A DNA stretch of 64,000 nt, from the IMG/VR virus record IMGVR_UViG_3300032156_000005, positions 1 to 64,000 of that record; one strand, written 5' to 3'. The notes beneath the pieces were generated by a model. That model searched no databases. It had not been told where the DNA came from and worked only from the letters and a program-made list of their open reading frames with translations. Numbering within the stretch: position 1 is the first letter of the stretch; the number at the start of each line of letters is the position of its first letter. The stretch is from a virus. Its lineage: Duplodnaviria; Heunggongvirae; Uroviricota; Caudoviricetes. Made by a program: the position numbers and the translations under genes. Shown here in pieces: positions 1-64,000 of this stretch.

Positions 1-1
1 C

Positions 2-799
2 GGTCCCAGTGGTGCGACAGGCCCCAGTGGTCCCAGTGGTGCGACAGGCCCCAGTGGTCCTTCAGGTCCAGAGGGTGCGACAGGCCCCAGTGGTCCTTCA
101 GGTCCCAGTGGTCCTTCAGGTCCAACTGGCCCCAGCGGTCCCAGTGGTGCGACAGGCCCTAGTGGTCCTTCAGGTCCAGATGGTGCGACAGGTCCTAGTG
201 GTCCTTCAGGTCCAGAGGGTGCGACAGGCCCAACTGGCCCCAGTGGTCCAGAGGGTGCGACAGGCCCAACTGGCCCCAGCGGTCCCAGTGGTGCGACAGG
301 CCCTAGTGGTCCTTCAGGTCCAGATGGTGCGACAGGCCCAACTGGCCCTAGCGGCCCAACTGGCCCTAGCGGTCCTAGTGGTCCTAGTGGTCCTAGTGGT
401 CCTGATGGTGGATTCGTCACGCAGACCAGCGGTGAGGCTAACGGCATCATAATCGGAACCCCCGTCTACTCTTCGGCTGCCGATACCGTCAAGAAGGGTA
501 AGGCTGACGCCGAGGGGACGGTTGAACTGATCGGTCTAGCTCAAGCCACAATCGTGACTACTGGAACTGGCTATATCCAGACATCGGGCGTTATGACGGC
601 TACCACCGCTCAGTGGGACGCTGTTGCTGGAACTTCTGGAGGATTAGCGTACGGTGTCGTGTACTATCTTGATCCAGCGACGGTTGGAAAAATCACAGCG
701 ACGGCACCAACGACAGTTGGCCAGTACGTCGTGCGCGTTGGATTGGCAATCAGTACGACAAAATTACTCATTGGAATAGCTCCACCCATATTGCTTTAG
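2..799 (+). CDS. Collagen-like repeat tail fibre protein (5' partial; Gly-X-Y triple-helix repeats followed by a non-repeat C-terminal domain)
   Basis: Frame 2 from nt 2 translates as [19 protein letters not shown]... (uninterrupted G-X-Y triplets for ~135 codons) and runs without a stop into the track ORF 554..799 (same frame, stop at 797-799). The track ORF 9..452 is the wrong frame of the same DNA. Confidence 0.75.
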
Positions 800-806
800 G
801 ATTATT

Positions 807-3083
807 ATGGCTATCAAGAAACCACTCGTACTGACTAATGGAAAAGTTCGGCAGATACAGACTCCAGATACGATATATGATCCAGCTTGGGTCGATATTA
901 ACCGTTGCGGTTTTCTTGATATTGCCAGATTGAATACGACCATAGCGTTCGATGGAACCGATCTATTTACGCTCGGGACGGTTGCGGCTACATGGGAGTA
1001 TTACCGCGCTGGCGTAAGATACACGATTACAGGTTCCAAGACGAAAACAGTTGCTGCACCGATGGTCGATGGAAAGTTGTATTATATCTACATCGACTCA
1101 ACTGATGGCGAACTACTGTCTTCAACGTCAGCGTGGGATCTCATTGACGAGAAGATCCCAGTTGCTACTCTCTATTGGGATTCGACGCAGACGCCGAAGT
1201 ATTTCCTAGCAGACGAGAGGCATACTTGTCTTATCGACAGACGAAATCACCACACAGAACACTTCACGACTGGTACGGTGATGAAGACGGTGGGCGCGTT
1301 GACTGGCATGACTGTCGGGTCTGACGTTAATGCGAACAAGACATTCAAGATTGCTGACTCAACATTGATTGATGAAGACTTGATCGAAGCAATAGCTGAA
1401 CTCGCACAGCCAAATGGAACCGATGCAAACTATCTTTGTTTGTATCGTACTGCTGCATCCACATGGAAGTGGAAGATGTCGAATATGCCCTTCGTGTACA
1501 ACGTAGGCAATACGAACAACTGGATTCAGTACGACAACGCTGGAACTATGACGGATCTTACTGGTGGATCTGGTGGAAACAAGAGATTCGTAAATACATT
1601 CTTGTGCTTTTCCAATATCGGTGGAGTTGCGAGGCACTTTATCATTCCAGGAAGGAATGTGTACACGACACTTAACGACGCGCAGACAAGTATGCCGGAT
1701 CTGTACACGTTCAACGGATTCATTTGTTCTGAATTCAATATCGCATATCGTCTTACGTGGTCAACCGAGACTGCAACATCTCAAGGACAATGTACCCTCG
1801 CTGCAACGCCAACCAGGATTAACGTTCCCGCTATTTTCACTTCTGCTTCAGCAATTTCTATTCTTCATAATTCATTGAGTGGACTTCAGGGCGGTGACGG
1901 ACTTAATCAATTCTACCATTTGAACTCTGCTGACCATACGGCGCTCACTGGCGGCGGTAGTGTTAAGGGTCTGACGGCAGATAGAGTCACGCTAGGGGCG
2001 ACGGCTACTACGTTGAAGGATTCAGCTAATCTAACATTCGATGGAACTAATGCTCTTAGTATAGGCGGTCTACCTGCGCTTCGCGTAGTAGCAGCAAGCA
2101 GCATATTCTATATCGCAACAACCGGAAGTGACACTACCGGCGACGGCTCGTCGGGTACTCCGTGGTTGACTCTCGGTAAAGCACTGAGTTATCTAGCAGA
2201 TAAGTGGCTAGCGGGCACAGTCACTATTCAATTTGGGGATGGAACGCATACGCAGGCCGCAGTGACTGTCAATCATCCACAAGGGGTGCTATTAACGATT
2301 AAAGGAACGAATACCTACGCTAAGACAATGAGTAGCGTTCAGAGTAGTTCAGGTGGGTCGGCAGCTTGGTCTGTTATTATAAACCTGAATAACGTGACAA
2401 ACATTGCCGCTAATGACTACGTTTTGATCTCCGCCGCCTCCGGTGGAACTCTTCCGACTTACATTTGTGGCTGCCATAAAGTCACAAATGTTGACTCTGG
2501 AAATAGCAGAATAACGATAACGAGCAAGCATCTGAACGCAACACCACCGAGTGGTGCAGTTGCGGCTACCGTCATAGTAGTTAAGACCATACTTAATATA
2601 AATGGAAATGCTGGAATCACTGTCACATCTAAACTCGGTAGTATAGCTTCATTGGTGATAGCCGGTGGTGGAGGAGGGTGGGCAAGCACTTCGTCGTATT
2701 GCTTAGTGTCTAGTGGGTCAATCAGCCTTGGATTGTATCTAGGACTAGCAGGCGCAGCGTATGCATTATTGACATTCGATGGGAATTTTCTCGGATTTTC
2801 AGTAGTTTACATGTCAGATTTCGCAATTGGCGCACAATCAAGCTATGGAAATACCATCATATGCCAGTACGCTATTGCGACTGGCTGTACGCACGCTGGT
2901 TTTTCAGCATGGGGTGGTACAGTAGACGCCTATGGAGCGATTGCAACTGGAAACGGGAATGGATTCTATGCTGTTGACAATGGAACCATGAGGGCTGGAG
3001 CGGCTACTTCAACCGGAAATACCACAGCGTATTCCCCCCTAGTCAATACCGAAGGAAACAATTACGCAGTTATCGCACAATAA
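807..3083 (+). CDS. Large tail fibre / tail spike-like protein (758 aa)
   Basis: Long ORF directly downstream of the collagen-like fibre gene. It is Gly/Thr/Ser/Ala-rich with beta-rich repetitive segments (e.g. ...GTNALSIGG..., ...ITVTSKLGS...) typical of fibre/spike receptor-binding proteins. No catalytic motif recognised. Confidence 0.5.
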   Translation: MAIKKPLVLTNGKVRQIQTPDTIYDPAWVDINRCGFLDIARLNTTIAFDGTDLFTLGTVAATWEYYRAGVRYTITGSKTKTVAAPMVDGKLYYIYIDSTDGELLSSTSAWDLIDEKIPVATLYWDSTQTPKYFLADERHTCLIDRRNHHTEHFTTGTVMKTVGALTGMTVGSDVNANKTFKIADSTLIDEDLIEAIAELAQPNGTDANYLCLYRTAASTWKWKMSNMPFVYNVGNTNNWIQYDNAGTMTDLTGGSGGNKRFVNTFLCFSNIGGVARHFIIPGRNVYTTLNDAQTSMPDLYTFNGFICSEFNIAYRLTWSTETATSQGQCTLAATPTRINVPAIFTSASAISILHNSLSGLQGGDGLNQFYHLNSADHTALTGGGSVKGLTADRVTLGATATTLKDSANLTFDGTNALSIGGLPALRVVAASSIFYIATTGSDTTGDGSSGTPWLTLGKALSYLADKWLAGTVTIQFGDGTHTQAAVTVNHPQGVLLTIKGTNTYAKTMSSVQSSSGGSAAWSVIINLNNVTNIAANDYVLISAASGGTLPTYICGCHKVTNVDSGNSRITITSKHLNATPPSGAVAATVIVVKTILNINGNAGITVTSKLGSIASLVIAGGGGGWASTSSYCLVSSGSISLGLYLGLAGAAYALLTFDGNFLGFSVVYMSDFAIGAQSSYGNTIICQYAIATGCTHAGFSAWGGTVDAYGAIATGNGNGFYAVDNGTMRAGAATSTGNTTAYSPLVNTEGNNYAVIAQ

Positions 3084-3385
3084 TGAAACTAATAATCAAA
3101 AACGGATATGTTGTTGCTACTCACGCTGACGAGCAAAGAATCACGCAGAAAATGTATCCAGATTGTGAGATAGTTTCATACAATGGATCATTCAAGATGG
3201 GAATGGATCGGCAACTTGATCCACGTACTGAAGAAGAGAAGAAACTTGCATACAGAGACAAGCGAAGCCTGGAATATCCTTCTGTACAGGATCAATTGGA
3301 TATGATGTACCGGGACGCCGCCAATAAAACTACCAGTTGGGTTGACTCGATTACTATGATTAAAAACAAGTATCCGAAGATTTAA
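3083..3385 (+). CDS. Hypothetical protein (100 aa)
   Basis: Compact ORF, start overlapping the upstream stop (ATGA). No recognisable motif. Confidence 0.4.
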   Translation: MKLIIKNGYVVATHADEQRITQKMYPDCEIVSYNGSFKMGMDRQLDPRTEEEKKLAYRDKRSLEYPSVQDQLDMMYRDAANKTTSWVDSITMIKNKYPKI

Positions 3386-3395
3386 GGGAGAGAAA

Positions 3396-4160
3396 ATGAA
3401 GAATGTAAGTCCGTGGGTGTCTGCTACTGTACTGGCTGTTATATTAGCTTTTAGTGGCTTTACTGTTTATGAAAAATTTGTATCGCACCGTGCAAATCCG
3501 AGTGCCTACGACAATCTAACCCCCGGTCCTGTTGTGAATGCAAAGGCCGAGGTTGTAATCGAAGGTCCGACCGAAATTAAGATTGGACAATTGGCTAGAT
3601 TCGACGTCACTAAGTCAGCCGGTAAGACCTTTAAGTGGAAGGTATTACCACCAACAACAAACTTTGAAGTATATGACGACGGCCGCCGAGCAGTGTTCTC
3701 CTCAACTACAGCGGGTGATTTTACATTCATTGTGGCCTGTGCCAATGATAATGACGTAGATGTCAAGACACATATTGTTAAGGTCGGCGACGGTGGCGAA
3801 ACTCCCACCCCCGGCCCAGTAAATCCTGCTACCGGTATTGCAGGTAAGGTGGTCGAACTCAGTAAGCTGGTTAATTCTCCAAATAAAAAAGCTGAATCAG
3901 CAAAACTTGCTGCCAGTTTCACTGGGATTGCCAAGCAAATTACAGACGGTCAACTAACCACGGCCGAGCAGATAATTGAAGCACAGGCAACTGCAAATCG
4001 AGCGGCACTTGGAAATAGTCTAACAACCTGGGTCCCATTCTTAACTTCGCTACAGAAGGAAATGAAGACACAGGCTGAAGCTGGCTTACTTGTAACCGCA
4101 GAACAGCATTCTGCCCTTTGGGTACAAATTGCAACTGGATTGACTATCGTAGCAAAGTGA
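3396..4160 (+). CDS. Membrane-anchored hypothetical protein (N-terminal TM/signal anchor)
   Basis: N-terminus MKNVSPWVSATVLAVILAFSGFTVY is a hydrophobic helix. RBS-like GGGAGAG upstream. No catalytic motif recognised. Confidence 0.45.
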   Translation: MKNVSPWVSATVLAVILAFSGFTVYEKFVSHRANPSAYDNLTPGPVVNAKAEVVIEGPTEIKIGQLARFDVTKSAGKTFKWKVLPPTTNFEVYDDGRRAVFSSTTAGDFTFIVACANDNDVDVKTHIVKVGDGGETPTPGPVNPATGIAGKVVELSKLVNSPNKKAESAKLAASFTGIAKQITDGQLTTAEQIIEAQATANRAALGNSLTTWVPFLTSLQKEMKTQAEAGLLVTAEQHSALWVQIATGLTIVAK

Positions 4161-4167
4161 GACTAGC

Positions 4168-5187
4168 ATGGACCGAAGAGAGTTTATAAAACTGTCTACA
4201 TTAGCTGGTCTAGGGTTATTCGTTGGAAAAACCCTAGGCATGGAACCTAGTTCTTCGGGTTTTATGCAACTGGCGTCCGAGGATCAAACCATCTATGGTG
4301 GCTGGATTCGCAGCGAAGCTGGCCGACGTATGTTCATAAAGAATAGTCCGCGTCCATTTATGAATCAACTGGATGCCGAAATCCGTGGTACAGGCGCTGG
4401 AAAGCAGGCTTTACTTTGGCCATTCCTTGAGAAGGTAACGGGCAAGCCACTACAGCCACATAATCAGGCTATCGGTGATTGCGTTTCACATGCCTACGGT
4501 TTAGGAGTGGATATTTTAACAGCCACTCAGATTGTAAAGAGAGGTTCGCCACAACGCTGGGTCGCTGAAGCAGCAACCGAAGTCATCTATGGTGGATCTA
4601 GGATTGAAATTGGTAAAGCACTGTATAATCGATCCTTGCGTGGAGACGGTGCTGAGGGTTACTGGGCCGCAGAATTTATCAAAAAATATGGCGTTCTACT
4701 TCGCCAAAAATATCTGGGACATGACTTTACTCACTATAGTGGAGGTGTCGCTCGCTCACTAGGATACAATGGTGTTCCAGTAGAACTGGAATCATTATGT
4801 CGCATGCATCCAGTTGGCTGGTGTGCCTTAGTGAATTCGTGGGAAGAGGCGAGAGATTGTATTTATAATGGTTATCCTGTTATACTTTGTAGTACACAAG
4901 GATTTAGTACCAAACGGGGACGCGATAAGAATGGGTATCTCGCACCTAGTTTAGTACAATGGAACCATGCAATGTTACTGACAGGTATTGATGAAGCTTG
5001 CGACCGACCCGGTGGATGCATCCAAAATTCATGGGGTGATTTCATACAGGGTGGAACAAAACTCAATCAACCTGCCGGTAGTTTTTGGGCGGATGCCAGT
5101 GTCATAGATAGAATTTGTAAAGCTGGGGACAGCATCGCAATTAGTTCATACGCCGGTTATCCAAAAAGTGACTATAGTATATGGTAA
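4168..5187 (+). CDS. Tat-signal papain-like (C1 family) cysteine peptidase
   Basis: N-terminal twin-arginine motif RREFIKLSTLAGLGLFVG. Catalytic Cys context QAIGDCVSHAYG (like the QGxCGSCW block of papain-like enzymes). His block NHAMLLTGID and NSWGDFIQGG (like NSWGxxWGxxG). Confidence 0.6.
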   Translation: MDRREFIKLSTLAGLGLFVGKTLGMEPSSSGFMQLASEDQTIYGGWIRSEAGRRMFIKNSPRPFMNQLDAEIRGTGAGKQALLWPFLEKVTGKPLQPHNQAIGDCVSHAYGLGVDILTATQIVKRGSPQRWVAEAATEVIYGGSRIEIGKALYNRSLRGDGAEGYWAAEFIKKYGVLLRQKYLGHDFTHYSGGVARSLGYNGVPVELESLCRMHPVGWCALVNSWEEARDCIYNGYPVILCSTQGFSTKRGRDKNGYLAPSLVQWNHAMLLTGIDEACDRPGGCIQNSWGDFIQGGTKLNQPAGSFWADASVIDRICKAGDSIAISSYAGYPKSDYSIW

Positions 5188-5417
5188 TACTTTGGAGACG
5201 ATTAGTTGTTTGGCTTAGATCACTGTTGCTAGCTTTATTCCTAAAAAAGCCAATCCAGTGGTCAACTAAAATTGGTGAGCTATCCAGTATTATTGTTGAC
5301 ACACTAAAGAAGACCGAAGTAAAACCAATAATCGAGCCGACCAAACCATCTACTCCCGACTATGATCTAGTACCAAGACGACCTATCCGAGATTTTTTTC
5401 GCCGAATATTCAAATGA
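5181..5417 (+). CDS. Small hydrophobic protein (78 aa)
   Basis: Start overlaps the peptidase stop (ATGGTAA). Contains a hydrophobic stretch LRSLLLALFL. Coding status uncertain. Confidence 0.3.
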   Translation: MVILWRRLVVWLRSLLLALFLKKPIQWSTKIGELSSIIVDTLKKTEVKPIIEPTKPSTPDYDLVPRRPIRDFFRRIFK

Positions 5418-5677
5418 AAGTATTTTATTTCACAGCGTCATGGTGCTCTGCATGCAAAAGAATGCGGCCAGTAATCGAAAAATTAATAGACGAGGGATTT
5501 AAAATACAAATTGTTGACGCTGACAAGAATAAACTAGCATCCGAGTATAACATTACCGCACTACCTACCATCGTGGTAGTGCAAGACTCAAAAGAAGTCA
5601 AACGCTTTGTTGGCCTGACTTCAATAGACGATTTGAGATCCCAATTAAAGAAAGATTCCGATTACAGGATTTGGTGA
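5414..5677 (+). CDS. Thioredoxin/glutaredoxin-like protein
   Basis: WCSACKRM redox motif (W-C-x-x-C) near the N-terminus, then the ...ALPTIVVV... beta-strand as in the thioredoxin fold. Size 87 aa. Confidence 0.6.
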   Translation: MKVFYFTASWCSACKRMRPVIEKLIDEGFKIQIVDADKNKLASEYNITALPTIVVVQDSKEVKRFVGLTSIDDLRSQLKKDSDYRIW

Positions 5678-5680
5678 AGT

Positions 5681-5962
5681 ATGCCATTTAGAGCAATTTA
5701 TATCCGACGATTGAATGAGAGTTACAAAGCTGGGACGCTATCAAAGAAGGATTATGACATCCTACTCAATGCGTATACGCACCCACGAAGACACAACGAT
5801 CTAGGTGAAAAAATCAATCTTATGTCGGAAGTTGAGGCCCACGCCCGAAAACGAGGATGGCCTGAAATTTGGAAATGGATAAAAGAAAATTGGATGACTA
5901 TTCTGAAATTAATTTTAAGTCTGCTGCCACTATTTTTGATGGTAGACGAAAACCAATTTTAA
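5681..5962 (+). CDS. Hypothetical protein (93 aa; small terminase subunit is possible by position only)
   Basis: Immediately upstream of the large terminase gene. No motif recognised. Confidence 0.3.
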   Translation: MPFRAIYIRRLNESYKAGTLSKKDYDILLNAYTHPRRHNDLGEKINLMSEVEAHARKRGWPEIWKWIKENWMTILKLILSLLPLFLMVDENQF

Positions 5963-6029
5963 CGAGCCGAGCAGGTGGTCGCCCATGATAAATCAATGCG
6001 AATCTGTGAATTAATCGGCTCTTAAACTA

Positions 6030-7691
6030 ATGAATGACCTATCAAACACATTTAAAGAAGCACTAGCAACTGGCCTCAAAAGTCGGACACTAACTTCGTG
6101 TTCAAGATGGTCCGTTTATCGACGTGTAATGGGGGAACCATTCCCTGGGCCGTACTCCTATAAGTATCATCCTTGGGCCCGAGAGATTAGTGACTCCGTA
6201 GCTCCCTTTAATTCGACGATGAAGGGTGCTCAATTGGGAATCACAGAGGTGGCGATTAATAGAGCCTTCTATACAATCGACGTGCTTAAACGCGACGTAC
6301 TGTATGTTTTACCGACGGCGATCAATGCGGCGGATTTTTCCAAATCGAGATTCAAATCGGCCCTATTAAATAGCCCATATCTGAAGTCAATCTTCACGGA
6401 TACAAACACAATAAGTTTAAAGCAGGCCGGTGGGGTAAATCTTTATATACGTGGTAGTCGAGGCGATAGTAATTTGAAGTCTATACCAGTATCGACTTTG
6501 ATTCTAGACGAACTCGATGAAATGGATCAGGATCAAATTTGGCTGGCTCTTGAGCGGCTAAGTGGTCAACGAGAGAAGAATGTTTGGGCACTCTCCACCC
6601 CAAAGATACCAAATAAAGGAATTCATAAGCTGTACCAACAGGGTACACAAGAGCACTACATATTTAAGTGCCCCAGATGCGGACGACAGACCGAATTTAT
6701 CTGGCCTGATTGCGTGGAAATTATTGGCGAATCGGTGACTGATCCACGCTGCCTGGAATCCTATCTAAAATGTAAAGAGTGCAATGGCCGGATAGAACAA
6801 CAAGAAAAACCTGAATTTCTAGCCAATAGTATTTGGGTTCCAATGTCAAACGATTGCAATAAAGCACATCGCAGTTTTCATTTAAATCAGTTGTACTCAT
6901 ATACTGTAACGGCGGGTGAATTAGTTGTAAAACATTTTCAGGGCCTTGGTGACGAGGCGGCGGCTACCGAGTTCTTTAATTCAAAACTCGGACTTCCATA
7001 TATCGGTGACGGTGCGAAAATTACGGATGAATTAATCGACTCCTGCAAGAGGGGGCATCTCAAGGGAGACGCCCAGCCTACCACCAGTGGAAGATTAATA
7101 ACAATGGGAATCGACGTTGGGAAGACCTGTCATATTGTTATTATGGAGTGGTTTATCGAGTCAATGGGTAGAGACATTAACGTCGCCGCAACTGGTAAAC
7201 TATTATGGGAAGGAACTTTACTATCGTCAGAGTTTGAGCGATTTGACCACCTGATGCGTGAATGGCAGGTTCTTGCGTGTGTTATTGACGCCGCTCCGTA
7301 TACTACAGATGCCCGACGATTTGCACGGCGATTTCCCGGCTATGTTACTCTCTGTAATTATCGAGCAGGTAGAACAGGTAAAGAGATAACAATCGCTGAG
7401 GATGAATTGGGTACACCAACAGCTACGGTTGACCGTACAAGTTGGATGGACGCATCATTAGGTCGCTTCCACGACAAACGGATACTGTTACCACAAGATA
7501 TTAGTGTTATGTTTCGCGACCATATTAAATCCCCTGTAAGAGTCTATGAAAAAGATTCTAATAATAATTACGTCGCGAGCTACACAGATACCGGGGCGGA
7601 CCACTTTGCACACGCCTTGAATTACGCAGAGATTGCATTGCCATTAGCGTGCAGTTATGTGAACAATCAGCCGGTTAAGGCATTCCTATAA
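6030..7691 (+). CDS. terL: Terminase large subunit (GpA-like)
   Basis: 553-aa ORF at the head of the head-morphogenesis block. Walker-B-like LILDELDEMDQD, N-terminal ATPase region and C-terminal nuclease-like region. Cys clusters CPRCGRQ...CKECNG. Gene order terminase–portal–scaffold–capsid follows. Confidence 0.75.
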   Translation: MNDLSNTFKEALATGLKSRTLTSCSRWSVYRRVMGEPFPGPYSYKYHPWAREISDSVAPFNSTMKGAQLGITEVAINRAFYTIDVLKRDVLYVLPTAINAADFSKSRFKSALLNSPYLKSIFTDTNTISLKQAGGVNLYIRGSRGDSNLKSIPVSTLILDELDEMDQDQIWLALERLSGQREKNVWALSTPKIPNKGIHKLYQQGTQEHYIFKCPRCGRQTEFIWPDCVEIIGESVTDPRCLESYLKCKECNGRIEQQEKPEFLANSIWVPMSNDCNKAHRSFHLNQLYSYTVTAGELVVKHFQGLGDEAAATEFFNSKLGLPYIGDGAKITDELIDSCKRGHLKGDAQPTTSGRLITMGIDVGKTCHIVIMEWFIESMGRDINVAATGKLLWEGTLLSSEFERFDHLMREWQVLACVIDAAPYTTDARRFARRFPGYVTLCNYRAGRTGKEITIAEDELGTPTATVDRTSWMDASLGRFHDKRILLPQDISVMFRDHIKSPVRVYEKDSNNNYVASYTDTGADHFAHALNYAEIALPLACSYVNNQPVKAFL

Positions 7692-7705
7692 AAGGTGAAT
7701 AAGTA

Positions 7706-9508
7706 ATGGCATACCCCGCTAGGTCAGTTGTTGATTATCGACATCCATCATATTACCGTGATATGAATTTTTGGGACATGTGGCGGTCTACGTATAATGG
7801 CGGAGATGACTTCACCTATGCATATTTACAGAAATTCAGCACTAGAGAGAGTAACACTGATTTTAATGCCCGTAGAGCATTAACACCCTGTGCAGCCTTC
7901 GCTAAAGCGGCTGTCAATGATATCCGTAATTCAATTTTTCAACGCATGCGGGATGTTCTTCGTAAAGATGGTAGCGAGTCATATCAAAAAGCTTCAGAAG
8001 GTTTAGAGGGGGGTGTTGATCTCCGAGGATCCAACATGACCGCCTTTATGGGCTATACGGCTTTGACCGAATTACTTGTAATGGGTAGAGTGGGTGTTTA
8101 CATTGATATGCCCACCATCCAAGCAACAACACTAGCTGATACCAGAGGTGCCCGACCATATCTATACATGTATCCAGTCGAGGATATTTTATCGTGGACC
8201 ACGAGCCGTCCAGATCAAGCATCTGAATTTCAAGCCGTTTTATTACGAGATCGTGTTGTTGACTTTGGGGATTTACGAGACTACAGTTCACAGTTGCCCG
8301 TTGAACTCCCGTGTGGTAGTTATGAGCGGTATAGATTTGTCTTTTTATGCCCAATTGATGGCAAGGTAAAAGTACAGTTTTTCAATGAGCAGGGAAAACC
8401 CATTACACCAGATGGTATTGAAATGGGTGCAGTTGATCCAATTAAATTAGATCTGGATCGTATCCCATTCACAATGCTCGACATCGGTGATAGCGCATTA
8501 AAAGACGTGTGCAAGCATCAAATCGCACTCCTGAATTTAGGTTCTAGCGATGTTGCGTATGCCTTGAAAGCTAATCTTCCTTTCTACACAGAACAAAGAG
8601 ATCTACGAGCCGTTGGTGACCATTTAAAGCACGCAACGAGTTCTGACGGTACTGCGTCTTCTGGTGGACAACCAGGATCAGATAACGAACGTCAGATGGG
8701 TACTTCGCAGGGAATTTATTATGATCTTCGAGCGGATCGGCCTAATTTTATTAATCCGTCGCCAGAACCACTCGAAGTCTCAATCAAGTTACAAGAAAAA
8801 TTAGAAGATGATATCCGTAAACTAGTGAACTTAGCAGTGGCCAATAAAGTTGGAAAAGCCATTTCTGCTGAGTCCAAGGATATGGATAATCAAGGGCTAG
8901 AGGCTGGACTCTCCTTTATCGGGATGATTCTCGAAAATGGTGAGAGACGCATCGCTGACCATTGGAGTGCGTATGAAGAACGCAACCCACTTCGCCGCAA
9001 AATACCGGTTATTAAATATCCAGATCGTTATAGTCTTAAATCTGATCTCACAAGGTTAGATGAGGCCAAGAAATTAAACGATCTTATTTATTCGGTCCCC
9101 GGTCCAAAGGTGAAGCGAGAATTGTCTAAATGTATTGTAGCTTCACTTTTGGCCGGGAAAGTTTCAGTGGAGACCATGAATGAAATCATTCAGGAAATTG
9201 ATACCGTACCCTACACAACAAGTGATCCAGATGTAATCTTGAGAGCCAAGGAGCAGGGTACTTGTAGTAATGAAACGGCATGTCTTGCCTTGGGATTTAA
9301 TAGGAATGAAGCTAAGAAGGCTGAAGTTGACCAGATTGAGCGACTAACCCGTATAGCAATTTCACAGAGTAAGGGCGGCGGGGCTGCCGAAGCAAATCCC
9401 GCAGCTAGGGGTCTCCCAGATCTAGCAGTTGATCCGGACGAAGCTAAGGACGAAAAGATCGGGAAACCAAAACGCGGACCCGGCAAGGAGAATGACGATA
9501 ATGGCTAG
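7706..9508 (+). CDS. Portal protein
   Basis: 600-aa ORF directly after the large terminase, followed by scaffold and capsid genes. Acidic C-terminal tail. Assigned by position and size. Confidence 0.6.
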   Translation: MAYPARSVVDYRHPSYYRDMNFWDMWRSTYNGGDDFTYAYLQKFSTRESNTDFNARRALTPCAAFAKAAVNDIRNSIFQRMRDVLRKDGSESYQKASEGLEGGVDLRGSNMTAFMGYTALTELLVMGRVGVYIDMPTIQATTLADTRGARPYLYMYPVEDILSWTTSRPDQASEFQAVLLRDRVVDFGDLRDYSSQLPVELPCGSYERYRFVFLCPIDGKVKVQFFNEQGKPITPDGIEMGAVDPIKLDLDRIPFTMLDIGDSALKDVCKHQIALLNLGSSDVAYALKANLPFYTEQRDLRAVGDHLKHATSSDGTASSGGQPGSDNERQMGTSQGIYYDLRADRPNFINPSPEPLEVSIKLQEKLEDDIRKLVNLAVANKVGKAISAESKDMDNQGLEAGLSFIGMILENGERRIADHWSAYEERNPLRRKIPVIKYPDRYSLKSDLTRLDEAKKLNDLIYSVPGPKVKRELSKCIVASLLAGKVSVETMNEIIQEIDTVPYTTSDPDVILRAKEQGTCSNETACLALGFNRNEAKKAEVDQIERLTRIAISQSKGGGAAEANPAARGLPDLAVDPDEAKDEKIGKPKRGPGKENDDNG

Positions 9509-10022
9509 TATGTATGGATCTTTAGTTAAAGCAAACGCCTACTTTCTCACCCGCTTACATACGGACGCTTGGGATAATGAGTCTACTGTAAATCAAACAA
9601 AGGCCATGTATACGGCCACTAGGATTATTGATCGACTCAATTACAAGGGCTATAAGAATTCAGTTTATCTAGTTCTAGAAGCTGCCGAGGAATATGACGA
9701 CGTTACGCAGGCAGAGCGTAGAGCCGCCGAAATCACACAGGCATTAGAATTCCCACGTGACGCCGATACAGTAACACCAGAGGATATTGAAACCGCGTGT
9801 TTTGAGATCGCCCTAGCATTACTCGATGGCGTTGATCCGGATATTGAATTAGAGAATTTGGGTACTACTGGTCAGAATTATGGTGGAGTAAAAACCACGT
9901 ATAATAGAGACCAGCAACCTATTGAACACTTACTACATGGTGTGCCGAGTGCTATGGCTTGGAGAATCTTAAAGCCATTTCTACGCGACGGACGTGCAGT
10001 TACTACTGTGAGAGTAAATTAA
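9501..10022 (+). CDS. Hypothetical head-morphogenesis protein (174 aa)
   Basis: ATG at 9501 overlaps the portal stop (ATGGCTAG). The track ORF 9429..10022 is the same frame with an upstream in-portal start. Confidence 0.4.
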   Translation: MASMYGSLVKANAYFLTRLHTDAWDNESTVNQTKAMYTATRIIDRLNYKGYKNSVYLVLEAAEEYDDVTQAERRAAEITQALEFPRDADTVTPEDIETACFEIALALLDGVDPDIELENLGTTGQNYGGVKTTYNRDQQPIEHLLHGVPSAMAWRILKPFLRDGRAVTTVRVN

Positions 10023-10108
10023 CAACCTGGGCCTCACAGCCGGGGATACTGACCATCAAGACCTGCGGATGGCCTGTACGAAAATGCAGGGGATTTTAGG
10101 AGAATAGA

Positions 10109-10942
10109 ATGAAGTATTTACTACAAGTTTCAGTTGTTATGTGTGACGGCGACGACGCCGCTATTGTTGCTGCTGCTGACGCTGCTGCTGCTGCGGCTGC
10201 TGCTGCTGACGCTGAGGCGGCTCTAAAGGCCAAGAAGACAGAAGCTTTCACACAGGATCAGGTCAACGCCATTGTTGCGGCAGATCGTCGAAAATTGACT
10301 GATAAGTATCAGCAACTGGAAACTGCCTATAAGGACGCACTGGAAAATCAGAATCTTACAAAAGAAGCTCGGGCACAGCTTGAGTTGAAGTTGGAAGACG
10401 TCCAAAAGACATACCTGACAAAAGAAGAGACATTGCTTAACGAAAAGAAAAAGATCGAAGAGACTCTCTCCAAGGAAGCTAATTCATGGAAAGAGCAGGC
10501 CGTTCGCTGGGAAAATCAATTCAAGCAAACCTTGGTTGACCGAACTCTCCAAGACGCAGCCGTTCAATACGATGCTTATAATCCTTCGCAGATGATTTCA
10601 CTGCTACGCCCGATGACAAAGGTCACTGAAAAGACTGACGATCAGGGTAGGGGTACTGGAGCCTACGAAGTAATCGTTGACTTGGACGACATCAACGGTG
10701 AAACAGGTGCTCATCAAGTTACACGCCGAGCCCCGACAGACGCTGTTAAGCGTATGAAGGAACTACAAGATGTGTATGGTAACCTATTTAAGACCAACGT
10801 CGTCTCCGGTATCGGTGGCGGAACTGCCCCGAATACAAATGCCCCCGGCAAAATTGATCCCTCAAAGATCTCTACGGCCGAATACATGCGGCTCCGTAAA
10901 GAGAAACCAGAAGTTCTGGGTCTCAATAGGAAGCCACGTTAA
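10109..10942 (+). CDS. Scaffolding protein (Ala-rich, coiled-coil)
   Basis: Ala-run AAADAAAAAAAAADAEAALKAKK, then a long charged heptad-like coiled-coil (KLTDKYQQLETAYKDALENQ...). Located immediately upstream of the capsid gene. Confidence 0.55.
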   Translation: MKYLLQVSVVMCDGDDAAIVAAADAAAAAAAAADAEAALKAKKTEAFTQDQVNAIVAADRRKLTDKYQQLETAYKDALENQNLTKEARAQLELKLEDVQKTYLTKEETLLNEKKKIEETLSKEANSWKEQAVRWENQFKQTLVDRTLQDAAVQYDAYNPSQMISLLRPMTKVTEKTDDQGRGTGAYEVIVDLDDINGETGAHQVTRRAPTDAVKRMKELQDVYGNLFKTNVVSGIGGGTAPNTNAPGKIDPSKISTAEYMRLRKEKPEVLGLNRKPR

Positions 10943-11099
10943 TCATATTACCGGTTTAAACCGGGTTAGTTTAGTTGCAAGGATACTGACCAACCAGTGT
11001 GCAACAAAATGTTGGGAGTTTGAGACCGAATTACCCAATTATCGGAAATAAAATTGGGGTCTAAAGTTTTGTAAACAAGTCTAACAAGGAGTTTTAGTA

Positions 11100-12497
11100 A
11101 TGGATAAGTATCTATTGCAAGCGTTCGTAATGTGTTTCGAGAACGACAATGACGCGTTCGTTCCAGAGGTTTGGGCTCGTGAAGGTCTGGCCATTCTCGA
11201 AGAGAATATGGTCATGGCGGCTCTCGTCCACCGAGATTTCTCGATGGAAGTCGCTAATTTCGGTGACGTGGTTAATACCCGCCGACCCGGTGGATTCAGC
11301 ACTCGCCGAAAGGTTGACGCTGATAGCATCGATCTACAAGACGCATCCGCGACCAACGTCTCGGTGCCATTGGATCAGCATATCTACGTCAGTTTCACAA
11401 TCAAGGACGGTGAAGCCAGCAAGTCCTTCCAGGATCTGCAACAGGCTTATATTCAACCAGCCATGCAGACCGTCGCTCGGACCATTGATCGCGTTCTCTG
11501 CGGTCAGTTCCATCGCTATCTAACCAACTCGGTTGGTAAGCTAGGTGGACTATCCAGCACAACCGGTAAGACCTATCTGCTTGAGGCTCGTGAGAAGCTC
11601 AACAAGAATCTAGCGTACCCACAAGGTCGCCGATGCGTGTTGGCGCCTTCGGCTGAAACAGCCATGTTGAACACTGATATGTTCCTCAAGGCCAATGAGC
11701 GTGGTGACGGTGGACTCGCTTTGCAAGAAGCAGCCCTCGGTCGCGTTCTCGGTTTTGATACCTACATGGATCAGAATCAGCCAGGTATTTCCGCTGACGC
11801 TGACGTCATTTCTGGTACGGCCAACGGTGCTGTTCTAGCTGGTGTTGCCACCGTGGTTGCCGCCGCAGCTTTGACCAATGCCGTTAATGGTGATTATGTC
11901 ACCATCGCCGGTGACGCTCAACCCCGCTACATCAAGACGACTGCCGATACCATCACATTGGTGTTGGACGCCGCTCTAAAGTATGGCGTAGCGAATGCCG
12001 ACGCGATTACAGTGTACAAGCACTGTGACGCTGACGGTGCTCATGCGGCTGGTTATTCAAAGGGTATCACTCTTGACGGTTACACCGCCACGAAGGTCCC
12101 ACAAGTTGGTCAGTTGCTCGCCTTTGGTGAGACTGCTTCAACTCGTCATGTTTACACTATCGTTGAGGCTTACGCGAATCCCTCGAATGCCAGCCAGACG
12201 ATTGTGTGGCTTGATCGTCCACTTGCTAAGGCAATCGTGGACAACGAGAATGCGTTCCCAGGTCCTTACGGGTCCTTCAACTTCGCATTCCACCGGGACG
12301 CTCTAGCCCTTGTGACACGGCCCTTGGCCTTGCCACGTGCTGGTGGTGTTCAGTCCGGCGTTGCTAATTACAACGACGTGGCTATGCGGGTGACCATGCA
12401 GTACGACATCACCACACAGGGTACCATCGTCACGATGGATCTCTTGGCTGGTGTTGCTCTGTTGGACGCCAACCTCGGTTGTGTTCTTCTCGGCTAA
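11100..12497 (+). CDS. Major capsid protein
   Basis: 465-aa ORF after the scaffold, with strong RBS AAGGAG 8 nt upstream and a strong terminator directly downstream. Assigned by position, size and expression signals. Confidence 0.6.
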   Translation: MDKYLLQAFVMCFENDNDAFVPEVWAREGLAILEENMVMAALVHRDFSMEVANFGDVVNTRRPGGFSTRRKVDADSIDLQDASATNVSVPLDQHIYVSFTIKDGEASKSFQDLQQAYIQPAMQTVARTIDRVLCGQFHRYLTNSVGKLGGLSSTTGKTYLLEAREKLNKNLAYPQGRRCVLAPSAETAMLNTDMFLKANERGDGGLALQEAALGRVLGFDTYMDQNQPGISADADVISGTANGAVLAGVATVVAAAALTNAVNGDYVTIAGDAQPRYIKTTADTITLVLDAALKYGVANADAITVYKHCDADGAHAAGYSKGITLDGYTATKVPQVGQLLAFGETASTRHVYTIVEAYANPSNASQTIVWLDRPLAKAIVDNENAFPGPYGSFNFAFHRDALALVTRPLALPRAGGVQSGVANYNDVAMRVTMQYDITTQGTIVTMDLLAGVALLDANLGCVLLG

Positions 12498-12513
12498 GGT
12501 CGAATGTTAATTC

Positions 12514-12548
12514 CCTGGGGATCGTAGGATCCCCAGGGGTGCTTTTGA
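12514..12548 (+). terminator. Rho-independent terminator after the capsid gene
   Basis: Perfect 11-bp stem CCCTGGGGATC / GATCCCCAGGG (12514-12524 / 12529-12539), loop GTAG, followed by GTGCTTTTGAT. Confidence 0.75.
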
Positions 12549-12566
12549 TCGCGAAAGGATGCAAAT

Positions 12567-12854
12567 ATGGGACTAGAACTATTTAAAGTTATAGAATCAT
12601 TTGGTCCGGCCATTGGTCTTATAATTTTCTTCATTTGGCGAGACTGGAAACGAGAGGGCCAACTCTCTTTAAGAGTCGAGACTTTGGAGAAATACCAACG
12701 CGAAACACTTGAGAAACTGGTGGATAGAGCTACTACAGCCCTGGCACAAAGTTCCGAGTGCATTAAATGGATTGGCAGGGTTCTTGAACATCTAGTGCGA
12801 GTTTGTCCGAGAATTGTCGGGCAGGATTGTGATAAACCAGAAGGTCTACGATGA
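12567..12854 (+). CDS. Hypothetical protein (95 aa), N-terminal hydrophobic segment
   Basis: ORF after the capsid terminator. GLIIFFIW hydrophobic segment. Confidence 0.35.
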   Translation: MGLELFKVIESFGPAIGLIIFFIWRDWKREGQLSLRVETLEKYQRETLEKLVDRATTALAQSSECIKWIGRVLEHLVRVCPRIVGQDCDKPEGLR

Positions 12855-13348
12855 GTAATGTCACCAACTATAATTTGAATAGACGCATACGACAAGCTTT
12901 GTACGTATTGAAGCGTGCTTTTGGTAGCACCGTTACACTCTACAAACTAGTGGATGCTGCGACAAATTATACTACAGGTGCCAAAACATCCACTTCAGTA
13001 TCAACCAGTATCCCACGATGTATTGTACTACCAGTAAGATTACAGCGTGAAGTTATACAAGCCGTATCGCAAATTTCTGCAAATAAGACGTTTGCATACG
13101 GTGGTTCTTTTGAAAGTGGGACAAGGGAGTTTGTTATTGACGCCAGGGATCTAGCCTCTGGATACGTTATTGAACAAGACTCCTGGATCGTTTATGACGA
13201 TAAACGGTATGACATAAAGAATATTGAACAATTGGAACAACATACTGGTTGGCATATTACAGGCAAGATGATTATAGGACCAGCGATAGCTAAGTCCGCC
13301 TCTGCCACAACAGTATTGAATTTCACAGAAAGTCTTGACAATGCTTAA
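12851..13348 (+). CDS. Hypothetical head–tail joining protein (by position)
   Basis: ATGA overlap with the upstream gene. Lies between capsid and tail genes. Confidence 0.35.
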   Translation: MSNVTNYNLNRRIRQALYVLKRAFGSTVTLYKLVDAATNYTTGAKTSTSVSTSIPRCIVLPVRLQREVIQAVSQISANKTFAYGGSFESGTREFVIDARDLASGYVIEQDSWIVYDDKRYDIKNIEQLEQHTGWHITGKMIIGPAIAKSASATTVLNFTESLDNA

Positions 13349-13814
13349 TGAAAACTGGTCAAGATGGGTAATGGCTTCAGTCACTAAGTACTTTAGTGAC
13401 GAGTGTATTGCAATGCCGCTGCCATTACTGGTAGACGGTATTGACGAGCGTGAGTCTTCGATGCTTCAGTGCGATCATGCAGAGTTAAGAATAACCGGTC
13501 CATATATGACCGAACTTAGCAAGGATTATTGGAGATTGCTGGTTGACGTGAACGTCCTTGTGACTGAACTTATGGACCAGAATAATGCCTTTAAACTTCA
13601 AACTTGGTGTGGTAAATTAGCACATTCTATGAATGGTCCGATCAACATCTACAAATATGGTGGTGAAACTGGTGATGATTCGTCGTATGTTGCTTGCCTT
13701 CGCCCGCTTGTAGGCAAGATTGATCCCAATAGAACACTGTACTTCGGGCAACTTGGCAAGTCGGAAAGGTTGCGACAAGGTATGATCGACGGCCATTTTG
13801 TGGTTTATCTGTAA
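13335..13814 (+). CDS. Hypothetical head–tail joining protein (by position)
   Basis: Start overlaps the upstream gene. 159 aa. Confidence 0.35.
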   Translation: MTMLNENWSRWVMASVTKYFSDECIAMPLPLLVDGIDERESSMLQCDHAELRITGPYMTELSKDYWRLLVDVNVLVTELMDQNNAFKLQTWCGKLAHSMNGPINIYKYGGETGDDSSYVACLRPLVGKIDPNRTLYFGQLGKSERLRQGMIDGHFVVYL

Positions 13815-13862
13815 GTGGCACAGTAATTGCACTGTAGTGGTAGTATGAATATTGCCACTTGT

Positions 13863-14708
13863 ATGAATAAAAATGTCACCATTTTCTGCTACATGATTAC
13901 AAACACTAAAAATAGCAAAAAATATATTGGAATTACTAGAAGTCTAAAACAACGTTGGACGACACACTGTAATCCAAATAATCAATCAATAATCGCAAGG
14001 GCCATACGAAAATATGGCCGAGAACAATTTAGATTTAATTTAATTAGCGAGGGTGACATTGAACGTATTAAAGAAATCGAGAGGCATTTGATTTCAACCC
14101 TCGGAACAATCCGTCCAGGTGGGTACAATATTCTGGAAGGCGGAGATTTTCTATGCCAAATGCCGGGCGAGAAAAATCCACGAGCAATAGCGGTTGTCAT
14201 AAATGGAAAAAAGTACGGATGTATAAAAGCGGCTGCCGAGGATTTAGGGGTTAATCCCGAAACCTTACGTAGACATGTTCGTCTAAATGGTTCTAAATGT
14301 ACATATAAAATTTATGACTCTCAGCGGCGTGCAAAAAATAGTTCCGGAAGAAAACATACCTTTGAAACAATACAGAAATTAAAGAATAGAGTAATGCCAA
14401 AACTGGGGGAATGTTACCGAGCCAGAGAAATCATAGTCAATGGTACTAAGTATTCAAGTATTAAAGAAGCCGCTATCGCAGAGAATTTGAATTACAACAC
14501 ACTTCGATGGCGATTCAATTACACGAATAAAACAGGTAAACAACCAACCGGTAGAACTAAGGCCAAACAAGTCTTAGTACAGGGTATTGAATACAAAAGT
14601 ATAACCTCTGCGGCAAAGGCGACGGGAGTAACCCCGTCAACATTAGTGTATAGGTTTAATCAGTGGAAGAAAACCGGTGAATGGCCATCCGGTTATCAGT
14701 TTTTATAG
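13863..14708 (+). CDS. GIY-YIG homing endonuclease with three NUMOD-like DNA-binding repeats
   Basis: N-terminal VTIFCYMITN...KKYIGIT...LKQRWTTH...KYGREQFRF...GYNILEGG matches the GIY-YIG catalytic module (GIY, YIG, Arg, Glu and Asn positions). The C-terminal half has three ~45-aa repeats (INGKKYGCIKAAAEDLGVNPETLRRH / VNGTKYSSIKEAAIAENLNYNTLRWRF / VQGIEYKSITSAAKATGVTPSTLVYRF). Start chosen at the ATG just before the GIY block; in-frame ATGs at 13827/13845 are alternatives. Confidence 0.8.
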   Translation: MNKNVTIFCYMITNTKNSKKYIGITRSLKQRWTTHCNPNNQSIIARAIRKYGREQFRFNLISEGDIERIKEIERHLISTLGTIRPGGYNILEGGDFLCQMPGEKNPRAIAVVINGKKYGCIKAAAEDLGVNPETLRRHVRLNGSKCTYKIYDSQRRAKNSSGRKHTFETIQKLKNRVMPKLGECYRAREIIVNGTKYSSIKEAAIAENLNYNTLRWRFNYTNKTGKQPTGRTKAKQVLVQGIEYKSITSAAKATGVTPSTLVYRFNQWKKTGEWPSGYQFL

Positions 14709-14738
14709 AAGAGTCTCTTTTGCAAAAGGAAAATAATC

Positions 14739-15485
14739 ATGGCTCGGATCGAATTGCGGGATGCCACCATTCGTGTACTTGACGGTCTCTCAGGAACCGC
14801 CTTAGTTAATGATACGCCGGGGGTGAACGACACCAACGTAGACATTAACACAGTCAATCTTAATACGGTTGACGCAGATCTAGTACCGATTGGAGCGAGG
14901 TTCACTGTCAACACAGCGAATCACACGACAGTCCATACAGTCACAGCCCGCACACCTGCGGACGTGAATGGTGTGAGTACTAGCCCAACGACAAACATTG
15001 TATTTACGCCCGCCTGGACAGCGAATGCCCCGGCCAACGGAGCTGCAATCACATTCCAATCCAATCGTATTGATATTAAGATTGGCGAAGGAAACTTGAA
15101 GTATACCGAAAACAAGGAATACAACTACATGCTTGATCGCGGCGATCTCGATACAGTTCGAGAGGGCGACGAGAAGCCACTAGACGTAACTCTTGAATTC
15201 GTATACGAATTCGTAACAACTGGTACAAGTGAAGCGATCACACCAGTTGACGCTCTGAAGCAGCAAAATTCTGCCGACGAGTGGGTAACATCGTCTTCGG
15301 ACGCATGCGAACCGTATGCCGTAGACCTGCAAATTGAGCACGATCCACCTTGTGGAACCGCTCAGACGGAAACGACAATCCTTCCTGACTTCCGCTATGA
15401 AAAGTTGGAGTTCAGCCTCAAGGACGCGACCATTTCCGTAACAGGCAAGTGTAATGCTTCCAAGGCAACGATTACCCGTAGCTAA
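14739..15485 (+). CDS. Putative major tail (tube) protein
   Basis: 248-aa ORF with strong RBS, followed by a perfect terminator, then a chaperone-like gene pair and the tape measure gene. Assignment by gene order only. Confidence 0.35.
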   Translation: MARIELRDATIRVLDGLSGTALVNDTPGVNDTNVDINTVNLNTVDADLVPIGARFTVNTANHTTVHTVTARTPADVNGVSTSPTTNIVFTPAWTANAPANGAAITFQSNRIDIKIGEGNLKYTENKEYNYMLDRGDLDTVREGDEKPLDVTLEFVYEFVTTGTSEAITPVDALKQQNSADEWVTSSSDACEPYAVDLQIEHDPPCGTAQTETTILPDFRYEKLEFSLKDATISVTGKCNASKATITRS

Positions 15486-15497
15486 GGTTTTTAATTT

Positions 15498-15533
15498 AGT
15501 CTGAGTGCCCTCGTGGCACTCAGACTTACTTTC
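15498..15533 (+). terminator. Rho-independent terminator
   Basis: Perfect 12-bp stem AGTCTGAGTGCC / GGCACTCAGACT (15498-15509 / 15515-15526), loop CTCGT, then TACTTTC. Confidence 0.7.
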
Positions 15534-15547
15534 AAAGGGAGAAAAAC

Positions 15548-16078
15548 ATGAAGATTGGTGGACGCGTTGTATCTGGTGTAAATGAAGAAATCTTGGTACT
15601 GCCACGTGGTGATTCACCGCTGGTAATTCGTGCTAGGGCAGTTTTGGATCTAGACGAATTTGATAAGATTTGTCCCGAACCCAAGCCGCCAGGGAAGTTG
15701 ACTAAGGACGGTTGGATTCCTCAAGTTGATGACGTCAACTACAAGCAAACAATGGCACAGCAAACAGAGAAGCGAATTGCATATCTTGTTATCCGCTCTC
15801 TTGAGCCGAGTGACATTGAGTGGGAGACCGTCAAGTTGGATGATCCACGAACTTGGTTGAATTACACCAAGGATTTCAAAAATGCTGGACTCTCGACGGT
15901 TGAAATTAACCGTATTGTTCAGTGCGTCATGGCAGCGAATTCTCTGGACGAAAACAAACTAGAAGAAGCCCGAAAGGTTTTTCTACTTGGTCAACGTCCG
16001 GTACCCGCTCAATTCTCTGGTCAGACTACCGAACCGCAGAGTATTACATCTGGCGAGCCTGTAGTCGTTTCGGAGTAA
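15548..16078 (+). CDS. Putative tail assembly chaperone (G-like)
   Basis: 176-aa acidic ORF between the putative tube gene and the tape measure gene. Its 3' end overlaps a -1 frame ORF (15922..16206), the usual G/GT arrangement. Confidence 0.45.
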   Translation: MKIGGRVVSGVNEEILVLPRGDSPLVIRARAVLDLDEFDKICPEPKPPGKLTKDGWIPQVDDVNYKQTMAQQTEKRIAYLVIRSLEPSDIEWETVKLDDPRTWLNYTKDFKNAGLSTVEINRIVQCVMAANSLDENKLEEARKVFLLGQRPVPAQFSGQTTEPQSITSGEPVVVSE

Positions 16079-16206
16079 AGCCACCCGGAGTTAAAGATAC
16101 CTGGGATGATTGCGACGTATGGACTCAGTCGCTTCTCCTGGGTTTCGATCAAACTTTGGCACATGACGAAGTTGAGTTAGCCTTCAAATTGGCCGGGGGC
16201 GATTAA
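15922..16206 (+). CDS. Putative -1 frameshift extension of the tail assembly chaperone (GT-like)
   Basis: ORF in the -1 frame relative to 15548..16078, overlapping its last ~50 codons. A U-rich run GGTTTTTCT (15976-15984) lies in the overlap. No classic XXXYYYZ heptamer identified. Confidence 0.3.
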   Translation: MRHGSEFSGRKQTRRSPKGFSTWSTSGTRSILWSDYRTAEYYIWRACSRFGVKPPGVKDTWDDCDVWTQSLLLGFDQTLAHDEVELAFKLAGGD

Positions 16207-16230
16207 GCCCTCGGTCACCCTTCGGGGACG

Positions 16231-16746
16231 TTGACCATGAAAATGACTTGCCGGTATTCACTGATAAAACTCTCGGGGAATTATCAAAAAGCAGTAAATG
16301 CAGAATTGCTAAAGAGTCTAAAAGAGGCAGTGGGCCTTTGGATTCAAGCCGCCATAACTTTAATACCAGTTTGGTCTGGTGCCTCTCATGGCACCTTTGT
16401 TAAATTAGCCAGTAAGATTGGAATGACCTTCTCTCTAAGCGGAGGGGGTGGATTGCCAGGGATGCTAGGACCCGAGTATGGTGCCCAGCACAGTATGGGC
16501 ACAATTACCACCTGGGGTGGAAATTGTATTGCCGAGTATTCAACCACGCTTTGGCATCTTATTTACAACGAATATAACGACGCGAACGCGGATCCGGAAG
16601 GTGCCCATCTTTTTTCAAGGCTAGTGCATCCGGGTCCATACGACTTTCAGAATGCGGCAAACGCAACTTTTGAAGCGTACATCAAAACAATTCGATTGCC
16701 CTCACCTTGGGCATACATAACCCTCATACCACGTCAGGTATCATAA
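16231..16746 (+). CDS. Hypothetical protein (171 aa)
   Basis: ORF between the chaperone and tape measure genes. Gly-rich SGGGGLPGMLGPEYG. Overlaps the tape measure start. Confidence 0.35.
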   Translation: MTMKMTCRYSLIKLSGNYQKAVNAELLKSLKEAVGLWIQAAITLIPVWSGASHGTFVKLASKIGMTFSLSGGGGLPGMLGPEYGAQHSMGTITTWGGNCIAEYSTTLWHLIYNEYNDANADPEGAHLFSRLVHPGPYDFQNAANATFEAYIKTIRLPSPWAYITLIPRQVS

Positions 16747-19700
16747 TGGCTGAAGAGATTGTACAAAGGTTAGGGTTTGAGACCGGTGATGCTATAAGCA
16801 ACATCGACGCAATGCGATCCGCATTAGAGCGTTTGAATACTGCCGTTTCCAATTCTGCAAACTCTCTAAAAGCATTCAATACTACTGGTGGTGCGTTTGA
16901 CAAAGCGTTAAACGACCTCTCAGGTAAGATCGACGCAATGGCAAATAAAATGTCAACTGGCTTCAGTAATGTGAAGCCACCTAATTTGACATTTGACACA
17001 TCAGCCGCCCTGGGGCAGATCAATAAATTAACTGGCGCCTGGGGTAGTGCAGCCGCATCGGTACCTGAGAAACAATTTGCACAAAAGTTTGCTGCGATGC
17101 AAACTGGTTTAGCCGACTATGTAGCTAAAAATAACCTATCAAGAGATCAGGTTATCCAGGCATTTGCTGGTACACTCACAGGAAGTACACCAGCTATCAA
17201 TGGTCTCAAATCAAAGGTAGACGAACTAAAGACTGCATTTAATTCCGCTGGTGCTGAAGGACAAAGTGCAGGATCAAAAATAGGTGGCCTCTTTACTCAA
17301 ATGGGTAAGATTGTTGCCTTCCGTACTGTCATCTCCCTCCTTAATGACATGTCAACCGGCATGAAAGAGGGTGTCCAATCTGCCAGTGAGTTTTCTCTGC
17401 GCCTGGGGCAGATTTCCGCTATCACTGACGACACCACTATGTCGCTGGGGGAAATACGCACCGCCCTCATAGCCACTTCTTCCGAATTTGCCCGCCCACT
17501 AGGTGAGACTACTCTTGCCTTCTATCAGACTTTACAGAACCAAGTAGGTACTGCATCCGAATCTCTCTATGTATTTGAGCAGGCTGCTAAATTATCTGCC
17601 GCGAATGTGGCACCTCTAACGGATTCTGTTAATTTACTTACTTCAGCCTTAAAGGGGTGGGATCTAGAAATCTCTCGGGCTGGAGATCTTTCGGGTATGT
17701 TCTTCGAGGCGATCAAAATTGGCCGCATGGATGCGTCAGATTTGGCAGACGTTTTGGGCCGAATCGGACCTACTGCGCGTCAAATGGGGATCAGCGTCGA
17801 AGAGGCTATGGGTGGTGTTGCAATTATGACCCAACAGGGGACAAAAGCTAGCACAGCAATCACACAGTTGAGTGCTTTGATGACGGCTTTGATTAAGCCG
17901 ACCAAGGATTTAAAAGCCGTAATGACCCAAAAATGGGGGGTTGAAAATGCCGAACAGGCCATCGCCAAATTCGGTGGACTGATGGGGGTTATGCGACAAC
18001 TAGAGGAATTGACCGGCGGATCCTCAGACGAGATGGTCAAGTTTACTGCAAACGTCAGAGCAGTCCGAGCAGAGATGGGGTTGTTAGGGCCCAATGCGGA
18101 CGCGGCCGAAGCGGCCATCAAGAAACTGGAAGACGCGACAGTTAAAACAGCGGACGCCGCAAGTAAGATGGTACTGAGTACTCCAGGTGCCCAATACAAG
18201 AAATCCGTGGTAGATCTGGCAAATGCGTGGACGCAATTAGGTGAAAGTGTACTACCGGTAGCTACGATCTTTAATAAGTTCAAAGAGAGTTTCGTCCAGT
18301 TTATGTCAGGTACCGCTGCACAAGTTACGCTGGCAGCGGCTGCATTCTTTGGACTGGTTGTAGCCGTAAAAGCTTATGGTGGGGCAATGGGTCTCGCTAC
18401 AATAGCAACCTACAAGTGGATTGCTGCCTTAGCATTAGCGAATCCAATTGCAGCTATAATTATTGCGGCCTCAATTGGTATTGGTCTAGCGATTGAAGCT
18501 ATGGCCAATAAGAGTACAAACGATATGAAGAAATACTTCGATGAAGTAGATAAATCTGTCAAACAGCAAACTGCTACTTTTAATCAAGAGAATAATAAGC
18601 AGACTGATATTGTACTAAAAGCGGGTAAGGATCGTTTGAAAGCCGCATTAGAAATCACCTCAGAAGGGGTGAAGTTCTACAATAAGGAAGTTTTAGCTGT
18701 TAAAGCTTCCCAACAGGCCATACTCGATGTTACCAAGAAACGATTTGATGCTGTCCTAGCCGCACATCAAGCCTATATTCAAAAACTATTAAGTGCCGAG
18801 ACTGAAGGCAATCAGAAACTACTGGCAATATCTGAAAAGCGACTCACACAAAAGAACGCGTCCGAGGACAAGCAGTTTGATCTCAATACCTCCAGATGGG
18901 ACGCAGAACGTCAAGCACAACAATTTCTAACACGCGGTGATGCCCTACGCTCGGAAGGCTTAATGAAGTTATCCCGCGCCAAGACTCCAGAGGATTTATC
19001 TCGCATCGAAGAGTACTTTACTCGGGCAGAAGCCTATTATGGTAAGGCCGCATCTGGCGCTGCTACTGAACGAGAGCAAATGGCAATACGCCAAAAACAG
19101 GTCGATCTTAGTAAAGATGGACTCAAGATACTGGATAAAGAAACTGAATTAACTAAGCAAGATGTAGCCGCCTCAAGAACCAAATTAATCAATTCCCAAG
19201 AAGAGGGGAATGTACTGTCAGATAATTTGAAGAAATATGAGGAAGGCCTGAAAATGTTCGGCGGTTTGGGTAAGACTCCAAAGGATCAAGCAGCCGGACT
19301 GAAACAGATGAAAGAGGCATGGACGGAGATCATGCAGGTAATTACACAACAGGCACCCCAAGCAACAGACTTTTTGGGTGTTGAAAAGGTGCGTACAGAA
19401 TTACTTGCCCAGCTTTCAAATCTACCAAAATTAAATCTACAGGTTGAGGCCGATTTAACCCAGCTTCAGCGACAATTAGCAGCCCCAATGTCTAAGGCAA
19501 CTAGCAGACAGCAAGAAGCTATAGGTCCTGAAGGTTGGACCAATCTACCGGAAGCTGTGGCTAAGCAGTATGAGACTAGTACAAAGATTGTTGCCGAAGG
19601 AACCAAGACATTAGCCGAAGCCGCTAAACTAGGAAACTCCATACAGAAGCAAGTACAAGAGGGCACCAAGACCACGGTTGCTGGTTTTAATTTCCAAAAT

Positions 19701-20627
19701 TTCCTGGACAGTATCCGTGAAATATCCCCCCAATTAAAACCCGACATTGATGCAATCAGTTTGGGTCTGAAAAAGATAACTCGAATTGATCCGGCAGATG
19801 TCGCCACAATGACAAGGGAACTAACTACGGTTGAAATTGCACTAGAAGCTTTTAAAATAAAGGTTGGTTCAACCTTTGGTGCAGAGGAGGGTGGTTTTCT
19901 TGATACATTATTTGGGGTGTCTCCACAAGAAAGTTCAGCCCGGCAACTAATCACTCAGTTAGATGCTGTACTAAAACCAGTCCAAGAAAAATTGAAATCA
20001 ATTAAAAAACTTGATCTTGGTACTGTGGCTATTAATACATTGGAAGCCGAGGCGAAACTCAATAGCCTGGATACGCTACTTAAATCGCAGCGTGCTGGAG
20101 CCCAGACCACTCTGCCTATTATTCAAGCACTAACACCACCTGTAGTTGATTTAACTACAGTTAAAGTTCCCGCTCTCGGTAATGAATGGCAGCAAGTTGG
20201 TGTCATGGTATCCTCAGTAACTATGCTTGTGGTACAAATGGGAGACGCGGCTGTCCAACAAATACAAAAGATTGCCGCCGCCAATGCGGCAGCGGCTCAA
20301 GCAGCAAGCGGTGCTACAATGGCATCTGGTGGATTTGTCTACCGTGCGGCAGGTGGGCCAGCACCACGGTATACCGATACCATTGCAGCAATGTTGACTC
20401 CTGGAGAGGTTGTGGTTAATGCCTCAGCAGCTAGACAATTCTATCCACAACTACAAGCAATGAACGCAGGATCCACACCCATCTTCCGAGATCGCGGGGG
20501 TCCTGTCACCAATGTCGGTGATGTTAATGTCACAGTAAATGGTGGAGACACTGCACAACAGACCATTCGACAGATTGCCAGTGGTCTACAGCGTGGAATC
20601 AAACGTGGAACGATTAGATTAGGTTAG
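16707..20627 (+). CDS. Tail tape measure protein
   Basis: 1306-aa ORF with long alpha-helical/coiled-coil segments, a cluster of hydrophobic helices (~aa 540-600) and a Gly/Ala-rich C-terminus. It is the largest ORF in the tail block, in the canonical position after the chaperone genes. Confidence 0.8.
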   Translation: MGIHNPHTTSGIIMAEEIVQRLGFETGDAISNIDAMRSALERLNTAVSNSANSLKAFNTTGGAFDKALNDLSGKIDAMANKMSTGFSNVKPPNLTFDTSAALGQINKLTGAWGSAAASVPEKQFAQKFAAMQTGLADYVAKNNLSRDQVIQAFAGTLTGSTPAINGLKSKVDELKTAFNSAGAEGQSAGSKIGGLFTQMGKIVAFRTVISLLNDMSTGMKEGVQSASEFSLRLGQISAITDDTTMSLGEIRTALIATSSEFARPLGETTLAFYQTLQNQVGTASESLYVFEQAAKLSAANVAPLTDSVNLLTSALKGWDLEISRAGDLSGMFFEAIKIGRMDASDLADVLGRIGPTARQMGISVEEAMGGVAIMTQQGTKASTAITQLSALMTALIKPTKDLKAVMTQKWGVENAEQAIAKFGGLMGVMRQLEELTGGSSDEMVKFTANVRAVRAEMGLLGPNADAAEAAIKKLEDATVKTADAASKMVLSTPGAQYKKSVVDLANAWTQLGESVLPVATIFNKFKESFVQFMSGTAAQVTLAAAAFFGLVVAVKAYGGAMGLATIATYKWIAALALANPIAAIIIAASIGIGLAIEAMANKSTNDMKKYFDEVDKSVKQQTATFNQENNKQTDIVLKAGKDRLKAALEITSEGVKFYNKEVLAVKASQQAILDVTKKRFDAVLAAHQAYIQKLLSAETEGNQKLLAISEKRLTQKNASEDKQFDLNTSRWDAERQAQQFLTRGDALRSEGLMKLSRAKTPEDLSRIEEYFTRAEAYYGKAASGAATEREQMAIRQKQVDLSKDGLKILDKETELTKQDVAASRTKLINSQEEGNVLSDNLKKYEEGLKMFGGLGKTPKDQAAGLKQMKEAWTEIMQVITQQAPQATDFLGVEKVRTELLAQLSNLPKLNLQVEADLTQLQRQLAAPMSKATSRQQEAIGPEGWTNLPEAVAKQYETSTKIVAEGTKTLAEAAKLGNSIQKQVQEGTKTTVAGFNFQNFLDSIREISPQLKPDIDAISLGLKKITRIDPADVATMTRELTTVEIALEAFKIKVGSTFGAEEGGFLDTLFGVSPQESSARQLITQLDAVLKPVQEKLKSIKKLDLGTVAINTLEAEAKLNSLDTLLKSQRAGAQTTLPIIQALTPPVVDLTTVKVPALGNEWQQVGVMVSSVTMLVVQMGDAAVQQIQKIAAANAAAAQAASGATMASGGFVYRAAGGPAPRYTDTIAAMLTPGEVVVNASAARQFYPQLQAMNAGSTPIFRDRGGPVTNVGDVNVTVNGGDTAQQTIRQIASGLQRGIKRGTIRLG

Positions 20628-20700
20628 TTTTACGCGTCCCGGAAGTAAGCGGGTTCCGGCGCGAAACCAGTAACGAAACCCGCAACAAACGGAGGATCTT

Positions 20701-21192
20701 ATGGATCAAATGAAGTTTTTTGGATTGTTCGTCGCCGAACACCGGGATGCTGCTGGTAAGTTGCTTGGTCTTTATCAAGCACCTAACGCCATTGTAACAG
20801 AAGGTGTGACGCATATGATGGAGTGCGAGTTCCGAGCCGGTGCTCAAGCAAGCACGTGGTATATCGGACTCGTGGATAATAGTGGTTGGACCACATGGGC
20901 TGCCACGCATACAATGGCTGCACATGCAGGTTGGACGGAGGCTGTGCCATATTCAAATGCTACTCGTCCACAATGGACCTGTGGCGCCTCGGCTGCCCGC
21001 GCTATTACAAATGCCGCTACGGTTGATTTTACGGTGAATGCGGCTGCCACTCTAAAGGGTCTATTCATTACGAGTAACAACACGAAGAGTGGAAATACTG
21101 GAACTATGTGGTCAGAGGCGGCCTTTAGTTCGACAGTAACTGTTGCTAATGGTGACACACTTAAAGTCACCTATACCTTGAGTGTGCCTTAA
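20701..21192 (+). CDS. Tail tip / distal tail protein (by position)
   Basis: First ORF after the tape measure gene. RBS GGAGGA 7 nt upstream. Confidence 0.4.
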   Translation: MDQMKFFGLFVAEHRDAAGKLLGLYQAPNAIVTEGVTHMMECEFRAGAQASTWYIGLVDNSGWTTWAATHTMAAHAGWTEAVPYSNATRPQWTCGASAARAITNAATVDFTVNAAATLKGLFITSNNTKSGNTGTMWSEAAFSSTVTVANGDTLKVTYTLSVP

Positions 21193-21255
21193 TGAGTCTC
21201 TCCCTGGCCTTCCAGGTGCATTGCGCCTGGTTGGCTATTTTAATGAGGTGTTAAT

Positions 21256-22266
21256 ATGCTATTATGGATTGACGGCTTTGAAGGCTATAAAACAACAGGC
21301 GCTTTAACTACCGCTTTAATGCTCCGTAGGTATGCTTCGACATACGCTGCGGGTGATATTGTAGCAGGTAGAGTGTCTGGATATGCAATCAAATGGACTG
21401 GTACATCGGCTAATGTCACCACCAATAAATTGACAACTAATAATACTATCATAGTAGGTTGTGCATTTAAGTTTACTACAATGGCGGCAAATCCAATCAT
21501 GCAACTTTATGACGGTGCAACTTTGGGTATGTCAATTCGCACCGTAGTCGGCGGTGAGTTGGATGTATACCTAGGAACAACTAGACTTGCAGGAACCAGC
21601 ACACTATCTCTTGCCACTGGAGTTTGGTACTATATTGAATTCAAAGTTAAGTGTGCCAATTCAGGTGGCACCTATGAAATCAAAGTAGACAATGTGTCAG
21701 TTTTGAGTGATGGTAGCACAGATACCCAGGCTGGCGCAAATGCCTATCACGACACTGTTACGATTATAGCCGCAACGACCAACCAATATGCAGACGATTT
21801 CTATGTATGTGATTCTACTGGTAGCTTAAATAATGATTTTCTAGGCCCATGTCGTGTTATTGCGATAAGTCCTGACGGAGACAGTGCTGTAAATTGGTCC
21901 ACAGTGTATCCAGCCTTATCAGACCACCATGCGGACGTTGACGACGGGGCACTATGTGACGACGACACTACCTATGTCGAGGATAATACAACTGGACATC
22001 GTGACCTATTTGACTATGCAAACGCAACAATAGTGACAAGTATCTACGGCCTTTCGATTGAGACAACTTGTAAGGTGACAGACGTTAATGCTGTGACCCT
22101 AAAAACAGTCATCGTGTCCGGTGCGAATGAATCCACAGTCAGTGAAGCGATAAGTGCAACGGACTATCTAACAGTAAGTAAGATAAGTGAAACCGATCCA
22201 GCTACTCTGGTAGCTTGGGATGTTGCAGATATTAACACAGCACAATTTGGTATTGAGGTAGGTTAA
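21256..22266 (+). CDS. Tail tip protein (by position)
   Basis: 336-aa ORF in the tail-tip block. Confidence 0.4.
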   Translation: MLLWIDGFEGYKTTGALTTALMLRRYASTYAAGDIVAGRVSGYAIKWTGTSANVTTNKLTTNNTIIVGCAFKFTTMAANPIMQLYDGATLGMSIRTVVGGELDVYLGTTRLAGTSTLSLATGVWYYIEFKVKCANSGGTYEIKVDNVSVLSDGSTDTQAGANAYHDTVTIIAATTNQYADDFYVCDSTGSLNNDFLGPCRVIAISPDGDSAVNWSTVYPALSDHHADVDDGALCDDDTTYVEDNTTGHRDLFDYANATIVTSIYGLSIETTCKVTDVNAVTLKTVIVSGANESTVSEAISATDYLTVSKISETDPATLVAWDVADINTAQFGIEVG

Positions 22267-23714
22267 TGTCTCTTCGCACTACTAGACAGTTGATTGAAGC
22301 ATTGGGCCTTGGTGAGAGTAACTTGCGTGTTACTCGTCAGATGGTCGAAGCTCTGGGTACTGGTACTAGTCAGTTGCGTGCAACTCGGCAGATGGTCGAG
22401 ATTTTGATACCCGATCGCGTAATAACCAGAACGTGGAATGACTCGCTGGTCTTTAGCGAACTTGTCGGTCATATGGTAGACCGAAATCCCAAGGTTTATG
22501 ACACGCTATCATTCGTCGAATACATACCTACCATCTTCAATCTGGTAGTCACTGATACGTTGACATTAGTTGATGACGGTCGGCGGTCTATAATAGTTTC
22601 CGTTTCGGATACATTAGATTTAGTCGAAAATAATTATGCTCTAGCATTATTTGGTCTATACTGGCCGACCGGAGACTCTCTAGTTTTTACAGAGGGCGCG
22701 GTTATTGAAGGTCTGAGCACGCTCTCCGATAGTCTGCCCTTCGTAGAAGTTGTTAATTGGGTGGGACCACGCTATACCGATCCAATTCAAAACTATCTAA
22801 CCTTTTCTGAGATGGTCTGGAATAGTAATACCTACAGGGTATCTGTATCAGATTTATTGACACTAACATCTCAAGCTGGTCGCGTTGCTTCTGTAACAAT
22901 TTCTGATTCACTGAGTTTTAGTGACGATGGATTCCGCAATCTTCTAACCATCGACTTACTCGCATTCAACGAGGTAGTATTAAATGGCAAGGGATTACTG
23001 GTAGATAATTCTTTGAGTTTTACTCAGGTAGTGACTTTACAGGGGGGTTTCATTCGACTGATTACCGATAGTCTTAACATCGGACAGTCGGCCACACATT
23101 TTTATCTGACATCATGTATTGATAAACAATATCATCCATTTGTCGGGGAGTCCAGTATAATTGGGCAACCAACTCCGCCCAATACTGAGATTTCTCTCGC
23201 CCAGGGGCTACCAATTGGTGCTGGTTTTCAATTATCCTACCCATTGAATGGGGCGACTGACACTGTTATTCTTCGAGCACCAGAACTAGATACCCGAGAT
23301 AAGAATGCGTTTAATAGAGTAAATCGTGAGACACGAGGTGGAAGATTAGTTGTCTTTGCCGATCCAACCTGGCCGAAGGTAAATACACTATCTTGTACAT
23401 TTATTGGGTTGCTAAAAACAGAGATTGATACTCTTCAGGATTTTATTCTGAATTACATCGGGGAAGAAATACAAGTTATTGATTGGGACGGGCGCATTTG
23501 GGAGGGGGTTGTTCTTAAACCAAATGACCCTGCCACCTGCGATGGCAAGGACCGATGGAGTGTAGGATTTGAGTTTGAGGGTACACTAAAAGAAAACTAT
23601 ACACCAGGATTACCATTGATCTTTACGGATACAGCTAGTAATATTGTGCTGAGATGTCCACAAGCAACCAGTCTATTAGTATTTGTACAAGACGCAGCCT
23701 ATAGGTTAAATTAA
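22266..23714 (+). CDS. Tail tip protein with N-terminal ~18-aa tandem repeats
   Basis: N-terminus TTRQLIEALGLGESNLRV / TRQMVEALGTGTSQLRA / TRQMVEIL is encoded by ~51-54-bp tandem DNA repeats (22278-22415). ATGA overlap with the upstream gene. Confidence 0.4.
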   Translation: MSLRTTRQLIEALGLGESNLRVTRQMVEALGTGTSQLRATRQMVEILIPDRVITRTWNDSLVFSELVGHMVDRNPKVYDTLSFVEYIPTIFNLVVTDTLTLVDDGRRSIIVSVSDTLDLVENNYALALFGLYWPTGDSLVFTEGAVIEGLSTLSDSLPFVEVVNWVGPRYTDPIQNYLTFSEMVWNSNTYRVSVSDLLTLTSQAGRVASVTISDSLSFSDDGFRNLLTIDLLAFNEVVLNGKGLLVDNSLSFTQVVTLQGGFIRLITDSLNIGQSATHFYLTSCIDKQYHPFVGESSIIGQPTPPNTEISLAQGLPIGAGFQLSYPLNGATDTVILRAPELDTRDKNAFNRVNRETRGGRLVVFADPTWPKVNTLSCTFIGLLKTEIDTLQDFILNYIGEEIQVIDWDGRIWEGVVLKPNDPATCDGKDRWSVGFEFEGTLKENYTPGLPLIFTDTASNIVLRCPQATSLLVFVQDAAYRLN

Positions 23715-24097
23715 TGTTCCGAATCGAAGCACCGTATCCCAATAGTCAGACAACTACAATTCTACCCAGTCCAAGTTGGGGTGACGTGTATGAACCGACG
23801 GCTACGGTTAAAGCACTTAGGGCTATGGATGGAACCCTCTATACATACACCCAGTCTAAAAATAAACGTCGAAAATGCCACTGGGATTTTAAGTTGGCAA
23901 GAGATAAGGCCCTGGAATTGAAAGCCTTTCTCTCCTGTTACTATGGTACTAAGATTAAAGTCACCGACCATGATCTAGTTGTTTGGTTCGGCTATTTTCA
24001 GAATAATCCTTTTGAGTTTGCTGGTGCGGGTAGAGCCCCATCATTTCCGGGCGGAGAGATTGTAGATATTTCAATTGATTTCGAGGAATGTGACTAA
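23714..24097 (+). CDS. Tail tip protein (127 aa, by position)
   Basis: Overlapping start/stop with neighbours within the tail-tip operon. Confidence 0.4.
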   Translation: MFRIEAPYPNSQTTTILPSPSWGDVYEPTATVKALRAMDGTLYTYTQSKNKRRKCHWDFKLARDKALELKAFLSCYYGTKIKVTDHDLVVWFGYFQNNPFEFAGAGRAPSFPGGEIVDISIDFEECD

Positions 24098-27000
24098 TGA
24101 GAACAATACCTGCTACAGTATTACCGTATCTACAACGTCAATATGGAACGGAACCCATATTCATAGTTGAAGTCGCATGGTCGGGTGACTCTGGAAATAG
24201 AGTAGCGTATTCCGATCAGAAAATTTCCGGTGGGGATTATCCATGTCCAACATTAGTTGAACTCTCTAATTTTGATACCAGTTTGAAACTACAGGGATCG
24301 AACGATTCACAAAATACTTCCGTCACCTTAGACGACACTGACGGGAGTCTACGAACATTCCTTGATACGCAGGATATACAAAAATGTCCTTGTTGGATCT
24401 ATCTAACCTTCAAAGGTCTACCAGCCACTGAACGAATACTCTTATTCAGTGGAGAGGTCAGCAGTCCGATAAATTGGGACGAGGGTACGAGAACACTACA
24501 GTTTGATATTGTTACTCGATCCACTGATACCGATGTTGCCTTTTCAATGGAGGAGGGGGATTTTCCCAACGTGCCGGAAGATGCGATGGGTAAAGTTTGG
24601 CCGCTAATATTTGGCACCGTCTGCCACATGCAAGCAGTACAAGTCCGATCACCTAGAAAGGGTTATCTTGCACGTGGTGAGGGCATCCACGACTTCACAA
24701 TCGAGCCACGAATCTGTCAAGCCCACTTCTTACAATGTCGTAGTGCCGTCATCAACTCTCAAGAAGTTGACAATCCTGATTTTACACGTTATCATCCGTG
24801 GCAATGTTCGGATCATACTGATTGTACATATACTCAGGGGGTGGGGATTGATTGTACTACTATAACTTGTGACCGGACTGTTACGACAGATTTATTTTTC
24901 GGGGAACAAGTAAATGCGGAAGAACCCGAAAAAATGACCCAAGAAACATGGGGTCCAGATCCAGATTGCGTGGAAGAGAGATTCATTACTATATGCGAAT
25001 TGGAAGATTCTCTGGAGAAACAAAAAGCGTATGAGCATTCCACTATTACAATCACTGGTGGGGATAAATTTCCACAGGGGCGCGCAGTCACTATCGATAT
25101 AGAGGGTGCGAAATTTATTGGCGTATTTTCTGGCGAGTCTTTTGCTATCGTCGATAGAAAGCATCCAGAGTATGATACCACCGATTTAATTCAATGCCAC
25201 GCAGTCTCCACTATCTGGAGTGGATATTATGAATTGGTACATTGGAATAGTACATGGATTCCGACGGTAGATTTTCAAACATGGTATGTACCTCAAGTCT
25301 ATCATCACGACGAAGTATGTACAGAGACTCCGCAATGGGTATCGGTAGCGAAGGATGGGGTTGAATCGTCACAAGAGGCGTTGGCCGAAATGCCTACTGG
25401 ATCCTTTTGTTGGCTACCGGCTGGTGCTGAAGTTTTTCTAGAAGAAGAAACTGAAATCCTGTATATTGTAAGTTTGATACCTGGAACCGTTAATAATGTG
25501 GCGGCGTATAAGAAACAGGAAACGACTAATAGAGAACTCCTGATGACCGTTCCTACGGACCTATACACAGTGTATGAGACGGATTATACTGGGTATACGG
25601 TTGTTGAAATAGGATTTGACATGCCTCTCAGTAAAATTGACGACACATGGCAGGATGACATCTATGTATCGTTCACGTCTGATATTGGACCTAATCCAAT
25701 AGATATTATTGCGTGGTTAATTCTCAAGTATACAGATTTAACATTCGACAATACCTCAAGACTCTATGTGCGTAATCGACTCACAAATTATCCTAATAAC
25801 TTCTGGGTCAAAGAAAAACTTAGCGTCCTACAGCTTATTCAAGATATTGCCTATCAATCCAGGTGTGCGATTTACATCCGTGAAGGCGTCTTATATATCA
25901 CATACCTAGCAGAAGAACCAACTTCGGTACGAACATTTACTGAATCAAATATTCTCGCAAACACATTCAAAATTAAGTTGAGTGATACAAATGATCTAGT
26001 AACAAAGTATTCGGTTGATTGGTCCTCTACTGAAGCTGGTGTTGTTTCAACGGACAGTGTAGATAATCGACTGATATTAAAATATAACGCCAATAAGTAT
26101 GGAATTAGTGAAAGTAGTACATCCTACTATACCCAGAATACTTATAGCACTATTCTAAAGTCAGCCACATTCTGGATGATTAGATCCGCAAACACATGGA
26201 AGCAGGTTGAATTTGATGCCCCGCTTACTATGTTGGATTTGGACCTATTTGACTGCGTGACTCTTAGTGTCGCTCAATTATCGAGCACCCCTATTAAAGC
26301 CATTATCACTGGTATCCAGTACAACAATAAGGAAAACTTCATACACTTTGAATGCCAAACATCCATTCGATCTGGAGAAACGACTCCCTATAAATTCTTC
26401 TGGCCCGCTGATATCGCCGCAGGAAGCCTATTTCCACCAACATCGGACGAAGCAGATGCAGGGGCTGGATATCCCTTCGTTGTTACCCCTCCAGTGGGAC
26501 ACATTCTACGAGGTGGAAACGTTGTTCTCGACGACCAGACCCATATTATACTATCCGCTGGCGACCAGTATCCCTCCGACTCAGGAGATACATTACCTAC
26601 TGCCGCATGTCGTATCTCGGATGTAATGGATATTGTTGAACCAGATCCAGTTGTCGATGCATTGGAATTGGCAAAAAAGGCGATAGCGTCCGCTAGTGGA
26701 TCCTCAAGAACTCCTCCCCCCGCAGTGGTAGGGGCGCCAATCCAATATACGTCATGCTCCGATTGCGGTGTAAGTTGTGACCACTTTACAAATATTTGTA
26801 CGTGGAAGGTGACTGTTATGTCTGTCATTTCCTACTACGAGCGCCCGTGTTCAGGTGGTCCATGCGACGGCGGTCCAATTAGTTGTGCTGGTGTTATTCG
26901 CGGCTGCTGCTATACTTTTAACAACAAAGAGGACGCTGAAATATTTAGATCTGGTAACTTGGGTGATATTATCAATGGGCTTGTTGAATGCGATGATCCA

Positions 27001-27240
27001 CGAGGACCGAGTTATCCAAAGATACTGACCCCTTCTAACATAGGCACAATATCAGTGTCGCAACTTGAAGTGAAGTATGGAAAAAATATGAACCAAACGG
27101 AACCATATGGTGGATGGGACGTAAGCAAGGAGGACGATTTATGCGGATCTCAGGCGGGTGGAATTGGATTTGGTCCTGGTGGCTCTGTAGGTAATAATTG
27201 TACTTGTACAGGAATGGGGATGATAAACGAACCATGTTAA
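24097..27240 (+). CDS. Central tail fibre / host-specificity-like protein (1047 aa) with Cys-rich C-terminus
   Basis: Largest tail-tip ORF, in the lambda gpJ-like position. C-terminal ~200 aa are Cys/Gly-rich (CSDCGVSCDH..., CSGGPCDGGPISCAG..CC). Confidence 0.5.
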   Translation: MRTIPATVLPYLQRQYGTEPIFIVEVAWSGDSGNRVAYSDQKISGGDYPCPTLVELSNFDTSLKLQGSNDSQNTSVTLDDTDGSLRTFLDTQDIQKCPCWIYLTFKGLPATERILLFSGEVSSPINWDEGTRTLQFDIVTRSTDTDVAFSMEEGDFPNVPEDAMGKVWPLIFGTVCHMQAVQVRSPRKGYLARGEGIHDFTIEPRICQAHFLQCRSAVINSQEVDNPDFTRYHPWQCSDHTDCTYTQGVGIDCTTITCDRTVTTDLFFGEQVNAEEPEKMTQETWGPDPDCVEERFITICELEDSLEKQKAYEHSTITITGGDKFPQGRAVTIDIEGAKFIGVFSGESFAIVDRKHPEYDTTDLIQCHAVSTIWSGYYELVHWNSTWIPTVDFQTWYVPQVYHHDEVCTETPQWVSVAKDGVESSQEALAEMPTGSFCWLPAGAEVFLEEETEILYIVSLIPGTVNNVAAYKKQETTNRELLMTVPTDLYTVYETDYTGYTVVEIGFDMPLSKIDDTWQDDIYVSFTSDIGPNPIDIIAWLILKYTDLTFDNTSRLYVRNRLTNYPNNFWVKEKLSVLQLIQDIAYQSRCAIYIREGVLYITYLAEEPTSVRTFTESNILANTFKIKLSDTNDLVTKYSVDWSSTEAGVVSTDSVDNRLILKYNANKYGISESSTSYYTQNTYSTILKSATFWMIRSANTWKQVEFDAPLTMLDLDLFDCVTLSVAQLSSTPIKAIITGIQYNNKENFIHFECQTSIRSGETTPYKFFWPADIAAGSLFPPTSDEADAGAGYPFVVTPPVGHILRGGNVVLDDQTHIILSAGDQYPSDSGDTLPTAACRISDVMDIVEPDPVVDALELAKKAIASASGSSRTPPPAVVGAPIQYTSCSDCGVSCDHFTNICTWKVTVMSVISYYERPCSGGPCDGGPISCAGVIRGCCYTFNNKEDAEIFRSGNLGDIINGLVECDDPRGPSYPKILTPSNIGTISVSQLEVKYGKNMNQTEPYGGWDVSKEDDLCGSQAGGIGFGPGGSVGNNCTCTGMGMINEPC

Positions 27241-27575
27241 GTTGTAAATTTCAATCTGCAATACTCGATATAAATGAGCAGCAAAATTATTTAAGCTGCT
27301 ATAATCAAAACCAGAAACAAAGATTTGGGTCCTTAGTGAATTCCCATATCTGCAAACTTTGTCCATTACAAGAGATCCATGATATGCATCGAATGGACGA
27401 ACGAGAGCATACAAAAAGATCTGCCGATTTAGTGAACACTATTTTCTCTACTTCCTGTTCACGGTGTCACGTGTACCGGGAGTCCGATGACAATTGTCAG
27501 ATTATCCATAACTCAAAGACTGTACATGAAATGATCGAAGACTCCACTCGTCATTGTCCGAGGCATCTATGGTAG
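27234..27575 (+). CDS. Cys/His-rich small protein, paralogue A (ends HCPRHLW)
   Basis: ATG overlaps the stop of the upstream gene. Multiple Cys/His pairs (CKLC, CSRCH, HCPRH). Confidence 0.4.
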   Translation: MLSCKFQSAILDINEQQNYLSCYNQNQKQRFGSLVNSHICKLCPLQEIHDMHRMDEREHTKRSADLVNTIFSTSCSRCHVYRESDDNCQIIHNSKTVHEMIEDSTRHCPRHLW

Positions 27576-28273
27576 ATTGTACAAAATGTCAGAAAATTAT
27601 TCGCCGTGAAGCCGATGGCACTAAATCGGAAAAAACTCGGTGTATAAACGGATTAACTCAAACATTTAGACAGACTGTGACTCAAGAGTCCTGTGACACT
27701 TGTGCTTTAAAACAGATATGGGATTGTCAATGTGTACTAAATCCACCTAAACTCCCGATATATCAGCAACCGGCATTAGGCTGCGATGGGGAGATTATAT
27801 ACTCGAATGGAGAGCCACCTTGTCCGTATGGGTATACACCGACAGACAATTCTCTGGTATTTATACCAAAGTGGCCAGCCTGTTCGTATTTGGAATTCTC
27901 CAATGAACTACATGATGATGGATCGTTGAGGATTAAAGCCCGGTGTGCCATTACAAAGAAACTAATGGATCCAGATACCTGTATGAGTTGTAATGGTGAC
28001 ATTACTTCGATTACACCAAAACAATATCCCGCCATAGCGGAAGAATTAACAACGTATATTAAAGCAGTTAAAGGGTGGATTTTCGCAGGTCGACCGACTC
28101 GAACAGACGAGGAAATCGCGGAGATCCACTCTAAGTATTGTACTCAGTGTGACTGGTATGATCCCGAGCAGACAAGATGCAAAGGATGTGGCTGCGCAAC
28201 TAAGGCAGCGGGTGCAGCACTACTGAATAAGATAAAAATGGGTACTCAGCATTGTCCCAAACAACTGTGGTGA
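27569..28273 (+). CDS. Cys-rich protein, paralogue B (ends HCPKQLW)
   Basis: ATGGTAG overlap with paralogue A. 20 Cys, including CTKCQ, CDTC, CMSCNG, CTQCDW, CKGCGC. Confidence 0.4.
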   Translation: MVDCTKCQKIIRREADGTKSEKTRCINGLTQTFRQTVTQESCDTCALKQIWDCQCVLNPPKLPIYQQPALGCDGEIIYSNGEPPCPYGYTPTDNSLVFIPKWPACSYLEFSNELHDDGSLRIKARCAITKKLMDPDTCMSCNGDITSITPKQYPAIAEELTTYIKAVKGWIFAGRPTRTDEEIAEIHSKYCTQCDWYDPEQTRCKGCGCATKAAGAALLNKIKMGTQHCPKQLW

Positions 28274-28276
28274 TTT

Positions 28277-28834
28277 ATGGGTTTCTCATGGCTTTCTGAT
28301 ATCTTTAATGCCCTGCTTAAATTTATACCGAGACCAATTATTGTACGCGCTACACATGGTGGAGTCAAATGGAGATTTGGAAAATGGGTCTGTGAATTAA
28401 AACCTGGATGGCATTGGATATGGCCACTAACAACCGACCATGAGATCATTGTCACAGCCCGCCAGACTAATCATCAACCTGGACAAGCGCTCACCACAAA
28501 GGACAAGAAGCAAGTAGTGGTAAGCGTGTTGGTTGTCTTCTCGGTGAAGGATATCATTAAGGCAATTGGTGAGCAGAATTGGGACGTCGGTACAACAGTA
28601 AATGATATTTCCCAGGCTGCGGTTGTTGACGTTATTACCAAGTGGAATCTAGACGAACTAATGGAGCATGCGTCAGATAAGGTACGAGATGATTTGACGG
28701 ACGAAGTACGTAAACAACTGCGACAGTTTGGAGTTTATGTTCATAAAGTTGCATTAACTGAACTCTCGCTGTGCAGAGTTTTTAAGATTATCAGTAAGGG
28801 TGAGGCCCCGACCTTCAATGTTGAAGGTGTCTAA
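28277..28834 (+). CDS. SPFH/band-7 (stomatin/prohibitin-like) domain protein
   Basis: Pattern ...TKDKKQVVVSVLVVFSVKDIIKAI...VNDISQAAVVDVITKWNLDELMEH...VRDDLTDEVRKQL... resembles the SPFH core: antiparallel beta region, then a helix with conserved Leu/Asp/Glu/Arg spacing. Confidence 0.4.
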   Translation: MGFSWLSDIFNALLKFIPRPIIVRATHGGVKWRFGKWVCELKPGWHWIWPLTTDHEIIVTARQTNHQPGQALTTKDKKQVVVSVLVVFSVKDIIKAIGEQNWDVGTTVNDISQAAVVDVITKWNLDELMEHASDKVRDDLTDEVRKQLRQFGVYVHKVALTELSLCRVFKIISKGEAPTFNVEGV

Positions 28835-28842
28835 ATAAAAAA

Positions 28843-28869
28843 CGATAGCACACTTTAGGTGTACTATCG
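28843..28869. terminator. Bidirectional terminator between convergent genes
   Basis: Stem CGATAGCACAC / GTGTACTATCG (one mismatch), loop TTTAG. A-run upstream (AAATAAAAAA) and T-rich downstream on the opposite strand. Confidence 0.55.
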
Positions 28870-28908
28870 CTACTAATTTCTTTTAACATAGCCCCTAGTG
28901 GGCTATTT

Positions 28909-29520
28909 CTATATCATCATCAATGTCTTGTACACCTTTGCTTCTGCCAATGCATCAGCCAGGGCGTCGTGGGCATTAATTACTGGTATGTGAAGCTGTT
29001 TACACATAGCCGATAGACCTACCGTAGGGAAGGGAATCTGCTCCCCATGAAAATGGGCCCTATCATTTATTGACACGGCAAAAAGCATGGAATCTCTTGG
29101 ATGTGGATGAAAAAACTGATTGAAACTTTCCATACCCAACCATGCCTTTAGGAACCCAGCTTCAAATGCCCAGTTGTGTGCCAATGGAACAAGTGATTTA
29201 CGAAAAGGTAATTCAAGTCGTTGAAACCACTCATCAAATAAGTCAGCCACACGCTCTTGACTAACACCTTCTTTTGCCAGTTTGAATATGTCAATACCGT
29301 GGATTATCGTAGCTTCCTTTTCAGCACGCTCAGGATACATTGGTGCGATTTTCCAGTAAAAAGGATGCACGTCCTCTAATGGTTCCATGTCGCTATTAAG
29401 TGGTTGTACCGCTATCTGAATAATCTCATGATATCCTGGCATAGTGCCAGTAGTCTCAACGTCCACTGCCGCTAGTAGGTTGTGGTTAATGTTTACTAGA
29501 CTGTTGTAGGTCCTAGGCAT
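28909..29520 (-). CDS. DnaQ-like 3'-5' exonuclease (DEDDh family)
   Basis: Exo I AAVDVETTG, Exo II HNWAFEAGFL, Exo III HDALADALAEAK. Confidence 0.7.
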   Translation of the reverse strand: MPRTYNSLVNINHNLLAAVDVETTGTMPGYHEIIQIAVQPLNSDMEPLEDVHPFYWKIAPMYPERAEKEATIIHGIDIFKLAKEGVSQERVADLFDEWFQRLELPFRKSLVPLAHNWAFEAGFLKAWLGMESFNQFFHPHPRDSMLFAVSINDRAHFHGEQIPFPTVGLSAMCKQLHIPVINAHDALADALAEAKVYKTLMMI

Positions 29521-29999
29521 TAGCGACTCCTCTTCTTCGCTGGCTTCTTCGCTGGCTTCTTCGCTGGCTTCTTCGCTGGCTTCTTCGCTGGCTTCTTCGC
29601 TGGCTCAGTTGGCTGAATGTTGTATGGGTTATCCTGAATCTCCAGTGGATTATTGGGCATGTTATTTAATGACTCGGGTAACAATCCCTCTTTAATCATT
29701 TCTTCCGTCTCAAAGTAGCAGGCAAGATTCCACAAGGCTGCTACCAGATGTGGCTCATCACGATGCCCAATTAGATGCTTACCAGCATGCCTGATAGCAC
29801 TATCGATGTAACACCGTAGATCAATTCCCTTTCTCCAATTATCAGGTCCATATTTGGTGGCACCGTCCTCAAAGTGTTGTGCTAAACGGATCAGTGATCG
29901 CATAGGCAGCAGATCCATTCGCCCCTTGCCTGATGCACAATCTCGCACGGCCCCGGTAGAAAATTGTCTACGTGTTCCAGAATCCTTTAATGTGGCCAT
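29520..29999 (-). CDS. dATP/dGTP diphosphohydrolase-like N-terminal domain protein with C-terminal (PAKK)6 basic tail
   Basis: Motifs SGKGRMDLLP...GATKYGPDNWRKG...RHAGKHLIG.RDEPHLVAALWNLACYFE match, from memory, the phage dNTP-diphosphohydrolase N-domain pattern. C-terminus PAKKPAKKPAKKPAKKPAKKPAKK. Confidence 0.45.
   Translation of the reverse strand: MATLKDSGTRRQFSTGAVRDCASGKGRMDLLPMRSLIRLAQHFEDGATKYGPDNWRKGIDLRCYIDSAIRHAGKHLIGHRDEPHLVAALWNLACYFETEEMIKEGLLPESLNNMPNNPLEIQDNPYNIQPTEPAKKPAKKPAKKPAKKPAKKPAKKRSR
29532..29603 (-). repeat. Perfect 12-bp x 6 tandem repeat (CTTCTTCGCTGG) encoding (PAKK)6
   Basis: Six identical head-to-tail copies between 29532 and 29603. Confidence 0.9.
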
Positions 30000-30013
30000 T
30001 ATTTTCTCCTTTA

Positions 30014-30736
30014 TTAGTCAATCTCGATTATTTGTTGAACTTCTGGCTTATAGTAATCAGCTTTAGCTACGAGCATCCGTAAATTATGGGTTACTTGTAC
30101 GTCTCCACCTAAATGTGTATGTCCACATAGAATCGTGATATTACAATTTGGACGATGGTTCGCGTATTCTAGTAATAGATCTCCAACTGCCTTACAAGAA
30201 AAATAGGGTTGGTAGTCTGGGTCGTTCATAGCAAAAGGTGGAACATGTGTAGCGACAATAACATTAGGAAACTTACAGGCTAGATCAAGTAGTGGTCGTA
30301 GCATCTTGGCTGCATCGTCGCCCAAACTGTAGAGTTTGGATCTCAAATCACTGCGTCCACGCAGTTCAGCGATGAAATTCCAATCGTTTAGGTATACATT
30401 CGAGGTATCTGTATTGCCATACCTGCAATCACCCCAGCCATCGACTCCAATCAAAGCAGTTTTATTCGTTAGTTGGACTAGGGCAGTTGACAAATAACCA
30501 GAATGCTTTGCAGCTAATTCACGGCTGGCTTCAATTGACCCGTGATAAGAATCATGGTTTCCTAACACAAAATAAGTATTAGTATGCAAGTCGGCTAAGA
30601 CTTCTTCTAGAATATGGGCGTCTGCAAGATCACCAGTTATGATAAGGGCATCCGCGTCCACGGAGTTTAAAAAATCTGTCCTTTGCTGCTTAGTCACAAA
30701 ATTAAAGTGCAAATCACTTGCCCATGCTATTTTCAT
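30014..30736 (-). CDS. Calcineurin-like metallophosphoesterase
   Basis: Motifs ASDLH (D-x-H), ITGDLAD (GD), LGNHD (GNH[DE]), ATHVPP and CGHTHLG (GH-x-H). Start at the second in-frame Met (MKIAWASDLHF), which avoids overlap with the small upstream ORF. Confidence 0.7.
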   Translation of the reverse strand: MKIAWASDLHFNFVTKQQRTDFLNSVDADALIITGDLADAHILEEVLADLHTNTYFVLGNHDSYHGSIEASRELAAKHSGYLSTALVQLTNKTALIGVDGWGDCRYGNTDTSNVYLNDWNFIAELRGRSDLRSKLYSLGDDAAKMLRPLLDLACKFPNVIVATHVPPFAMNDPDYQPYFSCKAVGDLLLEYANHRPNCNITILCGHTHLGGDVQVTHNLRMLVAKADYYKPEVQQIIEID

Positions 30737-30746
30737 TCTAGTCTTT

Positions 30747-30908
30747 CTAAACAGAGTAAATCTCTTCCCGCTCTTCAATCGTCATATACTCGCCCCCATG
30801 CATTCGGGCGAATTTAATGGGATCCCGTTTAAAATCACCAGTCCACTGTATCTCCGCAACTGGAAAATCATACTCAGCATCTCGATAAATGGTGATAATG
30901 TATTCCAT
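30747..30908 (-). CDS. Small hypothetical protein (53 aa)
   Basis: ORF MEYIITIYRDAEYDFPVAEIQWTGDFKRDPIKFARMHGGEYMTIEEREEIYSV filling the gap between the primase-helicase and phosphoesterase genes on the same strand. Below the track's 60-aa cut-off. Confidence 0.25.
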   Translation of the reverse strand: MEYIITIYRDAEYDFPVAEIQWTGDFKRDPIKFARMHGGEYMTIEEREEIYSV

Positions 30909-30909
30909 A

Positions 30910-33627
30910 TTAAACCTCTAGTTTCAAGTAACCATGACTGATAACAAACTTGCATCCAGGTCCAGCTTCATCTGTCAGGGAAATATTTCCGATAAATTTC
31001 TTATTCCCCTTAAACTTACCAGTAGGAAATTGAGGCGGCAAATGACTTAAAACCGATGATCTATTCCAGAAGTTCCCCTCGGTGGATGGCAGTTGTACCA
31101 AAAACTGTTCCATGAATTCATCCAAGGAGATTAACAGGCCGGGCACTTCAAAGCAACACTCGTCAATAAAGGTCTCCAGCGAATTCTTGTTAGCGTCAAT
31201 TAACTGTTCCTTACTCGCTGTCCCAACAATTGGCAGACGTAGGCGATGCTCCACGTCTGGAAGTTGTAGGTTCATAAGCGTATACATGAAATATGGCGCT
31301 TCCTCTTTGAGTTTTTCAATGAGTGTGCGGTTAGGTATTTCCTGTACTAGATGGTCAACGTAAATCATCGTTACTCGTGTGTCACCTGAAAATACAGGAC
31401 AACTGTCTCGATTATTTGAGCATTGAATCCAGTGTGTGGTATTTGGTTGCACACATACCTGTTTGTATTTTGCGTGAATGGCAATAGTATCGGCAGTCAC
31501 AAGATCCTTAATCTTGTTATAGACTGCCGTCGCATTCTGTGCAATATTCTTTTCTTCCACCACACATAATACTGCGCCAGCTAGCTCGCCATTAAAATCA
31601 CCCGAGTTGGTCAAGGCACCATCTGCCCGCATAACCCCACCTTCCATCAAGGTTTGTATAGCTTGATGTAGAATGGTTTTTCCGGTATTTTGATTACCCC
31701 ATAGGTATAAATACGGCAGATGCTCAAATGGCTCCCGGATCATTAAAGCGATCCATCGCTGTAAATAGTCCTTACCAGTGCAAATACCGTTCCGTTGTGC
31801 CCATGCTAATTCGCGTAAATTCGCTGTAAGGTCCGCCCCTGTATGCTCTAATATCATATCCCAGTGCGGATGTGGAGAGTCTCCAGGTTCATAAGGTTCT
31901 GGTTTGTACTTGAGTTTTGGCGCTTTTAGATTCCACTGACGATCCCCAGGGAACTCGTCTTGGAAGGGCACGTGAGTGATTGTCCACGCTTTAGATAATG
32001 CCTCACCCAATACAACCTCGGCATTTTCCTCATATCCAGCGGCCTTTAGACGCGATCTAGCGTCGTCCTTTGAAGTGAATACCCAACACCCCTTCTCATG
32101 CCAGTAAGCCCAGCCAGAGGTATTATTGTCAGAGGAAATCAGACATCGAATATACTTGTCTACTTCCTCAAATTCTACATTCACCTCACCACGTAATCTA
32201 GTATCAATATTGTAGATCCGGAAGAACTTTCCCTTCTTTTGGAGCCACCCATCAGGTTCAGTTTTATCCTCAGAGTGTTTCACAATCTCAACAAGCAACT
32301 TACCCCCCTTATAGGGCTGTAAACGCACCTGTCTATCTTCTAGCTCTTCAGGTATTTCAATCCCATGACCCATTGACTTAATGGCCGCAATAGCAGTTTG
32401 TGCGTCAGGAAAGGTATAGCCGCCGCCTTTGATGTCGTCTTCAAGACCATCAAAGGCTGCGGCTGCTCCATCTAATGAAAGTGGCTTGTTATAAAAACAA
32501 TAGGTCCAACCGCTCTTATCCAGTTTCCATGTCTCGTGTTCCGTAGCCCCCTTGCCAAATCGACAAGCACGGAATGCGCCATTTTCCATTGGGAACAAAA
32601 AACAATTTGGCTTCCCAGGATCACGCCCCTCTGCGAGAGTATCAAAAGCCCCAAGTATTGGGGCGTCGGATTTTGCACGCTCTTCAAACAGGAGTTTCAA
32701 CGCTTTAGTATGCGTTTGAAGAAGATGATGGTCAGAGATCCATACTGTAGTAAATGTATTGTATTGCTGTAATTCTGCAATTATTCTTTTATGTGCGTCA
32801 TCTAGTGGCGTGTTTCGCTGTGCAGCAGCTTTACCAGCGACAACCTCTTGGTCCTCTTCATCAATCCCTTCGATACGGATTTTGGACCGCTTGCATGACG
32901 CTACATCAATATAAGCCTTCCAATTCTCAGGGGGAATAAAATATGATCGACCACCGTCTGAATCCACATTATCTTTTAAGGTCACAAAACCTTGGTTCTC
33001 TACGGTAGTCCGCTTGGAATAGACCCACATATTCCCACCACCAACGTCCATACTGGCCTCAAAATTGAATTCAACCCTTCGGCTGATTTCTTTCAAACAG
33101 GCCAGAGCCAGTGCAGCGTGCTCTGTATGGTTGTCTGTAGGTGGCAGGTCTTCTGGATCAAACTCCAGATAGAAATGCAATCCACTACCACTGGTGCTCT
33201 TTAAAACTAGTGCCTCGGGGATCTCCATCAATTTTGTCAGAACAGTATTTAACTGTTCCTTGTCTATCCCAACACCTTTGGCATGTGATGTAATTGAATC
33301 GAAGTCAAAACCACACCGCACAGAGCGTCTATGACGCCAATCCCATCCAGTCAAACCAATTGAATCCACGTGACGATCAAGTGGATACCGTAATTCATGG
33401 TCATTATCGATTGGATCGGTATTTGCTTGTTTTGGTATCCTAATATTATACCAATCATAGCTGAAACTATTTGATGTATACACACCATTCTTTCCAGCTA
33501 CGGGTTCTCCTGTACCTTGTGATACAAGTACTTGAACCTCCATATCTGGATTATACCACGAGGCAACTCGTGGGTTATTATGTGATACCAGATTAAAGTA
33601 TGCAAGAAGTTGTTCAGTGGCTTTCAT
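30910..33627 (-). CDS. Bifunctional primase-polymerase (AEP family) / SF3 (D5-like) helicase
   Basis: N-terminal AEP motifs CGFDFDS (DxD) and STSGSGLHFYLEF (sGxGxHxY). C-terminal Walker A LWGNQNTGKT and Walker B VLCVVEE. Matches P4-alpha/D5-like primase-helicases. Confidence 0.8.
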   Translation of the reverse strand: MKATEQLLAYFNLVSHNNPRVASWYNPDMEVQVLVSQGTGEPVAGKNGVYTSNSFSYDWYNIRIPKQANTDPIDNDHELRYPLDRHVDSIGLTGWDWRHRRSVRCGFDFDSITSHAKGVGIDKEQLNTVLTKLMEIPEALVLKSTSGSGLHFYLEFDPEDLPPTDNHTEHAALALACLKEISRRVEFNFEASMDVGGGNMWVYSKRTTVENQGFVTLKDNVDSDGGRSYFIPPENWKAYIDVASCKRSKIRIEGIDEEDQEVVAGKAAAQRNTPLDDAHKRIIAELQQYNTFTTVWISDHHLLQTHTKALKLLFEERAKSDAPILGAFDTLAEGRDPGKPNCFLFPMENGAFRACRFGKGATEHETWKLDKSGWTYCFYNKPLSLDGAAAAFDGLEDDIKGGGYTFPDAQTAIAAIKSMGHGIEIPEELEDRQVRLQPYKGGKLLVEIVKHSEDKTEPDGWLQKKGKFFRIYNIDTRLRGEVNVEFEEVDKYIRCLISSDNNTSGWAYWHEKGCWVFTSKDDARSRLKAAGYEENAEVVLGEALSKAWTITHVPFQDEFPGDRQWNLKAPKLKYKPEPYEPGDSPHPHWDMILEHTGADLTANLRELAWAQRNGICTGKDYLQRWIALMIREPFEHLPYLYLWGNQNTGKTILHQAIQTLMEGGVMRADGALTNSGDFNGELAGAVLCVVEEKNIAQNATAVYNKIKDLVTADTIAIHAKYKQVCVQPNTTHWIQCSNNRDSCPVFSGDTRVTMIYVDHLVQEIPNRTLIEKLKEEAPYFMYTLMNLQLPDVEHRLRLPIVGTASKEQLIDANKNSLETFIDECCFEVPGLLISLDEFMEQFLVQLPSTEGNFWNRSSVLSHLPPQFPTGKFKGNKKFIGNISLTDEAGPGCKFVISHGYLKLEV

Positions 33628-33660
33628 GTATTATCCTCGTGACAATTTTACTCTAACAGG

Positions 33661-34320
33661 ATAGACGGGGATTGGGGGATAAAAGCACGTAAAAAATATT
33701 GAACTTAACAATTGAAATGAACATCGGTCGAATTGAAATTAACATTTGGCGATTTTTGTCTTTTTTAGTAACTTGATTTTATGTAAGTTGTTTGCTTATA
33801 AGTAGTTAGAATAAAAACATATCCCATAATTTCTTTTTTAGCAAAGTGGATATTTTTAAGTGTTCATTTCAATTGACGTAACTCCTCGACATCAAATAAG
33901 TTGCGAGATGTGTAAAAGTGACTTAGATTAAAAACACCCCCTTTTATTTCCGATTCAAAAATCAAAGACTTCTCTTAGACAGAAAACACACTTACTATTT
34001 TCCTGACCCTTGTACCCCTAAATAGGAAAAAGAAATAAAAGGTAGTGTTTTTAATCTAAGTCATTTTTACTCATCTCGTAACTTATTTGATGCCTAGGAG
34101 TTACGTCAATTGAAATGAACACTTAAAAATATCCACTTTGCTAAAAAGAAATTCTGTGGTATGTTTTTATTCTAACTACTTATAAGCAAACAACTTACAT
34201 AAAATCAAATTACTAAAAAAAATAAAAATCGCCAAATGTTAATTTCAATTCGACCGATGTTCATTTCAATTGTTAAGTTCAATATTTTTTACGTGCTTTT
34301 AACCCCTAATCCCCGTCTAT
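33661..34320. repeat. ~660-bp near-perfect inverted repeat (palindrome) with six 15-bp iteron-like motifs; candidate replication origin / partition site
   Basis: 33661-33800 is the reverse complement of 34181-34320 (~97% identity), and arm identity decays towards an ~82-bp unique centre (33951-34032). Motif CAATTGAAATGAACA (or GAATTGAAATTAACA) sits at 33709, 33730 and 33861 (inverted), and mirrored at 34107, 34237 and 34258. It lies between the divergent primase-helicase and ParB-like genes. Confidence 0.85.
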
Positions 34321-34340
34321 ACCAACAGAGGATTCTTTCT

Positions 34341-34628
34341 ATGCTAGGAACACCACGACTATTAGATAATGGATACATCATCTACCCACAGAGAGGTAGT
34401 GTCATACCTCCATGCCCCGAGGGTTATCGCAGACAATCGGAACGAGGGCCAGGGGCTTGGATATTTGTACCACTATGGAAATTATGTGAATTTCGTAGTA
34501 AAGTACTAAGGCGTAGAGAGGATTGTAATTGCGAAATAATAGTACATATTTGTGGTCATACTCTATATCAAGGCTCTGAATTAACAGCCGAACAATGTGA
34601 AGCCTGCAACTTATGTCCGAAAAGCTAG
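34341..34628 (+). CDS. Small Cys-rich protein (95 aa)
   Basis: ATG at 34341 preceded by GAGG 8 nt upstream. Cys motifs CPEGY, C-x-C (DCNCE), CGH, CEACNLC. The track ORF 34236..34628 extends upstream into the palindrome arm and is probably too long. Confidence 0.3.
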   Translation: MLGTPRLLDNGYIIYPQRGSVIPPCPEGYRRQSERGPGAWIFVPLWKLCEFRSKVLRRREDCNCEIIVHICGHTLYQGSELTAEQCEACNLCPKS

Positions 34629-35590
34629 CCAATATTGACGTTAAACTATTGATGCCGTCATTTGTACTACTGCGACTGGTGGATAAGACGTCACTAGATT
34701 ATATCGAAATGCGGGATTCAATAGCTGCACACGGATTTTTCGGCTCCATTTGTGTCCGTGTTTCTATACGACACCCTGGAAAATATGAGGTAATCAATGG
34801 CCTACATCGTTACTGTTGTGCTCTCGACTGCGGACTCGAGACTGTCCCATGTATCATCAAAGAGGCGACAGACGCTGAGGTAAAAAACTGGCAAGTGCAG
34901 GCGAATTTAATACGCCGAGAGACTACAAATGCGGAGTATGCGGCACGATTAAAGATGCTTTTTGTTGAAAATCCTGAACTCACACTGGAGGTTCTATCAG
35001 TCGAATTACATTGTCGCCCGCAGAAATTACAAGATATCTTGAGGTTAAATCGACTCATTCCCGAGGCAAAAAAACACCTTGACGTAGGCAATCTTCCATT
35101 GACATCCGCATATTCACTGTGCAGATTACCAAAACAATTGCAAGAAGACCTAGTGGATAAGGCACTATCACTGAGTGCGCGGGAGTTTGTACAACTCTCT
35201 AACGGATACAGTAAGGCGTTTAGAGAGGCAATTTATGACGGAAAATTCAGTAAATATCTTCAAAGTGACACACCTCCACAACCCCATCTTCGGTCTTTTG
35301 CGGACGTTAGAAATGAATACAATCGGCCACTCAACGGGGAATTAATTCTAAAAGACCTAAAAAATTCTACTCCAATTGATATTTGGCTGGCATCTTTGGC
35401 ATGGGTTTTGCACTTAGATGCAGAGTCTATCCGCAAGACACGAGAATTGGCAGTTAAACGGGCCGAGACAGAAAAGGATAGCATAGTACGTAGGGTACAG
35501 AATCGAGCCGAATGTGCCACAATAAGGCAAGCAGCCAAGAAAATGGGAATTGACCCTAGCGATCAGGTAATGATCGAGGGTATGACGTAA
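34613..35590 (+). CDS. ParB-like N-terminal domain protein
   Basis: KYEVINGLHRYCCALDCGL matches the ParB/sulfiredoxin GxxR arginine-finger box. An upstream Glu/Asp-containing box lies in DYIEMRDSIAAHGF. Confidence 0.55.
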   Translation: MSEKLANIDVKLLMPSFVLLRLVDKTSLDYIEMRDSIAAHGFFGSICVRVSIRHPGKYEVINGLHRYCCALDCGLETVPCIIKEATDAEVKNWQVQANLIRRETTNAEYAARLKMLFVENPELTLEVLSVELHCRPQKLQDILRLNRLIPEAKKHLDVGNLPLTSAYSLCRLPKQLQEDLVDKALSLSAREFVQLSNGYSKAFREAIYDGKFSKYLQSDTPPQPHLRSFADVRNEYNRPLNGELILKDLKNSTPIDIWLASLAWVLHLDAESIRKTRELAVKRAETEKDSIVRRVQNRAECATIRQAAKKMGIDPSDQVMIEGMT

Positions 35591-35628
35591 GTTGTTTTTA
35601 GTTTTTCACCTATTTAAGGAGTTAGAGT

Positions 35629-36363
35629 ATGAAGAGTTCACTGGTCACCGTTAATCTTGAGAATCTACCCGCCGTCGGCTATAATGCCGCCAGCGACCTG
35701 CTCAGTGATTTGACCAAGAGTAATGAGTATCTAAACCGTGTCCAGTTGTACACCAAGGGTGCTGCAATTGACAAGGGTCTGATTCCACCTGGACACTACG
35801 GTGTGCCAGATGGGGACGACAACATCAAGGGACTTGGTGTGGAGATTGATATTCTGCCACTATGTTGCCGCCCGAAGGCTTTGGATCTCCGTGATAAGGA
35901 CACAATTGTAACAAATTATGACCCCACCTCGGATACCTTTAAGACAATCAAGGAACTAGGTTCTACGCAGAATTCTGGTTGCATGTATGGTCTTACCTTC
36001 CTTATTTTCGAGCGTAGCACAGGACAATTTTATGAACTATTCTGTGGCACGAAATCGATGCGAACAGAATCGAATAAGATTGCAGACTTTTTGTCTTTGA
36101 CAGAAAAGGACGCTGCATATCTCGAAGAGAAGAAGGGAATTCATACGGATCCACATGGTCCGCTTCCCTGCACGTTGAAGGCTAAGTATGTGACGAAGCA
36201 TAACTATGGCTGGCATGTGCCAGTCTGTGTTAAGTGTTCGACACCATTTAGTAATCTACCCCCTATTGATAGGATTCAAGCCGAGGTGGAAAAGTTTATG
36301 GGACTAAAAAATACGGAGATTGAGAAGGTCGAAGAGACCTCCACTCCGAAGCGGGCACGATAG
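35629..36363 (+). CDS. Hypothetical protein (244 aa)
   Basis: Strong RBS AAGGAG 8 nt upstream. Followed by a strong terminator. No recognised motif. Confidence 0.4.
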   Translation: MKSSLVTVNLENLPAVGYNAASDLLSDLTKSNEYLNRVQLYTKGAAIDKGLIPPGHYGVPDGDDNIKGLGVEIDILPLCCRPKALDLRDKDTIVTNYDPTSDTFKTIKELGSTQNSGCMYGLTFLIFERSTGQFYELFCGTKSMRTESNKIADFLSLTEKDAAYLEEKKGIHTDPHGPLPCTLKAKYVTKHNYGWHVPVCVKCSTPFSNLPPIDRIQAEVEKFMGLKNTEIEKVEETSTPKRAR

Positions 36364-36371
36364 TCGTTTTC

Positions 36372-36420
36372 CAAAGTCGGGAGTGGTCATAAATAGATCA
36401 CTCCCGACTTTGGTTCTTTT
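36372..36420 (+). terminator. Rho-independent terminator
   Basis: Perfect 14-bp stem CAAAGTCGGGAGTG / CACTCCCGACTTTG (36372-36385 / 36399-36412) followed by GTTCTTTT. Confidence 0.75.
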
Positions 36421-36438
36421 ATTTCAAGGAGTTTCATT

Positions 36439-36609
36439 ATGGTTCTAGCGTTAGTTTCGTATTATTTGGGTGGCGTTACAGTGGCACTTTTCACGGAACA
36501 AATGGGTGATGGTATTCAAGTGTCCGATGTACTGGCGGCAGCCACATGGCCACTCAGCACAATCGCATATGTTGTTGAATACATCAAAGGTTGGAGGGCC
36601 GGTGTGTGA
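36439..36609 (+). CDS. Small membrane protein (56 aa)
   Basis: RBS AAGGAG. MVLALVSYYLGGVTVALF... has two hydrophobic helices. Below the track cut-off. Confidence 0.3.
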   Translation: MVLALVSYYLGGVTVALFTEQMGDGIQVSDVLAAATWPLSTIAYVVEYIKGWRAGV

Positions 36610-36785
36610 AATATCTAGTCCGTTGGGTACATGACCTTGGATTATTTGGTGCTGGACTCTGGGCGGGTGGCGTGTCAGTTATACTGACCGAGTTTCATGC
36701 CCAATGGGGTAGTATCCCTAACCAAGCAGATTGGTTGTTGTCTGTAGCATGCTGGCCGTGGTATCTTGCATGTTATTGGTGGTAA
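36606..36785 (+). CDS. Small membrane protein (59 aa; GTG start, or TTG at 36591 as in the track)
   Basis: GTGA overlap with the upstream small ORF. Trp-rich hydrophobic helices (GLFGAGLWAGGVSVIL, WLLSVACWPWYLACYWW). Confidence 0.3.
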   Translation: MKYLVRWVHDLGLFGAGLWAGGVSVILTEFHAQWGSIPNQADWLLSVACWPWYLACYWW

Positions 36786-36789
36786 ATAA

Positions 36790-36862
36790 AAGCAGGGTGG
36801 AGTAGTTGGTAACTCGATTGGCTCATAACCAATAGATCGTCGGTTCAAGTCCGGCCCCTGCC
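36790..36862 (+). tRNA. tRNA with CAU anticodon (Met / fMet-like / possibly Ile2-lysidine)
   Basis: Manual cloverleaf fold. Acceptor 36790-36796 pairs with 36855-36861 (6 bp plus an A1·C72 mismatch). U8, D-stem GAGU/ACUC, D-loop AGUUGGUA with G18G19. Anticodon stem AUUGG/CCAAU, loop CUCAUAA. 5-nt variable loop. T-stem GUCGG/CCGGC, T-loop UUCAAGU. Discriminator A. No encoded CCA. Confidence 0.8.
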
Positions 36863-36910
36863 ACTATGGACGTACCGTTCTTTTGTCACGGTAACTTTTA
36901 GGGGGTAAGT

Positions 36911-37366
36911 ATGTCGGAGCGTTTTTATACAATTGGTGGCTACTTGCTATTTATCACGATAGCTTCAGTGGTAATTGGTATTGGCACATATTTGTACAGC
37001 GGTATAGCTGAAACATCCCAAGTATGTCCTGTGGTGACACTACGGGCGTGGGTTGAATTAGAGCCGCTCCCGGCGAGGGCATACTTGATTATTAATCTGA
37101 AGCCTGGATATACGATTGACGATTTAGCAGCCAGTGAGCCATTTCGTACGCGAATTGAGGATATTTTAACTGACGATTGTAACTATACTTCGGAGGACGG
37201 AGTCTGGAATTTAGTTGCAAAGCATGGTGACTTTACCATCTATTGCCTACCAATTAAAGTAATCACCAACGATAAACCAGTAAAGATTACCGGACAAATA
37301 CGAGTTACCCTCTACACCTCAGAAGAATGTTTTCCACCAGAGTGGTTGGATTTTGAGACACTATGA
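36911..37366 (+). CDS. Membrane-anchored hypothetical protein (151 aa)
   Basis: N-terminal TM helix YLLFITIASVVIGIGTYLY. Follows the tRNA and a short hairpin. Confidence 0.4.
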   Translation: MSERFYTIGGYLLFITIASVVIGIGTYLYSGIAETSQVCPVVTLRAWVELEPLPARAYLIINLKPGYTIDDLAASEPFRTRIEDILTDDCNYTSEDGVWNLVAKHGDFTIYCLPIKVITNDKPVKITGQIRVTLYTSEECFPPEWLDFETL

Positions 37367-37590
37367 CACTGGGATGGCTTGGTAATATACTAATTTTGAT
37401 GTCGCTCTGGAAGACTGGATGTAAAAAGAAATCCGGTTGGATCTGGAGTTTTGCGGGTAATATAGTATGGATAGCATACGCCACTCAATTAAGAATGTGG
37501 GATATGTTTTTTGTTGACGCAATTTGTATAGGCGTAGCAATTTACAATTATATTAAATGGAGATCCGATGACAATAAACGAATTGATTAA
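37363..37590 (+). CDS. Small membrane protein (75 aa)
   Basis: Two Trp-rich hydrophobic helices. ATGA overlap with the upstream gene. Confidence 0.35.
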   Translation: MTLGWLGNILILMSLWKTGCKKKSGWIWSFAGNIVWIAYATQLRMWDMFFVDAICIGVAIYNYIKWRSDDNKRID

Positions 37591-37903
37591 CGAATCACAT
37601 CAAACCGCAATTGACAAAGGTTGGTGGGTCAATACAGACCGAAATTTTGGCGAACTCCTCATGCTCATGGTGGGTGAATTATCAGAGGCGATGGAAGAAT
37701 ATAGGAAGCACGGTACAGACGTCTTAAACATGCTGTACACAAAAGATGGAAAACCCGAAGGGATTGCGGTTGAATTCGCCGACGTACTAATTCGTATGGC
37801 CGATACGTGTGCTCACTACCACATTCCACTGGACGAGGCACTACGCATCAAGTTGGAATTCAATAAGACACGATCATATAGGCATGGGGGTAAGTTAGCT
37901 TGA
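37568..37903 (+). CDS. MazG-like nucleoside triphosphate pyrophosphohydrolase
   Basis: All-alpha NTP-PPase signature: LMLMVGELSEAMEEYRK (E-x-x-E-x-x-E) and EGIAVEFADVLIRMADT (E-x-x-D second metal-binding helix). Confidence 0.65.
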   Translation: MTINELINESHQTAIDKGWWVNTDRNFGELLMLMVGELSEAMEEYRKHGTDVLNMLYTKDGKPEGIAVEFADVLIRMADTCAHYHIPLDEALRIKLEFNKTRSYRHGGKLA

Positions 37904-38094
37904 ACGCCAAACAAATTGAGAATTGTATTGACGAACTAAACTCAGTGCTTAGAAAATATGACTCGCACATTGAGGAAGATTATGGGGAGATTTCCCTTGA
38001 TCGTGGGTACACTCCACTCATAGCGGGGATTCATTTTAGTAAGAATATGCCCTTACTAGAAGAAGTTATACACACAACTCTATGGTTATACTAG
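37900..38094 (+). CDS. Hypothetical protein (64 aa)
   Basis: Overlapping start with the MazG-like gene. No motif. Confidence 0.3.
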   Translation: MNAKQIENCIDELNSVLRKYDSHIEEDYGEISLDRGYTPLIAGIHFSKNMPLLEEVIHTTLWLY

Positions 38095-38095
38095 T

Positions 38096-38599
38096 ATGAT
38101 ACCTAGTGCAATTCTAATACTTCAGCCGCAGTTACATCAAGGTCTCTACCTAACTCTCTGTTCGGAGATGCTGGGGCGATCCCCCTCCCGATCTGCCGAT
38201 ACGGCGGGTCTATCTGGACTGCCACATCTTCTATCCACTATTGCTGCATTTGGTGGTGGGGCCGAGACAGATGCATACGATCTTCTTTCTTTTGGATTCC
38301 TAATTGCCGCCGACGAACGGGATATTCCAGAAATTTTAGAGGTGGCATCTGGCATGCCATTTGCACTGACAGATACTATTCTACGTGGTACGCAGTCTGT
38401 TATTATAACTGGAACACTTCGGCACTGGATATTGGCGGTATCGAAGGGATGCCGACAGGATCAAACAACAACGGTACGGACTTGCTATGACAAAATATAC
38501 ACAAATTTCTGCCAGCAGGGATTATCGCTAGCTTTTAACGTAACAAAAAGAGATCTACCCGACCATACATTTTATTTAACCCATGAAAAGAGGAGCTAA
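38096..38599 (+). CDS. Hypothetical protein (167 aa)
   Basis: ORF in the accessory block. No motif recognised. Confidence 0.35.
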   Translation: MIPSAILILQPQLHQGLYLTLCSEMLGRSPSRSADTAGLSGLPHLLSTIAAFGGGAETDAYDLLSFGFLIAADERDIPEILEVASGMPFALTDTILRGTQSVIITGTLRHWILAVSKGCRQDQTTTVRTCYDKIYTNFCQQGLSLAFNVTKRDLPDHTFYLTHEKRS

Positions 38600-38601
38600 G
38601 T

Positions 38602-38772
38602 ATGTTGGATTTTAATGAATGGGACGACGAAGACTACGAACGAGAAATCGGATATGATGACGAGTACGAGGATGACGATTGGGATCCCGATTTAGACGAA
38701 GACCTAGAGCCATTTATGGGTGGGGACGAAAAGTGGTATGATGACGACGAGGACGATTGGGACGACGACTAA
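38602..38772 (+). CDS. Hyper-acidic 56-aa protein (candidate DNA mimic)
   Basis: RBS AGGAG 7 nt upstream. MLDFNEWDDEDYEREIGYDDEYEDDDWDPDLDEDLEPFMGGDEKWYDDDEDDWDDD: ~60% Asp/Glu with interspersed Trp/Tyr, no basic residues beyond R/K x3. Confidence 0.4.
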   Translation: MLDFNEWDDEDYEREIGYDDEYEDDDWDPDLDEDLEPFMGGDEKWYDDDEDDWDDD

Positions 38773-38818
38773 GTCGATGTGTATCTTTACTCTATAACTA
38801 TTTTCCATTGGACATTAC

Positions 38819-41590
38819 ATGATACCCTTAAATACGCCCACCACCATCAAGTTGGAAACAACGACCCAATCAGGGGCTCGTGTTAGGGTTCCAGCTACAA
38901 TCTTGGCCACTGACGCCAGGATTGAATTCTTAAAATCCCCCTTCTCTTTGAAGGACGAGATTAAGGCAATGAAGCATGCCGAGTGGCAGGGGTACAAGGA
39001 TCCACCAAGGAAAATTTGGACAGTAGAAAACTGTCAACGTAATTGGTTTCAATTACAGGTCATGATGGGGGAAAATCCCTACGAATGGTTTGATCGTCCA
39101 CTCCAGCATTTCAAATATGATCGCCCTCTGATGGGTCACCAGTTTGATATGTCGGACGCTGGACTCACATACCATTATCAACTCTTCGGAGCAGAAATGG
39201 GCTGCATTGCCGGGGACGCTATTGTTCACGTAAACCGTGCTGGTAGGGGATTTGCGTTTTGTTTGAGTGAACTTTGTTATAAATTCCACGGTGGTCGGAG
39301 TAGCGGCACGACGATGCGTTCCGACACCCGCGGTAGGTCATGGGATCTGAGTATTCCAACCTATGTCCAAGGATTTAAGGGCGACCGAATTGGACTAGTT
39401 AAGATACAGGATGTATTGTATAAGGGGCGGAGAGAGGTTGTTCGCGTGACTTTGGAGACAAAATCACTGACACTGACTCCAGATCACGAGGTCTGCATAG
39501 GAGCCTTTAGGTATGGTAAGTTTAAACCAGTTCAGGATCTAGTAATTGGTGACCGTGTTATGGTACGACTTGATGATGGAGTATCCGATGAGGTTAATAG
39601 CGAGGTACAGGCACTCCCGAGTACGCTAGTAAAGACAACAACGCGTGGTATGGGTTACTGGCTAGATAAAGATGGATATATACGTATCGGCGGTCTAAAG
39701 GGTCATCCACGTTGGGGTGCCCACGGAGTCTACGAGCATCTTCTAGTAATGGAAGATTTGCTTGGCCGACCTGTGCAGATTGGCGAAGAGGTTCACCATA
39801 AGAATAAACAGCGATGGGATAATCGTCCGTCGAATTTAATTTTGTGTGCGACTAAAACAGACCACATGGCATTGCATCAAAATTACAAGAATTTAAAATG
39901 TGGGTGTTATGTGTTTGAATGTGTCACCGGCATTAAAGACGCCGGGTCGATTGATGTCTATGATATCCAATGTGAGGGTCCATACCACAACTTTGCCGCT
40001 AATGATATAATTGTCCATAACTGCGGCAAAACTTTGTCAGCCATTGAAACGATGGAGAAGTCAGGTAAAAAGAAGTGGTGGTGGGTAGGTCCTAGATCTG
40101 GACTCTATGCAATCGAGCGCGAATTTAAGAAATGGGAAATCAGTCCCAACCTTGAAGTGGAGTTAATGACCTACGAGGGTCTGGTAAAACGCATGGGAAT
40201 GTGGAAGTCAGGCGACCCCGCTCCAATGGGTATTGTCTTCGACGAAATCAGCAGGTGTAAAACTGCCAAGACGCAACGAACACAAGCCGCCCAGGCTATT
40301 GCAGACGGTGTCCGTGCTGATTGGGGTCTAGAAGGTTACGTCCTTGGCATGTCTGGCACCCCATCCCCCAAGTCACCTGTGGATTGGTGGGCGCCGACGG
40401 AGATCATTTGGCCTGGATTTTTACGCGAGGGGGATTCTAATGCGTTCAAATTTAGACTTGGGATTCACAAAAAAGAAGAGAGTGCTATGGGTAATGCCTT
40501 CTGGCAACTCGTGGACTGGAGAGACGACGAACGAAAATGTGATGTTTGCGGAGAATTTAAGGAAGAGGGTATGCATTCATGTCGTATCGGCACGGATTTG
40601 AATGGGACGGAATCGGACATTCATGATTTTAAAGCCAGCATAAATGAGGTGGCATACCTTAATGAGCGACTAAAGGGGTTGGTCATCGTGAAGCTGAAAA
40701 AGGACTGCCTCGATCTGCCAGAGAAACAGTATCGACAGGTATTCTGTAAACCATCACCAGCAACCGTCCGAGTTGCTGAAGCCTTGATGAAATCGGCACC
40801 AAATACCATTACTGGTCTAACTCGTCTTCGTGAATTGAGCGACGGGTTTCAGTATAGGGACAAGGTCGTTGGTAAGGAAACTTGTCCAATATGCAAGGGC
40901 ACTTGTTTGAATACTTACTGGGTAGATCCAGAAGATTCTGAGCGTGCTTTTACTATGACCGATATGTTAGACGCAGAGTATGTATCTACATTGATTCAAA
41001 CTGAGATGCCATGTGTATCATGTAATGGCACGGGCGAAGTCGCTAAGATCGAGCGTCAAGTGAAAGAAGTACCGTGTCCCAAGGAAGCGGAGTTAATTAA
41101 TCTCCTAGACGAAAACGAAGAGACTGGCAGGTTGGTTGTATTCGCTGGTTTCACTGGTTCGATTGACAGAGTGACCAACGTATGTATGAAGCAGGGTTGG
41201 GACGTGATTAGGGTTGATGGACGTGGTTGGTTGACTTTTAAGGCTGACGGAGAAACAACAGCCGAAGCGCCATTGGATTATTGGGCTGACGTTGTGAATC
41301 ACCCACGAGTAGTATTTGTTGCACATCCGAAGTCTGGCGGTATGGCCCTGACATTGACCGAAAGTAGAATGATCTGTTTCTACTCGAATGACTACAATCC
41401 AGAATCCCGAAGTCAGGCCGAGGATCGTATACATCGTCCTGGAATGGATATTAATCGTGGAGCAACAATAGTTGACTTGTTACATTTACCCACCGATTTA
41501 AAGGTGCTGGAGATACTGAAAGCTAATAGGCGTCTAGAACTAATGTCTCTCGGCGAATTTCAGGGCTGCTTTCAAGATGTCGAAGCATAG
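38819..41590 (+). CDS. SNF2/DEAD-like helicase interrupted by an intein in the Walker A motif
   Basis: Exteins give Walker A FGAEMG|CGKT and a DExx-like FDEISRC. Helicase C-terminal motif VI is QAEDRIHRPGMDI, preceded by ...VVFAGFTGSIDRV.... Cys4 clusters CPICKGTC...CVSCNGTG. The intein occupies 39203..40021. Confidence 0.7.
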   Translation: MIPLNTPTTIKLETTTQSGARVRVPATILATDARIEFLKSPFSLKDEIKAMKHAEWQGYKDPPRKIWTVENCQRNWFQLQVMMGENPYEWFDRPLQHFKYDRPLMGHQFDMSDAGLTYHYQLFGAEMGCIAGDAIVHVNRAGRGFAFCLSELCYKFHGGRSSGTTMRSDTRGRSWDLSIPTYVQGFKGDRIGLVKIQDVLYKGRREVVRVTLETKSLTLTPDHEVCIGAFRYGKFKPVQDLVIGDRVMVRLDDGVSDEVNSEVQALPSTLVKTTTRGMGYWLDKDGYIRIGGLKGHPRWGAHGVYEHLLVMEDLLGRPVQIGEEVHHKNKQRWDNRPSNLILCATKTDHMALHQNYKNLKCGCYVFECVTGIKDAGSIDVYDIQCEGPYHNFAANDIIVHNCGKTLSAIETMEKSGKKKWWWVGPRSGLYAIEREFKKWEISPNLEVELMTYEGLVKRMGMWKSGDPAPMGIVFDEISRCKTAKTQRTQAAQAIADGVRADWGLEGYVLGMSGTPSPKSPVDWWAPTEIIWPGFLREGDSNAFKFRLGIHKKEESAMGNAFWQLVDWRDDERKCDVCGEFKEEGMHSCRIGTDLNGTESDIHDFKASINEVAYLNERLKGLVIVKLKKDCLDLPEKQYRQVFCKPSPATVRVAEALMKSAPNTITGLTRLRELSDGFQYRDKVVGKETCPICKGTCLNTYWVDPEDSERAFTMTDMLDAEYVSTLIQTEMPCVSCNGTGEVAKIERQVKEVPCPKEAELINLLDENEETGRLVVFAGFTGSIDRVTNVCMKQGWDVIRVDGRGWLTFKADGETTAEAPLDYWADVVNHPRVVFVAHPKSGGMALTLTESRMICFYSNDYNPESRSQAEDRIHRPGMDINRGATIVDLLHLPTDLKVLEILKANRRLELMSLGEFQGCFQDVEA
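39203..40021 (+). mobile_element. Intein (273 aa) with HNH homing-endonuclease domain, inserted in the helicase P-loop
   Basis: Starts Cys (CIAGDAIVHVNRAG, block A) and ends ...NDIIVHN followed by +1 Cys (CGKT). The internal HNH motif is EEVHHKNKQRWDNRPSNLILCATKTDHMALH. Removing it restores the contiguous P-loop GAEMGCGKT. Confidence 0.75.
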
Positions 41591-41746
41591 AAGACTAATA
41601 ATCAAAGCAGTAAGTTGGGAGACTATCTCTCTGGCACTAACAGCGATGGTTTCTTACCCATTCACTGAAAGCGTTTGTACTAGCATTGAATTAGCTGGAT
41701 ATTGTTTTGTTGTTAAAATTGTATTTTACTACCTACATGAGCAGTT

Positions 41747-42286
41747 ATGGGTTTAACCTTCTTTACGTCTGATCTACATCTTGGTCACGGTAATATACTC
41801 AAGCATCAGCCCGTTAGAGCCATTGAATTTGGCGACATAGATACGATGGACACCCATCTTATTGATTCGATCAATAAGACGGTGTCTAAAAATGATGAAT
41901 TATGGATCCTAGGAGACTTCGCGTGGAAGGCGAGCCGTTACGGACATTATCGGCAACGCTTGAAGGTCCGTAAGTTGCATGTTGTAATGGGGAATCACGA
42001 TTCGTCGTCGTTACGGATTCACGTGTCATCCTTGAATGATATGGTTTGTCATAAATTCGACGGAATTAAGTTCCACTTAACCCATTATCCTATGCTATCT
42101 TGGAGTTCCAGTAATCATGGCTCTATTCATTTATACGGGCACTGTCATGGAACGGTGGAAAATCGATTGCGTGGGAGATCTATGGACGTGGGTATTGACA
42201 ACGCACGTAAGTTATTAGGTGCATGGCGTCCATTTTCAATTAATGAAGTATTAGGATTATTGAATGTTGACATTGGGAATAGTTAG
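41747..42286 (+). CDS. Calcineurin-like metallophosphoesterase (179 aa)
   Basis: Motifs TSDLHLGH, ILGDF, MGNHD, HLTHYP, YGHCHG. Confidence 0.65.
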   Translation: MGLTFFTSDLHLGHGNILKHQPVRAIEFGDIDTMDTHLIDSINKTVSKNDELWILGDFAWKASRYGHYRQRLKVRKLHVVMGNHDSSSLRIHVSSLNDMVCHKFDGIKFHLTHYPMLSWSSSNHGSIHLYGHCHGTVENRLRGRSMDVGIDNARKLLGAWRPFSINEVLGLLNVDIGNS

Positions 42287-42977
42287 ATTATTGATCGACG
42301 ACGTACTACCTACGCTTTCTAGTAAAGAGTCCGTAGTATGTTTATCCCGTAGTGGAATAGTCCCATGTGACTTCAAGGCTATTACTGACTACATGCAAGA
42401 GACTGGTTATCCACCGACACCTGGACCATACTCAGGAAAAGAGATGTTCCTGGATTTGGGATTTAATACGTATGACGACATAGACTTCGTACCGGACGAA
42501 GGCGTGTCGATTGTACACGATATGAACACACCCTATTGTGGTGACGAATACAGTCTCGTATTTGAATGCGGTACAATGGAGCATATCTTTGATACTGCTC
42601 AAGTGTTTAAGAATACAATTAATCTGTGTGAAGTTGGTGGGACAGTCTGCCATATATCTCCACTGACGTGGTTGAATCATGGTTTCTATAACTTTTCATT
42701 AACACTATTTTACGATGTCTATCGAAACAATGGTTTTGACGACTTCAAATTTTGGTTGATAAACTGGCCTAGGAATTATGGACAAGTGGGCTCCTCAAAG
42801 GCCATGAAGATTGATTTCACACCAACTCAAATTTTACCACCAATTGGTTCTGATTTTTTGATGGTCGCTTTTACGGCACGAAAATCGCATAAGTGTGATT
42901 TTAAGATTCCAATACAAGCGGCCTATGACCCCAGCCTCGCATTAAATACTCCACTACGAAAGCATACAAATGAATAG
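42264..42977 (+). CDS. Putative class I SAM-dependent methyltransferase
   Basis: Motif I-like MFLDLGF, acidic motif II DFVPDEG, motif III region YSLVFECGTMEHIFD, then NLCEVGGTV (L..GG). The true start may be the internal Met near 42393. Confidence 0.45.
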   Translation: MLTLGIVRLLIDDVLPTLSSKESVVCLSRSGIVPCDFKAITDYMQETGYPPTPGPYSGKEMFLDLGFNTYDDIDFVPDEGVSIVHDMNTPYCGDEYSLVFECGTMEHIFDTAQVFKNTINLCEVGGTVCHISPLTWLNHGFYNFSLTLFYDVYRNNGFDDFKFWLINWPRNYGQVGSSKAMKIDFTPTQILPPIGSDFLMVAFTARKSHKCDFKIPIQAAYDPSLALNTPLRKHTNE

Positions 42978-44139
42978 ATGTTTAGCTTGCGGACACTTAG
43001 TTTCACGCCAATTATTCAATCCAGGTCCACAACCGTTATCGGCGTTGAATTTACCTCGGAGCGAGTCTGAAGCAGTGGATGCCAACAGATTTCCAATGAA
43101 CTTTCGATGCTGTGGAATCTGTGGCCATGTGTGGAACACTGACTTCGAGTACACTAAAGTACCCTATGCGGGGGACTCAAATCTCATGTATAACAGCGGT
43201 GCGTTGTGGCAAGACCACATGCAAATGCTGGTGAGTAAGTTAGCTGAGAACAAGGCTATGTGGGTTAAGAATCCAGTTATTGATATTGGTTGTGGCGATG
43301 GGCAATTTCTTTCGTTACTACTCAAAGCAGTACCCGAAGCAAAGTGTGTGGGCTTTGAACCGGGTATTGATGGTACTAAAATTACCGAGTTTGAATGTGT
43401 ACAGGATTACTTTCGACCAGAGCGAGATATTGCGGCAAGACAACCATCGTTACTTATTTGTCGCCACGTCTTAGAACATATCGCGGACCCACGTGATTTT
43501 ATTGCCTCTGTTGCATACTGGTGTGGACAATGTTCCGTTGCGACCGTGTTTTTAGCTGAAGTTCCATGTTGCGAAAAGGCATTGGAGTCGGGGAGAGTGT
43601 CGGACTTTTTATACGAACATGTTTCCAACTTTACACTGAACAGTCTATATGCGATGTTTGGCACTTCTGGTTTTAAGTTGCTTGAAACTTCACGTTTATA
43701 CGGGGACGAAGTGGTCGTTGGATTTTTCCAGCCGCATGAGGAAGCTTTGAAACAGAATCATCGGTCAATGCTTAAATTCTCGACTTACGTGCAGGACTCA
43801 AGAACAAATATCCAATTGAAGCAATCTAATTTGGATGGCGATGTTGTTCTATGGGGTGGCACTGGAAAGAGCGCAGCATTTTTGAATATGTTCGGATTCG
43901 ATGCAGATCGCTTTCCTGTGGTGGTCGATTCAGATCCACTAAAAGTAGGTAGGTATGTTCCAGGAACGGGGCAGAGGATTGATTCACCAGATAGTTTGGT
44001 AGGACGAACACCAACTATCATTATTACAACTGCATGGCGTGCTAATGACATCTATGCAGAGATCAATCGCCGTGGCATTAGATACAAGAGTCTATTAGTT
44101 CTTAAAGACGGAGACTTGAATGAGTATACCCAATCTTGA
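42970..44139 (+). CDS. Zinc-ribbon C-methyltransferase-like SAM methyltransferase (TylCIII/NovU-type architecture)
   Basis: N-terminal C-x-x-C...C-x-x-C zinc ribbon (CLACGH...CCGICGH), SAM motif I VIDIGCGDGQFLSLL, then a C-terminal extra domain (~120 aa). The arrangement is as in NDP-sugar C-methyltransferases. Confidence 0.55.
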   Translation: MNRCLACGHLVSRQLFNPGPQPLSALNLPRSESEAVDANRFPMNFRCCGICGHVWNTDFEYTKVPYAGDSNLMYNSGALWQDHMQMLVSKLAENKAMWVKNPVIDIGCGDGQFLSLLLKAVPEAKCVGFEPGIDGTKITEFECVQDYFRPERDIAARQPSLLICRHVLEHIADPRDFIASVAYWCGQCSVATVFLAEVPCCEKALESGRVSDFLYEHVSNFTLNSLYAMFGTSGFKLLETSRLYGDEVVVGFFQPHEEALKQNHRSMLKFSTYVQDSRTNIQLKQSNLDGDVVLWGGTGKSAAFLNMFGFDADRFPVVVDSDPLKVGRYVPGTGQRIDSPDSLVGRTPTIIITTAWRANDIYAEINRRGIRYKSLLVLKDGDLNEYTQS

Positions 44140-45877
44140 TTTGTATGACTGCCTAGCCCTACTAAAGAGGCAAGACTACCTAAAATTAACTCAAAATTTG
44201 ATCGAGGTAGTTAAACATTTTAACCTTGTCTGTTATACGCAGCTAAGTCGAGCAGAGCGCGTTAATTTAGACGATTGTATGTCTACATTTTTCTTTATTT
44301 TTTCTCATCCCAGTTTTCAAATACCTGCTGATTACGCGAAGGTATTTGTTAATATAAATCATGTCATTTCAAATATGGCAATGATGTCGTCAGTTGGTTC
44401 AACGCTTCCGGCATTAAATCGAGTAGCCCTACAGGATAATAACTACGTAAAGCTTCTAACATTATCAACCTGTCAGACACCACTCGATGTGAATTTTAAC
44501 GACCTGTTTACTCCTAATGCGGAGTTGACTTCGGTTTGGTGGTTGAATTATCAGACGTCAGCAGCGGGCACGCTTACCAAGGAAGTACACGATCGAGTAG
44601 TTTCCCATCTTCAGAGTATGCCAGAGAAGTTTGTATTGTCGGATTTTCGCACGGCACCACTTTATTTTCAAAGTACCTACTACTCTCCTGAAACTGATTA
44701 TATCATTAAAACAGAGTTGAATCGTCAAGTACGATCCAAGTTGTCCAGTGCAAAGATACAAACAATAAATCCTAAGAGAGTGGCCATTATTACTGATAGA
44801 TGGCAACCCACCACAGCGGTATATAAGAGTTGTTATCATCAAATTGAAGCGTTATCGAACAAGTATGACCTAACTTTGGTTTATTTTTCAGAGGACAGAG
44901 AATCAAAGATTGATAGGGGGCTCTTCAAAGAAACTAAGCGAGTTTACTTGGAGCCAGATATGAAGCGATTAAATTTCTCTGAGATCAAGCATAACGATTT
45001 TAAGTTTGCATACTTCCCAGATATCGGCATGAATTACGAGTCGGTTTGTCTGTCAAATATGCAAGTTGCACCAATCATGGCCACGGGTTACGGCCATCCA
45101 GTTAGTACCTTTGGTAGTAAGATTGACTATTTTATTGGTGGTATGGACGCTGAAGTGCCAGAACTCGCCGAGAAGAATTACAGTGAGAGACTAGTGCTTA
45201 TACCTGGAATTGGGGCTCATCCGGTCTTTCCAAACTACGTGCGAAAAAACCCCACCCCGTCTAAATTTATTATCAACTGTTGTTGGACTGCTCCAAAGAT
45301 TAACTACCCAATGCTAGAAGCATTGAAAGAAATCAAGTCGCGGGCTTCCAAGCCAGTGCATTTTCAGTTTTTCCCGTCCTGGACGGTTAGCCGATACCAG
45401 TCCGCATTACCATTTCTAACTGGAATGGACAAGGTATTTGAAGGAAATTCGACGGTATATTTTGACACTCCCTACCAACAATACCTGGAGTTGTTGGAAC
45501 AAGGTCGATTTTCACTAGACTCGTATCCGTTTGGGGGTTATAACACGGTTGTGGACTCATTGTTTGTCGGATGCCCAGTTGTAACGATTGAAGGGTCTAG
45601 ATTCTTTAATAGGGCATCATCTGCGTTAATGCGTAAGGTTGGATTACCTGATCTGATAACAACGAGCGTTGAAGAGTACATTGGACTGGCTGTTGAACTA
45701 ATTGACAATAGCCAAGAATTAGATAGTCTACGATCCGTAATAGGTAGTACGGATTTAAAGAGCCTGTTAGTGGACAACAATGAACCTATTTCATTCGCAA
45801 ATGCCATTGAGTATCTCGTAGATACCCACATCGAATTGAAGGCTTCGGGGAGTCGAAAACCGATAATCTTGGCATGA
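44120..45877 (+). CDS. GT41-family (O-GlcNAc-transferase-like) glycosyltransferase
   Basis: C-terminal catalytic region FDTPYQQYLELLEQGRFSLDSYPFGGYNTVVDSLFVGCPVVTIEGSRFFNRASSALMRKVGLPDLITTSVEEYIGLAVELIDNSQELDSLR aligns by eye with the OGT block [49 protein letters not shown]. Confidence 0.55.
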   Translation: MSIPNLDLYDCLALLKRQDYLKLTQNLIEVVKHFNLVCYTQLSRAERVNLDDCMSTFFFIFSHPSFQIPADYAKVFVNINHVISNMAMMSSVGSTLPALNRVALQDNNYVKLLTLSTCQTPLDVNFNDLFTPNAELTSVWWLNYQTSAAGTLTKEVHDRVVSHLQSMPEKFVLSDFRTAPLYFQSTYYSPETDYIIKTELNRQVRSKLSSAKIQTINPKRVAIITDRWQPTTAVYKSCYHQIEALSNKYDLTLVYFSEDRESKIDRGLFKETKRVYLEPDMKRLNFSEIKHNDFKFAYFPDIGMNYESVCLSNMQVAPIMATGYGHPVSTFGSKIDYFIGGMDAEVPELAEKNYSERLVLIPGIGAHPVFPNYVRKNPTPSKFIINCCWTAPKINYPMLEALKEIKSRASKPVHFQFFPSWTVSRYQSALPFLTGMDKVFEGNSTVYFDTPYQQYLELLEQGRFSLDSYPFGGYNTVVDSLFVGCPVVTIEGSRFFNRASSALMRKVGLPDLITTSVEEYIGLAVELIDNSQELDSLRSVIGSTDLKSLLVDNNEPISFANAIEYLVDTHIELKASGSRKPIILA

Positions 45878-45899
45878 AAATTGCACTGTAAGGAAAATC

Positions 45900-46946
45900 A
45901 TGAGTGAACTACAAATAACCGCTGTTACAATCGACGAAGTTATACCACATCCAAATGCCGATAGACTAGATCTATTACGCATTGGAGCCTACACTGTCTG
46001 TGAGACACGTGGCAAGTATAAGGCTGGGGATATTGTGGCCCATTTTCCTCCAGACATCCTATTGCCTAACATCACGGCCAAGCAGCTTGGAGTTGAGAAC
46101 TACCTTAAAGACGCCATCTATCCAGGGGATACCTATAAGAGTAAGTGTCGTGTCGCGGCTATTAGATTGCGTGGTTGTGCCTCATTTGGATTCGTAGTTC
46201 AAACACGATGGGCCGCTGTTCAGAACGATGATTTAATGGCTCGTTTTCATGGCGTTAAATATGAGGCCCCCGAACCCACATGGTATAAGCAAGGCGAGTG
46301 CGCAAGCGGTGATACCCGATTCCACAAGTATACGGACATTGAAAATTATAGAACGTCTAAGTATACCTGCGCCATTCCGACTGGAACTCCGGTACGGCTC
46401 ACGGAAAAGCTACACGGCGCGAACTCAAGGGTGGGTATCATTGATGGCGAGTTTATGTGTGGATCTCACAATTGCTGCAAAAAGGAATCTGTAGATTCAC
46501 TTTGGTGGGCACCACTTACACGCGACATGCGTGACATGCTTCACTGTATCGCCGAGGACGGTAAGAATGTGATTGCATTCGGAGAAATCTTTGGTTCCAG
46601 GGTTCAGTTTATGGACTATGGTATCATCGGTAATTGTGGCTATCGTCTATTTGATATTTCCGTGGATGGAAATTATCTCGATTGGGATATGGTGAAGTAT
46701 TACGCTACGCGGTTCTGCATCCCATTGGTACCGTTACTTTATACCGGTGAATTTACACATGGAATAGTAGATCAGCATGTTGATGGTCCAACGACTATGG
46801 GAGAAGTACACTCCGCATTCAAGGGGCGTGAAGGCATTGTAATCACGCCACTTACGGAAACATTCAGCCCGCGTCTTGATGGTCGTATGATTCTAAAGGC
46901 ATTGTCGGTAGATTACCTGGAACAACGAAAGAGTGATAGCCATTAA
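45900..46946 (+). CDS. RNA ligase (Rnl2-like nucleotidyltransferase with N-terminal extra domain)
   Basis: Motif I LTEKLHGANSRVGII matches the lysine-adenylate motif of T4 Rnl2 (EKIHGTN). Downstream nucleotidyltransferase motifs (FGEIFG..., LFDISVDG) and an N-terminal ~150-aa domain are present. Confidence 0.65.
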   Translation: MSELQITAVTIDEVIPHPNADRLDLLRIGAYTVCETRGKYKAGDIVAHFPPDILLPNITAKQLGVENYLKDAIYPGDTYKSKCRVAAIRLRGCASFGFVVQTRWAAVQNDDLMARFHGVKYEAPEPTWYKQGECASGDTRFHKYTDIENYRTSKYTCAIPTGTPVRLTEKLHGANSRVGIIDGEFMCGSHNCCKKESVDSLWWAPLTRDMRDMLHCIAEDGKNVIAFGEIFGSRVQFMDYGIIGNCGYRLFDISVDGNYLDWDMVKYYATRFCIPLVPLLYTGEFTHGIVDQHVDGPTTMGEVHSAFKGREGIVITPLTETFSPRLDGRMILKALSVDYLEQRKSDSH

Positions 46947-47232
46947 TAAAAATACGATCGAAAAATTTATCGCTAATTATCAGGGTGGCAACTTAGCTTC
47001 CGCTTTGGCCGCCTTCCTGTCTAAAGCGGCATCAATTCAGCAGGAACGTATGCGTCTAGACCAAGAATTTGGTAAGATACAGGAGGAGTTTCGAGCTAAT
47101 AAAGTATGCTGGGAACGTAAGGTACAGAATTTTCAACGGGGATGTTCACACGCCGAAGTGCGTTATATTCCCGATCCCGCTGGTGGATCCGACTCTTACA
47201 ATCAATGTCAATTTTGTGGTAAGGAATTCTAA
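46933..47232 (+). CDS. Hypothetical protein with C-terminal zinc ribbon (99 aa)
   Basis: C-x-H...C-x-x-C (CSHAEV...CQFCGKEF) at the C-terminus. Confidence 0.35.
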   Translation: MIAINKNTIEKFIANYQGGNLASALAAFLSKAASIQQERMRLDQEFGKIQEEFRANKVCWERKVQNFQRGCSHAEVRYIPDPAGGSDSYNQCQFCGKEF

Positions 47233-48549
47233 ATGAAGTTAAACTCTAAGAAGGCGACCGAGATCAAAACCTTGCTGGCCTTGGGTGGCCGATCACAAAA
47301 GGACATCGCTAAAAAATTTGGCGTTAGTCGGTCTATTGTTTCAGATATTGCTACGGGCAGGGCTTGGAAACAATCCTCTGGTAGTGCGCCAGCTAAATGT
47401 GCTGGTGGCCAATCAAAGGCGTCGGTCAACTACGACCCCACAGATGCCCGAATCTTAGAACTAGGGTCAGAAGTCCTACATCTACGGGATGAGCGTAGCA
47501 CGCTACAACGACAGGTTAAGGCCATGTCCAAGACTCATGGCCTATTTAAAGCCGTCGCGAATGAAATGGAATCGATAGTAGTGCCTCTAACTTCTCTGCC
47601 TTCTTATCCGATTACCATGGGACTGAACTCGAAACAAATCGATGAACATCTAGTGATGCACATTAGTGACGGACATCATGACCAAATTGTGCGTCCGGAA
47701 GAATGTGGCGGCTTGGAACGCTATGACTTTAAAATCAGTGCTCGTAGGGCTGAAGTCTACGTAGATACTGTCCTAGATTGGTCGCAACAAACATTGTCTC
47801 CGCAATTTAATTTCAAGTCCCTAACAGTGCTGGCGTATGGCGACCATACCTCCGGTGAAATTCATGGTAGTATGCAGCGATCTTATTTCCGAAATATGTT
47901 TAAGAACTCTGCCGCTATCGGTCAACTTCATGCTTTAATGTATCGGGATCTCGCCCCTTATTTTGAGACAGTCAATATTGTTTATGTTCCTGGAAATCAT
48001 GGTCGGAGATCTATTAAGAAGGACTATCACGGGGCACAGGACAATTGGGATTATTTAGTTGCGGACACGGCTCGACAGTATTGTCGTGATATCGAGAATC
48101 TCAATTTTGTTATACCTGATTCGTGGGCTATTAATTTGGATATCGGCGGTGTTGGATTTAGTTGCTTCCACGGGGACGACATTCGTAGTAATCTTGGTGT
48201 GCCGTGGTATGGCATGGAACGGAGACAGAATCGAATAACTGCTTTGACTTCAATGCAGGGCGGTAATCGCGTGCGGTATCTATGTTGTGGGCATTTTCAT
48301 CGGCCTGCGACACTGGCTCAATTTGATGGCGAACTAATTATTAATGGCCCGTGGGTGGCAACGGACGCATACGCCTTCAACGCTCTTGGTGCATATACCG
48401 AACCGTCACAAATGTTACATGGTGTCAGTGAAAAGTATGGTGTTACTTGGAGGTTACCAGTTAAACTAAAGACAGACAATGAGCATCTAGGTCCACAACG
48501 GTATAAGATTCCACTGATGTCGGAGGTTGGATATGACTCGAACCTGTGA
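47233..48549 (+). CDS. HTH + calcineurin-like metallophosphoesterase (polynucleotide 2',3'-phosphatase candidate)
   Basis: N-terminal HTH IAKKFGVSRSIVSDIATGRAW. Phosphoesterase motifs LAYGDHTSGEIHG (GD-H), YVPGNHGRRS (GNH), CGHFHRP (GH-x-H). Lies between the RNA ligase and a P-loop kinase. Confidence 0.55.
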   Translation: MKLNSKKATEIKTLLALGGRSQKDIAKKFGVSRSIVSDIATGRAWKQSSGSAPAKCAGGQSKASVNYDPTDARILELGSEVLHLRDERSTLQRQVKAMSKTHGLFKAVANEMESIVVPLTSLPSYPITMGLNSKQIDEHLVMHISDGHHDQIVRPEECGGLERYDFKISARRAEVYVDTVLDWSQQTLSPQFNFKSLTVLAYGDHTSGEIHGSMQRSYFRNMFKNSAAIGQLHALMYRDLAPYFETVNIVYVPGNHGRRSIKKDYHGAQDNWDYLVADTARQYCRDIENLNFVIPDSWAINLDIGGVGFSCFHGDDIRSNLGVPWYGMERRQNRITALTSMQGGNRVRYLCCGHFHRPATLAQFDGELIINGPWVATDAYAFNALGAYTEPSQMLHGVSEKYGVTWRLPVKLKTDNEHLGPQRYKIPLMSEVGYDSNL

Positions 48550-48862
48550 TTTAGAGTATCAGACCATTAGTAGTGGAAATACTCTTATTCTAATGCACGG
48601 GTTGCCCCGTTCTGGAAAGTCAACTTGGGCACGGCAACAAGGATTTCCAGTCGTAGACACGGACGCTATAAGACTGTCTAAGACCGGGCAACGATGGTAC
48701 GGACCAACCGAGCATGAAATAGCCCCCTTTGCGCTCACAATGATTCGTGCATTATTTGTAGCGGGGCATAAAACAGTAATACTAGATTCCAATGCATACC
48801 TACGAAAAGAACGAGATTTTTTTTCGATGCTCCAGCGATATTCTGTGGGCTCGGTATGTTAA
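48527..48862 (+). pseudogene. P-loop polynucleotide-kinase-like protein, frameshifted at a T8 tract (continues in +1 frame to 48998)
   Basis: Walker A MHGLPRSGKST, then VVDTD. The ORF ends 13 codons after a T8 run (48817-48824). The +1 frame ORF 48792..48998 continues from the T-run (…FFRCSSDILWARYVKLINTP…), giving a ~157-aa kinase-sized product if joined. Confidence 0.5.
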
Positions 48863-49061
48863 ACTGATTAACACACCAATAGAAACTTGCAAGTTGCGTG
48901 CAGAAGCCACATATCCGGATTTGGTTCCTATTATTGACTGGTTTGTAGAAAATCATCAGTTGATTGAATATGACGAGGATATTAAGACATGGATCTAAAC
49001 TACCATACACATGGAGTTACCATAATGCCAGACTTTATTTCTGCACTAGATTTCTTAGGAA

Positions 49062-49988
49062 TTGAAAAGGACCCTGAAGATGACGCTGAATGACCAGTTA
49101 TTACAGCAAGCAGAGAAGCAGGTTGAGGGTTCCGACGCACTTGTAAAGTGTACAGCAGTGTGCTCAAAACTGATGCAGGCGCTTCCACGTATCTTTCCAG
49201 AACCAGATGAACTCTACTCTCGTCCGGATTTTGAGTATGATGCTGCATTGATCTATAATCTCCGGAAGGGCGAAAGGGGCGAATCACTCCGAATGATTCT
49301 TAGTGTCACTTTTGCTGCGACCGAGTGGGAGGGAGAAAAGGATGGAGATTTCTTTAATCTACGAGTTCTAGTAAAGATTGACGGACTCTCTCTGCTCCTT
49401 AAAATAATTGGTGCCGATCCAACAGAGTATAAATTAAGTAGTCCACGGCAGATAGGACTTAAATTAATAGGAACTCTTGTCTGTACTAAGTTTGTTCCGT
49501 GGGAGATCACTCGTCCAGACGTGACACCAGCAATCTTACTCGAATCGTGCGTCCGGTCAAATGTTGGCTCCTACGTAGCCTCCAGACAATCTCAAATTCT
49601 AAGTGAACTTGCAGTGGTGCTACCGACGTTACCTCAAGCTGATGAAGTTTCGGCCGCATTGGGGCTAAACTATGACGCTGATATCACTTATATACAGGAT
49701 CCTTACGGTAAAAAACGGCAGTATTTAGATAAGCATCTAGGATACCGTGGTTGGGCGGCGACTGTTGATAAAAAGACAGCGGATTTTAGCCTGCATACTA
49801 TCCTCGATATCAAGAGTAAACTGGGTACAATACGATTACGTGTGACTATTTTCTCAGCCTGTCAGTATCGAGAGCAGTTATTTCTTGTTGCTGACTTGCC
49901 TTCAATGTTAATATACCGAGCCTCACGTGAAACCGATGAGGATTACACAAAAGTTTTACAGCAGTTTGAGGGAAAATATGACGATTGA
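49062..49988 (+). CDS. Hypothetical protein (308 aa)
   Basis: ORF with no recognised motif. Confidence 0.4.
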   Translation: MKRTLKMTLNDQLLQQAEKQVEGSDALVKCTAVCSKLMQALPRIFPEPDELYSRPDFEYDAALIYNLRKGERGESLRMILSVTFAATEWEGEKDGDFFNLRVLVKIDGLSLLLKIIGADPTEYKLSSPRQIGLKLIGTLVCTKFVPWEITRPDVTPAILLESCVRSNVGSYVASRQSQILSELAVVLPTLPQADEVSAALGLNYDADITYIQDPYGKKRQYLDKHLGYRGWAATVDKKTADFSLHTILDIKSKLGTIRLRVTIFSACQYREQLFLVADLPSMLIYRASRETDEDYTKVLQQFEGKYDD

Positions 49989-50493
49989 CGAGGTGGCTCT
50001 GTATCTGAAAGACAAACATAACCTACTAGAAGAGGCACTTGCCCTCGAATCCCTAGCCCCACGTAGGCGTAGTATACACCACATGTCACTGCGAGAAATC
50101 GGTGGCCTAATCGGAAAATCTTATGATTGGGTTCGACGCCGATTAGCCTTACGTAAGTTACCGCCTGAGATACAGAAAGCAGCCGAAGAGGGTATTTTTA
50201 CAGCAACCGATTTACAGGTCGTAACGACTTTACCCAAGGCTAAGTGGAATAGTACAGCCAGAAGGGTAATGCGAGAAAAGAAGGCAGGTAAAAAAGTAGG
50301 TATCGCCGACTTACATAAACGAACCACCCGACAGACACCACAACGTATGACTCAGATGCTTGTCTACCTGAGTAATAAGGAGATTGGCGGATTAGTGCCA
50401 CGAATGGTGGCGTGGTGTATGGGTGTTATCGACGATAAGGAAATATACTCTGATATTAAAGAGTTTTTAGGAGACCAGGATGCAGAAGACTAG
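49978..50493 (+). CDS. HTH DNA-binding protein (171 aa)
   Basis: HTH-like MSLREIGGLIGKSYDWVRRRLALRKL. ATG overlaps the upstream stop. Confidence 0.35.
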   Translation: MTIDEVALYLKDKHNLLEEALALESLAPRRRSIHHMSLREIGGLIGKSYDWVRRRLALRKLPPEIQKAAEEGIFTATDLQVVTTLPKAKWNSTARRVMREKKAGKKVGIADLHKRTTRQTPQRMTQMLVYLSNKEIGGLVPRMVAWCMGVIDDKEIYSDIKEFLGDQDAED

Positions 50494-50842
50494 AACAAAT
50501 CCAACCCCCGAAGAGTTAAGTAAATATGACGCTGAGGGCACTGTAACCCCGTCTAAACTCGTTAAAGGAACCAAGTTATTTATTGAGACCAATGCACGTA
50601 TTTTTGAGTTTCAGACGCTTGGTAACGATAAGGCTATGGTTAGAAGTACAGGTACCGACTTTAAGAAGGACACATTATGCCGAATTGTCGGAAGTTTAGA
50701 CAAGGATGGTATGGTATTTGCAGATAGAGTAGTACGAGAGAAGCACCTGATTATTTCGTTGCCCAAGGGGCGACATGTAACGGGCTTGATAAGGGCGGCG
50801 AGTTTACAAGGTGCTGGCTGGTCGTATGAAATGTGGAAATAA
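50480..50842 (+). CDS. Hypothetical protein (120 aa)
   Basis: Overlapping start. No motif. Confidence 0.35.
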   Translation: MQKTRTNPTPEELSKYDAEGTVTPSKLVKGTKLFIETNARIFEFQTLGNDKAMVRSTGTDFKKDTLCRIVGSLDKDGMVFADRVVREKHLIISLPKGRHVTGLIRAASLQGAGWSYEMWK

Positions 50843-50947
50843 ATGAAGAAATACGAAAATCAAACAAGTCGAGTTATATCTTAGCTGATAAATATGGTGT
50901 TCACTTTAGCACGATTGGTTACATAAAGAGACGAAGGTTGTGGGCAC

Positions 50948-53335
50948 ATGTCAAATAGTCAACTTATATTTTGTGATCTTGAGACCTGCGGCCTACACTC
51001 GATGGGTGTTTTATTGCAGTGGGCTGAAGGCGACGGCCCCATCCACCTATGGGAGATCTGGAAGGAGCCGGTTCAGCGAACCCTCGATCTACTTGAATAT
51101 ATAACCAAGCATGAAATAGTTGGATTTAATCTTGTTTTTGATTGGTATCATATCTCGAAATTATATACCATTTGGTCCCTGCTTCCTCGTGATTGGATCC
51201 CCGAACAGCATATTGAGGAAATTGCCCAACTAGAGCCGCAAGGTATGGACGGCCCCTGTTTGAAGCCTGTGGCAGCCTGCGACCTACTTCTACACTCACG
51301 GAAGGGCCCCTACCAGTCTTTAATGGCCCGCGAGGACATACGCATTAGACGCGTTCCTACGTCCCTTGCTTACGCCTTAGCCCAGGAACTCGAAAAGATA
51401 ATCGAGTTCGATGGCATCTATTTTGCCAAGACAGTGGATAAAACCGCCCCTCGCTGGAAGGTCTTTGATATTGTTTCAAAGAAGGGTATTGTTAATCAGG
51501 ATTTTAAGGACGTTGTACTCAAGTTTCACGCGGCTGGTGGTCTCAAGTTCCTAGCTGAATACGCCCTAAAGATGCCTCCTAAGTACCACTATGCCGACGT
51601 CGAATTGGATTCGAGTTGGAGGCCATACGAACTAGGATATGCTCCAACAGCATTGGCAGTCGCCAAAGCACCAGATTGGGAGTGTTATAATACAGATGGA
51701 AAGCTGATCGGAATGGCGTGGCCAGCCTTAATCCGGGAGCATATTCGGCACTGGCACGAGAGTGAGCCAGCACGTGAGTATGCGAGGGCCGACGTTGTCT
51801 ACACCAGATTATTGTGGGAACACTTTGGTAAGCCTGAAGCTGGTGATACAGACAGTGAATTGGCCTGTATGGTTGCAGCGGTTCGCTGGCACGGTTTTAC
51901 AATCGATGAGCCAGGTATCGAGGACCTACTTCAGCACGCTGTATCTGTTGTTGCACAATCTCCCGTAAATATCAATCAACCTCCCGCTGTACGTCGATAT
52001 CTATCGGAATGTATGGATGAGATGGAGCAATTGATAATTGAAGAAAGCACCAAAAAACAAAACATCGAACAGATTGCAACATGGACAATTGAAGAGGAGG
52101 AACCTTGCACCAAATGTGAGGGTGAGGATCCGAGATGTATACGTTGCAATGGTACTGGAAGACTATTTAAGGGGGCACACCCCGCCGCTGTTCGGGCAGT
52201 AGAATTGTTAGCTGTTAAAGAAGCTTCAAAGGAAGTCGAACTATACACTAAATTATTACGTGCTGGCAGGTTGCATGCAAGTTTCAAAGTGATTGGTACA
52301 CTTTCTTCACGCATGTCTGGTGGAGACGGATTAAATGCGCAAGGTATTAAGCACGCTAAAAACGTTCGTAAAATGTTTCCACTCGCTTGGGACGGGATGG
52401 TACTCTGTGGTGGAGACTTCGACAGTTTTGAAGTGACGATTGCAGACGCAGTCTTCGACGATCCTGGCTTGAGACAGACGCTTTTAGATGGCAAGAAGAT
52501 CCATGCGATTCTTGGTGTAGAATTATACCCAGGAATGACATACCAAGAGATTGTTGATTCTGATGGTGCCGTAACCCCACTGGTGGATTATTATACCAGA
52601 TCCAAACAAGGAATGTTCGGATTCATGTACGGTGGAGATCACTCAACCTGGAATAAGCGCCTGAATATACCAGAGGAGCAAGCGCGGAAAGCCTATGATA
52701 AGTGGTGTGCTAAGTATCCTGGTATTGGCAAATCTCGTATGCGTATCTATGACGATTTTTGCTCGATGCGTCAGCCAGCGGGAATCGGTAAACAAGTAGT
52801 CTGGAAAGAGCCAAAGGATTACGTGGAATCATTCCTCGGATTCCGAAGGTACTACACCTTAGAGAATCGTATCTGTAAAGCTTTATTTGGACTGGCTAAT
52901 AAACCACCTGCGGCATGGCATAATGCGAAAATTCGTGTCGTGAGGCGAGATCGACTTCAGTTGCCTGTTGGAGCAACTCAGAGCGCTTTATATGGTGCAG
53001 CATTTCAGATTCAAGCCGCAAATATGCGTGCAGGCAATAATCATTTGATACAATCGCCAGGGGCCGAAATCACTAAACAGGTTCAAAGACGGATCTGGGA
53101 TTTGCAGCCATCAGGTGTGAATGAGTGGTATGTCGCACCTTTTAATATACATGACGAAATTAACTGTGTGACACGACCAGAATCAGTGGATGCAGTCGCC
53201 CAAGTAGTCCAAGAAACAGTAGAATCCTACCGCCCTCAAGTTCCACTTATTGGTATGAAGTGGGTGAAGGAAATGACAAGCTGGGCGGAAAAGAAATCTG
53301 GTGCCGACATGGTACATATAACATGGAAAAAATAA
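50948..53335 (+). CDS. DNA polymerase I-like (family A) with 3'-5' proofreading exonuclease
   Basis: Exo I IFCDLETCGL (D-x-E). Pol motif A CGGDFDSFEVTIA (cf. DYSQIELR), motif C NIHDEINCV (HDE), O-helix-like KQGMFGFMYGG. Confidence 0.8.
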   Translation: MSNSQLIFCDLETCGLHSMGVLLQWAEGDGPIHLWEIWKEPVQRTLDLLEYITKHEIVGFNLVFDWYHISKLYTIWSLLPRDWIPEQHIEEIAQLEPQGMDGPCLKPVAACDLLLHSRKGPYQSLMAREDIRIRRVPTSLAYALAQELEKIIEFDGIYFAKTVDKTAPRWKVFDIVSKKGIVNQDFKDVVLKFHAAGGLKFLAEYALKMPPKYHYADVELDSSWRPYELGYAPTALAVAKAPDWECYNTDGKLIGMAWPALIREHIRHWHESEPAREYARADVVYTRLLWEHFGKPEAGDTDSELACMVAAVRWHGFTIDEPGIEDLLQHAVSVVAQSPVNINQPPAVRRYLSECMDEMEQLIIEESTKKQNIEQIATWTIEEEEPCTKCEGEDPRCIRCNGTGRLFKGAHPAAVRAVELLAVKEASKEVELYTKLLRAGRLHASFKVIGTLSSRMSGGDGLNAQGIKHAKNVRKMFPLAWDGMVLCGGDFDSFEVTIADAVFDDPGLRQTLLDGKKIHAILGVELYPGMTYQEIVDSDGAVTPLVDYYTRSKQGMFGFMYGGDHSTWNKRLNIPEEQARKAYDKWCAKYPGIGKSRMRIYDDFCSMRQPAGIGKQVVWKEPKDYVESFLGFRRYYTLENRICKALFGLANKPPAAWHNAKIRVVRRDRLQLPVGATQSALYGAAFQIQAANMRAGNNHLIQSPGAEITKQVQRRIWDLQPSGVNEWYVAPFNIHDEINCVTRPESVDAVAQVVQETVESYRPQVPLIGMKWVKEMTSWAEKKSGADMVHITWKK

Positions 53336-53790
53336 ACACGCCTAAAAAACTAGATGTCTCCTTGGTTAATGTGGACTCTTTTTGGTCCAAAGTAGCCAGA
53401 GGCCCTAAGAATGAATGCTGGCTTTGGGAGGGTACTCGCCATACTGCCGACCATTATGGCCAATTTCAAGTCGGGTCTAGGCGTGTATTAGCCCATCGAG
53501 TCGCCTATCAATTAGTACACGGGCCAACTAATAAACAAGTTTGTCATGCTTGTGACGTCACACTTTGTTGTAATCCAAGTCATTTATTTGAAGGATCCCA
53601 AGGAGACAATATACTTGATATGGTGCAAAAGGGCCGGGGATCCACCCAAAAATTAACCCCTGTCGAAGTGAAGTGCATACGAATCTTGGTCGAAAATAAA
53701 ATCTCTAAGACAGCTATCGGTAAAATTTTTGCCATAAGTAAATCGACAATCCAGCATATAATTAAGGGTCGATCTTGGAAATGGTTATAA
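53323..53790 (+). CDS. HNH homing endonuclease (HNH_3-like)
   Basis: ECWLWEGTRHTADHYGQFQVGSRRVLAHRVAYQLVHG...VCHACDVTLCCNPSHLFEGSQGDN is the classic HNH_3 pattern (G.R..AHR...H.CD...C.NP.HL...N). ATG overlaps the polymerase stop. Confidence 0.7.
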   Translation: MEKINTPKKLDVSLVNVDSFWSKVARGPKNECWLWEGTRHTADHYGQFQVGSRRVLAHRVAYQLVHGPTNKQVCHACDVTLCCNPSHLFEGSQGDNILDMVQKGRGSTQKLTPVEVKCIRILVENKISKTAIGKIFAISKSTIQHIIKGRSWKWL

Positions 53791-53866
53791 GATTTAGATC
53801 GCGGTGAACTAAAAATGTTTAAGGTCAAAAGCGTAATTTTGAGGTTCCGTTCTCGGGAGGAATAGT

Positions 53867-54073
53867 ATGAGATATGCAGTAGGAACAGACGTAACGACGG
53901 TTTATGAAAACGCTACCGAGGTAACTGCTACCTTCAGCGAGATGTCACCGGCAGTATTTAAGTTGCTGGTGGCCACATTAAATGTGGCTAAATTAGTTGC
54001 TGGCGAGGATTATAAGCTAGAAACATACCATAAATTCAACGAAGTTTTAGTTGGGGATACGAATCAATGGTAG
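53867..54073 (+). CDS. Hypothetical protein (68 aa)
   Basis: RBS GGGAGGAA upstream. No motif. Confidence 0.3.
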   Translation: MRYAVGTDVTTVYENATEVTATFSEMSPAVFKLLVATLNVAKLVAGEDYKLETYHKFNEVLVGDTNQW

Positions 54074-54267
54074 ATCACATCTGTGAAAATTGTACCTATT
54101 ATAATCCACAGGGGTGGCATATCTGTGAGTGCCCTAAGATGATCTACGGATACTACGGTCAAATACCTCTGCCGGACGCCGTATTAGTTGAGGATGACGA
54201 AGGTTGGGGGATGAAGCCTGGACCTAAATTTGGTTGTATACATTGGGGTGAAAATGGGACTGTATAA
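54067..54267 (+). CDS. Small Cys-rich protein (66 aa)
   Basis: CENC...CEC plus CIHWGENG, a zinc-ribbon-like arrangement. Confidence 0.3.
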   Translation: MVDHICENCTYYNPQGWHICECPKMIYGYYGQIPLPDAVLVEDDEGWGMKPGPKFGCIHWGENGTV

Positions 54268-54589
54268 TCTAGTTATAAATCACATGGCCGACAATGTGAA
54301 TTTTACACGCTTACTTGCATTACTTATCCACAGTAATAAAGTGGATGATATTGCATTTCCTCGGGATAAGTTGATTGGTGATCTCGATGAATTTCGACCG
54401 GGGGATCGAATTAAGATAACCTGGATGGATCCTTATCGCACACAATCGGGATTCTTATTTTCACTTCCTGGATTACCAGACGAACTTGTTGTTCAAATAC
54501 CGGAGAATGAAGACGACCCTGAAACACAGAGTTGGTATGTCTTCAAACATTTAGCAATCACCGCCTATCTAATCGAGAGGGATCTATGA
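54230..54589 (+). CDS. Hypothetical protein (119 aa)
   Basis: ORF with no recognised motif. Confidence 0.3.
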   Translation: MVVYIGVKMGLYNLVINHMADNVNFTRLLALLIHSNKVDDIAFPRDKLIGDLDEFRPGDRIKITWMDPYRTQSGFLFSLPGLPDELVVQIPENEDDPETQSWYVFKHLAITAYLIERDL

Positions 54590-54716
54590 GCGAAGTCGCG
54601 GAATATAAAATCATGTATGAACTCACTACTAGACAGATTCGGGCACTGGCTAGTCAACAAAATATGGACGGCTGGGACACGGCCGATATTGCAAATCTAA
54701 AACGAAAGCTATTAGT

Positions 54717-56396
54717 ATGCGAACCGGTTCTCGAATTATTGGAGCAAGACGAATGAGATTTCATCTATTTGGGTTAGCGAACATCCCAACGTGTAAAGAG
54801 AATACCTATGAACCCATGACTCCACTGGTTTGGAACATGGCTAAGATGCTACATGACCACGGCCATCACGTCATCTTCTATGGTGCCGAGGGGAGTAATC
54901 CACCTTGTAGCGAGCTAGTAAATATCGTTCCAAAGGATTTGTTACCTGATCCCGCTATTGGAAATCACGGTGTACCCATGGCAGCATGGAAAAACGACGG
55001 CGGCAGCCCTTCCTGGCAGTCTTTCATAAATACTGGACGACTGGAATTGCGTAAACGCTACCAGACGGGTGATATTTCACTCATTAGTTTTGGTCAGTAC
55101 CAAAGATTCGTGGCAGAGGAATCAAAACTCGCTTGTGAATTCATGTGCGGATACTCAGGTATTTTTAGTTACCATAAGGTTTTTCCATCTAGTGCTTGGA
55201 TGCATTATCTATATGGTGAACTCAAAATGGAACGAAACCCCACTTGGACTGATTGTGTCATCCCACATTACCTGGATCTAAGTGACTTCAGATACCAAGA
55301 GGAAAAGGGCGACTATCTTCTATGTCTGGGTCGAATCGATCGAGATAAGGGCACAGACATCGCCATCGACATCGCAAATAGGAGTGGCTCCAAGATCATC
55401 GTTGCCGGTGTCGATATGGTAACGCACGATATTCCGGATTGGATTAAACAAATGCCGGGTAACGTAGAATTTGTTGGCTACGTGGATACAAAGCGAAGAC
55501 TCGAACTATTACGTGGTGCCAAGGCATTATTGCATCCATGTAGGTGGTTGGAGCCATTTGGGATGGTTTTAATTGAATCGTTGGCTTGTGGCACGCCGAT
55601 TATTGCTAGTGACTGGGGTGCCCTACCTGAGATTATTGAAGAGGGTAAGACTGGTTTTTGTTGCCGGGATATGTCTGAGTTTATACAGGCCGTAAAGAAT
55701 GTGTCATACTTAAATCCGCGTGATTGCCGTATTTCCGCCGAACGGGATTATGGGCTGGAGATTGCGTATACAAGGTATATGAAGTACTTTACGCGACTTG
55801 CCAAACTACTGGGAGGTGGCTGGTATGAGACCAGAGGTATCTGGCGTGGACCAGATGTTGTTGGGCGGGTACGCCGACTACAACCGACTGATAAACCACT
55901 ACGAGGGGCAGAGATCGGTGTTGATCGCGGTGCTTTGTCAGGGTATCTCATGTCTGAACTACCTAATCTCAATTTGTTATTGGTTGATACCTGGAGTACC
56001 TTCGCAGACGATTCAGGGTACACAAAATCTGGTGATCTTGTAACCCAACGAACACAAGAACAGCGGGATGCTGATCTGTTTGAAACTATGCGTGTCACTC
56101 CTCGTGATCGTTCTTGTATCTGTAGAATGACATCCGCCGAAGCTTCTGAAAAGGTTTTAGACGGATCGCTTGATTTTGTATTCATTGACGCAGACCATAG
56201 TTATGAGGGTGCCAAATCTGATATACAGTTATGGGCCTCTAAGATACGAGATGGTGGCATTCTTTGCGGGCATGACTTCGGTATGGAAACGTGGTTCCCT
56301 GACTGGGGTGTTACAAAGGCGGTTACTGAGTACGCGGAAAGCGTTGGTAAAACTGTTGAGTTGGGTTCTGATTGGACATGGTTTATCCAGGTGTAA
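54717..56396 (+). CDS. Glycosyltransferase (GT-B, GT1/GT4-like) fused to a class I SAM-dependent methyltransferase
   Basis: GT signature EPFGMVLIESLACGTPIIASDWGALPEIIEEGKTGF (E-x7-E motif). The C-terminal ~190 aa carry MTase motifs GAEIGVDRGALSGYL (motif I-like) and LDFVFIDADHSYEGAKSD (TylF/macrocin-O-MTase-like FIDADH). Confidence 0.6.
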   Translation: MRTGSRIIGARRMRFHLFGLANIPTCKENTYEPMTPLVWNMAKMLHDHGHHVIFYGAEGSNPPCSELVNIVPKDLLPDPAIGNHGVPMAAWKNDGGSPSWQSFINTGRLELRKRYQTGDISLISFGQYQRFVAEESKLACEFMCGYSGIFSYHKVFPSSAWMHYLYGELKMERNPTWTDCVIPHYLDLSDFRYQEEKGDYLLCLGRIDRDKGTDIAIDIANRSGSKIIVAGVDMVTHDIPDWIKQMPGNVEFVGYVDTKRRLELLRGAKALLHPCRWLEPFGMVLIESLACGTPIIASDWGALPEIIEEGKTGFCCRDMSEFIQAVKNVSYLNPRDCRISAERDYGLEIAYTRYMKYFTRLAKLLGGGWYETRGIWRGPDVVGRVRRLQPTDKPLRGAEIGVDRGALSGYLMSELPNLNLLLVDTWSTFADDSGYTKSGDLVTQRTQEQRDADLFETMRVTPRDRSCICRMTSAEASEKVLDGSLDFVFIDADHSYEGAKSDIQLWASKIRDGGILCGHDFGMETWFPDWGVTKAVTEYAESVGKTVELGSDWTWFIQV

Positions 56397-56397
56397 A

Positions 56398-56676
56398 ATG
56401 GGAATCAAACAGGGTATCTATGACTCGACGCTAGACGCTATTATGGTGTCCTTTCAGAAAATACCCGACTATTTAGAGTACATGAATTTTTCGTCCATAC
56501 TATTGGAACGACTATTCAACAGTGCCTACGAGAGCGGATTTTCAGAGGAATTTCAATTACAACTGAGTCAACTATTTCTAGATGAAATACAGCGACAGCA
56601 GTTACAATTGTTAGACTTACGCCAGAATACTAAGAAAGATATTGAGTATCTAAAGTTTGTAGGGGAAAATCTTTAA
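56398..56676 (+). CDS. Hypothetical protein (92 aa)
   Basis: ATG 2 nt after the GT-MTase stop. The track ORF 56170.. is the same frame extended upstream. Confidence 0.3.
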   Translation: MGIKQGIYDSTLDAIMVSFQKIPDYLEYMNFSSILLERLFNSAYESGFSEEFQLQLSQLFLDEIQRQQLQLLDLRQNTKKDIEYLKFVGENL

Positions 56677-57083
56677 TGGATAAACCAAGGATACGCAAAC
56701 AACATGGGCCTGAATACGGAATACAACGTGAGGTTGTACGTTTTCTACGCCTGCGCGGCTGGTGGGTGGAGCGTTTAATTGGTATGGCTTGGCAATCCGG
56801 ATTATCGGATCTCTTAATTTGTCATAGACATTATGGTGTTAGACTTTTGGAGATTAAACAACAAGAGCACTTCAAATTTACACGAGCCCAGAAAGCCAAG
56901 TTTCCAAGACTGATGGAAAATGGTGGCGGGGTTTGGATTATGACTGAGGCTTCTGAGGAACAGTATCAAAGACTATTTAAGGGGCCCAATCTCTGGGACT
57001 ACCTAAAACCTGAAGAATGCCTGACATACGATGAGCAAGTAGACGATTGGCTAGAAGATATAACTAACGAAGAAGAGGATTAA
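56676..57083 (+). CDS. VRR-NUC domain nuclease (PD-(D/E)xK)
   Basis: Pattern EYGIQREVVRFLRLRGWWVERL...GLSDLLICHRHYGVRLLEIKQ fits the VRR-NUC core (E...D...E-x-K). Confidence 0.5.
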   Translation: MDKPRIRKQHGPEYGIQREVVRFLRLRGWWVERLIGMAWQSGLSDLLICHRHYGVRLLEIKQQEHFKFTRAQKAKFPRLMENGGGVWIMTEASEEQYQRLFKGPNLWDYLKPEECLTYDEQVDDWLEDITNEEED

Positions 57084-57085
57084 TT

Positions 57086-57259
57086 ATGCCAGTAAAACAA
57101 GTGGTCGTCAGCGGAAAGCCAGCATATCGTTGGGGCGAGCACGGTAAAGCTTATACTTACACGCCAGGAAACGCTACCAGCCGAGAGCGTGCTAAAAAGA
57201 AGGCAATAAATCAGGGTCTAGCAGTGGCACGCGCCACTGGAACCAAGCCAGAACTATGA
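57086..57259 (+). CDS. Small basic protein (57 aa)
   Basis: ORF MPVKQVVVSGKPAYRWGEHGKAYTYTPGNATSRERAKKKAINQGLAVARATGTKPEL. Below the track cut-off. Confidence 0.3.
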   Translation: MPVKQVVVSGKPAYRWGEHGKAYTYTPGNATSRERAKKKAINQGLAVARATGTKPEL

Positions 57260-57744
57260 TAATCCCTATAACAAACAAGTGGTCTTGTATGGCAGCGTCA
57301 TTTTCAATGGCGTTGGGCATACCATTTGCTGTATTCATTAAAGAGATCGGGCACGATGGAAGTCAACCTTTTTTCGCAGACGAACAGTTTCATAGGGGAT
57401 TTCACATTCAGGAGTGTATTGACGTTTGTTTAAAACATGAATTCTCTTGCACAGAAATTCAAGCCTATTTTGGTTCTACACCCTTCTTTGGCTCGAAAGA
57501 AACTATTCCAGTTTACTCACAAGAGGCATGTGCTAAACGGTTTGAAGACTATCTACATTCCACATTTAGAGGGGTTCTTGGTGGTATGGTTATGCGTACC
57601 AATAATCTAACTGTTGGGCACGCGGTATGCTGGGATAGTAAACTTATACACGACCCTCGCGGTAGATCATACAGTTTTGAGGCTGCGAAATTAAACAACT
57701 TTTATCCACAGACACTTTGGATTCTCACTAAGACGGAGCAATAA
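57256..57744 (+). CDS. Hypothetical protein, possible C39-like cysteine peptidase fold
   Basis: Candidate Cys box KWSCMAASFSMALG and His box VGHAVCWDSKLIHDP. Weak. Confidence 0.3.
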   Translation: MIIPITNKWSCMAASFSMALGIPFAVFIKEIGHDGSQPFFADEQFHRGFHIQECIDVCLKHEFSCTEIQAYFGSTPFFGSKETIPVYSQEACAKRFEDYLHSTFRGVLGGMVMRTNNLTVGHAVCWDSKLIHDPRGRSYSFEAAKLNNFYPQTLWILTKTEQ

Positions 57745-58401
57745 ATGCCGAAACGAAGTTGGAAACTTGATGATCCATTGTTTGAATCCCTGCCAAAATA
57801 CGATAAAGATCGCACGCAAGAATTACTAGACTTGATTCAGTCCAATAAGGACACACCAAAAGACGAATTAATACTCCAGCTTCTAGCATTATGCAAGATA
57901 ATTTTACAGAGATTTTTGCGTGGTAATCATGCTATTAAACGGAATCTCCCTGATATAATTGGTATTCTTATGTTGCGTACTTGTGCTTGGGTTGACACCT
58001 TAAAGCATGGGCCGAAAAATAATGTAAAATCCCCGAGTTATTATTGGCAGCTAGTAAAGAATGAAATTAATGATTTTAAACTGGATGGTACTAACCCTAA
58101 TGTCTCTGGTGCTTGGTTGTGTAGGCAAGCAAGACACGGTAAATTACAACCTCAGCAGGTTTATTTGAAAGAGGATCTATTACAGATAAATCCAACTGAG
58201 ACTTTAGAGCTAGAAGATATACTAATCACACTGGCTGAAACGGAACAGGAACGTGGTGTTGTTATCCTGCGATTTAACGGATACACGGATGCCGAAATTG
58301 CAACCCAGTTTAATACAACCAGACGGTGCATTCAACTTATTCGAGCAGGCTTAGAATCTAGGTACGATCACTATTTACAGAGGAACAACCAATGCGTCTA
58401 G
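57745..58401 (+). CDS. Sigma-70 region-4-like transcription factor (putative phage sigma factor)
   Basis: C-terminal QERGVVILRFNGYTDAEIATQFNTTRRCIQLIRAGLESR resembles sigma-70 region 4 / LuxR-type HTH. Confidence 0.45.
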   Translation: MPKRSWKLDDPLFESLPKYDKDRTQELLDLIQSNKDTPKDELILQLLALCKIILQRFLRGNHAIKRNLPDIIGILMLRTCAWVDTLKHGPKNNVKSPSYYWQLVKNEINDFKLDGTNPNVSGAWLCRQARHGKLQPQQVYLKEDLLQINPTETLELEDILITLAETEQERGVVILRFNGYTDAEIATQFNTTRRCIQLIRAGLESRYDHYLQRNNQCV

Positions 58402-58859
58402 TATTTACTTGTGCTGCAATTATCCTAGCGGTAGCATATTTTACCAGTAGCCAGGACCGAATTTTACAGGAACAACAGACCTCTATTGCAGTCACAGAAG
58501 TCTTATTGTCTACTGAAAAGAGACTAACCAAAACCGAAGATAAGCTTGTTGAATGCGTAGACTATGTGAATCAACTGCGTGCAACAAACGCACTTCAAGA
58601 GACGGTAGTAGAAAATACGGCAGCGACCGTAAAGGAATTAACTGATGATAACGCTGAATTACAGAAAGAATTGGACTCCGTTTCTACTAAATTTTCAACC
58701 GCATGGTCGCAGTTAATCAAGACTCAGACCGATGTTAAGTCCCTAAATGACAAGATTCAAAAGTTGACAGCCGAGAATACCAAGTTGACAGCCGAGAATA
58801 CCAAGTTGACAGCCGAGAATATCCAGCTAAGAAAAGACGCGAATCGCAAGAGTCGCTAA
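58392..58859 (+). CDS. Membrane-anchored coiled-coil protein with (KLTAENT)x3 tandem repeats
   Basis: N-terminal TM CAAIILAVAYFT, then a long coiled-coil. Ends KLTAENTKLTAENTKLTAENIQLRKD, encoded by a 21-bp x3 DNA repeat (58761-58823). Confidence 0.4.
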   Translation: MRLVFTCAAIILAVAYFTSSQDRILQEQQTSIAVTEVLLSTEKRLTKTEDKLVECVDYVNQLRATNALQETVVENTAATVKELTDDNAELQKELDSVSTKFSTAWSQLIKTQTDVKSLNDKIQKLTAENTKLTAENTKLTAENIQLRKDANRKSR

Positions 58860-58893
58860 TACCACTAGAACTAAATTTAAGTAAGGAAAATTA

Positions 58894-60933
58894 ATGCCTA
58901 ATAAGCCTTCATTCGCTCAAACAATAATGGATCGAACCTATTCTCACTATTTAGAGGACGAGAATAGGCTTGAAACCTGGGAAGAGATTGCCACCAGAGT
59001 AACAAAAAATGTTATGAAGTCCGTTGGTGTCAATATGCGACAAAAACTCGCACAGGATATTCAACGGTTCATTGCTGAGAAAAAATTGATCCCAGGTGGT
59101 CGATACTTGTATGCCTCTGGTAATACTCGGCATCAAATTAACAATTGTCTGGCTCTAAAAGTCTATGACAGTCGTGAAGGTTGGTCCGAACTCTTGTCCA
59201 AGGCCAGCATGGGTCTAATGACAGGCGCAGGTATTGGTGTGGACTATAGTGATATTCGCTGCGAAGGTTCCCCAATTCGTAAGACAGGTGGAGTCGCGAC
59301 TGGCCCCATCTCTCTCATGCAAATTGTTAATGAGTGTGGTAGGGGGATAATCCAAGGCGGAAATCGTAGGTCGGCGTTATGGGCGGGACTTCGTTGGAAT
59401 CACCCAGATATCCATAAGTTCATTCGTATTAAAAACTGGCCGTCTGAAATACAGTCTTTAAAGGCAAAAGACTATAGTTTTCCAGCGGTTTTAGATATGA
59501 CTAATATCAGTGTTCAGTTGGACGATGATTTCTTTGAAGCCTACCAAGACGACGAACATTCGCAACATGCTTTGGCTCATGGTGTTTATTGGGCCTGCAT
59601 AGAACAAATGCTAAAAACGGGGGAACCAGGATTTTCCATTGACGCTGGAAAAAACGCTGGAGAGACTTTGCGAAATGCACCAGTGAGCGCTGATACGCAT
59701 GTTTTGACAGACGCGGGATATACTAAAGTCAAGGATATCATTGGCATACCAGTAACACTATGGACTGGAAAACAGTGGGCTAAGAATGTTATCTTTGAAT
59801 GTACTGGAATCAATGTCCAGACGCTAAAAGTAAAGATGTCGAATGATCGAGAGATAAACGCGGATCCTAGTCATGAATTTGTTGTACAGCTTGGCCTCGG
59901 ATTGACGATCAAAATACCGGCTAGGGATCTAAAAATTGGTCAGGTATTAAAGTCGGACGACAATGTCACAGTGTTATCGGTAGAACCAGACCGCATCGAA
60001 GACGTATACTGTTGTAATGTAAACTGTCCAGAGCATACATTCGTAGCAGAGGGTGTGGTTATTTCAAATTGCGGTGAATTATCTGCAAAAGAATCTGACG
60101 AACCTTGTAATTTAGCCAGCATCAATCTTTCAAAGGTAGAGAGCCTGGAAGAACTTAAACAGATCGTTGACGTAGCAACCGCCCTCTTACTGGCGGGTTC
60201 CGTATACTCGGACGTGCCATATAGTGATGTGGATAAGATGCGAACAAAGAACAGGCGACTTGGTTTGGGTCTTATGGGCGTACACGAATGGTTACTTATG
60301 CGAGGTAAACCCTATGGACCTGACGAGGAATTGGGGCAGTGGCTTTCTCATTATGCTAAGTCTGGCAAGTATGCAAATAAGTGGGCGGATGAGTGGGGAC
60401 TCTCGCGTCCGAAGAAGACTCGTGCAGTTGCCCCTACCGGGACGACCAGCATCGTAGCAGAAACTACAGGCGGTATTGAACCCATTTTCTGTGTGTCCTA
60501 CAAGCGACGATATCTAAAGGGCGATCAACAGTGTTATCAGTATGTAGTTGATCCATGTGCAAAGCGTTTAATCGAGGGAGGCATAAAGCCAGAATTGATC
60601 GAGGACGCCTACACACTTGCACAAGATGTTGAGAAGCGTGTTGCATTCCAAGCCTGGGTTCAAAACTACGTGGATCATTGTATTAGTAGTACAATCAACT
60701 TGCCAGCATACGGATCCGAGTTAAATAACTCGAATTTAATCCGACCCTTTGGTTCTATGCTAATGCGATATCTACCTCAATTACGTGGGATTACTTGTTA
60801 CCCAGATGGTAGTAGATCTGGTCAGCCGTTGTCACCTGTTCCTTATGAAGAGGCCACGAAGCATGAAGGGGTGGAAATGGTGGAAGAGTCCATGAATATT
60901 TGTAGTCTGAGAGGTGGTAGCTGTGGAGATTAA
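58894..60933 (+). CDS. Ribonucleotide reductase, class II-like, with intein-like insertion at the catalytic Cys
   Basis: Active-site motifs ...N|CGELSAKESDEPCNLASINL (N-x-C-G-E then C-N-L-x-S-I-N 12 aa later, class II spacing). N-terminal allosteric region PGGRYLYASGN. C-terminal redox pair CSLRGGSCGD. No NrdB gene nearby. Confidence 0.6.
   Translation: MPNKPSFAQTIMDRTYSHYLEDENRLETWEEIATRVTKNVMKSVGVNMRQKLAQDIQRFIAEKKLIPGGRYLYASGNTRHQINNCLALKVYDSREGWSELLSKASMGLMTGAGIGVDYSDIRCEGSPIRKTGGVATGPISLMQIVNECGRGIIQGGNRRSALWAGLRWNHPDIHKFIRIKNWPSEIQSLKAKDYSFPAVLDMTNISVQLDDDFFEAYQDDEHSQHALAHGVYWACIEQMLKTGEPGFSIDAGKNAGETLRNAPVSADTHVLTDAGYTKVKDIIGIPVTLWTGKQWAKNVIFECTGINVQTLKVKMSNDREINADPSHEFVVQLGLGLTIKIPARDLKIGQVLKSDDNVTVLSVEPDRIEDVYCCNVNCPEHTFVAEGVVISNCGELSAKESDEPCNLASINLSKVESLEELKQIVDVATALLLAGSVYSDVPYSDVDKMRTKNRRLGLGLMGVHEWLLMRGKPYGPDEELGQWLSHYAKSGKYANKWADEWGLSRPKKTRAVAPTGTTSIVAETTGGIEPIFCVSYKRRYLKGDQQCYQYVVDPCAKRLIEGGIKPELIEDAYTLAQDVEKRVAFQAWVQNYVDHCISSTINLPAYGSELNNSNLIRPFGSMLMRYLPQLRGITCYPDGSRSGQPLSPVPYEEATKHEGVEMVEESMNICSLRGGSCGD
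59677..60069 (+). mobile_element. Mini-intein-like Hint domain (~130 aa) immediately upstream of the RNR catalytic Cys
   Basis: Block A-like ADTHVLTDAGYTKVKDIIG, block B-like INADPSHEFVV, block F/G-like IEDVYCCNVNCPEHTFVAEGVVISN followed by +1 Cys (CGE). The N-terminal junction is non-canonical (no Cys/Ser at the expected position 1; RNAPVSADT), so the left boundary is approximate. Confidence 0.5.
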
Positions 60934-61414
60934 GAATTTAATGCGGCAGGCATACCTCTATGGAGACTGGTTCAGTGTTGACAAGAGCACACATCTGGGT
61001 GCAATACTCGTCGATGACACGGGTAAAATGCGTGCAATGGGGGTAAATACATTCACGGACGACACCCAAAAGGAAGTGGAAGCTAATTATTTCAGGCCGC
61101 GTAAATACCAAGTTACCGAGCATGCGGAACGTTCAGCCATCTACTATGCAGCTAGGAATGGCATAGCAACGCGTGGATTGACACTCATTTGCCCGTGGGC
61201 ATCGTGCCCAGATTGTGCCAGGGCTGCGGTTATGGCCGGTATCAAGGAAGTGATTGGGCATAAACAGGCATTTGATAGGACGCCAGATCGGTGGAAAGAC
61301 GAGATCAATGTAGGTTTCGAGATCCTAAAGGGTGGTGGTGTAACATACACCTTCTACGATGGTAAAATCGGGGACGTAGAGAATCTATTTAATGGGGAGA
61401 TTTGGCATCCATGA
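60914..61414 (+). CDS. dCMP deaminase
   Basis: Zinc-binding motifs HAERSAI (H-A-E) and CPWASCPDCARA (PC-x-x-C) of the cytidine/dCMP deaminase family. Confidence 0.8.
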   Translation: MVAVEIKNLMRQAYLYGDWFSVDKSTHLGAILVDDTGKMRAMGVNTFTDDTQKEVEANYFRPRKYQVTEHAERSAIYYAARNGIATRGLTLICPWASCPDCARAAVMAGIKEVIGHKQAFDRTPDRWKDEINVGFEILKGGGVTYTFYDGKIGDVENLFNGEIWHP

Positions 61415-62082
61415 TAACAGTAGTCGAGCCACGTTTTTATTGGCCAGAAACAACACGCTTTGATGGCATCTTGCAACATATCGAACGCTGTGGACGCACA
61501 TGCTATAGGTCAGAATCTCGGATCACTGAGGATTCATCCGAGAGATTTGTTAAAATGATTCGACAATCAGGGCATGAAAGTGTCCTGGAGCATGTATCTT
61601 TAACTGCGATTGTTGTTTGTAGTCGGGCCTGTTCGCACCAACTTGTTAGGCACAGGATAGCTGCGTACTCTCAGGAGTCGATGCGGTTCTGTAACTATGG
61701 TAAGTCAGAGAGTTTGCAGGTTGTTTGTCCTCCAAGTATTGGACTATCACCACGAGACTATAGCATCGATGATACTGATTATTTGTTTGCAAGTGATATG
61801 ATTAATTATCGACAATTTTGCTGGCTAAATCTACGAGAAACAGAATACGCAGAATATCTTAGCGAACTTAAAGAGGGCATCTTACCAGAGGATGCCCGGT
61901 ATAATTTACCAAATGCAACCAAGACAGAACTTGCCACAACCTTTGATCTGCGTCAGTGGCGACATGTCTTTAAGGAGCGTGCCTTGAATAAACACGCACA
62001 ATGGGAAATTCGCAACATCTTCTCTGGTATTCTTGCAGATCTAAAGACACGGATTCCTGTTGTTTTTGACGATTTGGCATAA
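61402..62082 (+). CDS. thyX: Flavin-dependent thymidylate synthase ThyX
   Basis: ThyX signature RHRIAAYSQESMR (R-H-R-x7-S-x-R). Confidence 0.85.
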   Translation: MASMITVVEPRFYWPETTRFDGILQHIERCGRTCYRSESRITEDSSERFVKMIRQSGHESVLEHVSLTAIVVCSRACSHQLVRHRIAAYSQESMRFCNYGKSESLQVVCPPSIGLSPRDYSIDDTDYLFASDMINYRQFCWLNLRETEYAEYLSELKEGILPEDARYNLPNATKTELATTFDLRQWRHVFKERALNKHAQWEIRNIFSGILADLKTRIPVVFDDLA

Positions 62083-62102
62083 TACTTGCTATTAAGAGAG
62101 CC

Positions 62103-63188
62103 ATGAAAAGACGAGAATTTTTAATGCAGGCCCACAAATACAACGCAGTAAAATGCGATGTTTCTGGGCATTATATCTCTGAAAAGTTAGACGGAAGCCG
62201 ATGTTTTTGGGATGGAGGGATCAGCCGTGGGCTACCAACCGAAACAATACCTTGGGCCAATATCTTGGACCCAAAAACAGGTTTAAAGAAGTCTAAAATT
62301 AAACCCATTGCATCGGGTTTATGGTCCCGGTATGGTAATCCAATTATAGCCCCAGATTGGTGGTTGAATCAATTGCCATGCATTCCGTTGGATGGCGAGT
62401 TGTGGGCGGGTCGTGGAAAGTTCCAACTATGCCGTTCTATCTGTGCTAAAGATGTGCCCGTCTCCAGTGAATGGGCTCTATTAGACTATGCCATAATCGA
62501 CAGTCCTCCATTTTCAGCCGTCTTTATGGATGGCCGAATCAACTGCCCCAATTTTAGGCACGAAATTAACCTGGACTGTGTTTCTAAGTGGCTAGCCTCG
62601 CGTGATAGTCTCTTGCATGATTACAAATTCCTACCACTCGGTATGATTTTTGAACAGACTATGGCACTTCTACAGCAATCTGTCCCATCAGAAGGCAAAA
62701 TCTATCTACTGAAACAGAAGATTCTACCCGTGTCGAATGCCGCTGAAGCAGTTGAAAAAGAACTCGAACGGGTTCTCGATTTGGGTGGGGAAGGTGTGGT
62801 AATCCGGGATCCAACGAGTTCATGGATGCCCCAGCGACTGCACACGGTGCTTAAATACAAGCCATATTCTGACGCTGAAGGTACGATTATAGGATTTACC
62901 AGTGGTAGGGAGACTGAGAGGGGCTCTAAGCATCTAGGTAAGATCGGTGCCCTCATTCTAGACTACAAGGGTAAGAGGCTGGAGCTATCAGGCTTAACGG
63001 ACGAAGAACGGGAGTTTGCTGACAAGGATCAATTTTTCGCCACCTGTAATCCAGGTAAGGTCATGCCCGCTGGGACCTATGGAAAGCACTTCCAACTAGG
63101 CCAAACGATCACATTTAAGTACCGAGAATTATCAAATGACGGCGTTCCAAAGGAAGCCAGATACTTTAGACCACGGGATGAGGAATAA
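62103..63188 (+). CDS. ATP-dependent DNA ligase (small phage-type)
   Basis: Motif I YISEKLDGSRCFW (K-x-D-G-x-R adenylation lysine). Downstream nucleotidyltransferase/OB region with EGVVIRD (motif IV-like) and LKYKP (motif V-like). Confidence 0.7.
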   Translation: MKRREFLMQAHKYNAVKCDVSGHYISEKLDGSRCFWDGGISRGLPTETIPWANILDPKTGLKKSKIKPIASGLWSRYGNPIIAPDWWLNQLPCIPLDGELWAGRGKFQLCRSICAKDVPVSSEWALLDYAIIDSPPFSAVFMDGRINCPNFRHEINLDCVSKWLASRDSLLHDYKFLPLGMIFEQTMALLQQSVPSEGKIYLLKQKILPVSNAAEAVEKELERVLDLGGEGVVIRDPTSSWMPQRLHTVLKYKPYSDAEGTIIGFTSGRETERGSKHLGKIGALILDYKGKRLELSGLTDEEREFADKDQFFATCNPGKVMPAGTYGKHFQLGQTITFKYRELSNDGVPKEARYFRPRDEE

Positions 63189-63189
63189 T

Positions 63190-64000
63190 ATGAGAAAACC
63201 TGCGTACCTATCGCCCAGCCAACTGGGCCTCTTTGAAAGCAACCGTGAGGAATACTATCTAAAGCATCTGGCAGAGGTTCGTGCGCCCAAGATTCCGCAA
63301 GCCAACTATATGAGTGTGGGTAGTGCATTCGATGCGTATGTCAAGTCAGCCCTACATGAATCGTTATTTGGCAAGGCTAATGACCCTAGGTTTGAGTTCA
63401 CTACCTTGTTTGAGACACAGGTGGAAGCCCACAACCGCGATTGGGCCCTTGGGGCTGGATTACATGCATTTGAGTCCTACAAGATTTCAGGAGCATACGA
63501 CGAACTACTGGCATTGCTACGTCAGAGTAAGTGTGCTCCACAGTTTGAGTTTACAATTGATGGAACAATTGAAAACGTACCCCTGTTGGGAAAACCTGAC
63601 TTGCGGTTTATCCATTCTGGCGGTGCCCACATAATTCTAGATTGGAAAGTTAGCGGATTTTGTTCAAAATCAGCAACAAGCCCGTGTAAAGATTATAGGA
63701 TGGTACGCGACGGGTGGGTGGGAAAGCAGTCCCGTGGTGTTAATTTAGCACACAAGGGGTATATTCCAATCGAGTGGAAGGGCATCGAGATTCACGGAGG
63801 TTGGTTAGAGAATGCCAATATGGATTGGGCTGACCAGCTTTCTATTTATTCATGGATGCTTGGAGAGCCAGTCGGATGCGAGAACGTGATTGTTTGCATC
63901 GATCAGATTGTGGCCAAACCAAATGAACCATATCCGCTGTTGCGAGTGGCTAACCATCGTTCAAGGATTTCATCGAGCTACCAACGGACAGTCATGGAAC
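63190..64000 (+). CDS. RecB-family PD-(D/E)xK nuclease (3' partial, runs off window)
   Basis: Open frame from ATG 63190 to the window end with no stop. Motifs GSAFDAYV (motif I-like), DLRF...ILDWKVS (D...D/E-x-K), QLSIYSWML (Q-h-x-x-Y) and downstream Cys (CENVIVC). Not in the track because no stop lies inside the window. Confidence 0.55.
   Translation, partial: MRKPAYLSPSQLGLFESNREEYYLKHLAEVRAPKIPQANYMSVGSAFDAYVKSALHESLFGKANDPRFEFTTLFETQVEAHNRDWALGAGLHAFESYKISGAYDELLALLRQSKCAPQFEFTIDGTIENVPLLGKPDLRFIHSGGAHIILDWKVSGFCSKSATSPCKDYRMVRDGWVGKQSRGVNLAHKGYIPIEWKGIEIHGGWLENANMDWADQLSIYSWMLGEPVGCENVIVCIDQIVAKPNEPYPLLRVANHRSRISSSYQRTVME

Follow-up and report, generated by a model that had tools for sequence, protein, structure and literature searches.

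The window analysed here, 64 kb out of a 121.5-kb phage genome, contains a 713-bp intergenic gap with a GC content of 30%, compared with ~44% in the window. Primase-helicase genes are transcribed leftward from this gap, while the genes for a 95-aa protein, a ParB-like protein and the protein p244, followed by ~30 kb of replication and nucleotide-metabolism genes, are transcribed rightward (Table 1). The original prediction placed the gap between divergent primase-helicase and ParB-like genes. The primase side holds, and this neighbour is confirmed as an AEP primase/SF3 helicase; on the other side, the 95-aa ORF adjoins the arm and the ParB-like gene comes second. Based on its gene content, the phage looks lytic in type, with its own replisome. 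Its protein relatives among deposited phages are remote (25-28% in the primase helicase core, ~25% in TerL and ~25% in PolA), with no characterised model among them.

Table 1. Features of the primase-helicase/ParB-like intergenic region and its flanking genes (window coordinates).
Feature	Positions	Strand	Remarks
Primase-helicase, 905 aa	30910..33627	-	AEP prim-pol N-terminus, SF3/P4-family helicase (~aa 620-830), C-terminal winged helix (~aa 830-905); candidate initiator
Intergenic control region	33628..34340		Between two divergent operons; from ORF map, start-codon/SD positions, GC, self-complementarity by tile
Gene-proximal small dyad, left	33651..33665		CTCT-AACAGG-ATAGA, 20-35 nt upstream of primase start; holds left AACAG
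Left palindrome arm	33661..33950		290 nt; 94.5% reverse-complementary to right arm
Outer iteron 1, left arm	33709..33723	+	CAATTGAAATGAACA
Outer iteron 2, left arm	33730..33744	+	GAATTGAAATTAACA; 21-nt period
Left low-stability segment	33745..33860		20-25% GC, between facing iterons; candidate unwinding element
Middle iteron, left arm	33861..33875	-	Orientation opposite to outer pair
Short inverted repeat, left	33877..33905		CGTAACT-N15-AGTTGCG by middle iteron; overlaps TTGACG-N17-ATAAGT
Non-palindromic centre	33951..34031		81 nt; asymmetric motif AAAGACTTCTCTTAGACAG at 33964-33982
Right palindrome arm	34032..34320		289 nt; reverse complement of left arm
Short inverted repeat, right	34077..34105		Mirror copy, CGTAACT-N15-AGTTACG
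Middle iteron, right arm	34107..34121	+	Mirrors 33861-33875
Right low-stability segment	34122..34236		18-30% GC; mirror of left segment
Outer iteron 2, right arm	34237..34251	-	From repeat scan
Outer iteron 1, right arm	34258..34272	-	From repeat scan
Gene-proximal small dyad, right	34316..34330		TCTAT-ACCAAC-AGAG, upstream of 95-aa gene; holds right AACAG
Cys/His-rich protein, 95 aa	34341..34628	+	First gene of rightward operon
ParB/Noc-like protein	34613..35590	+	N-terminal domain and HTH; GERR motif reads GLHR; candidate alternative repeat binder
244-aa protein (p244)	35629..36363	+	Without family match; always linked to module

Self-alignment of the gap confirmed the near-perfect inverted arms that had been claimed, with one 1-nt indel between them. 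A gradient had been described along the arms, from ~97% identity in the outer part to ~85-90% in the inner part; a repeat search divides each arm into an outer stretch of 178 nt (96%) and an inner one of 116 nt (94%), the latter better conserved than stated. The unique centre, given as 82 bp (33951-34032), measures 81 nt. Scored against its own reverse complement, the gap reaches 817 bits, as opposed to a maximum of 42.8 in 100 shuffles, and when the window is cut into 89 successive 713-nt tiles, the palindrome tile scores 492 bits, the runner-up 52.7 and the median 19. The single-strand folding energy is -290 kcal/mol (z = -49), and the only Rfam match, sub-threshold and to a plant miRNA precursor, is spurious and caused by the long hairpin. 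With an 81-nt spacer, cruciform extrusion from duplex DNA is unlikely. GC skew in the window tracks gene orientation and does not single out the gap. A protelomerase site of the telRL type was considered and rejected, given the 81-nt non-palindromic centre and the lack of any recombinase or protelomerase family among the scanned proteins.

The same gap is palindromic in ~17 related lineages of uncultured phages, with primase-helicase identities from 79% to ~36%. In many of them, the palindrome takes up the greater part of the gap. The palindromic stretch covers 344 nt at 89% in L006, 566 nt at 82% in L007, 487 nt at 76% in L039, and 576 and 570 nt, both at 71%, in L004 and L005, respectively. 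It covers 397, 308, 244 and 150 nt in L011, L041, L009 and L043, and 84-86 nt in L010 and L040; L001 has 105-nt arms, and L012, L014, L019 and L038 represent the group with 36-46% identity. Across relatives, the mirror-symmetric gap spans 0.14-1.1 kb, and in most of them the symmetry axis is close to the gap midpoint. A metagenome scan contributed few additional loci. Arm identity is 66-86% within a genome and 43-59% between genomes; since arms and iterons differ between genomes while the arms of each genome are alike, the two arms evolve in concert. The central motif AAAGACTTCTCTTAGACAG recurs in its strict pattern in L001 and L005, where it keeps the strand of the window, and in L006, where it is on the other strand; looser versions align in L007 and L041. 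Although this inverted orientation in L006 could suggest a flip-flop of the centre, same-species contigs from different samples (consensus assemblies) are identical and show no such polymorphism.

Considering that MDA or assembly can create inverted duplications, the palindrome could be a chimeric artefact, and a separate assembly, Logan SRR9617952, does break at the repeat. Nevertheless, this assembly gives independent support for the structure: its flanks are identical, and its contigs end precisely where the outermost iterons lie (33709 and 34272), which is the behaviour of an assembler that meets an inverted repeat. The arms differ at 16 positions, enclose a unique centre and have different genes on their flanks; the structure in relatives was assembled identically from independent samples (L001/L002/L035, L004/L008 and L006/L033), and the feature is conserved over many lineages. 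We give an artefact practically no credence.

A non-autonomous foldback element was another option of the original prediction. In this reading, a MITE-like element would be inserted between the genes with AACAG as its target-site duplication, and the long terminal inverted repeats, the unique centre and the AACAG near both ends are the features that it would account for. The pentamers are indeed present (33655-33659 and 34324-34328), but their offsets are not equivalent, 1 nt outside the left arm and 3 nt outside the right arm; both fall within a conserved gene-proximal dyad and do not constitute a target-site duplication. A counterpart of this dyad, GTyTAT...TAGAG, occurs in nearly all relatives just ahead of each SD. 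Moreover, arm and centre are single-copy in the 64 kb, and nucleotide searches of the region in near and distant modes gave no match in 50,697 deposited phage records. The comparison with related genomes proposed at that time revealed a palindrome at the same locus in every relative; same locus and module order with diverged sequence point to vertical descent and not to insertion. At this locus, contigs of the same phage species assembled from different samples share 99.8-100% identity, with no empty site, and the arms are the only promoter space available to both operons. A foldback element is therefore very improbable.

Based on our repeat scan, all six iterons were located exactly at the positions claimed. 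The 14/15-mer AATTGAAATGAACA has its six copies of the 64-kb window inside the arms (6/6), and allowing ≤2 mismatches the window still contains 6 matches, while shuffled sequences contain a mean of 1.09 and none reaches 6. The iterons are asymmetric, with the CAATTG core as their only palindromic part. Both orientations occur inside one arm, which argues for DNA, not RNA, recognition. The outer iterons stop ~65-85 nt upstream of each start codon. In the relatives, the layout is kept, i.e., an outer tandem set, an oppositely oriented middle site, an inner site and then the mirror image, with 5-11 copies of each relative's own variant. The iteron sequence varies by phage (TGAACA, TGCTAA, CGCAAA and TTCAAA types), with TTATCACCGG in L041, AAATCAAATCA in L012 and L019, and a palindromic 13-mer, TTTGAAATTCAAA, in L039; the L012 and L019 repeats are perfect dyads near each gene start. 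The 137-139-bp gaps of L010 and L040 contain one short palindrome with the dyad TGTTC...GAACA and look like back-to-back promoters. No iteron array was found in these two gaps, nor one relocated within the 10-14 kb examined, so either the large array is dispensable or the origin is elsewhere in these phages. Two conserved arm motifs, CCCCGTCTAT and TTTTGCTAAA, do not recur genome-wide above chance.

The least stable DNA of the region corresponds to the two iteron-flanked segments of Table 1, mostly 18-25% GC. In both arms, the segment includes an insertion of ~70 nt that is specific to the window, and in certain relatives, L004 among them, the segment between iterons has a lower AT content. 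Beside the middle iteron, a short hairpin is strong in L007, L005, L006 and the right arm of the window, but in L004, L039 and L001 it is weak or lacking; some relatives have stems of different sequence at this position, but the feature is not universal. As stems of ≥7 pairs arise in 12% of shuffles, this hairpin is suggestive only. Gene callers place the start of the 95-aa gene at 34236, within the right arm. In P0122, a 94%-identical relative, the translation stays the same for 19 codons where it crosses the outer iterons, while the gene-proximal part has diverged.

The primase-helicase has the domain order of the pRN1 ORF904/P4-alpha initiators, and 403 database relatives were retrieved at E ≤ 1e-20. 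Its score for TIGR01613 is 39 bits, under the cut-off of 108.7, and only the helicase part resembles P4 alpha in sequence. The best structural matches of its winged helix are RFX (1dp7) and the phage P4 origin-binding domain (1ka8), the same pair of templates used to define the origin-binding winged helix that has been proposed for pRN1 ORF904 (PMC2777425). Between phages, no other region of the protein diverges as much as this C-terminal part (37-62% vs 75-98% elsewhere), which would be expected of a domain whose specificity drifts along with the iterons. In a sliding-window comparison of few taxa, the primase C-terminus of L004 and L006, which share the iteron type of the window, is slightly closer to that of the window.

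The ParB-like protein has a ParB_N match, parB_part and Noc models span its HTH, and its residues 31-195 align with Spo0J (6sdk), ParB and Noc. Its gene is as constant a neighbour in the module as the primase-helicase, and the array is kept alongside it down to ~30% identity; in L045 and L021, where no ParB-like gene was found adjacent, the inverted repeats are weak or off-centre. These observations would fit a parS-like site, at which the ParB-like protein would load and spread or slide to condense, position or silence DNA without classical partition. Many par centromeres, such as R1 parC and F sopC, are upstream of their own operon, and the array here is directly upstream of the ParB-like operon. 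The parS, RK2 KorB OB and R1 parC sites resemble this locus in the ParB/Noc-like HTH gene downstream, the array upstream of the operon and the possible control of a promoter. However, ParB-family sites are 13-16-bp palindromes (16 bp in parS/NBS), whereas the window iterons are asymmetric; the CTP-binding motif GERRxRA appears degenerate, aligning as GLHRYCCA, with the G and the last R kept and the E and the first R replaced; no ParA-type ATPase was found among the ~35 window proteins scanned, neighbours included; and the gene content is that of a lytic-type phage with its own replisome. The centromere option of the original prediction has the ParB/Noc-type HTH in its favour but is weak, and we hold a ParB-loading function to be improbable.

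The two operons form a conserved divergent replication module, and the gap is the cis-acting control region that they share. Judging from sequence, our best reading, held at about even odds, is that it is in addition a symmetric iteron origin for bidirectional replication, made of two mirror-image half-origins and overlapped by the mirror-image promoters and leaders of both operons. The origin or control-region option had been raised originally, and it is strengthened by the winged helix, with its match to the P4 origin-binding domain, by the iterons placed around 18-25% GC DNA and by the conserved symmetric layout. As in iteron origins, a protein combining primase, SF3 helicase and winged helix is encoded next to the site, the repeats are confined to it, and an AT-rich stretch separates the iterons. 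The remark that such a structure is unusual for a phage origin is in agreement with the absence of nucleotide matches in deposited phages and with a full-text literature search that retrieved no description of one.

If the gap is an origin, the adjacent AEP-SF3 primase-helicase would bind the 14/15-bp iterons via its C-terminal winged helix. A ~115-bp stretch of 18-25% GC, bracketed in each arm by the two outer iterons on one side and an inner iteron of opposite orientation on the other, would melt. The mirror symmetry of the arms would let two helicase rings load in opposite orientation, and the AEP domains would then prime both leading strands. Each arm would be transcribed outward, which would provide both replication operons with near-identical upstream sequences and hence with the same regulation. 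Arm-to-arm gene conversion may keep the arms alike, while the iteron and its binding protein would drift between phages. Against an origin, a regulatory role covers much of the same data, as two divergent promoters are needed in the gap anyway, and iteron type appears to follow the winged-helix sequence only weakly. Additionally, the essential cis region of pRN1 is downstream, not upstream, of the initiator gene (PMC4234260, PMC2777425).

As the main rival reading, the region could be purely transcriptional, i.e., twin mirror promoters in which the iterons would serve a phage regulator as operators and the symmetry would result in equal regulation of both operons; we regard this as possible, although on the unlikely side. 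The candidate regulators are the ParB/KorB-like HTH protein, a second, small ParB-HTH protein (49927-50493) and the Cys-rich 95-aa protein. According to the ORF map, both promoters must fit within the gap; the distance of the outer iterons from the start codons is usual for activator or repressor sites, and the conserved dyad is right before each SD. The minimal gaps of L010 and L040 resemble back-to-back promoters about one dyad, and the perfect dyads of L012 and L019 and the palindromic iteron of L039 suit dimeric regulators. The ParB/Noc-type HTH protein is always adjacent, and KorB of RK2 is a transcriptional repressor of the ParB family. In contrast, 6-14 sites per gap, in tandem arrays of 13- or 21-nt period with AT-rich DNA between them, are more typical of an origin, and the origin-binding-like winged helix of an initiator-type protein needs a cognate site somewhere. 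The ParB-like C-terminus is variable and, among few taxa, does not track iteron type, with L007 closest to the window despite its different iterons. Moreover, a sigma-70 consensus scan of both arms gave nothing convincing. The inward TTGACG-N17-ATAAGT element, previously described as sigma70-like, exists as a sequence (33873-33901), but as a promoter it fails the consensus scan and is not conserved in relatives, which have a short inverted repeat of variable sequence at the corresponding positions. By eye, -35/-10, T4-late-like and ECF-like promoters gave no clean fit to the conserved gene-proximal block TTG-N19/20-TATnnT / CGTCTA.

Considering the origin again, its closest likenesses are P4 alpha (ori/crr), pRN1 ORF904 and the SaPI/PICI pri-rep-ori systems, in which one polypeptide also combines primase, SF3 helicase and C-terminal winged helix (PMC2777425). 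As in this locus, where binding is predicted, their origins have short repeated sites by the initiator gene, iteron sets that flank AT-rich DNA (PMC6092414) and an iteron sequence that varies among related elements. Nevertheless, the P4 alpha primase is of the DnaG type and not an AEP (PMC2777425), and the pRN1 cis region is downstream of its gene (PMC4234260), unlike the gap described here. None of these origins is a large palindrome, whereas here the whole divergent gap is mirror-symmetric, with arms that evolve in concert.

In herpes simplex virus, oriL is a 144-bp palindrome with symmetric UL9 boxes. It is located between the divergent replication genes ul29 and ul30 and is overlapped by their long 5' UTRs (PMC10541914), a position like that of our gap. 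However, it belongs to a eukaryotic virus, its initiator UL9 is an SF2 protein, and its palindrome is near-perfect without a long spacer; the resemblance is functional only, with no evidence of homology. The SF3 helicase of the SV40 type (large T antigen), which has a separate origin-binding domain, forms two head-to-head hexamers. The core origins of SV40, polyomavirus and papillomavirus, like this gap, have paired inverted-repeat initiator sites (PMC1779811) and lie between divergent transcription units. In SV40, the core origin measures ~64 bp and its repeats are GAGGC pentamers, in contrast to the 290-bp arms, 15-bp iterons and 81-nt asymmetric centre found here, and the fold of its origin-binding domain differs from the winged helix.

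The human Y-chromosome palindromes and the plastid inverted repeats are large and are kept alike by arm-to-arm gene conversion. Like them, the arms studied here are more alike within than between genomes and have an insertion common to both arms. In contrast, those repeats measure kb to Mb and ours hundreds of bp, gene conversion is a proposal in our case, and our consensus assemblies showed no flip-flop polymorphism of the centre.

Whatever its function, the region is a non-coding inverted repeat of hundreds of bp in concerted evolution across many lineages, and it represents a clean case of arm homogenisation in a small genome. It also has practical consequences, as the repeat breaks short-read assemblies of such phages at the outer iterons and misleads gene callers into placing an ORF start inside an arm. 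Tentatively, and with the doubt that such a broad proposal deserves, a large clade of uncultured dsDNA phages might use a whole-intergenic palindrome as origin, a bacterial-virus parallel to herpesvirus oriL and to the core origin of SV40; its mirror arrays would load two opposed AEP-SF3 rings, its arms would be homogenised by replication- or recombination-coupled gene conversion, and iteron and winged-helix specificity would co-drift. If the gap is an origin, the palindromic AT-rich primase-helicase/ParB-like gap would mark the origin with an easily recognised, sequence-defined signature throughout a very large uncultured phage family, and its matched iteron and winged-helix variants would form a natural series for the evolution of initiator specificity. 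It would also be a bacterial-virus case of the symmetric-origin logic of eukaryotic SF3-helicase DNA viruses.

The gap between the primase-helicase gene and the divergent 95-aa gene holds two long inverted arms. As the original prediction had it, they are reverse complements; their identity is 94.5%, with a single 1-nt indel. Their inner part is 94% identical, rather than the 85-90% first estimated, and the non-palindromic centre measures 81 nt and not 82 bp. All six iterons were recovered exactly where predicted, each within an arm. Allowing up to two mismatches, the 64-kb window holds six copies of the 14-mer AATTGAAATGAACA, all of them inside the arms; dinucleotide shuffles held 1.09 copies on average and never reached six. 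The self-reverse-complement score of the gap was 817 bits (maximum of 42.8 in 100 shuffles). When the window was cut into 89 consecutive 713-nt tiles, the one with the palindrome scored 492 bits, the runner-up 52.7 and the median 19. Single-strand folding of the gap gave -290 kcal/mol (z = -49).

The source contig of the window measures 121.5 kb in ENA, and the flanking proteins are identical in an independent Logan assembly of SRR9617952, in which two contigs end exactly at the outermost iterons, as expected of an assembler at an inverted repeat. Contigs of one species recovered from separate samples agree across the gap at 99.8-100% identity; thus, the palindromic structure is stable and reproducibly assembled. 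Several observations contradict the readings as a foldback transposon or an assembly artefact: the window has a single copy, relatives carry the palindrome at a conserved locus with co-diverged sequence, independent samples give identical assemblies, and the AACAG pentamers are misplaced. These pentamers, noted earlier near both outer ends, lie inside the gene-proximal dyad GTyTAT...TAGAG at non-equivalent offsets and are therefore not target-site duplications.

Features of the palindromic gap, its surroundings and selected related loci (window coordinates unless a locus is named)
Feature	Position	Strand	Details
Gap	33628-34340		713 bp, 30% GC
Left arm	33661-33950		290 nt
Centre	33951-34031		asymmetric
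Right arm	34032-34320		289 nt
Least stable DNA	33745-33860; 34122-34236		mostly 18-25% GC
Logan contig ends	33709; 34272		SRR9617952
Primase-helicase	30910-33627	-	905 aa
95-aa gene	34341-34628	+	Cys-rich
ParB-like gene	34613-35590	+
p244	35629-36363	+	244 aa
tRNA-Met (CAT)	36791-36864	+	2.5 kb rightward of palindrome
SF2-type helicase	38819-41590	+	923 aa, split by intein splicing domain with HNH endonuclease
Small ParB-HTH/KorB-like protein	49927-50493	+	second ParB-type protein, E 3e-6
Weak ECF-sigma match	57745-58401	+	region 4, E 8e-5
MazZ-like dATP/dGTP diphosphohydrolase domain, MazG-like pyrophosphatase, dCMP deaminase, ThyX, several methyl-/glycosyltransferases	29520-29999; 37568-37903; 60914-62082; 42970-45877; 54717-56396	-; +; +; +; +
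Gaps upstream of primase gene	L012:2375-2856; L019:1499-2029		primase-helicase ~36% identical
AbiEi/AbiEii toxin-antitoxin pair	L044:8399-9945		beside primase operon; 60% GC relative

The gap divides a leftward operon (primase-helicase, metallophosphoesterase, MazZ-like dNTP diphosphohydrolase and RNase T-type exonuclease) from a rightward block of ~30 kb (95-aa protein, ParB-like protein, p244, intein-containing helicase, family A DNA polymerase, ribonucleotide reductase, ligases, ThyX and dCMP deaminase). The ParB-like gene, previously taken as the neighbour of the right arm, is the second rightward gene. For the first one, the gene-caller start in two public assemblies is 34236, which falls within the right arm and gives 130 aa; aligned with relatives, the gene has its conserved start at 34341. 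No integrase, ParA or protelomerase was found among ~35 window proteins scanned. The enzyme set listed in the table suggests that the phage may modify its DNA or change the pool of nucleotides; the window proteins scanned include no PurZ-like gene. The region has no nucleotide match among deposited phages, and TerL and PolA are ~25% identical to those of cultured phages; judged from sequence, the window phage is distant from everything deposited. Some family members are located in MAGs labelled Planctomycetota or Uhrbacteria.

Homologous loci of related uncultured phages (L001, L004, etc.) were drawn from IMG/VR, JGI, ENA, NCBI and Logan contigs, with primase-helicase identities from 79% down to ~36%. 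The divergent order primase-helicase, gap, (95-aa gene), ParB-like, p244 holds throughout, the 95-aa gene being absent from the distant group and from L044. The gap is palindromic in almost every lineage, mostly over the majority of its length and with the axis near the midpoint. The palindrome spans 576 nt at 71% in L004, 570 nt at 71% in L005, 566 nt at 82% in L007, 487 nt at 76% in L039, 397 nt in L011, 344 nt at 89% in L006 (plus an outer 27-nt pair), 308 nt in L041 (with further outer pairs sharing its axis), 244 nt in L009, 150 nt in L043, 100-250 nt in L012, L014, L019 and L038, and 84-86 nt in L010 and L040, whose gaps are only 137-139 bp; L001 has outer arms of 105 nt. L044 and L045 have short inverted repeats only, and L042 (synteny broken), L017 and L020 have none. 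The contig that holds the L045 module is 2.58 Mb long; not every family member need therefore be a lytic phage, and some may be plasmid-like or integrated elements.

Arm sequences are not conserved from one genome to another: when all loci were searched by BLAST with the window palindrome, only short patches around the iterons matched. Jointly aligned, the two arms of one genome are 66-86% identical, versus 43-59% for arms of different genomes, and each arm of the window phage holds a ~70-nt segment that is unique to this phage. The arms therefore evolve in concert, while their symmetric architecture is either maintained by selection or continually regenerated.

Alignable relatives have the parts of the arm in a common order. 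Going outwards from the centre, the first is an inner iterated site with ACGTAAGT after it, which the window phage has lost. There follow a short inverted repeat (window, CGTAACT-N15-AGTTACG; L007, TAACCC...GGGTTA; L005, GTAACCTC...GAGGTTAC), the middle iteron, a TTTTGCTAAAT-like block, two to four oppositely oriented outer iterons that repeat every 13 or 21 nt, the block TTCAAnATTTTyTAyTTG, and the small dyad mentioned earlier, 20-35 nt upstream of the start codon. The iteron has a constant half, TTGAAA, and a phage-specific half: TGAACA or TTAACA in the window, L004 and L006, TGCTAA or TTCTGA in L007, CGCAAA in L001, and GGCAAA or CAGATG in L005; the L039 iteron is the palindromic TTTGAAATTCAAA. 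In more distant phages the symmetric layout is the same but the repeats are unrelated: L041 has three copies of TTATCACCGG per arm, and L012 and L019 have inverted pairs of AAATCAAATCA. These pairs lie near both gene-proximal ends with a separate central palindrome between them, and L012 has a perfect 26-bp dyad, GGAAATCAAATCATGATTTGATTTCC. Since both iteron orientations occur within a single arm, the arrangement points to recognition as double-stranded DNA, not RNA. Each window arm has the least stable DNA of the region between its two outer iterons and its middle iteron, which faces the other way. The motif AAGAsTTCyCTTAtA of the centre also occurs in relatives: L001 and L005 have it on the same strand, L006 on the opposite one, and L007 and L041 in looser form; TCTCGCGT...AACTTTT or CCAACAAGG...ACTTT follows it after ~30 nt.

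Residues ~620-830 of the primase-helicase match DUF5906, the P4-family helicase region and the NrS-1 helicase in PDB. Its C-terminal winged helix matches RFX (1dp7) and P4 alpha (1ka8), the two templates from which the proposed origin-recognition winged helix of pRN1 ORF904 was defined; the same study describes a primase, SF3 helicase and winged helix layout as that of an autonomous initiator (PMC2777425). Between phages, conservation of the primase-helicase is lowest in this C-terminal part (37-62% identity versus 75-98% in the helicase core). Eight Cys/His positions are conserved in the 95-aa protein, which has very few homologues. The ParB-like protein aligns with Spo0J, ParB and Noc across the N-terminal domain and HTH, its GERR motif reading GLHR. 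A ParB-loading, centromere-like role of the palindromic region is unlikely: no ParA was found among the proteins scanned, and parS-like palindromes are lacking in the window.

The main alternative is that the iterons form a purely transcriptional operator array, which could be bound by the ParB/KorB-like, the small ParB-HTH or the 95-aa protein. Consistent with this, outer iterons stand upstream of each gene, the sites are dyad-shaped in L039, L012 and L019, and the minimal gaps of L010 and L040 hold one short palindrome and no array; none was found elsewhere within the 10-14 kb examined of these loci. We consider an operator array possible but somewhat unlikely. Non-canonical phage promoters, or the palindromic region itself, could also be the target of the small ParB-HTH protein and of the protein with the weak ECF-sigma match.

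Iteron origins, divergent control regions and initiator architecture are already well known. Full-text literature searches found no description of a whole-intergenic palindrome (0.14-1.1 kb) whose architecture is kept across a large phage clade despite sequence turnover, of clear concerted evolution of the arms in such a palindrome, or of a series of matched iteron variants within one; nor, to our knowledge, has a conserved palindrome with these properties been described.

We propose, at an evenly balanced probability, that the gap is an origin of bidirectional replication overlapping twin promoters. An origin is suggested because an initiator-type protein with an origin-binding-like domain is encoded at the gap edge, the many iterons are confined to a single site, their phage-specific variants pair with a fast-evolving winged helix, and mirror symmetry suits the loading of two helicase rings, which the arms would load in opposite directions. 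Both the structure of the palindrome and its conservation have good support, whereas its function is inferred; since the promoters of both operons must lie there, the gap is a control region in any case.

Follow-up and report, generated by a model that had tools for sequence, protein, structure and literature searches.

A hyper-acidic, predicted disordered mini-protein encoded beside a phage helicase gene is a candidate nucleic-acid mimic

The acidic gene and its genomic setting

The window analyzed here is a stretch of 64,000 nucleotides (64 kb) belonging to a 121.5-kb metagenomic contig (ENA ERZ27248148), and it comes from an uncultured, siphovirus-like phage. Terminase, portal, major head and tape-measure genes lie at 6-21 kb of the window, and a large block for replication and nucleotide metabolism encodes a DUF5906 primase, a ParB-like protein, MazG, an SNF2-like helicase and a 795-aa DNA polymerase together with RNR, dCMP deaminase, ThyX and ligase. 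A comparison with 50,697 deposited phage genomes turned up no close relative. The features that bear on the short acidic ORF within this block are the following.

38602..38772, + strand: hyper-acidic 56-aa ORF, predicted to be intrinsically disordered (sequence, composition, disorder, syntenic homologues, pN far below pS)
38590..38595, + strand: Shine-Dalgarno (SD) sequence GAGGAG, 6 nt 5' of the ATG and within the last codons (E-K-R-S) of the upstream gene
38665..38715, + strand: semi-conserved central motif Y-E-D-D-D-W-D-P-D-L-D-E-D-L-E-P-F, residues 22-38, from alignments
38096..38599, + strand: conserved 167-aa gene of an unannotated family, directly 5' of the acidic ORF and apparently its coupled operon partner
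38819..41590, + strand: SNF2-like helicase gene, directly 3' of the acidic ORF
36371..36413, + strand: strong terminator-like hairpin with an 18-bp stem
36791-36864: tRNA-Met (CAT) gene, 3' of the terminator-like hairpin

A first-pass annotation of this DNA had described a 56-aa ORF with about 60% Asp/Glu and its own AGGAG ribosome-binding site, situated directly upstream of the helicase gene, and this description was confirmed. The ORF runs from an ATG to a TAA and its translation agrees exactly with the annotated 56 residues; 22 Asp and 10 Glu make up 32 of these (57%), the AGGAG core of the SD sequence lies at 38591-38595, and the helicase start at 38819 follows after a gap of 46 nt. Ten aromatic residues (four Trp, four Tyr and two Phe) account for 18% of the protein, and with one Lys and one Arg the net charge is about -30. 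Pro and Gly-Gly occur within the central segment, and the C-terminus reads WDDD. Since, of the 360 ORFs in the 64-kb window that reach 40 aa, the next most acidic contains only 23% D/E, this composition is far beyond chance.

The TAA of the upstream gene (38597-38599) is separated from the acidic ATG by 2 nt, an arrangement by which the acidic ORF and the 167-aa gene are, to all appearance, translationally coupled. Downstream of the hairpin at 36371-36413, the + strand contains only weak 5-7-bp stems up to position 42500. Because no comparably strong terminator-like site was found over this distance, MazG, a 64-aa ORF, the 167-aa ORF, the acidic ORF and the helicase gene probably form one transcription unit, the start of which is marked by the hairpin and the tRNA-Met gene. 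The 167-aa protein, which may tentatively be assigned a ThyX-like fold, belongs to a family with 521 cluster representatives at E <= 1e-3.

The helicase of the window is only about 23-26% identical to the YuA-like and HTVC023P helicases; these lack an acidic ORF upstream, and a deep linkage of the acidic ORF to the helicase family was accordingly rejected. Within the helicase gene, a 273-aa intein with an HNH homing-endonuclease domain (39203-40021) interrupts the Walker A motif (GAEMG|C...HN|CGKT). It is absent from eight of nine IMG/VR relatives, the helicases of which are 650-670 aa long; the helicase of locus L006 (997 aa) carries an insertion of a size similar to that of the window intein.

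Several other genes of the window deserve mention. A 244-aa ORF at 35629-36363, just 5' of the strong terminator, is highly conserved (60-78% identity across relatives), many of its Cys, Gly and Pro residues being invariant, and gave no match in Pfam, PHROGs, NCBIfam or the PDB sequences and none to T7 gp2.5; we regard it as a candidate for an unrecognized replication protein or SSB. The nucleotide-metabolism set is unusually rich (29520-29999 on the - strand, 37568-37903 and 58894-62082) and includes a PF18909 dATP/dGTP diphosphohydrolase N-terminal domain (MazZ-like), MazG, RNR, dCMP deaminase and ThyX. Methyltransferases and glycosyltransferases are encoded at 42970-45877 and 54717-56396, and together with the nucleotide-metabolism set they hint at modified phage DNA. 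Lastly, a 218-aa ORF at 57745-58401 has a weak match to ECF-type sigma factors (PF07638, E = 7.8e-5) and is possibly a phage-encoded sigma factor.

Coding status, conservation and distribution

When 5.8 billion proteins were searched with phmmer and a profile, one homologue was retrieved, P0001, which is 58 aa long and 91% identical to the window protein, and in which the indels comprise whole residues and preserve the frame. No further sequence homologue was found in that search, the candidates being swamped by low-complexity words, and tblastn against 50,697 phage records, run with the low-complexity filter on, gave no match. Loci were gathered through the helicase and the 167-aa protein from IMG/VR, JGI metagenomes, GTDB genomes and an assembly index. 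In related uncultured siphophage contigs, 17 distinct hyper-acidic ORFs were found to occupy one and the same slot, between the 167-aa gene, which they directly follow, and the helicase gene. These ORFs are 35-109 aa long and contain 47-66% D/E and 11-25% aromatics.

Fourteen of the 17 loci were examined at the DNA level (P0001, L040 and L044 were left out). All 14 have an SD-like motif and an ATG that immediately follows the upstream stop or overlaps it, and the acidic frame is the only one that is open in every locus, the other frames carrying stops. GAN codons make up 47-65% of the codons, and their third position drifts with genome composition. The acidic stop abuts or overlaps the helicase start in eight loci (L003, L004, L007, L008, L011, L033, L035 and L044). 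By Nei-Gojobori counts, pairs of acidic ORFs show a pN of 0.05-0.32 against a pS ranging from 0.14 to saturated, and omega is about 0.1-0.3 where calculable; the acidic ORF thus clearly appears to be under purifying selection, with a constraint that in close pairs is weaker than that on the neighboring gene. The window copy contains no tandem DNA repeats, the RNA structure at the ORF does not exceed that of shuffled controls (z = +0.84) and Rfam yielded no match there, by which a DNA or RNA element in place of a gene was ruled out. The 17 syntenic ORFs, the start and SD sequence present in 14 of 14 loci, the pN far below pS and the lack of signs of a DNA or RNA element argue together that the acidic ORF is a bona fide protein-coding gene, so that the earlier view of a genuine, translated-looking gene of extreme polyanionic composition is upheld.

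The family aligns poorly. Identity to the window protein is 33-65%, and M1 and D28 are the only residues shared by all members. About half of the members begin with an MSYNKFEFD-like N-terminus, the central core follows the consensus YEDDxWDPDxDEDE / Y-E-D-D-x-W-D-P-D-L-D-D-D, some members have an amphipathic F-E-G-[LM]-I-D-E-A-M after the core, and a C-terminal D-rich run ends in W-[DE]-D; the C-termini of the relatives read WDD, WDE, WEDV, GWN, DPI or EAV. Length changes through repeats, (DEDYD)n in L008 and (DDDY)10 in L028. The aromatic residues are typically spaced 4-5 residues apart, more evenly than in shuffled sequences: the summed CV of the spacing is 8.25 against 11.37 +/- 0.79, a value reached by none of 2000 shuffles, which is indicative only because the sequences are related. 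Given the poor alignment, the recurring core and the evenly spaced aromatics, the main objects of selection would therefore seem to be composition and patterning, along with a short core motif.

The acidic ORF of L028 (L028 3842-4171) is 109 aa long and contains ten perfect DDDY repeats, a pattern that shows expansion by slippage; in this locus an extra 62-aa ORF lies between the acidic ORF and the helicase gene. A scan of IMG/VR for D-[DE]-x-D-P-D-L-D-[DE]-D brought up no small acidic ORFs beyond those of the clade. Besides three known contigs, the matches were unrelated larger proteins, and there is thus no indication of a wider family. One such protein, 457 aa long and encoded in the IMG/VR loci L047, L049 and L052, carries VGVDDYDPDFDDDIDEAKK at about residue 198, which is closely similar to the acidic family core YEDDEYDPDLDDDEFEGLIDEA; this likeness could be due to chance or to a shared short linear motif.

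An equivalent acidic ORF is kept in the slot in every close relative. Three related lineages lack it though both flanking genes are kept: in L026 the slot is empty, with 13 nt from the stop to the helicase start; in L024/L025 it holds a non-acidic 78-aa ORF; and in L056/L057/L038 it holds a glycosyltransferase gene, with no acidic ORF in the 10 kb examined. The slot ORFs of L024 and L028 have no PHROG match. In the 167-aa protein, identity is 43-51% for the non-carrier lineages and 47-49% for some carriers (L009, L010, L011, L022, L023 and L028). Since the non-carriers are no more distant than some carriers, this distribution represents gene turnover typical of accessory genes, and the acidic gene is, judged by this turnover, an accessory one. 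The earlier placement of the ORF in an accessory region is the one inaccurate point of the annotation: the ORF sits in a syntenic slot of a nucleotide-metabolism/replication operon, although the slot is turned over in deeper relatives.

The loci L009 and L040 are 98.2% identical over 8.5 kb, and 139 of their 154 mismatches (about 90%) fall in one 1.9-kb block (L009 5735-7600) that starts midway through the acidic ORF and takes in most of the helicase gene, which implies a recombination breakpoint inside the acidic ORF. The acidic ORF of this pair has seven non-synonymous changes compared with none in the neighboring gene. An arms-race hypervariability of the acidic ORF was considered and ruled out; the mosaic block includes the helicase gene and reflects recombination, not a hot spot.

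Predicted disorder and possible functions

The protein has a mean net charge of 0.54 at a normalized hydropathy of 0.28, which is far on the disordered side of the Uversky boundary, and only 11% of its residues are aliphatic. The first-pass annotation had proposed structure prediction as a check for a charge pattern that mimics the phosphate spacing of B-DNA; AlphaFold2 returned no fold and no secondary structure (pLDDT 55, pTM 0.13), a result that was obtained with a two-sequence alignment and is weak alone. Pfam, PHROGs and NCBIfam contain no family that matches the window protein at E <= 0.01. The product is accordingly predicted to be an intrinsically disordered polyanion. The same measures were computed for T7 proteins taken from NC_001604: Ocr contains 29% D/E and 35% aliphatic residues and gp5.9 contains 25% and 31%, whereas the 26-residue C-terminal tail of gp2.5 contains 58% and 8%, with W and F among its residues. 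In D/E and aliphatic content, the window protein therefore looks like a flexible acidic tail rather than a folded mimic.

What occupies the slot is a real, position-conserved gene under purifying selection, with an extreme composition, no predicted fold and a patchy distribution. The mechanism of mimicry and the identity of the target are what we infer from here on. The explanation we favor, albeit tentatively, is that the product is a disordered polyanionic mimic of nucleic acid, the target of which is more probably a host than a phage protein. The protein consists of runs of three to four Asp/Glu with an aromatic residue about every 4-5 positions and a central W-D-P-D-L-D motif. On this model, the runs of Asp/Glu would stand in for the phosphate backbone, with the aromatic residues inserting as bases do or acting as anchors; produced along with the phage helicase while replication is under way, the peptide would fill the basic DNA- or ssDNA-binding groove of its target and keep nucleic acid out. 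A host target might be a nuclease or a defense, RNA-polymerase or nucleoid protein, in the manner of T7 gp5.9 and SPO1 Gp44.

The D/E content, equal to that of the disordered region of Gp44 (57%) and the T7 gp2.5 tail (58%), argues for such a mimic, as do the predicted disorder and the evenly spaced aromatics. A host target is favored by the patchiness of the distribution, which is that of an accessory gene, by Gp44, gp5.9, Gam and Ocr as precedents, and by the position of gp5.9. On the other side, no homology to any characterized mimic was detected with Pfam, PHROGs, NCBIfam, tblastn or the protein searches, and the characterized stand-alone phage DNA mimics Ocr, gp5.9 and Gam are folded, which counts against a disordered one. 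Moreover, the acidic gene lies neither at a genome end nor in an early-gene cluster, which likewise counts against the favored explanation, and its coupling to core-looking replication and nucleotide genes and its retention in every close relative fit a phage-internal role equally well. The DNA-mimic proposal of the first-pass annotation thus survives in part: nucleic-acid mimicry is the most economical mechanism and agrees with the patchy distribution, but profile searches, fold prediction and composition all speak against a mimic of the Ocr/ArdA type.

A serious rival, somewhat less likely, is the role of a replisome accessory, in which the protein acts in trans as the acidic tails of T7 gp2.5 and gp4, E. 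coli SSB and T4 gp32 act in cis, binding basic patches on the phage helicase, the polymerase or a tail-less SSB and thereby gating DNA binding or bridging proteins. The T7 gp2.5 tail ASKPRDEESWDEDDEESEEADEDGDF is almost identical to the window protein in composition (58% D/E, 8% aliphatic, W and F), and it has been reported to contact polymerase and helicase and to compete with ssDNA for a basic cleft (PMC10359462). The stop/start coupling with the upstream gene, in eight loci also with the helicase start, the probable cotranscription with MazG, the 167-aa gene and the helicase gene, and the retention in all close relatives under purifying selection are consistent with this role, as is the location of the C-terminal half of the acidic ORF in the L009/L040 pair, within the same mosaic block as the helicase.

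However, L026, L024/25 and L056/57 keep the helicase and the 167-aa gene without the acidic ORF, and the helicases of these non-carriers show no compensating acidic tail; all helicases have mildly acidic C-termini with no pattern, and a tail in cis was therefore rejected as a substitute. A "Rosetta stone" fusion of an acidic segment with the 167-aa family was likewise sought and dismissed, as none of the best 150 of the 521 representatives carries one. The terminal aromatic residue with a free carboxylate that typifies the tails of SSB, gp2.5 and gp4 is missing from the window protein, which ends in WDDD. No SSB was recognized in the window, the 244-aa ORF that we considered as a tail-less SSB partner has no similarity to gp2.5, the PDB sequences or NCBIfam, and no earlier example of a free-standing tail came up in our literature search. 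Slightly less likely still is the specific proposal that a free-standing, fully disordered acidic tail, the counterpart of an SSB/gp2.5 C-terminus without any folded domain, gates the phage SNF2-like helicase or polymerase, or acts as a decoy for host proteins that dock onto acidic SSB tails and ssDNA-binding grooves.

We consider it rather improbable that the polyanion serves a purpose other than mimicry, as a chaperone or charge-neutralizer of very basic phage proteins, as a sink for divalent cations or polyamines, or as a client or scaffold of condensates through aromatic "stickers". The extreme charge, the evenly spaced aromatics and a composition that is conserved more than the sequence would suit such a purpose, but the 64-kb window encodes no strongly basic partner ORF, the semi-conserved W-D-P-D-L-D core and the MSYNKFEFD start suggest a specific binding partner, and such a role is without precedent in phages.

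Less probable still is a folded mimic of B-DNA of the Ocr, ArdA, Gam or gp5.9 type, that is, a rigid carboxylate array that blocks type I restriction, BREX or RecBCD. The protein is small, acidic and phage-encoded, and gp5.9 demonstrates that 52 aa suffice for a mimic (PMC9836394). The resemblance to Ocr, ArdA and Gam that had been noted at first was not borne out, however: Pfam, PHROGs and NCBIfam gave no match, neither helices nor a fold are predicted, and with 57% D/E against 25-29% and 11% aliphatic residues against 31-35%, the window protein has twice the acidic and one third of the aliphatic content of Ocr and gp5.9, which makes a fixed charge array copying B-DNA phosphate spacing unlikely. 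The variation of the relatives in length (35-109 aa), in repeats, including (DDDY)n, and in sequence is incompatible with a fixed scaffold, and the folded-mimic reading is disfavored.

Weakest of all is the idea that the ORF is no gene but a chance frame in GA-rich DNA, a set of iterons or a structured leader of the helicase gene, which its low-complexity, purine-rich sequence and the single homologue from the protein search might suggest but which is effectively refuted by the ORF, start and SD sequence conserved in 14 of 14 loci with stops in the other frames, by a pN far below pS, and by the lack of tandem DNA repeats, of RNA structure beyond shuffles and of an Rfam match.

Relation to known acidic proteins

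We consider the acidic mini-protein to be a well-supported candidate nucleic-acid mimic. Few phage DNA mimics have been characterized; they account for 11 of the 268 anti-defense proteins in the EVADES catalogue (10.1101/2025.06.06.658234). If the disordered-mimic reading is correct, mimicry would reach beyond rigid scaffolds to "fuzzy" polyanions in the form of stand-alone disordered mini-proteins with about 50-65% acidic residues, and a minimal peptide of 35-79 aa would be available with which to probe or block DNA-binding enzymes. A free tail, if true, would found a new class of disordered mimics that stand alone and are defined by their composition and the spacing of their aromatics, not by a fold; should the phage helicase or polymerase be its target, this would be the first case in which an SSB-like acidic tail is encoded by a gene of its own. 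The immediate value is limited by the source being an uncultured phage.

Compared with Ocr and ArdA, the window protein is alike in its strongly negative net charge (-28 for Ocr, -30 here) and in its viral or mobile-element origin. Ocr, however, is a folded protein of 117 aa encoded by the first gene to enter the cell, whereas the window protein is encoded elsewhere in the genome and has no predicted fold. T7 gp5.9, a non-essential protein that like the window protein is acidic and about 50 aa long, is a RecBCD inhibitor that acts by DNA mimicry and forms a parallel coiled-coil dimer (PMC9836394). Its gene lies within a replication/recombination block and overlaps the start of the next gene; the acidic gene is likewise embedded in a replication module and coupled to the next gene, an analogy of position only; the coiled-coil gp5.9 has 25% D/E and 31% aliphatic residues, whereas the window protein has 57% and 11%, with no helix predicted.

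The tails of gp2.5 and gp4 are flexible and D/E-rich and contain aromatics, as the window protein is predicted to be and does, and the acidic gene lies in a replication module beside the helicase gene. They differ in that these tails are covalently attached to an OB fold or a helicase, whereas the acidic protein is a separate ORF in 17 of 17 cases, with no fusion to the helicase in the helicases examined. Furthermore, the tails end in an aromatic residue, whereas the window protein is twice as long and ends in WDDD, and unlike them the acidic gene is dispensable in related lineages.

Residues 56-122 of SPO1 Gp44 contain 57% D/E and essentially no positive charge, which is close to the 57% D/E and two Lys/Arg of the predicted disordered window protein. 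This region was predicted and simulated to be a random coil owing to charge repulsion (PMC8208478), and it is reported to mimic ssDNA and bind RNAP beta/beta' (PMC8208478; PMC13401047). Gp44 as a whole has 237 aa in three domains, and its folded N-terminal DNA-binding domain is needed for toxicity (PMC8208478). The acidic region of Gp44 is thus joined to a folded domain, whereas the window protein is an acidic segment of 56 aa alone; unlike that region, it is rich in W/Y/F, and it has no detected similarity to characterized families. By analogy, the acidic protein seems most like the Gp44 region or an SSB-type tail, minus the folded domain that both of these carry.

Follow-up and report, generated by a model that had tools for sequence, protein, structure and literature searches.

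Class-1 inteins are found in the P-loops of several ATPases, including those at DnaB site b, MCM site a and RFC-S site a and the mycobacteriophage TerL1-a and TerL1-b inteins (PMC4760082, PMC5050341). The 'classic' insertion site in this loop lies between the invariant Lys and the Thr/Ser that follows it (GK↓T, where the arrow marks the insertion point; PMC5050341). Inteins are also found in SNF2/HepA proteins (COG0553): these include the Snf2 intein of Deinococcus radiodurans (PMC4760082 Table 1; PMC2807308), and 15 bacterial HepA inteins have been tabulated (PMC4760082). The SNF2 inteins described in PMC2807308 belong to class 3, in that they lack an N-terminal nucleophile and carry a WCT triplet and a Thr/Ser at position +1; in the class 3 pattern residue 1 is not a nucleophile, and Trp occupies block B12, Cys block F4 and Thr block G5 (PMC2807308). 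In a survey of actinobacteriophages, in-frame HNH domains are non-canonical and rare, the four non-canonical types together making up 63 of 784 inteins, and the hosts of non-canonical inteins are DNA polymerase, minor capsid, terminase and thymidylate synthase proteins (PMC5050341 / bioRxiv 10.1101/2025.01.02.630785).

Here, we focus on an insert in the P-loop of a phage SNF2-like helicase, encoded in a 64,000-nucleotide stretch of DNA (the window; positions 1 to 64,000 of IMG/VR record IMGVR_UViG_3300032156_000005, Caudoviricetes). We put at about 90% the probability that this insert is a class-1 intein into which an HNH homing endonuclease is embedded. Like the P-loop class-1 inteins, it is an in-frame HINT domain in the Walker A motif of a replication/recombination ATPase, running from Cys1 to a terminal His-Asn followed by Cys+1; it shares with them a sporadic distribution and the existence of neighbouring alternative insertion sites in one loop. 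It differs from them in bearing an HNH domain instead of the usual LAGLIDADG nuclease, and it lies two residues upstream of the classic site (G↓xGKT), where it imposes a Cys at a variable position. An SNF2 superfamily II ATPase as host, and a location in the ATPase core at the P-loop, are features in common with the SNF2/HepA inteins, but in contrast to the class 3 inteins of PMC2807308 the window intein is of class 1, with Cys1, a block F Asp and Cys+1. HNH-nested inteins reported in 1997 (as cited in PMC5050341 and bioRxiv 10.1101/2025.01.02.630785) likewise have the HNH domain in frame between the N- and C-terminal splicing halves. What sets the window intein apart from the in-frame HNH inteins of actinobacteriophages is its host, a helicase of SNF2-like type in an uncultured phage.

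The gene occupies positions 38,819 to 41,590 on the plus strand, and the open reading frame list and translation give a product of 923 amino acids, as an earlier sequence-only reading had stated; its placement of a 273-residue insert at nucleotides 39,203 to 40,021 is exact to the base. The gene currently has no name in the source records. The insert is in frame, corresponds to precursor residues 129-401, begins with CIAGDAIV at residue 129 and ends with DIIVHN at residue 401; it is flanked by FGAEMG on the N-terminal side and CGKTLSA on the C-terminal side. Computational removal of the insert yields a 650-residue protein of 73.8 kDa that reads HYQLFGAEMG-CGKTLSAIET across the junction, while the excised element and the unspliced precursor have calculated masses of 30.6 and 104 kDa, respectively. 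Only the helicase frame is open across the insert, since stop codons number 19 and 30 in the two remaining forward frames. The GC content of the intein (45.9%) is close to that of the extein (47.0%), and a recent arrival therefore has no compositional sign. The features of the gene are given in table 1.

Table 1. Parts of the helicase gene and of its predicted intein, with positions in the window.
Feature	Position	Strand	Description	Evidence
N-extein coding region	38819..39202	+	aa 1-128; ends ...HYQLFGAEMG, first half of SNF2 motif I / Walker A	translation; homologues
Predicted class-1 intein	39203..40021	+	273 aa, 30.6 kDa; HINT with inserted HNH	Pfam, TIGR01443, AF2, Foldseek
Block A (CIAGDAIVHVNRA)	39203..39241	+	Cys1 nucleophile codon at 39203-39205	translation; C1, G4 and A6 invariant in 26 inteins
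Block B, T-P-D-H	39476..39487	+	intein T92, H95	T92, D94 and H95 invariant in 26 inteins
Linker and small beta region before HNH core	39575..39730	+		alignment gaps at columns ~134-162; low pLDDT
HNH_3 nuclease core (YEHLLVME...VHHKNKQRWDNRPSNL...DHMALH)	39731..39877	+		Pfam, PHROG, invariant residues, tblastn
Blocks F and G (DVYDIQCEGPYHNFAANDIIVHN)	39953..40021	+	Asp254, penultimate His272, terminal Asn273	phmmer, TIGR01443, invariant residues
C-extein coding region	40022..41590	+	aa 402-923 and stop; Cys+1 (40022-40024), then GKT	translation

The host is best described as a divergent SNF2-like protein, with a predicted pair of RecA-like lobes and motifs of the SNF2 type. The spliced extein matches a DNA helicase family (phrog_62, 2.9e-44) and, by phmmer, SNF2 lobe 2 of ISW1 (1.5e-7) and Ino80, and a Foldseek search with its model retrieves ISW1, Ino80, BAF, Chd1, Rad54 and SsoRad54 with E-values of 1e-19 to 1e-16. 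The earlier assignment to SNF2-like helicases is thus supported by fold and homologues, but not by the Pfam thresholds for the extein itself, which scores 15.0 bits against SNF2-rel_dom (PF00176; gathering score 24.9) and 21.5 bits against Helicase_C (PF00271; gathering score 23.5). Many close homologues have precomputed PF00176 or PF00271 matches, and it is this combination that marks the host as divergent. The remainder of the SNF2-like ATPase core lies in the C-extein, where it bears CxxC inserts that resemble Zn ribbons. The spliced-protein model places the junction in the loop between a strand (120-125) and a helix (131-142), which is the P-loop of RecA lobe 1; the insertion point, Gly128↓Cys129, is central in the Walker A / motif I loop (AEMG↓CGKT), and the proposal that the insert interrupts Walker A is borne out. 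The restored sequence AEMGCGKT fits the PROSITE P-loop pattern, [AG]-x4-G-K-[ST], and agrees with DEMGLGKT, the consensus of SNF2 motif I. Removal of the insert does restore a P-loop, as had been suggested, but not a literal GxxxxGKT, because the first Gly of GAEMGCGKT is five residues before the Gly of GKT; the actual motif is AxxxxGKT (A-E-M-G-C-G-K-T, SNF2 motif I).

The identification of the insert as an intein, also made in the sequence-only reading, is sustained by its residues, its profile matches and its fold. The translation contains the complete set of class-1 residues, namely C1, T92, H95, D254, H272, N273 and C+1. The block B Thr and His act in activating the scissile bond at the N terminus. 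The C-terminal end reads DVYD254...HNF...IVH272-N273↓C, and in an alignment of 26 related inteins that are 30-65% identical, from which all statements on residue conservation are drawn, V252, D254, P260, N263, F264 and N273 are invariant in this region. Against TIGR01443 (intein_Cterm) the insert scores 21.6 bits, above the cut-off of 15.6; against TIGR01445 (intein_Nterm) it scores 17.2, below the cut-off of 24.5; and against Pfam Intein_splicing (PF14890) it reaches 34.8 bits, 1 bit under the gathering score of 35.8. Relatives at the same site pass PF14890 with 41-77 bits. Blocks F and G align with the Ssp DnaB intein (1mi8) by phmmer. The AlphaFold2 (AF2) model of the intein has a HINT fold (pLDDT 87.6, pTM 0.76), with pLDDT values of 93-98 at both splice junctions. 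The best 50 Foldseek matches of this model in the PDB are all inteins or Hedgehog HINT domains, and include the Ssp and Npu DnaB, Mtu RecA, Mxe GyrA and PI-PfuI inteins. Among the entries matched are 6frg, 4o1r, 1am2, 1mi8 and 2imz, with E-values down to 1e-8 and TM-scores to the targets of 0.7-0.8; for mini-inteins the TM-score is about 0.8. Taken with the empty-site homologues described below, the profile E-values and the confident fold exclude chance as the source of the intein call.

Two related kinds of element were considered, and the insert fits neither. A class 3 intein with a WCT triplet is ruled out by Cys1, by a block B (TPDHEV) without Trp, by the block F Asp, by the IIVHN terminus and by Cys+1. 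Bacterial intein-like (BIL) domains are HINT domains that occur in the variable parts of proteins that are not conserved, and they usually lack both a conserved +1 nucleophile and a nested endonuclease; the insert is located in an invariant catalytic loop and has a conserved Cys+1, a terminal Asn and a nested HNH domain. No other intein was found in the ten large open reading frames of the window that were scanned, which include TerL, the tail tape measure protein, a DUF5906 helicase, PolA and RNR.

The nuclease domain sits at the canonical endonuclease position of the intein. Residues 177-222 of the insert match Pfam HNH_3 (PF13392) with 34.5 bits (gathering score 24.8), PHROG HNH endonuclease families match with an E-value of ~5e-14, and the region is modelled as strand-strand-helix at 196-225, with the catalytic His, Asn and His of a beta-beta-alpha-metal motif in place. 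The HNH motif reported from the sequence is therefore upheld: the profile score is above its threshold, and the catalytic residues H198, H199, N201, D206, N207, N211, H221 and H225 are invariant across the 26 relatives. A phmmer search of the 90-residue HNH segment against PDB sequences gave no match at E <= 1. By tblastn, annotated free-standing HNH_3 (PF13392) endonucleases from phages of Streptomyces, Mycobacterium, Bacillus, Gordonia and Hafnia share 32-60% identity with the nuclease core over 40-110 residues. They have the motif HH..N..DN..NL..H..H in common with the intein, but the domain in the window lacks its own start codon, is embedded in HINT and is expressed within the helicase precursor. 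The linker that precedes the HNH core is partly missing from shorter relatives (243-249 aa), and the model has a pLDDT of 67-69 for intein residues ~121-140; this region may be a DNA-binding extension.

Homologues of the helicase exist both with and without the insert. Approximately 70 of the best 120 homologues are free of it; these are 630-670 residues long, and their N-extein runs straight into [T/L/V]GK[T/S] to give a contiguous AEMG[T/L/V]GKT. Alignment of the extein with its intein-free homologues thus shows an uninterrupted AEMGxGKT, and the 273 residues are absent even from syntenic relatives that are ~80% identical. The intein-free alleles P0004, P0006 and P0007 share 78-82% identity with the window extein, and in the syntenic intein-free phage contigs L003 and L005 the empty site is visible in the DNA, for example as TTT GGC GCG GAA ATG GGG TTA GGT AAA ACT. 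Two empty-site alleles, P0006 and P0029, have Cys at the +1 position. A related insert is present at the same G↓C site in 44 of the best 120 homologues, followed by Cys+1 in all 44; these inserts are either HNH-bearing or HNH-deleted mini versions, the latter of 145-195 aa. The closest intein, that of allele P0003, is 65% identical overall (79% in the HNH segment, 64-65% in the splicing domain), and its extein is 60% identical to that of the window. Among isolate phages, no full-length relative was found in a collection of 50,697 records: neither megablast of the whole gene against these 50,697 phage records nor tblastn of the spliced extein against phage records (E <= 1e-10) gave a match.

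The history of the intein is distinct from that of its host gene. Across 946 allele pairs, intein identity and extein identity are uncorrelated (Spearman rho = -0.06), which argues for horizontal mobility, and the intein is patchily distributed on a neighbour-joining tree. Together, the patchy distribution and the decoupling of intein from extein indicate ongoing mobility in the family. No signal of a co-conversion tract was seen in the 30-residue extein flanks, which are 67-70% identical to the donor-like P0003 versus 77-87% to intein-free alleles. A profile search shows that this family of HNH inteins is abundant in metagenomes, with 666 representatives of 50% clusters at E <= 1e-30. Nearly all of the 147 best profile matches lie at [D/A][E/D]MG↓CGK[T/S] of SNF2 helicases and a few in the P-loops of AAA or MCM proteins; sampled hosts pass Pfam SNF2-rel_dom.

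Four close helicase homologues (P0010, P0014, P0028 and P0085) have an insert at GK↓T and not at the G↓C site, and this is a class-3-like LAGLIDADG intein with the pattern SxxHLW, ECICI and VTHN↓T. Inserts at the two sites are mutually exclusive in sister alleles. It is conceivable, if improbable, that two different inteins (class-1 HNH at G↓CGKT and class-3 LAGLIDADG at GK↓T) compete within an eight-residue P-loop, occupancy by one destroying the target of the other, and that the P-loop intein in addition acts as a conditional switch. In this joint reading the switch would be redox- or metal-sensitive, for example to time helicase activation, and would operate through Cys1 and Cys+1 together with the cysteines of the intein; there are nine of these, of which only Cys1 is invariant among the 26 related inteins.

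Several other explanations of the insert differ from that of a homing intein. An integral helicase subdomain that is neither excised nor mobile would account for the continuous reading frame and for the presence of an insert at this position in ~37% of the best 120 homologues, but it is contradicted by the absence of the insert from the closest exteins in syntenic genomes, and a location in the middle of the phosphate-binding loop, a complete intein catalytic set and HINT fold, and the recurrence of related inserts at this loop position among SNF2, AAA and MCM-like ATPases that are not related also speak against it; we attach practically no weight to it. There is as good as no chance that a group I/II intron, or a free-standing HNH gene, has been misread as part of the open reading frame. 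Genes for phage HNH endonucleases indeed often lie in introns or stand free, and the HNH core has matches among them, but an Rfam scan of the window returned no intron family (the sole match was a tRNA), the insert is in frame with the other two frames closed by stops, and the HNH core is nested in a HINT fold, flanked by the N and C halves of that fold. A dead intein or BIL remnant that does not splice, leaving the helicase gene effectively a pseudogene, is very improbable. The scores under the curated cut-offs of Pfam Intein_splicing and TIGR01445 would agree with such decay; all of the catalytic residues are nevertheless present, both splice junctions are modelled with confidence, and the extein is open, keeps its identity to intein-free relatives over 650 aa and retains every invariant residue of the family, which is not as expected of a pseudogene.

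A different possibility, unlikely but to be taken seriously, is that the intein is competent for splicing while its HNH domain no longer supports homing, so that the element is a fixed or decaying passenger kept only because the P-loop would be destroyed if it were lost imprecisely. With an identity of only 65% to the nearest intein relative, this is not a recent invasion, and endonuclease activity could since have been lost via changes outside the catalytic motif. The composition of the intein is that of the host gene, repeated loss of the nuclease is evident from HNH-less minis at this site, and the residues upstream of the HNH core (~121-140) show poor conservation and low model confidence. 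Against this, all eight residues of the HNH motif are intact, the HNH segment is better conserved relative to the closest relative than the splicing domain is, and the patchy distribution and decoupling of intein from extein speak for ongoing movement within the family. The element is a genuine and probably active homing intein. From the sequence we infer its splicing, its nuclease activity and its target specificity.

The likely course of splicing can be outlined from the conserved residues and the established chemistry of class-1 inteins. The 104-kDa precursor would be translated with a split P-loop that cannot bind ATP, and the helicase would be inactive unless spliced. An N-to-S acyl shift at Cys1, aided by Thr92 and His95 of block B, would generate a thioester that is attacked by Cys+1. 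Cyclization of Asn273 would then be aided by His272 and the block F Asp254, and an S-to-N shift would yield the 650-residue helicase reading AEMGCGKT and the free 30.6-kDa intein. Homing would begin upon co-infection with an intein-less relative, when the HNH nuclease nicks or cuts the empty site coding for AEMG[T/L/V]GKT, and recombinational repair of the cut site would copy the intein in. With both activities, the insert would constitute a complete homing intein.

The gene should be annotated as an intein-containing SNF2-like helicase, with a mature product of 650 residues and an HNH intein of 273 residues. The element is one more of a widespread and already understood kind of selfish element, and it resolves no open questions. 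Engineers may have a minor interest in it as a compact Cys1/Cys+1 intein for which Gly is acceptable at both -1 and +2. HNH-type intein endonucleases are far less characterized than those of the LAGLIDADG type. As one more case of P-loop targeting, the window intein is less useful as a single instance than the comparative set to which it belongs: one helicase family with 44 site-mates, minis that have lost the HNH domain, empty sites and a class-3 intein two codons away, together with 666 cluster representatives whose hosts are SNF2, AAA and MCM-like proteins. This set could serve as a natural series for the homing cycle and for HNH-type intein endonucleases.

An intein of 273 aa had been proposed, by a sequence-only reading, inside the Walker A loop of an SNF2-like helicase; the proposal is right and its limits are well defined. 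Translation of the open reading frame bears out the coordinates, length and end sequences of the insert exactly, and the two other forward frames contain 19 and 30 stops across it. Excision leaves a 650-aa protein, the extein, with the junction ...HYQLFGAEMG-CGKTLSAIET; by predicted mass, the 104.4-kDa precursor divides into ligated exteins of 73.8 kDa and an insert of 30.6 kDa. The loop is restored by excision as had been claimed, but GAEMGCGKT is not literally GxxxxGKT; it is A-E-M-G-C-G-K-T that forms the loop, which fits the [AG]x4GK[ST] form and SNF2 motif I (DEMGLGKT). A model of the spliced protein (pLDDT 86.4) places a strand at residues 120-125, a loop at 126-130 (MGCGK) and a helix at 131-142, a predicted classical P-loop with the splice junction at its centre, in agreement with an insertion within the loop.

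Features of the helicase gene and its surroundings in the window
Feature	Position (nt)	Strand	Details
Helicase open reading frame	38819-41590	+	923 aa
Insert	39203-40021	+	273 aa; CIAGDAIV from residue 129, ...DIIVHN to residue 401
Helicase CxxC pairs	~40543-40554, 40888-40899, 41017-41028		C301/C304, C416/C419, C459/C462 (extein numbering)
tRNA-Met, anticodon CAT	36791-36864	+	Rfam/ARAGORN; ~2 kb upstream of the helicase gene
Methyltransferase (Methyltransf_23/14), GT41 glycosyltransferase, GT1 + Methyltransf_24 fusion genes	42970-45877 and 54717-56396	+

We judge the element to be an intein with a probability above 0.95. Pfam detects HNH_3 at insert residues 177-222 (34.5 bits, gathering score 24.8), confirming the HNH nuclease motif reported earlier, and Intein_splicing at 34.8 bits, one bit under its gathering score of 35.8. 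Among NCBIfam models, TIGR01443 (intein C-terminal splicing region) scores above its cut-off (21.6 versus 15.6) and TIGR01445 below (17.2 versus 24.5). PHROGs places the insert among HNH endonuclease families (E ~5e-14) and its flanks to phrog_62, DNA helicase (2.9e-44), while the Synechocystis DnaB intein (1mi8) and other solved inteins align with the last ~45 residues. Conservation was assessed with 26 HNH-bearing relatives that occupy this insertion site and share 30-65% identity with the window intein. The columns that do not vary are the catalytic ones: C1, G4 and A6 in block A; T92, D94 and H95 in block B (TxxH); H198, H199, N201, D206, N207, N211, H221 and H225 in the HNH; V252, D254, P260, N263 and F264 in block F; and N273. 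An AlphaFold2 model built on this alignment is confident (pLDDT 87.6, pTM 0.76), with low confidence only in two loops (residues ~31-50 and ~121-140). Its best 50 PDB matches in Foldseek are all inteins or Hedgehog HINT domains, including the Ssp/Npu DnaB, Mtu RecA, Mxe GyrA, PI-PfuI and VMA inteins, at E-values as low as 1e-8 and TM-scores of ~0.8 relative to mini-inteins. The residue pattern (Cys1, the block F Asp and Cys+1, with which the C-extein begins) assigns the intein to class 1, and together with the TIGR01443 and structural matches it substantiates the intein nature of the insert. Class 3 was rejected, the WCT pattern as defined in PMC2807308 being absent.

The alternative is that the 273 aa form an integral subdomain of the helicase, and the comparison with homologues that had been named as the refutation criterion was run. 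A search of 5.8 billion proteins gave 575 relatives, the best 120 of which were analysed; ~70 of these are 630-670 aa long with an unbroken AEMG[T/L/V]GK[T/S] and lack the insert. The closest exteins, those of homologues P0004, P0006 and P0007, are 78-82% identical to the window extein and all intein-free. The contigs that carry P0004 and P0007 are syntenic (ParB_N ... 167-aa gene ... helicase ... methyltransferase, GT41, RNA ligase; with PolA as well in contig L003), and in them the empty site is visible at the DNA level. Because the closest, syntenic relatives have an empty site, an integral subdomain is refuted. Precisely this G|C position (the bar marks the insertion point) holds an insert in 44 of the best 120 relatives, with Cys+1 in every case; the inserts that include HNH_3 measure 243-286 aa, and those that lack it, the mini-inteins, 145-195 aa. 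Four further relatives (P0010, P0014, P0028 and P0085) carry a different insert of ~286-340 aa two residues downstream, at GK|T, with Gly1, block B SxxHLW, block F ECICI, block G VTHN|T and LAGLIDADG motifs, the class-3 (WCT) signature of PMC2807308. No helicase allele holds both inteins. A third site is seen in one of the 120, P0113, where a 339-aa LAGLIDADG class-1 intein (CLAAD...LLAHN|C) follows a conserved WW motif, corresponding to window extein residue ~253 (PVDWWAP|TEI), about nt 40396.

The spliced model resembles the SNF2-family ATPases ISW1, Ino80, BAF, Chd1, CSB, Rad54, Mot1 and ZorD (E 1e-19 to 1e-16), and phmmer matches lobe 2 of ISW1, Ino80, SMARCA5 and SsoRad54 (best 1.5e-7). 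The extein itself stays under the Pfam thresholds (SNF2-rel_dom 15 versus 24.9 bits; Helicase_C 21.5 versus 23.5 bits), while many homologues carry these domains; the protein is thus a divergent one, correctly labelled 'SNF2-like'. Family-invariant CxxC pairs form Zn-ribbon-like inserts between the two RecA lobes, and there is a weak Anti-TRAP/DnaJ-type zinc-finger match. The genome is that of a phage; the window, part of a 121.5-kb metagenomic contig, also encodes a gpA-type large terminase, a tape-measure protein, a DUF5906 primase-helicase, a family A DNA polymerase and a ribonucleotide reductase. Rfam and ARAGORN give no match in the 64-kb window besides tRNA-Met. The methyltransferase and glycosyltransferase cluster adjoins the replication genes and is conserved in the syntenic relatives; it is a possible module for DNA or surface modification.

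Inteins are scattered over the neighbour-joining tree of exteins, in which the window allele is sister to the intein-free P0004 and P0006; further sister pairs include P0003/P0070, P0017/P0110 and P0013/P0059. The most similar intein, in P0003, is 65% identical overall and 79% in the HNH segment; its host extein reaches only 60% identity. Among intein-bearing exteins the nearest is that of P0011 (67.5%), whose intein is 41% identical. Across all 946 pairs of the 44 alleles, intein and extein identity are uncorrelated (Spearman rho -0.06), which points to mobility of the element. The homing cycle consists of invasion, fixation, endonuclease decay and loss, and it predicts what is seen here, with empty sites, full-length HNH inteins and HNH-deleted minis side by side at one position. 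Two intein-free alleles, P0006 (AEMGCGKT) and P0029 (AEAGCGKS), have Cys in place of T/L/V at +1, compatible with a footprint of precise intein loss.

From established class-1 chemistry and the conserved residues, a mechanism can be proposed. The precursor, its P-loop split, would be unable to bind ATP. An N-to-S shift at Cys1, assisted by T92 and H95, would be followed by passage of the acyl group to Cys+1 and by cyclisation of Asn273, assisted by H272 and D254; an S-to-N shift would then yield the AEMGCGKT helicase and a free HNH intein. In co-infection the free intein would nick or cut empty alleles, and recombination-dependent repair would copy the intein in. Splicing is likely, and the HNH is more likely than not to be a still active homing nuclease.

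A profile of 26 inteins, searched against 1.84 billion cluster representatives, matches 26,446 proteins at E <= 1e-10, of which many probably match through the HNH or HINT part alone, and 666 at E <= 1e-30. Nearly all of the 147 best matches are full-length and sit at [D/A][E/D]MG|CGK[T/S] (DEMG|CGKT 35, DDMG|CGKT 17, AEMG|CGKT 6). Five of seven sampled hosts pass Pfam SNF2-rel_dom; the other two are an AAA ATPase (P0150, PF00004) and an MCM-like protein (P0212), with the intein directly before CGK[T/S]. At locus L009 (1501-2316), the same HNH-intein family occupies a non-SNF2 P-loop reading VVDGAEG|SGKS. Its presence in non-SNF2 P-loops suggests jumps between ATPase families. The intein is likewise present at G|[C/S]GK[S/T] in representative bacterial genomes (MAGs of Bryobacterales, Acidobacteriota, Burkholderiales, Myxococcales and others). 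No full-length relative was found among 50,697 isolate phage records, where only the HNH core matches, in free-standing HNH endonucleases. In mycobacteriophage records H4-H12 (e.g. MK524521.1, 67089-67388), this core shares 33% identity with a stretch that lies in or next to DNA methylase genes; the stretch may correspond to the 'ShiLan' homing insertion of PMC11855218.

The P-loop of replication ATPases is an acknowledged hotspot for inteins, and SNF2/HepA, which accounts for 15 inteins, ranks among the 15 leading bacterial hosts (PMC4760082). The 'classic' P-loop site lies between Lys and Thr, and mycobacteriophage TerL has alternative intein sites one residue apart (PMC5050341). The SNF2 inteins treated in experimental work belong to class 3 (PMC2807308). 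HNH nucleases lying in frame within inteins have been known since 1997; in actinobacteriophages they count as non-canonical and rare (bioRxiv 10.1101/2025.01.02.630785). A full-text search of a limited corpus found no paper describing a class-1 HNH intein at G|CGKT of SNF2 helicases. The window intein is of modest interest alone, and of somewhat more as a way into a large natural series of P-loop inteins of the HNH type.
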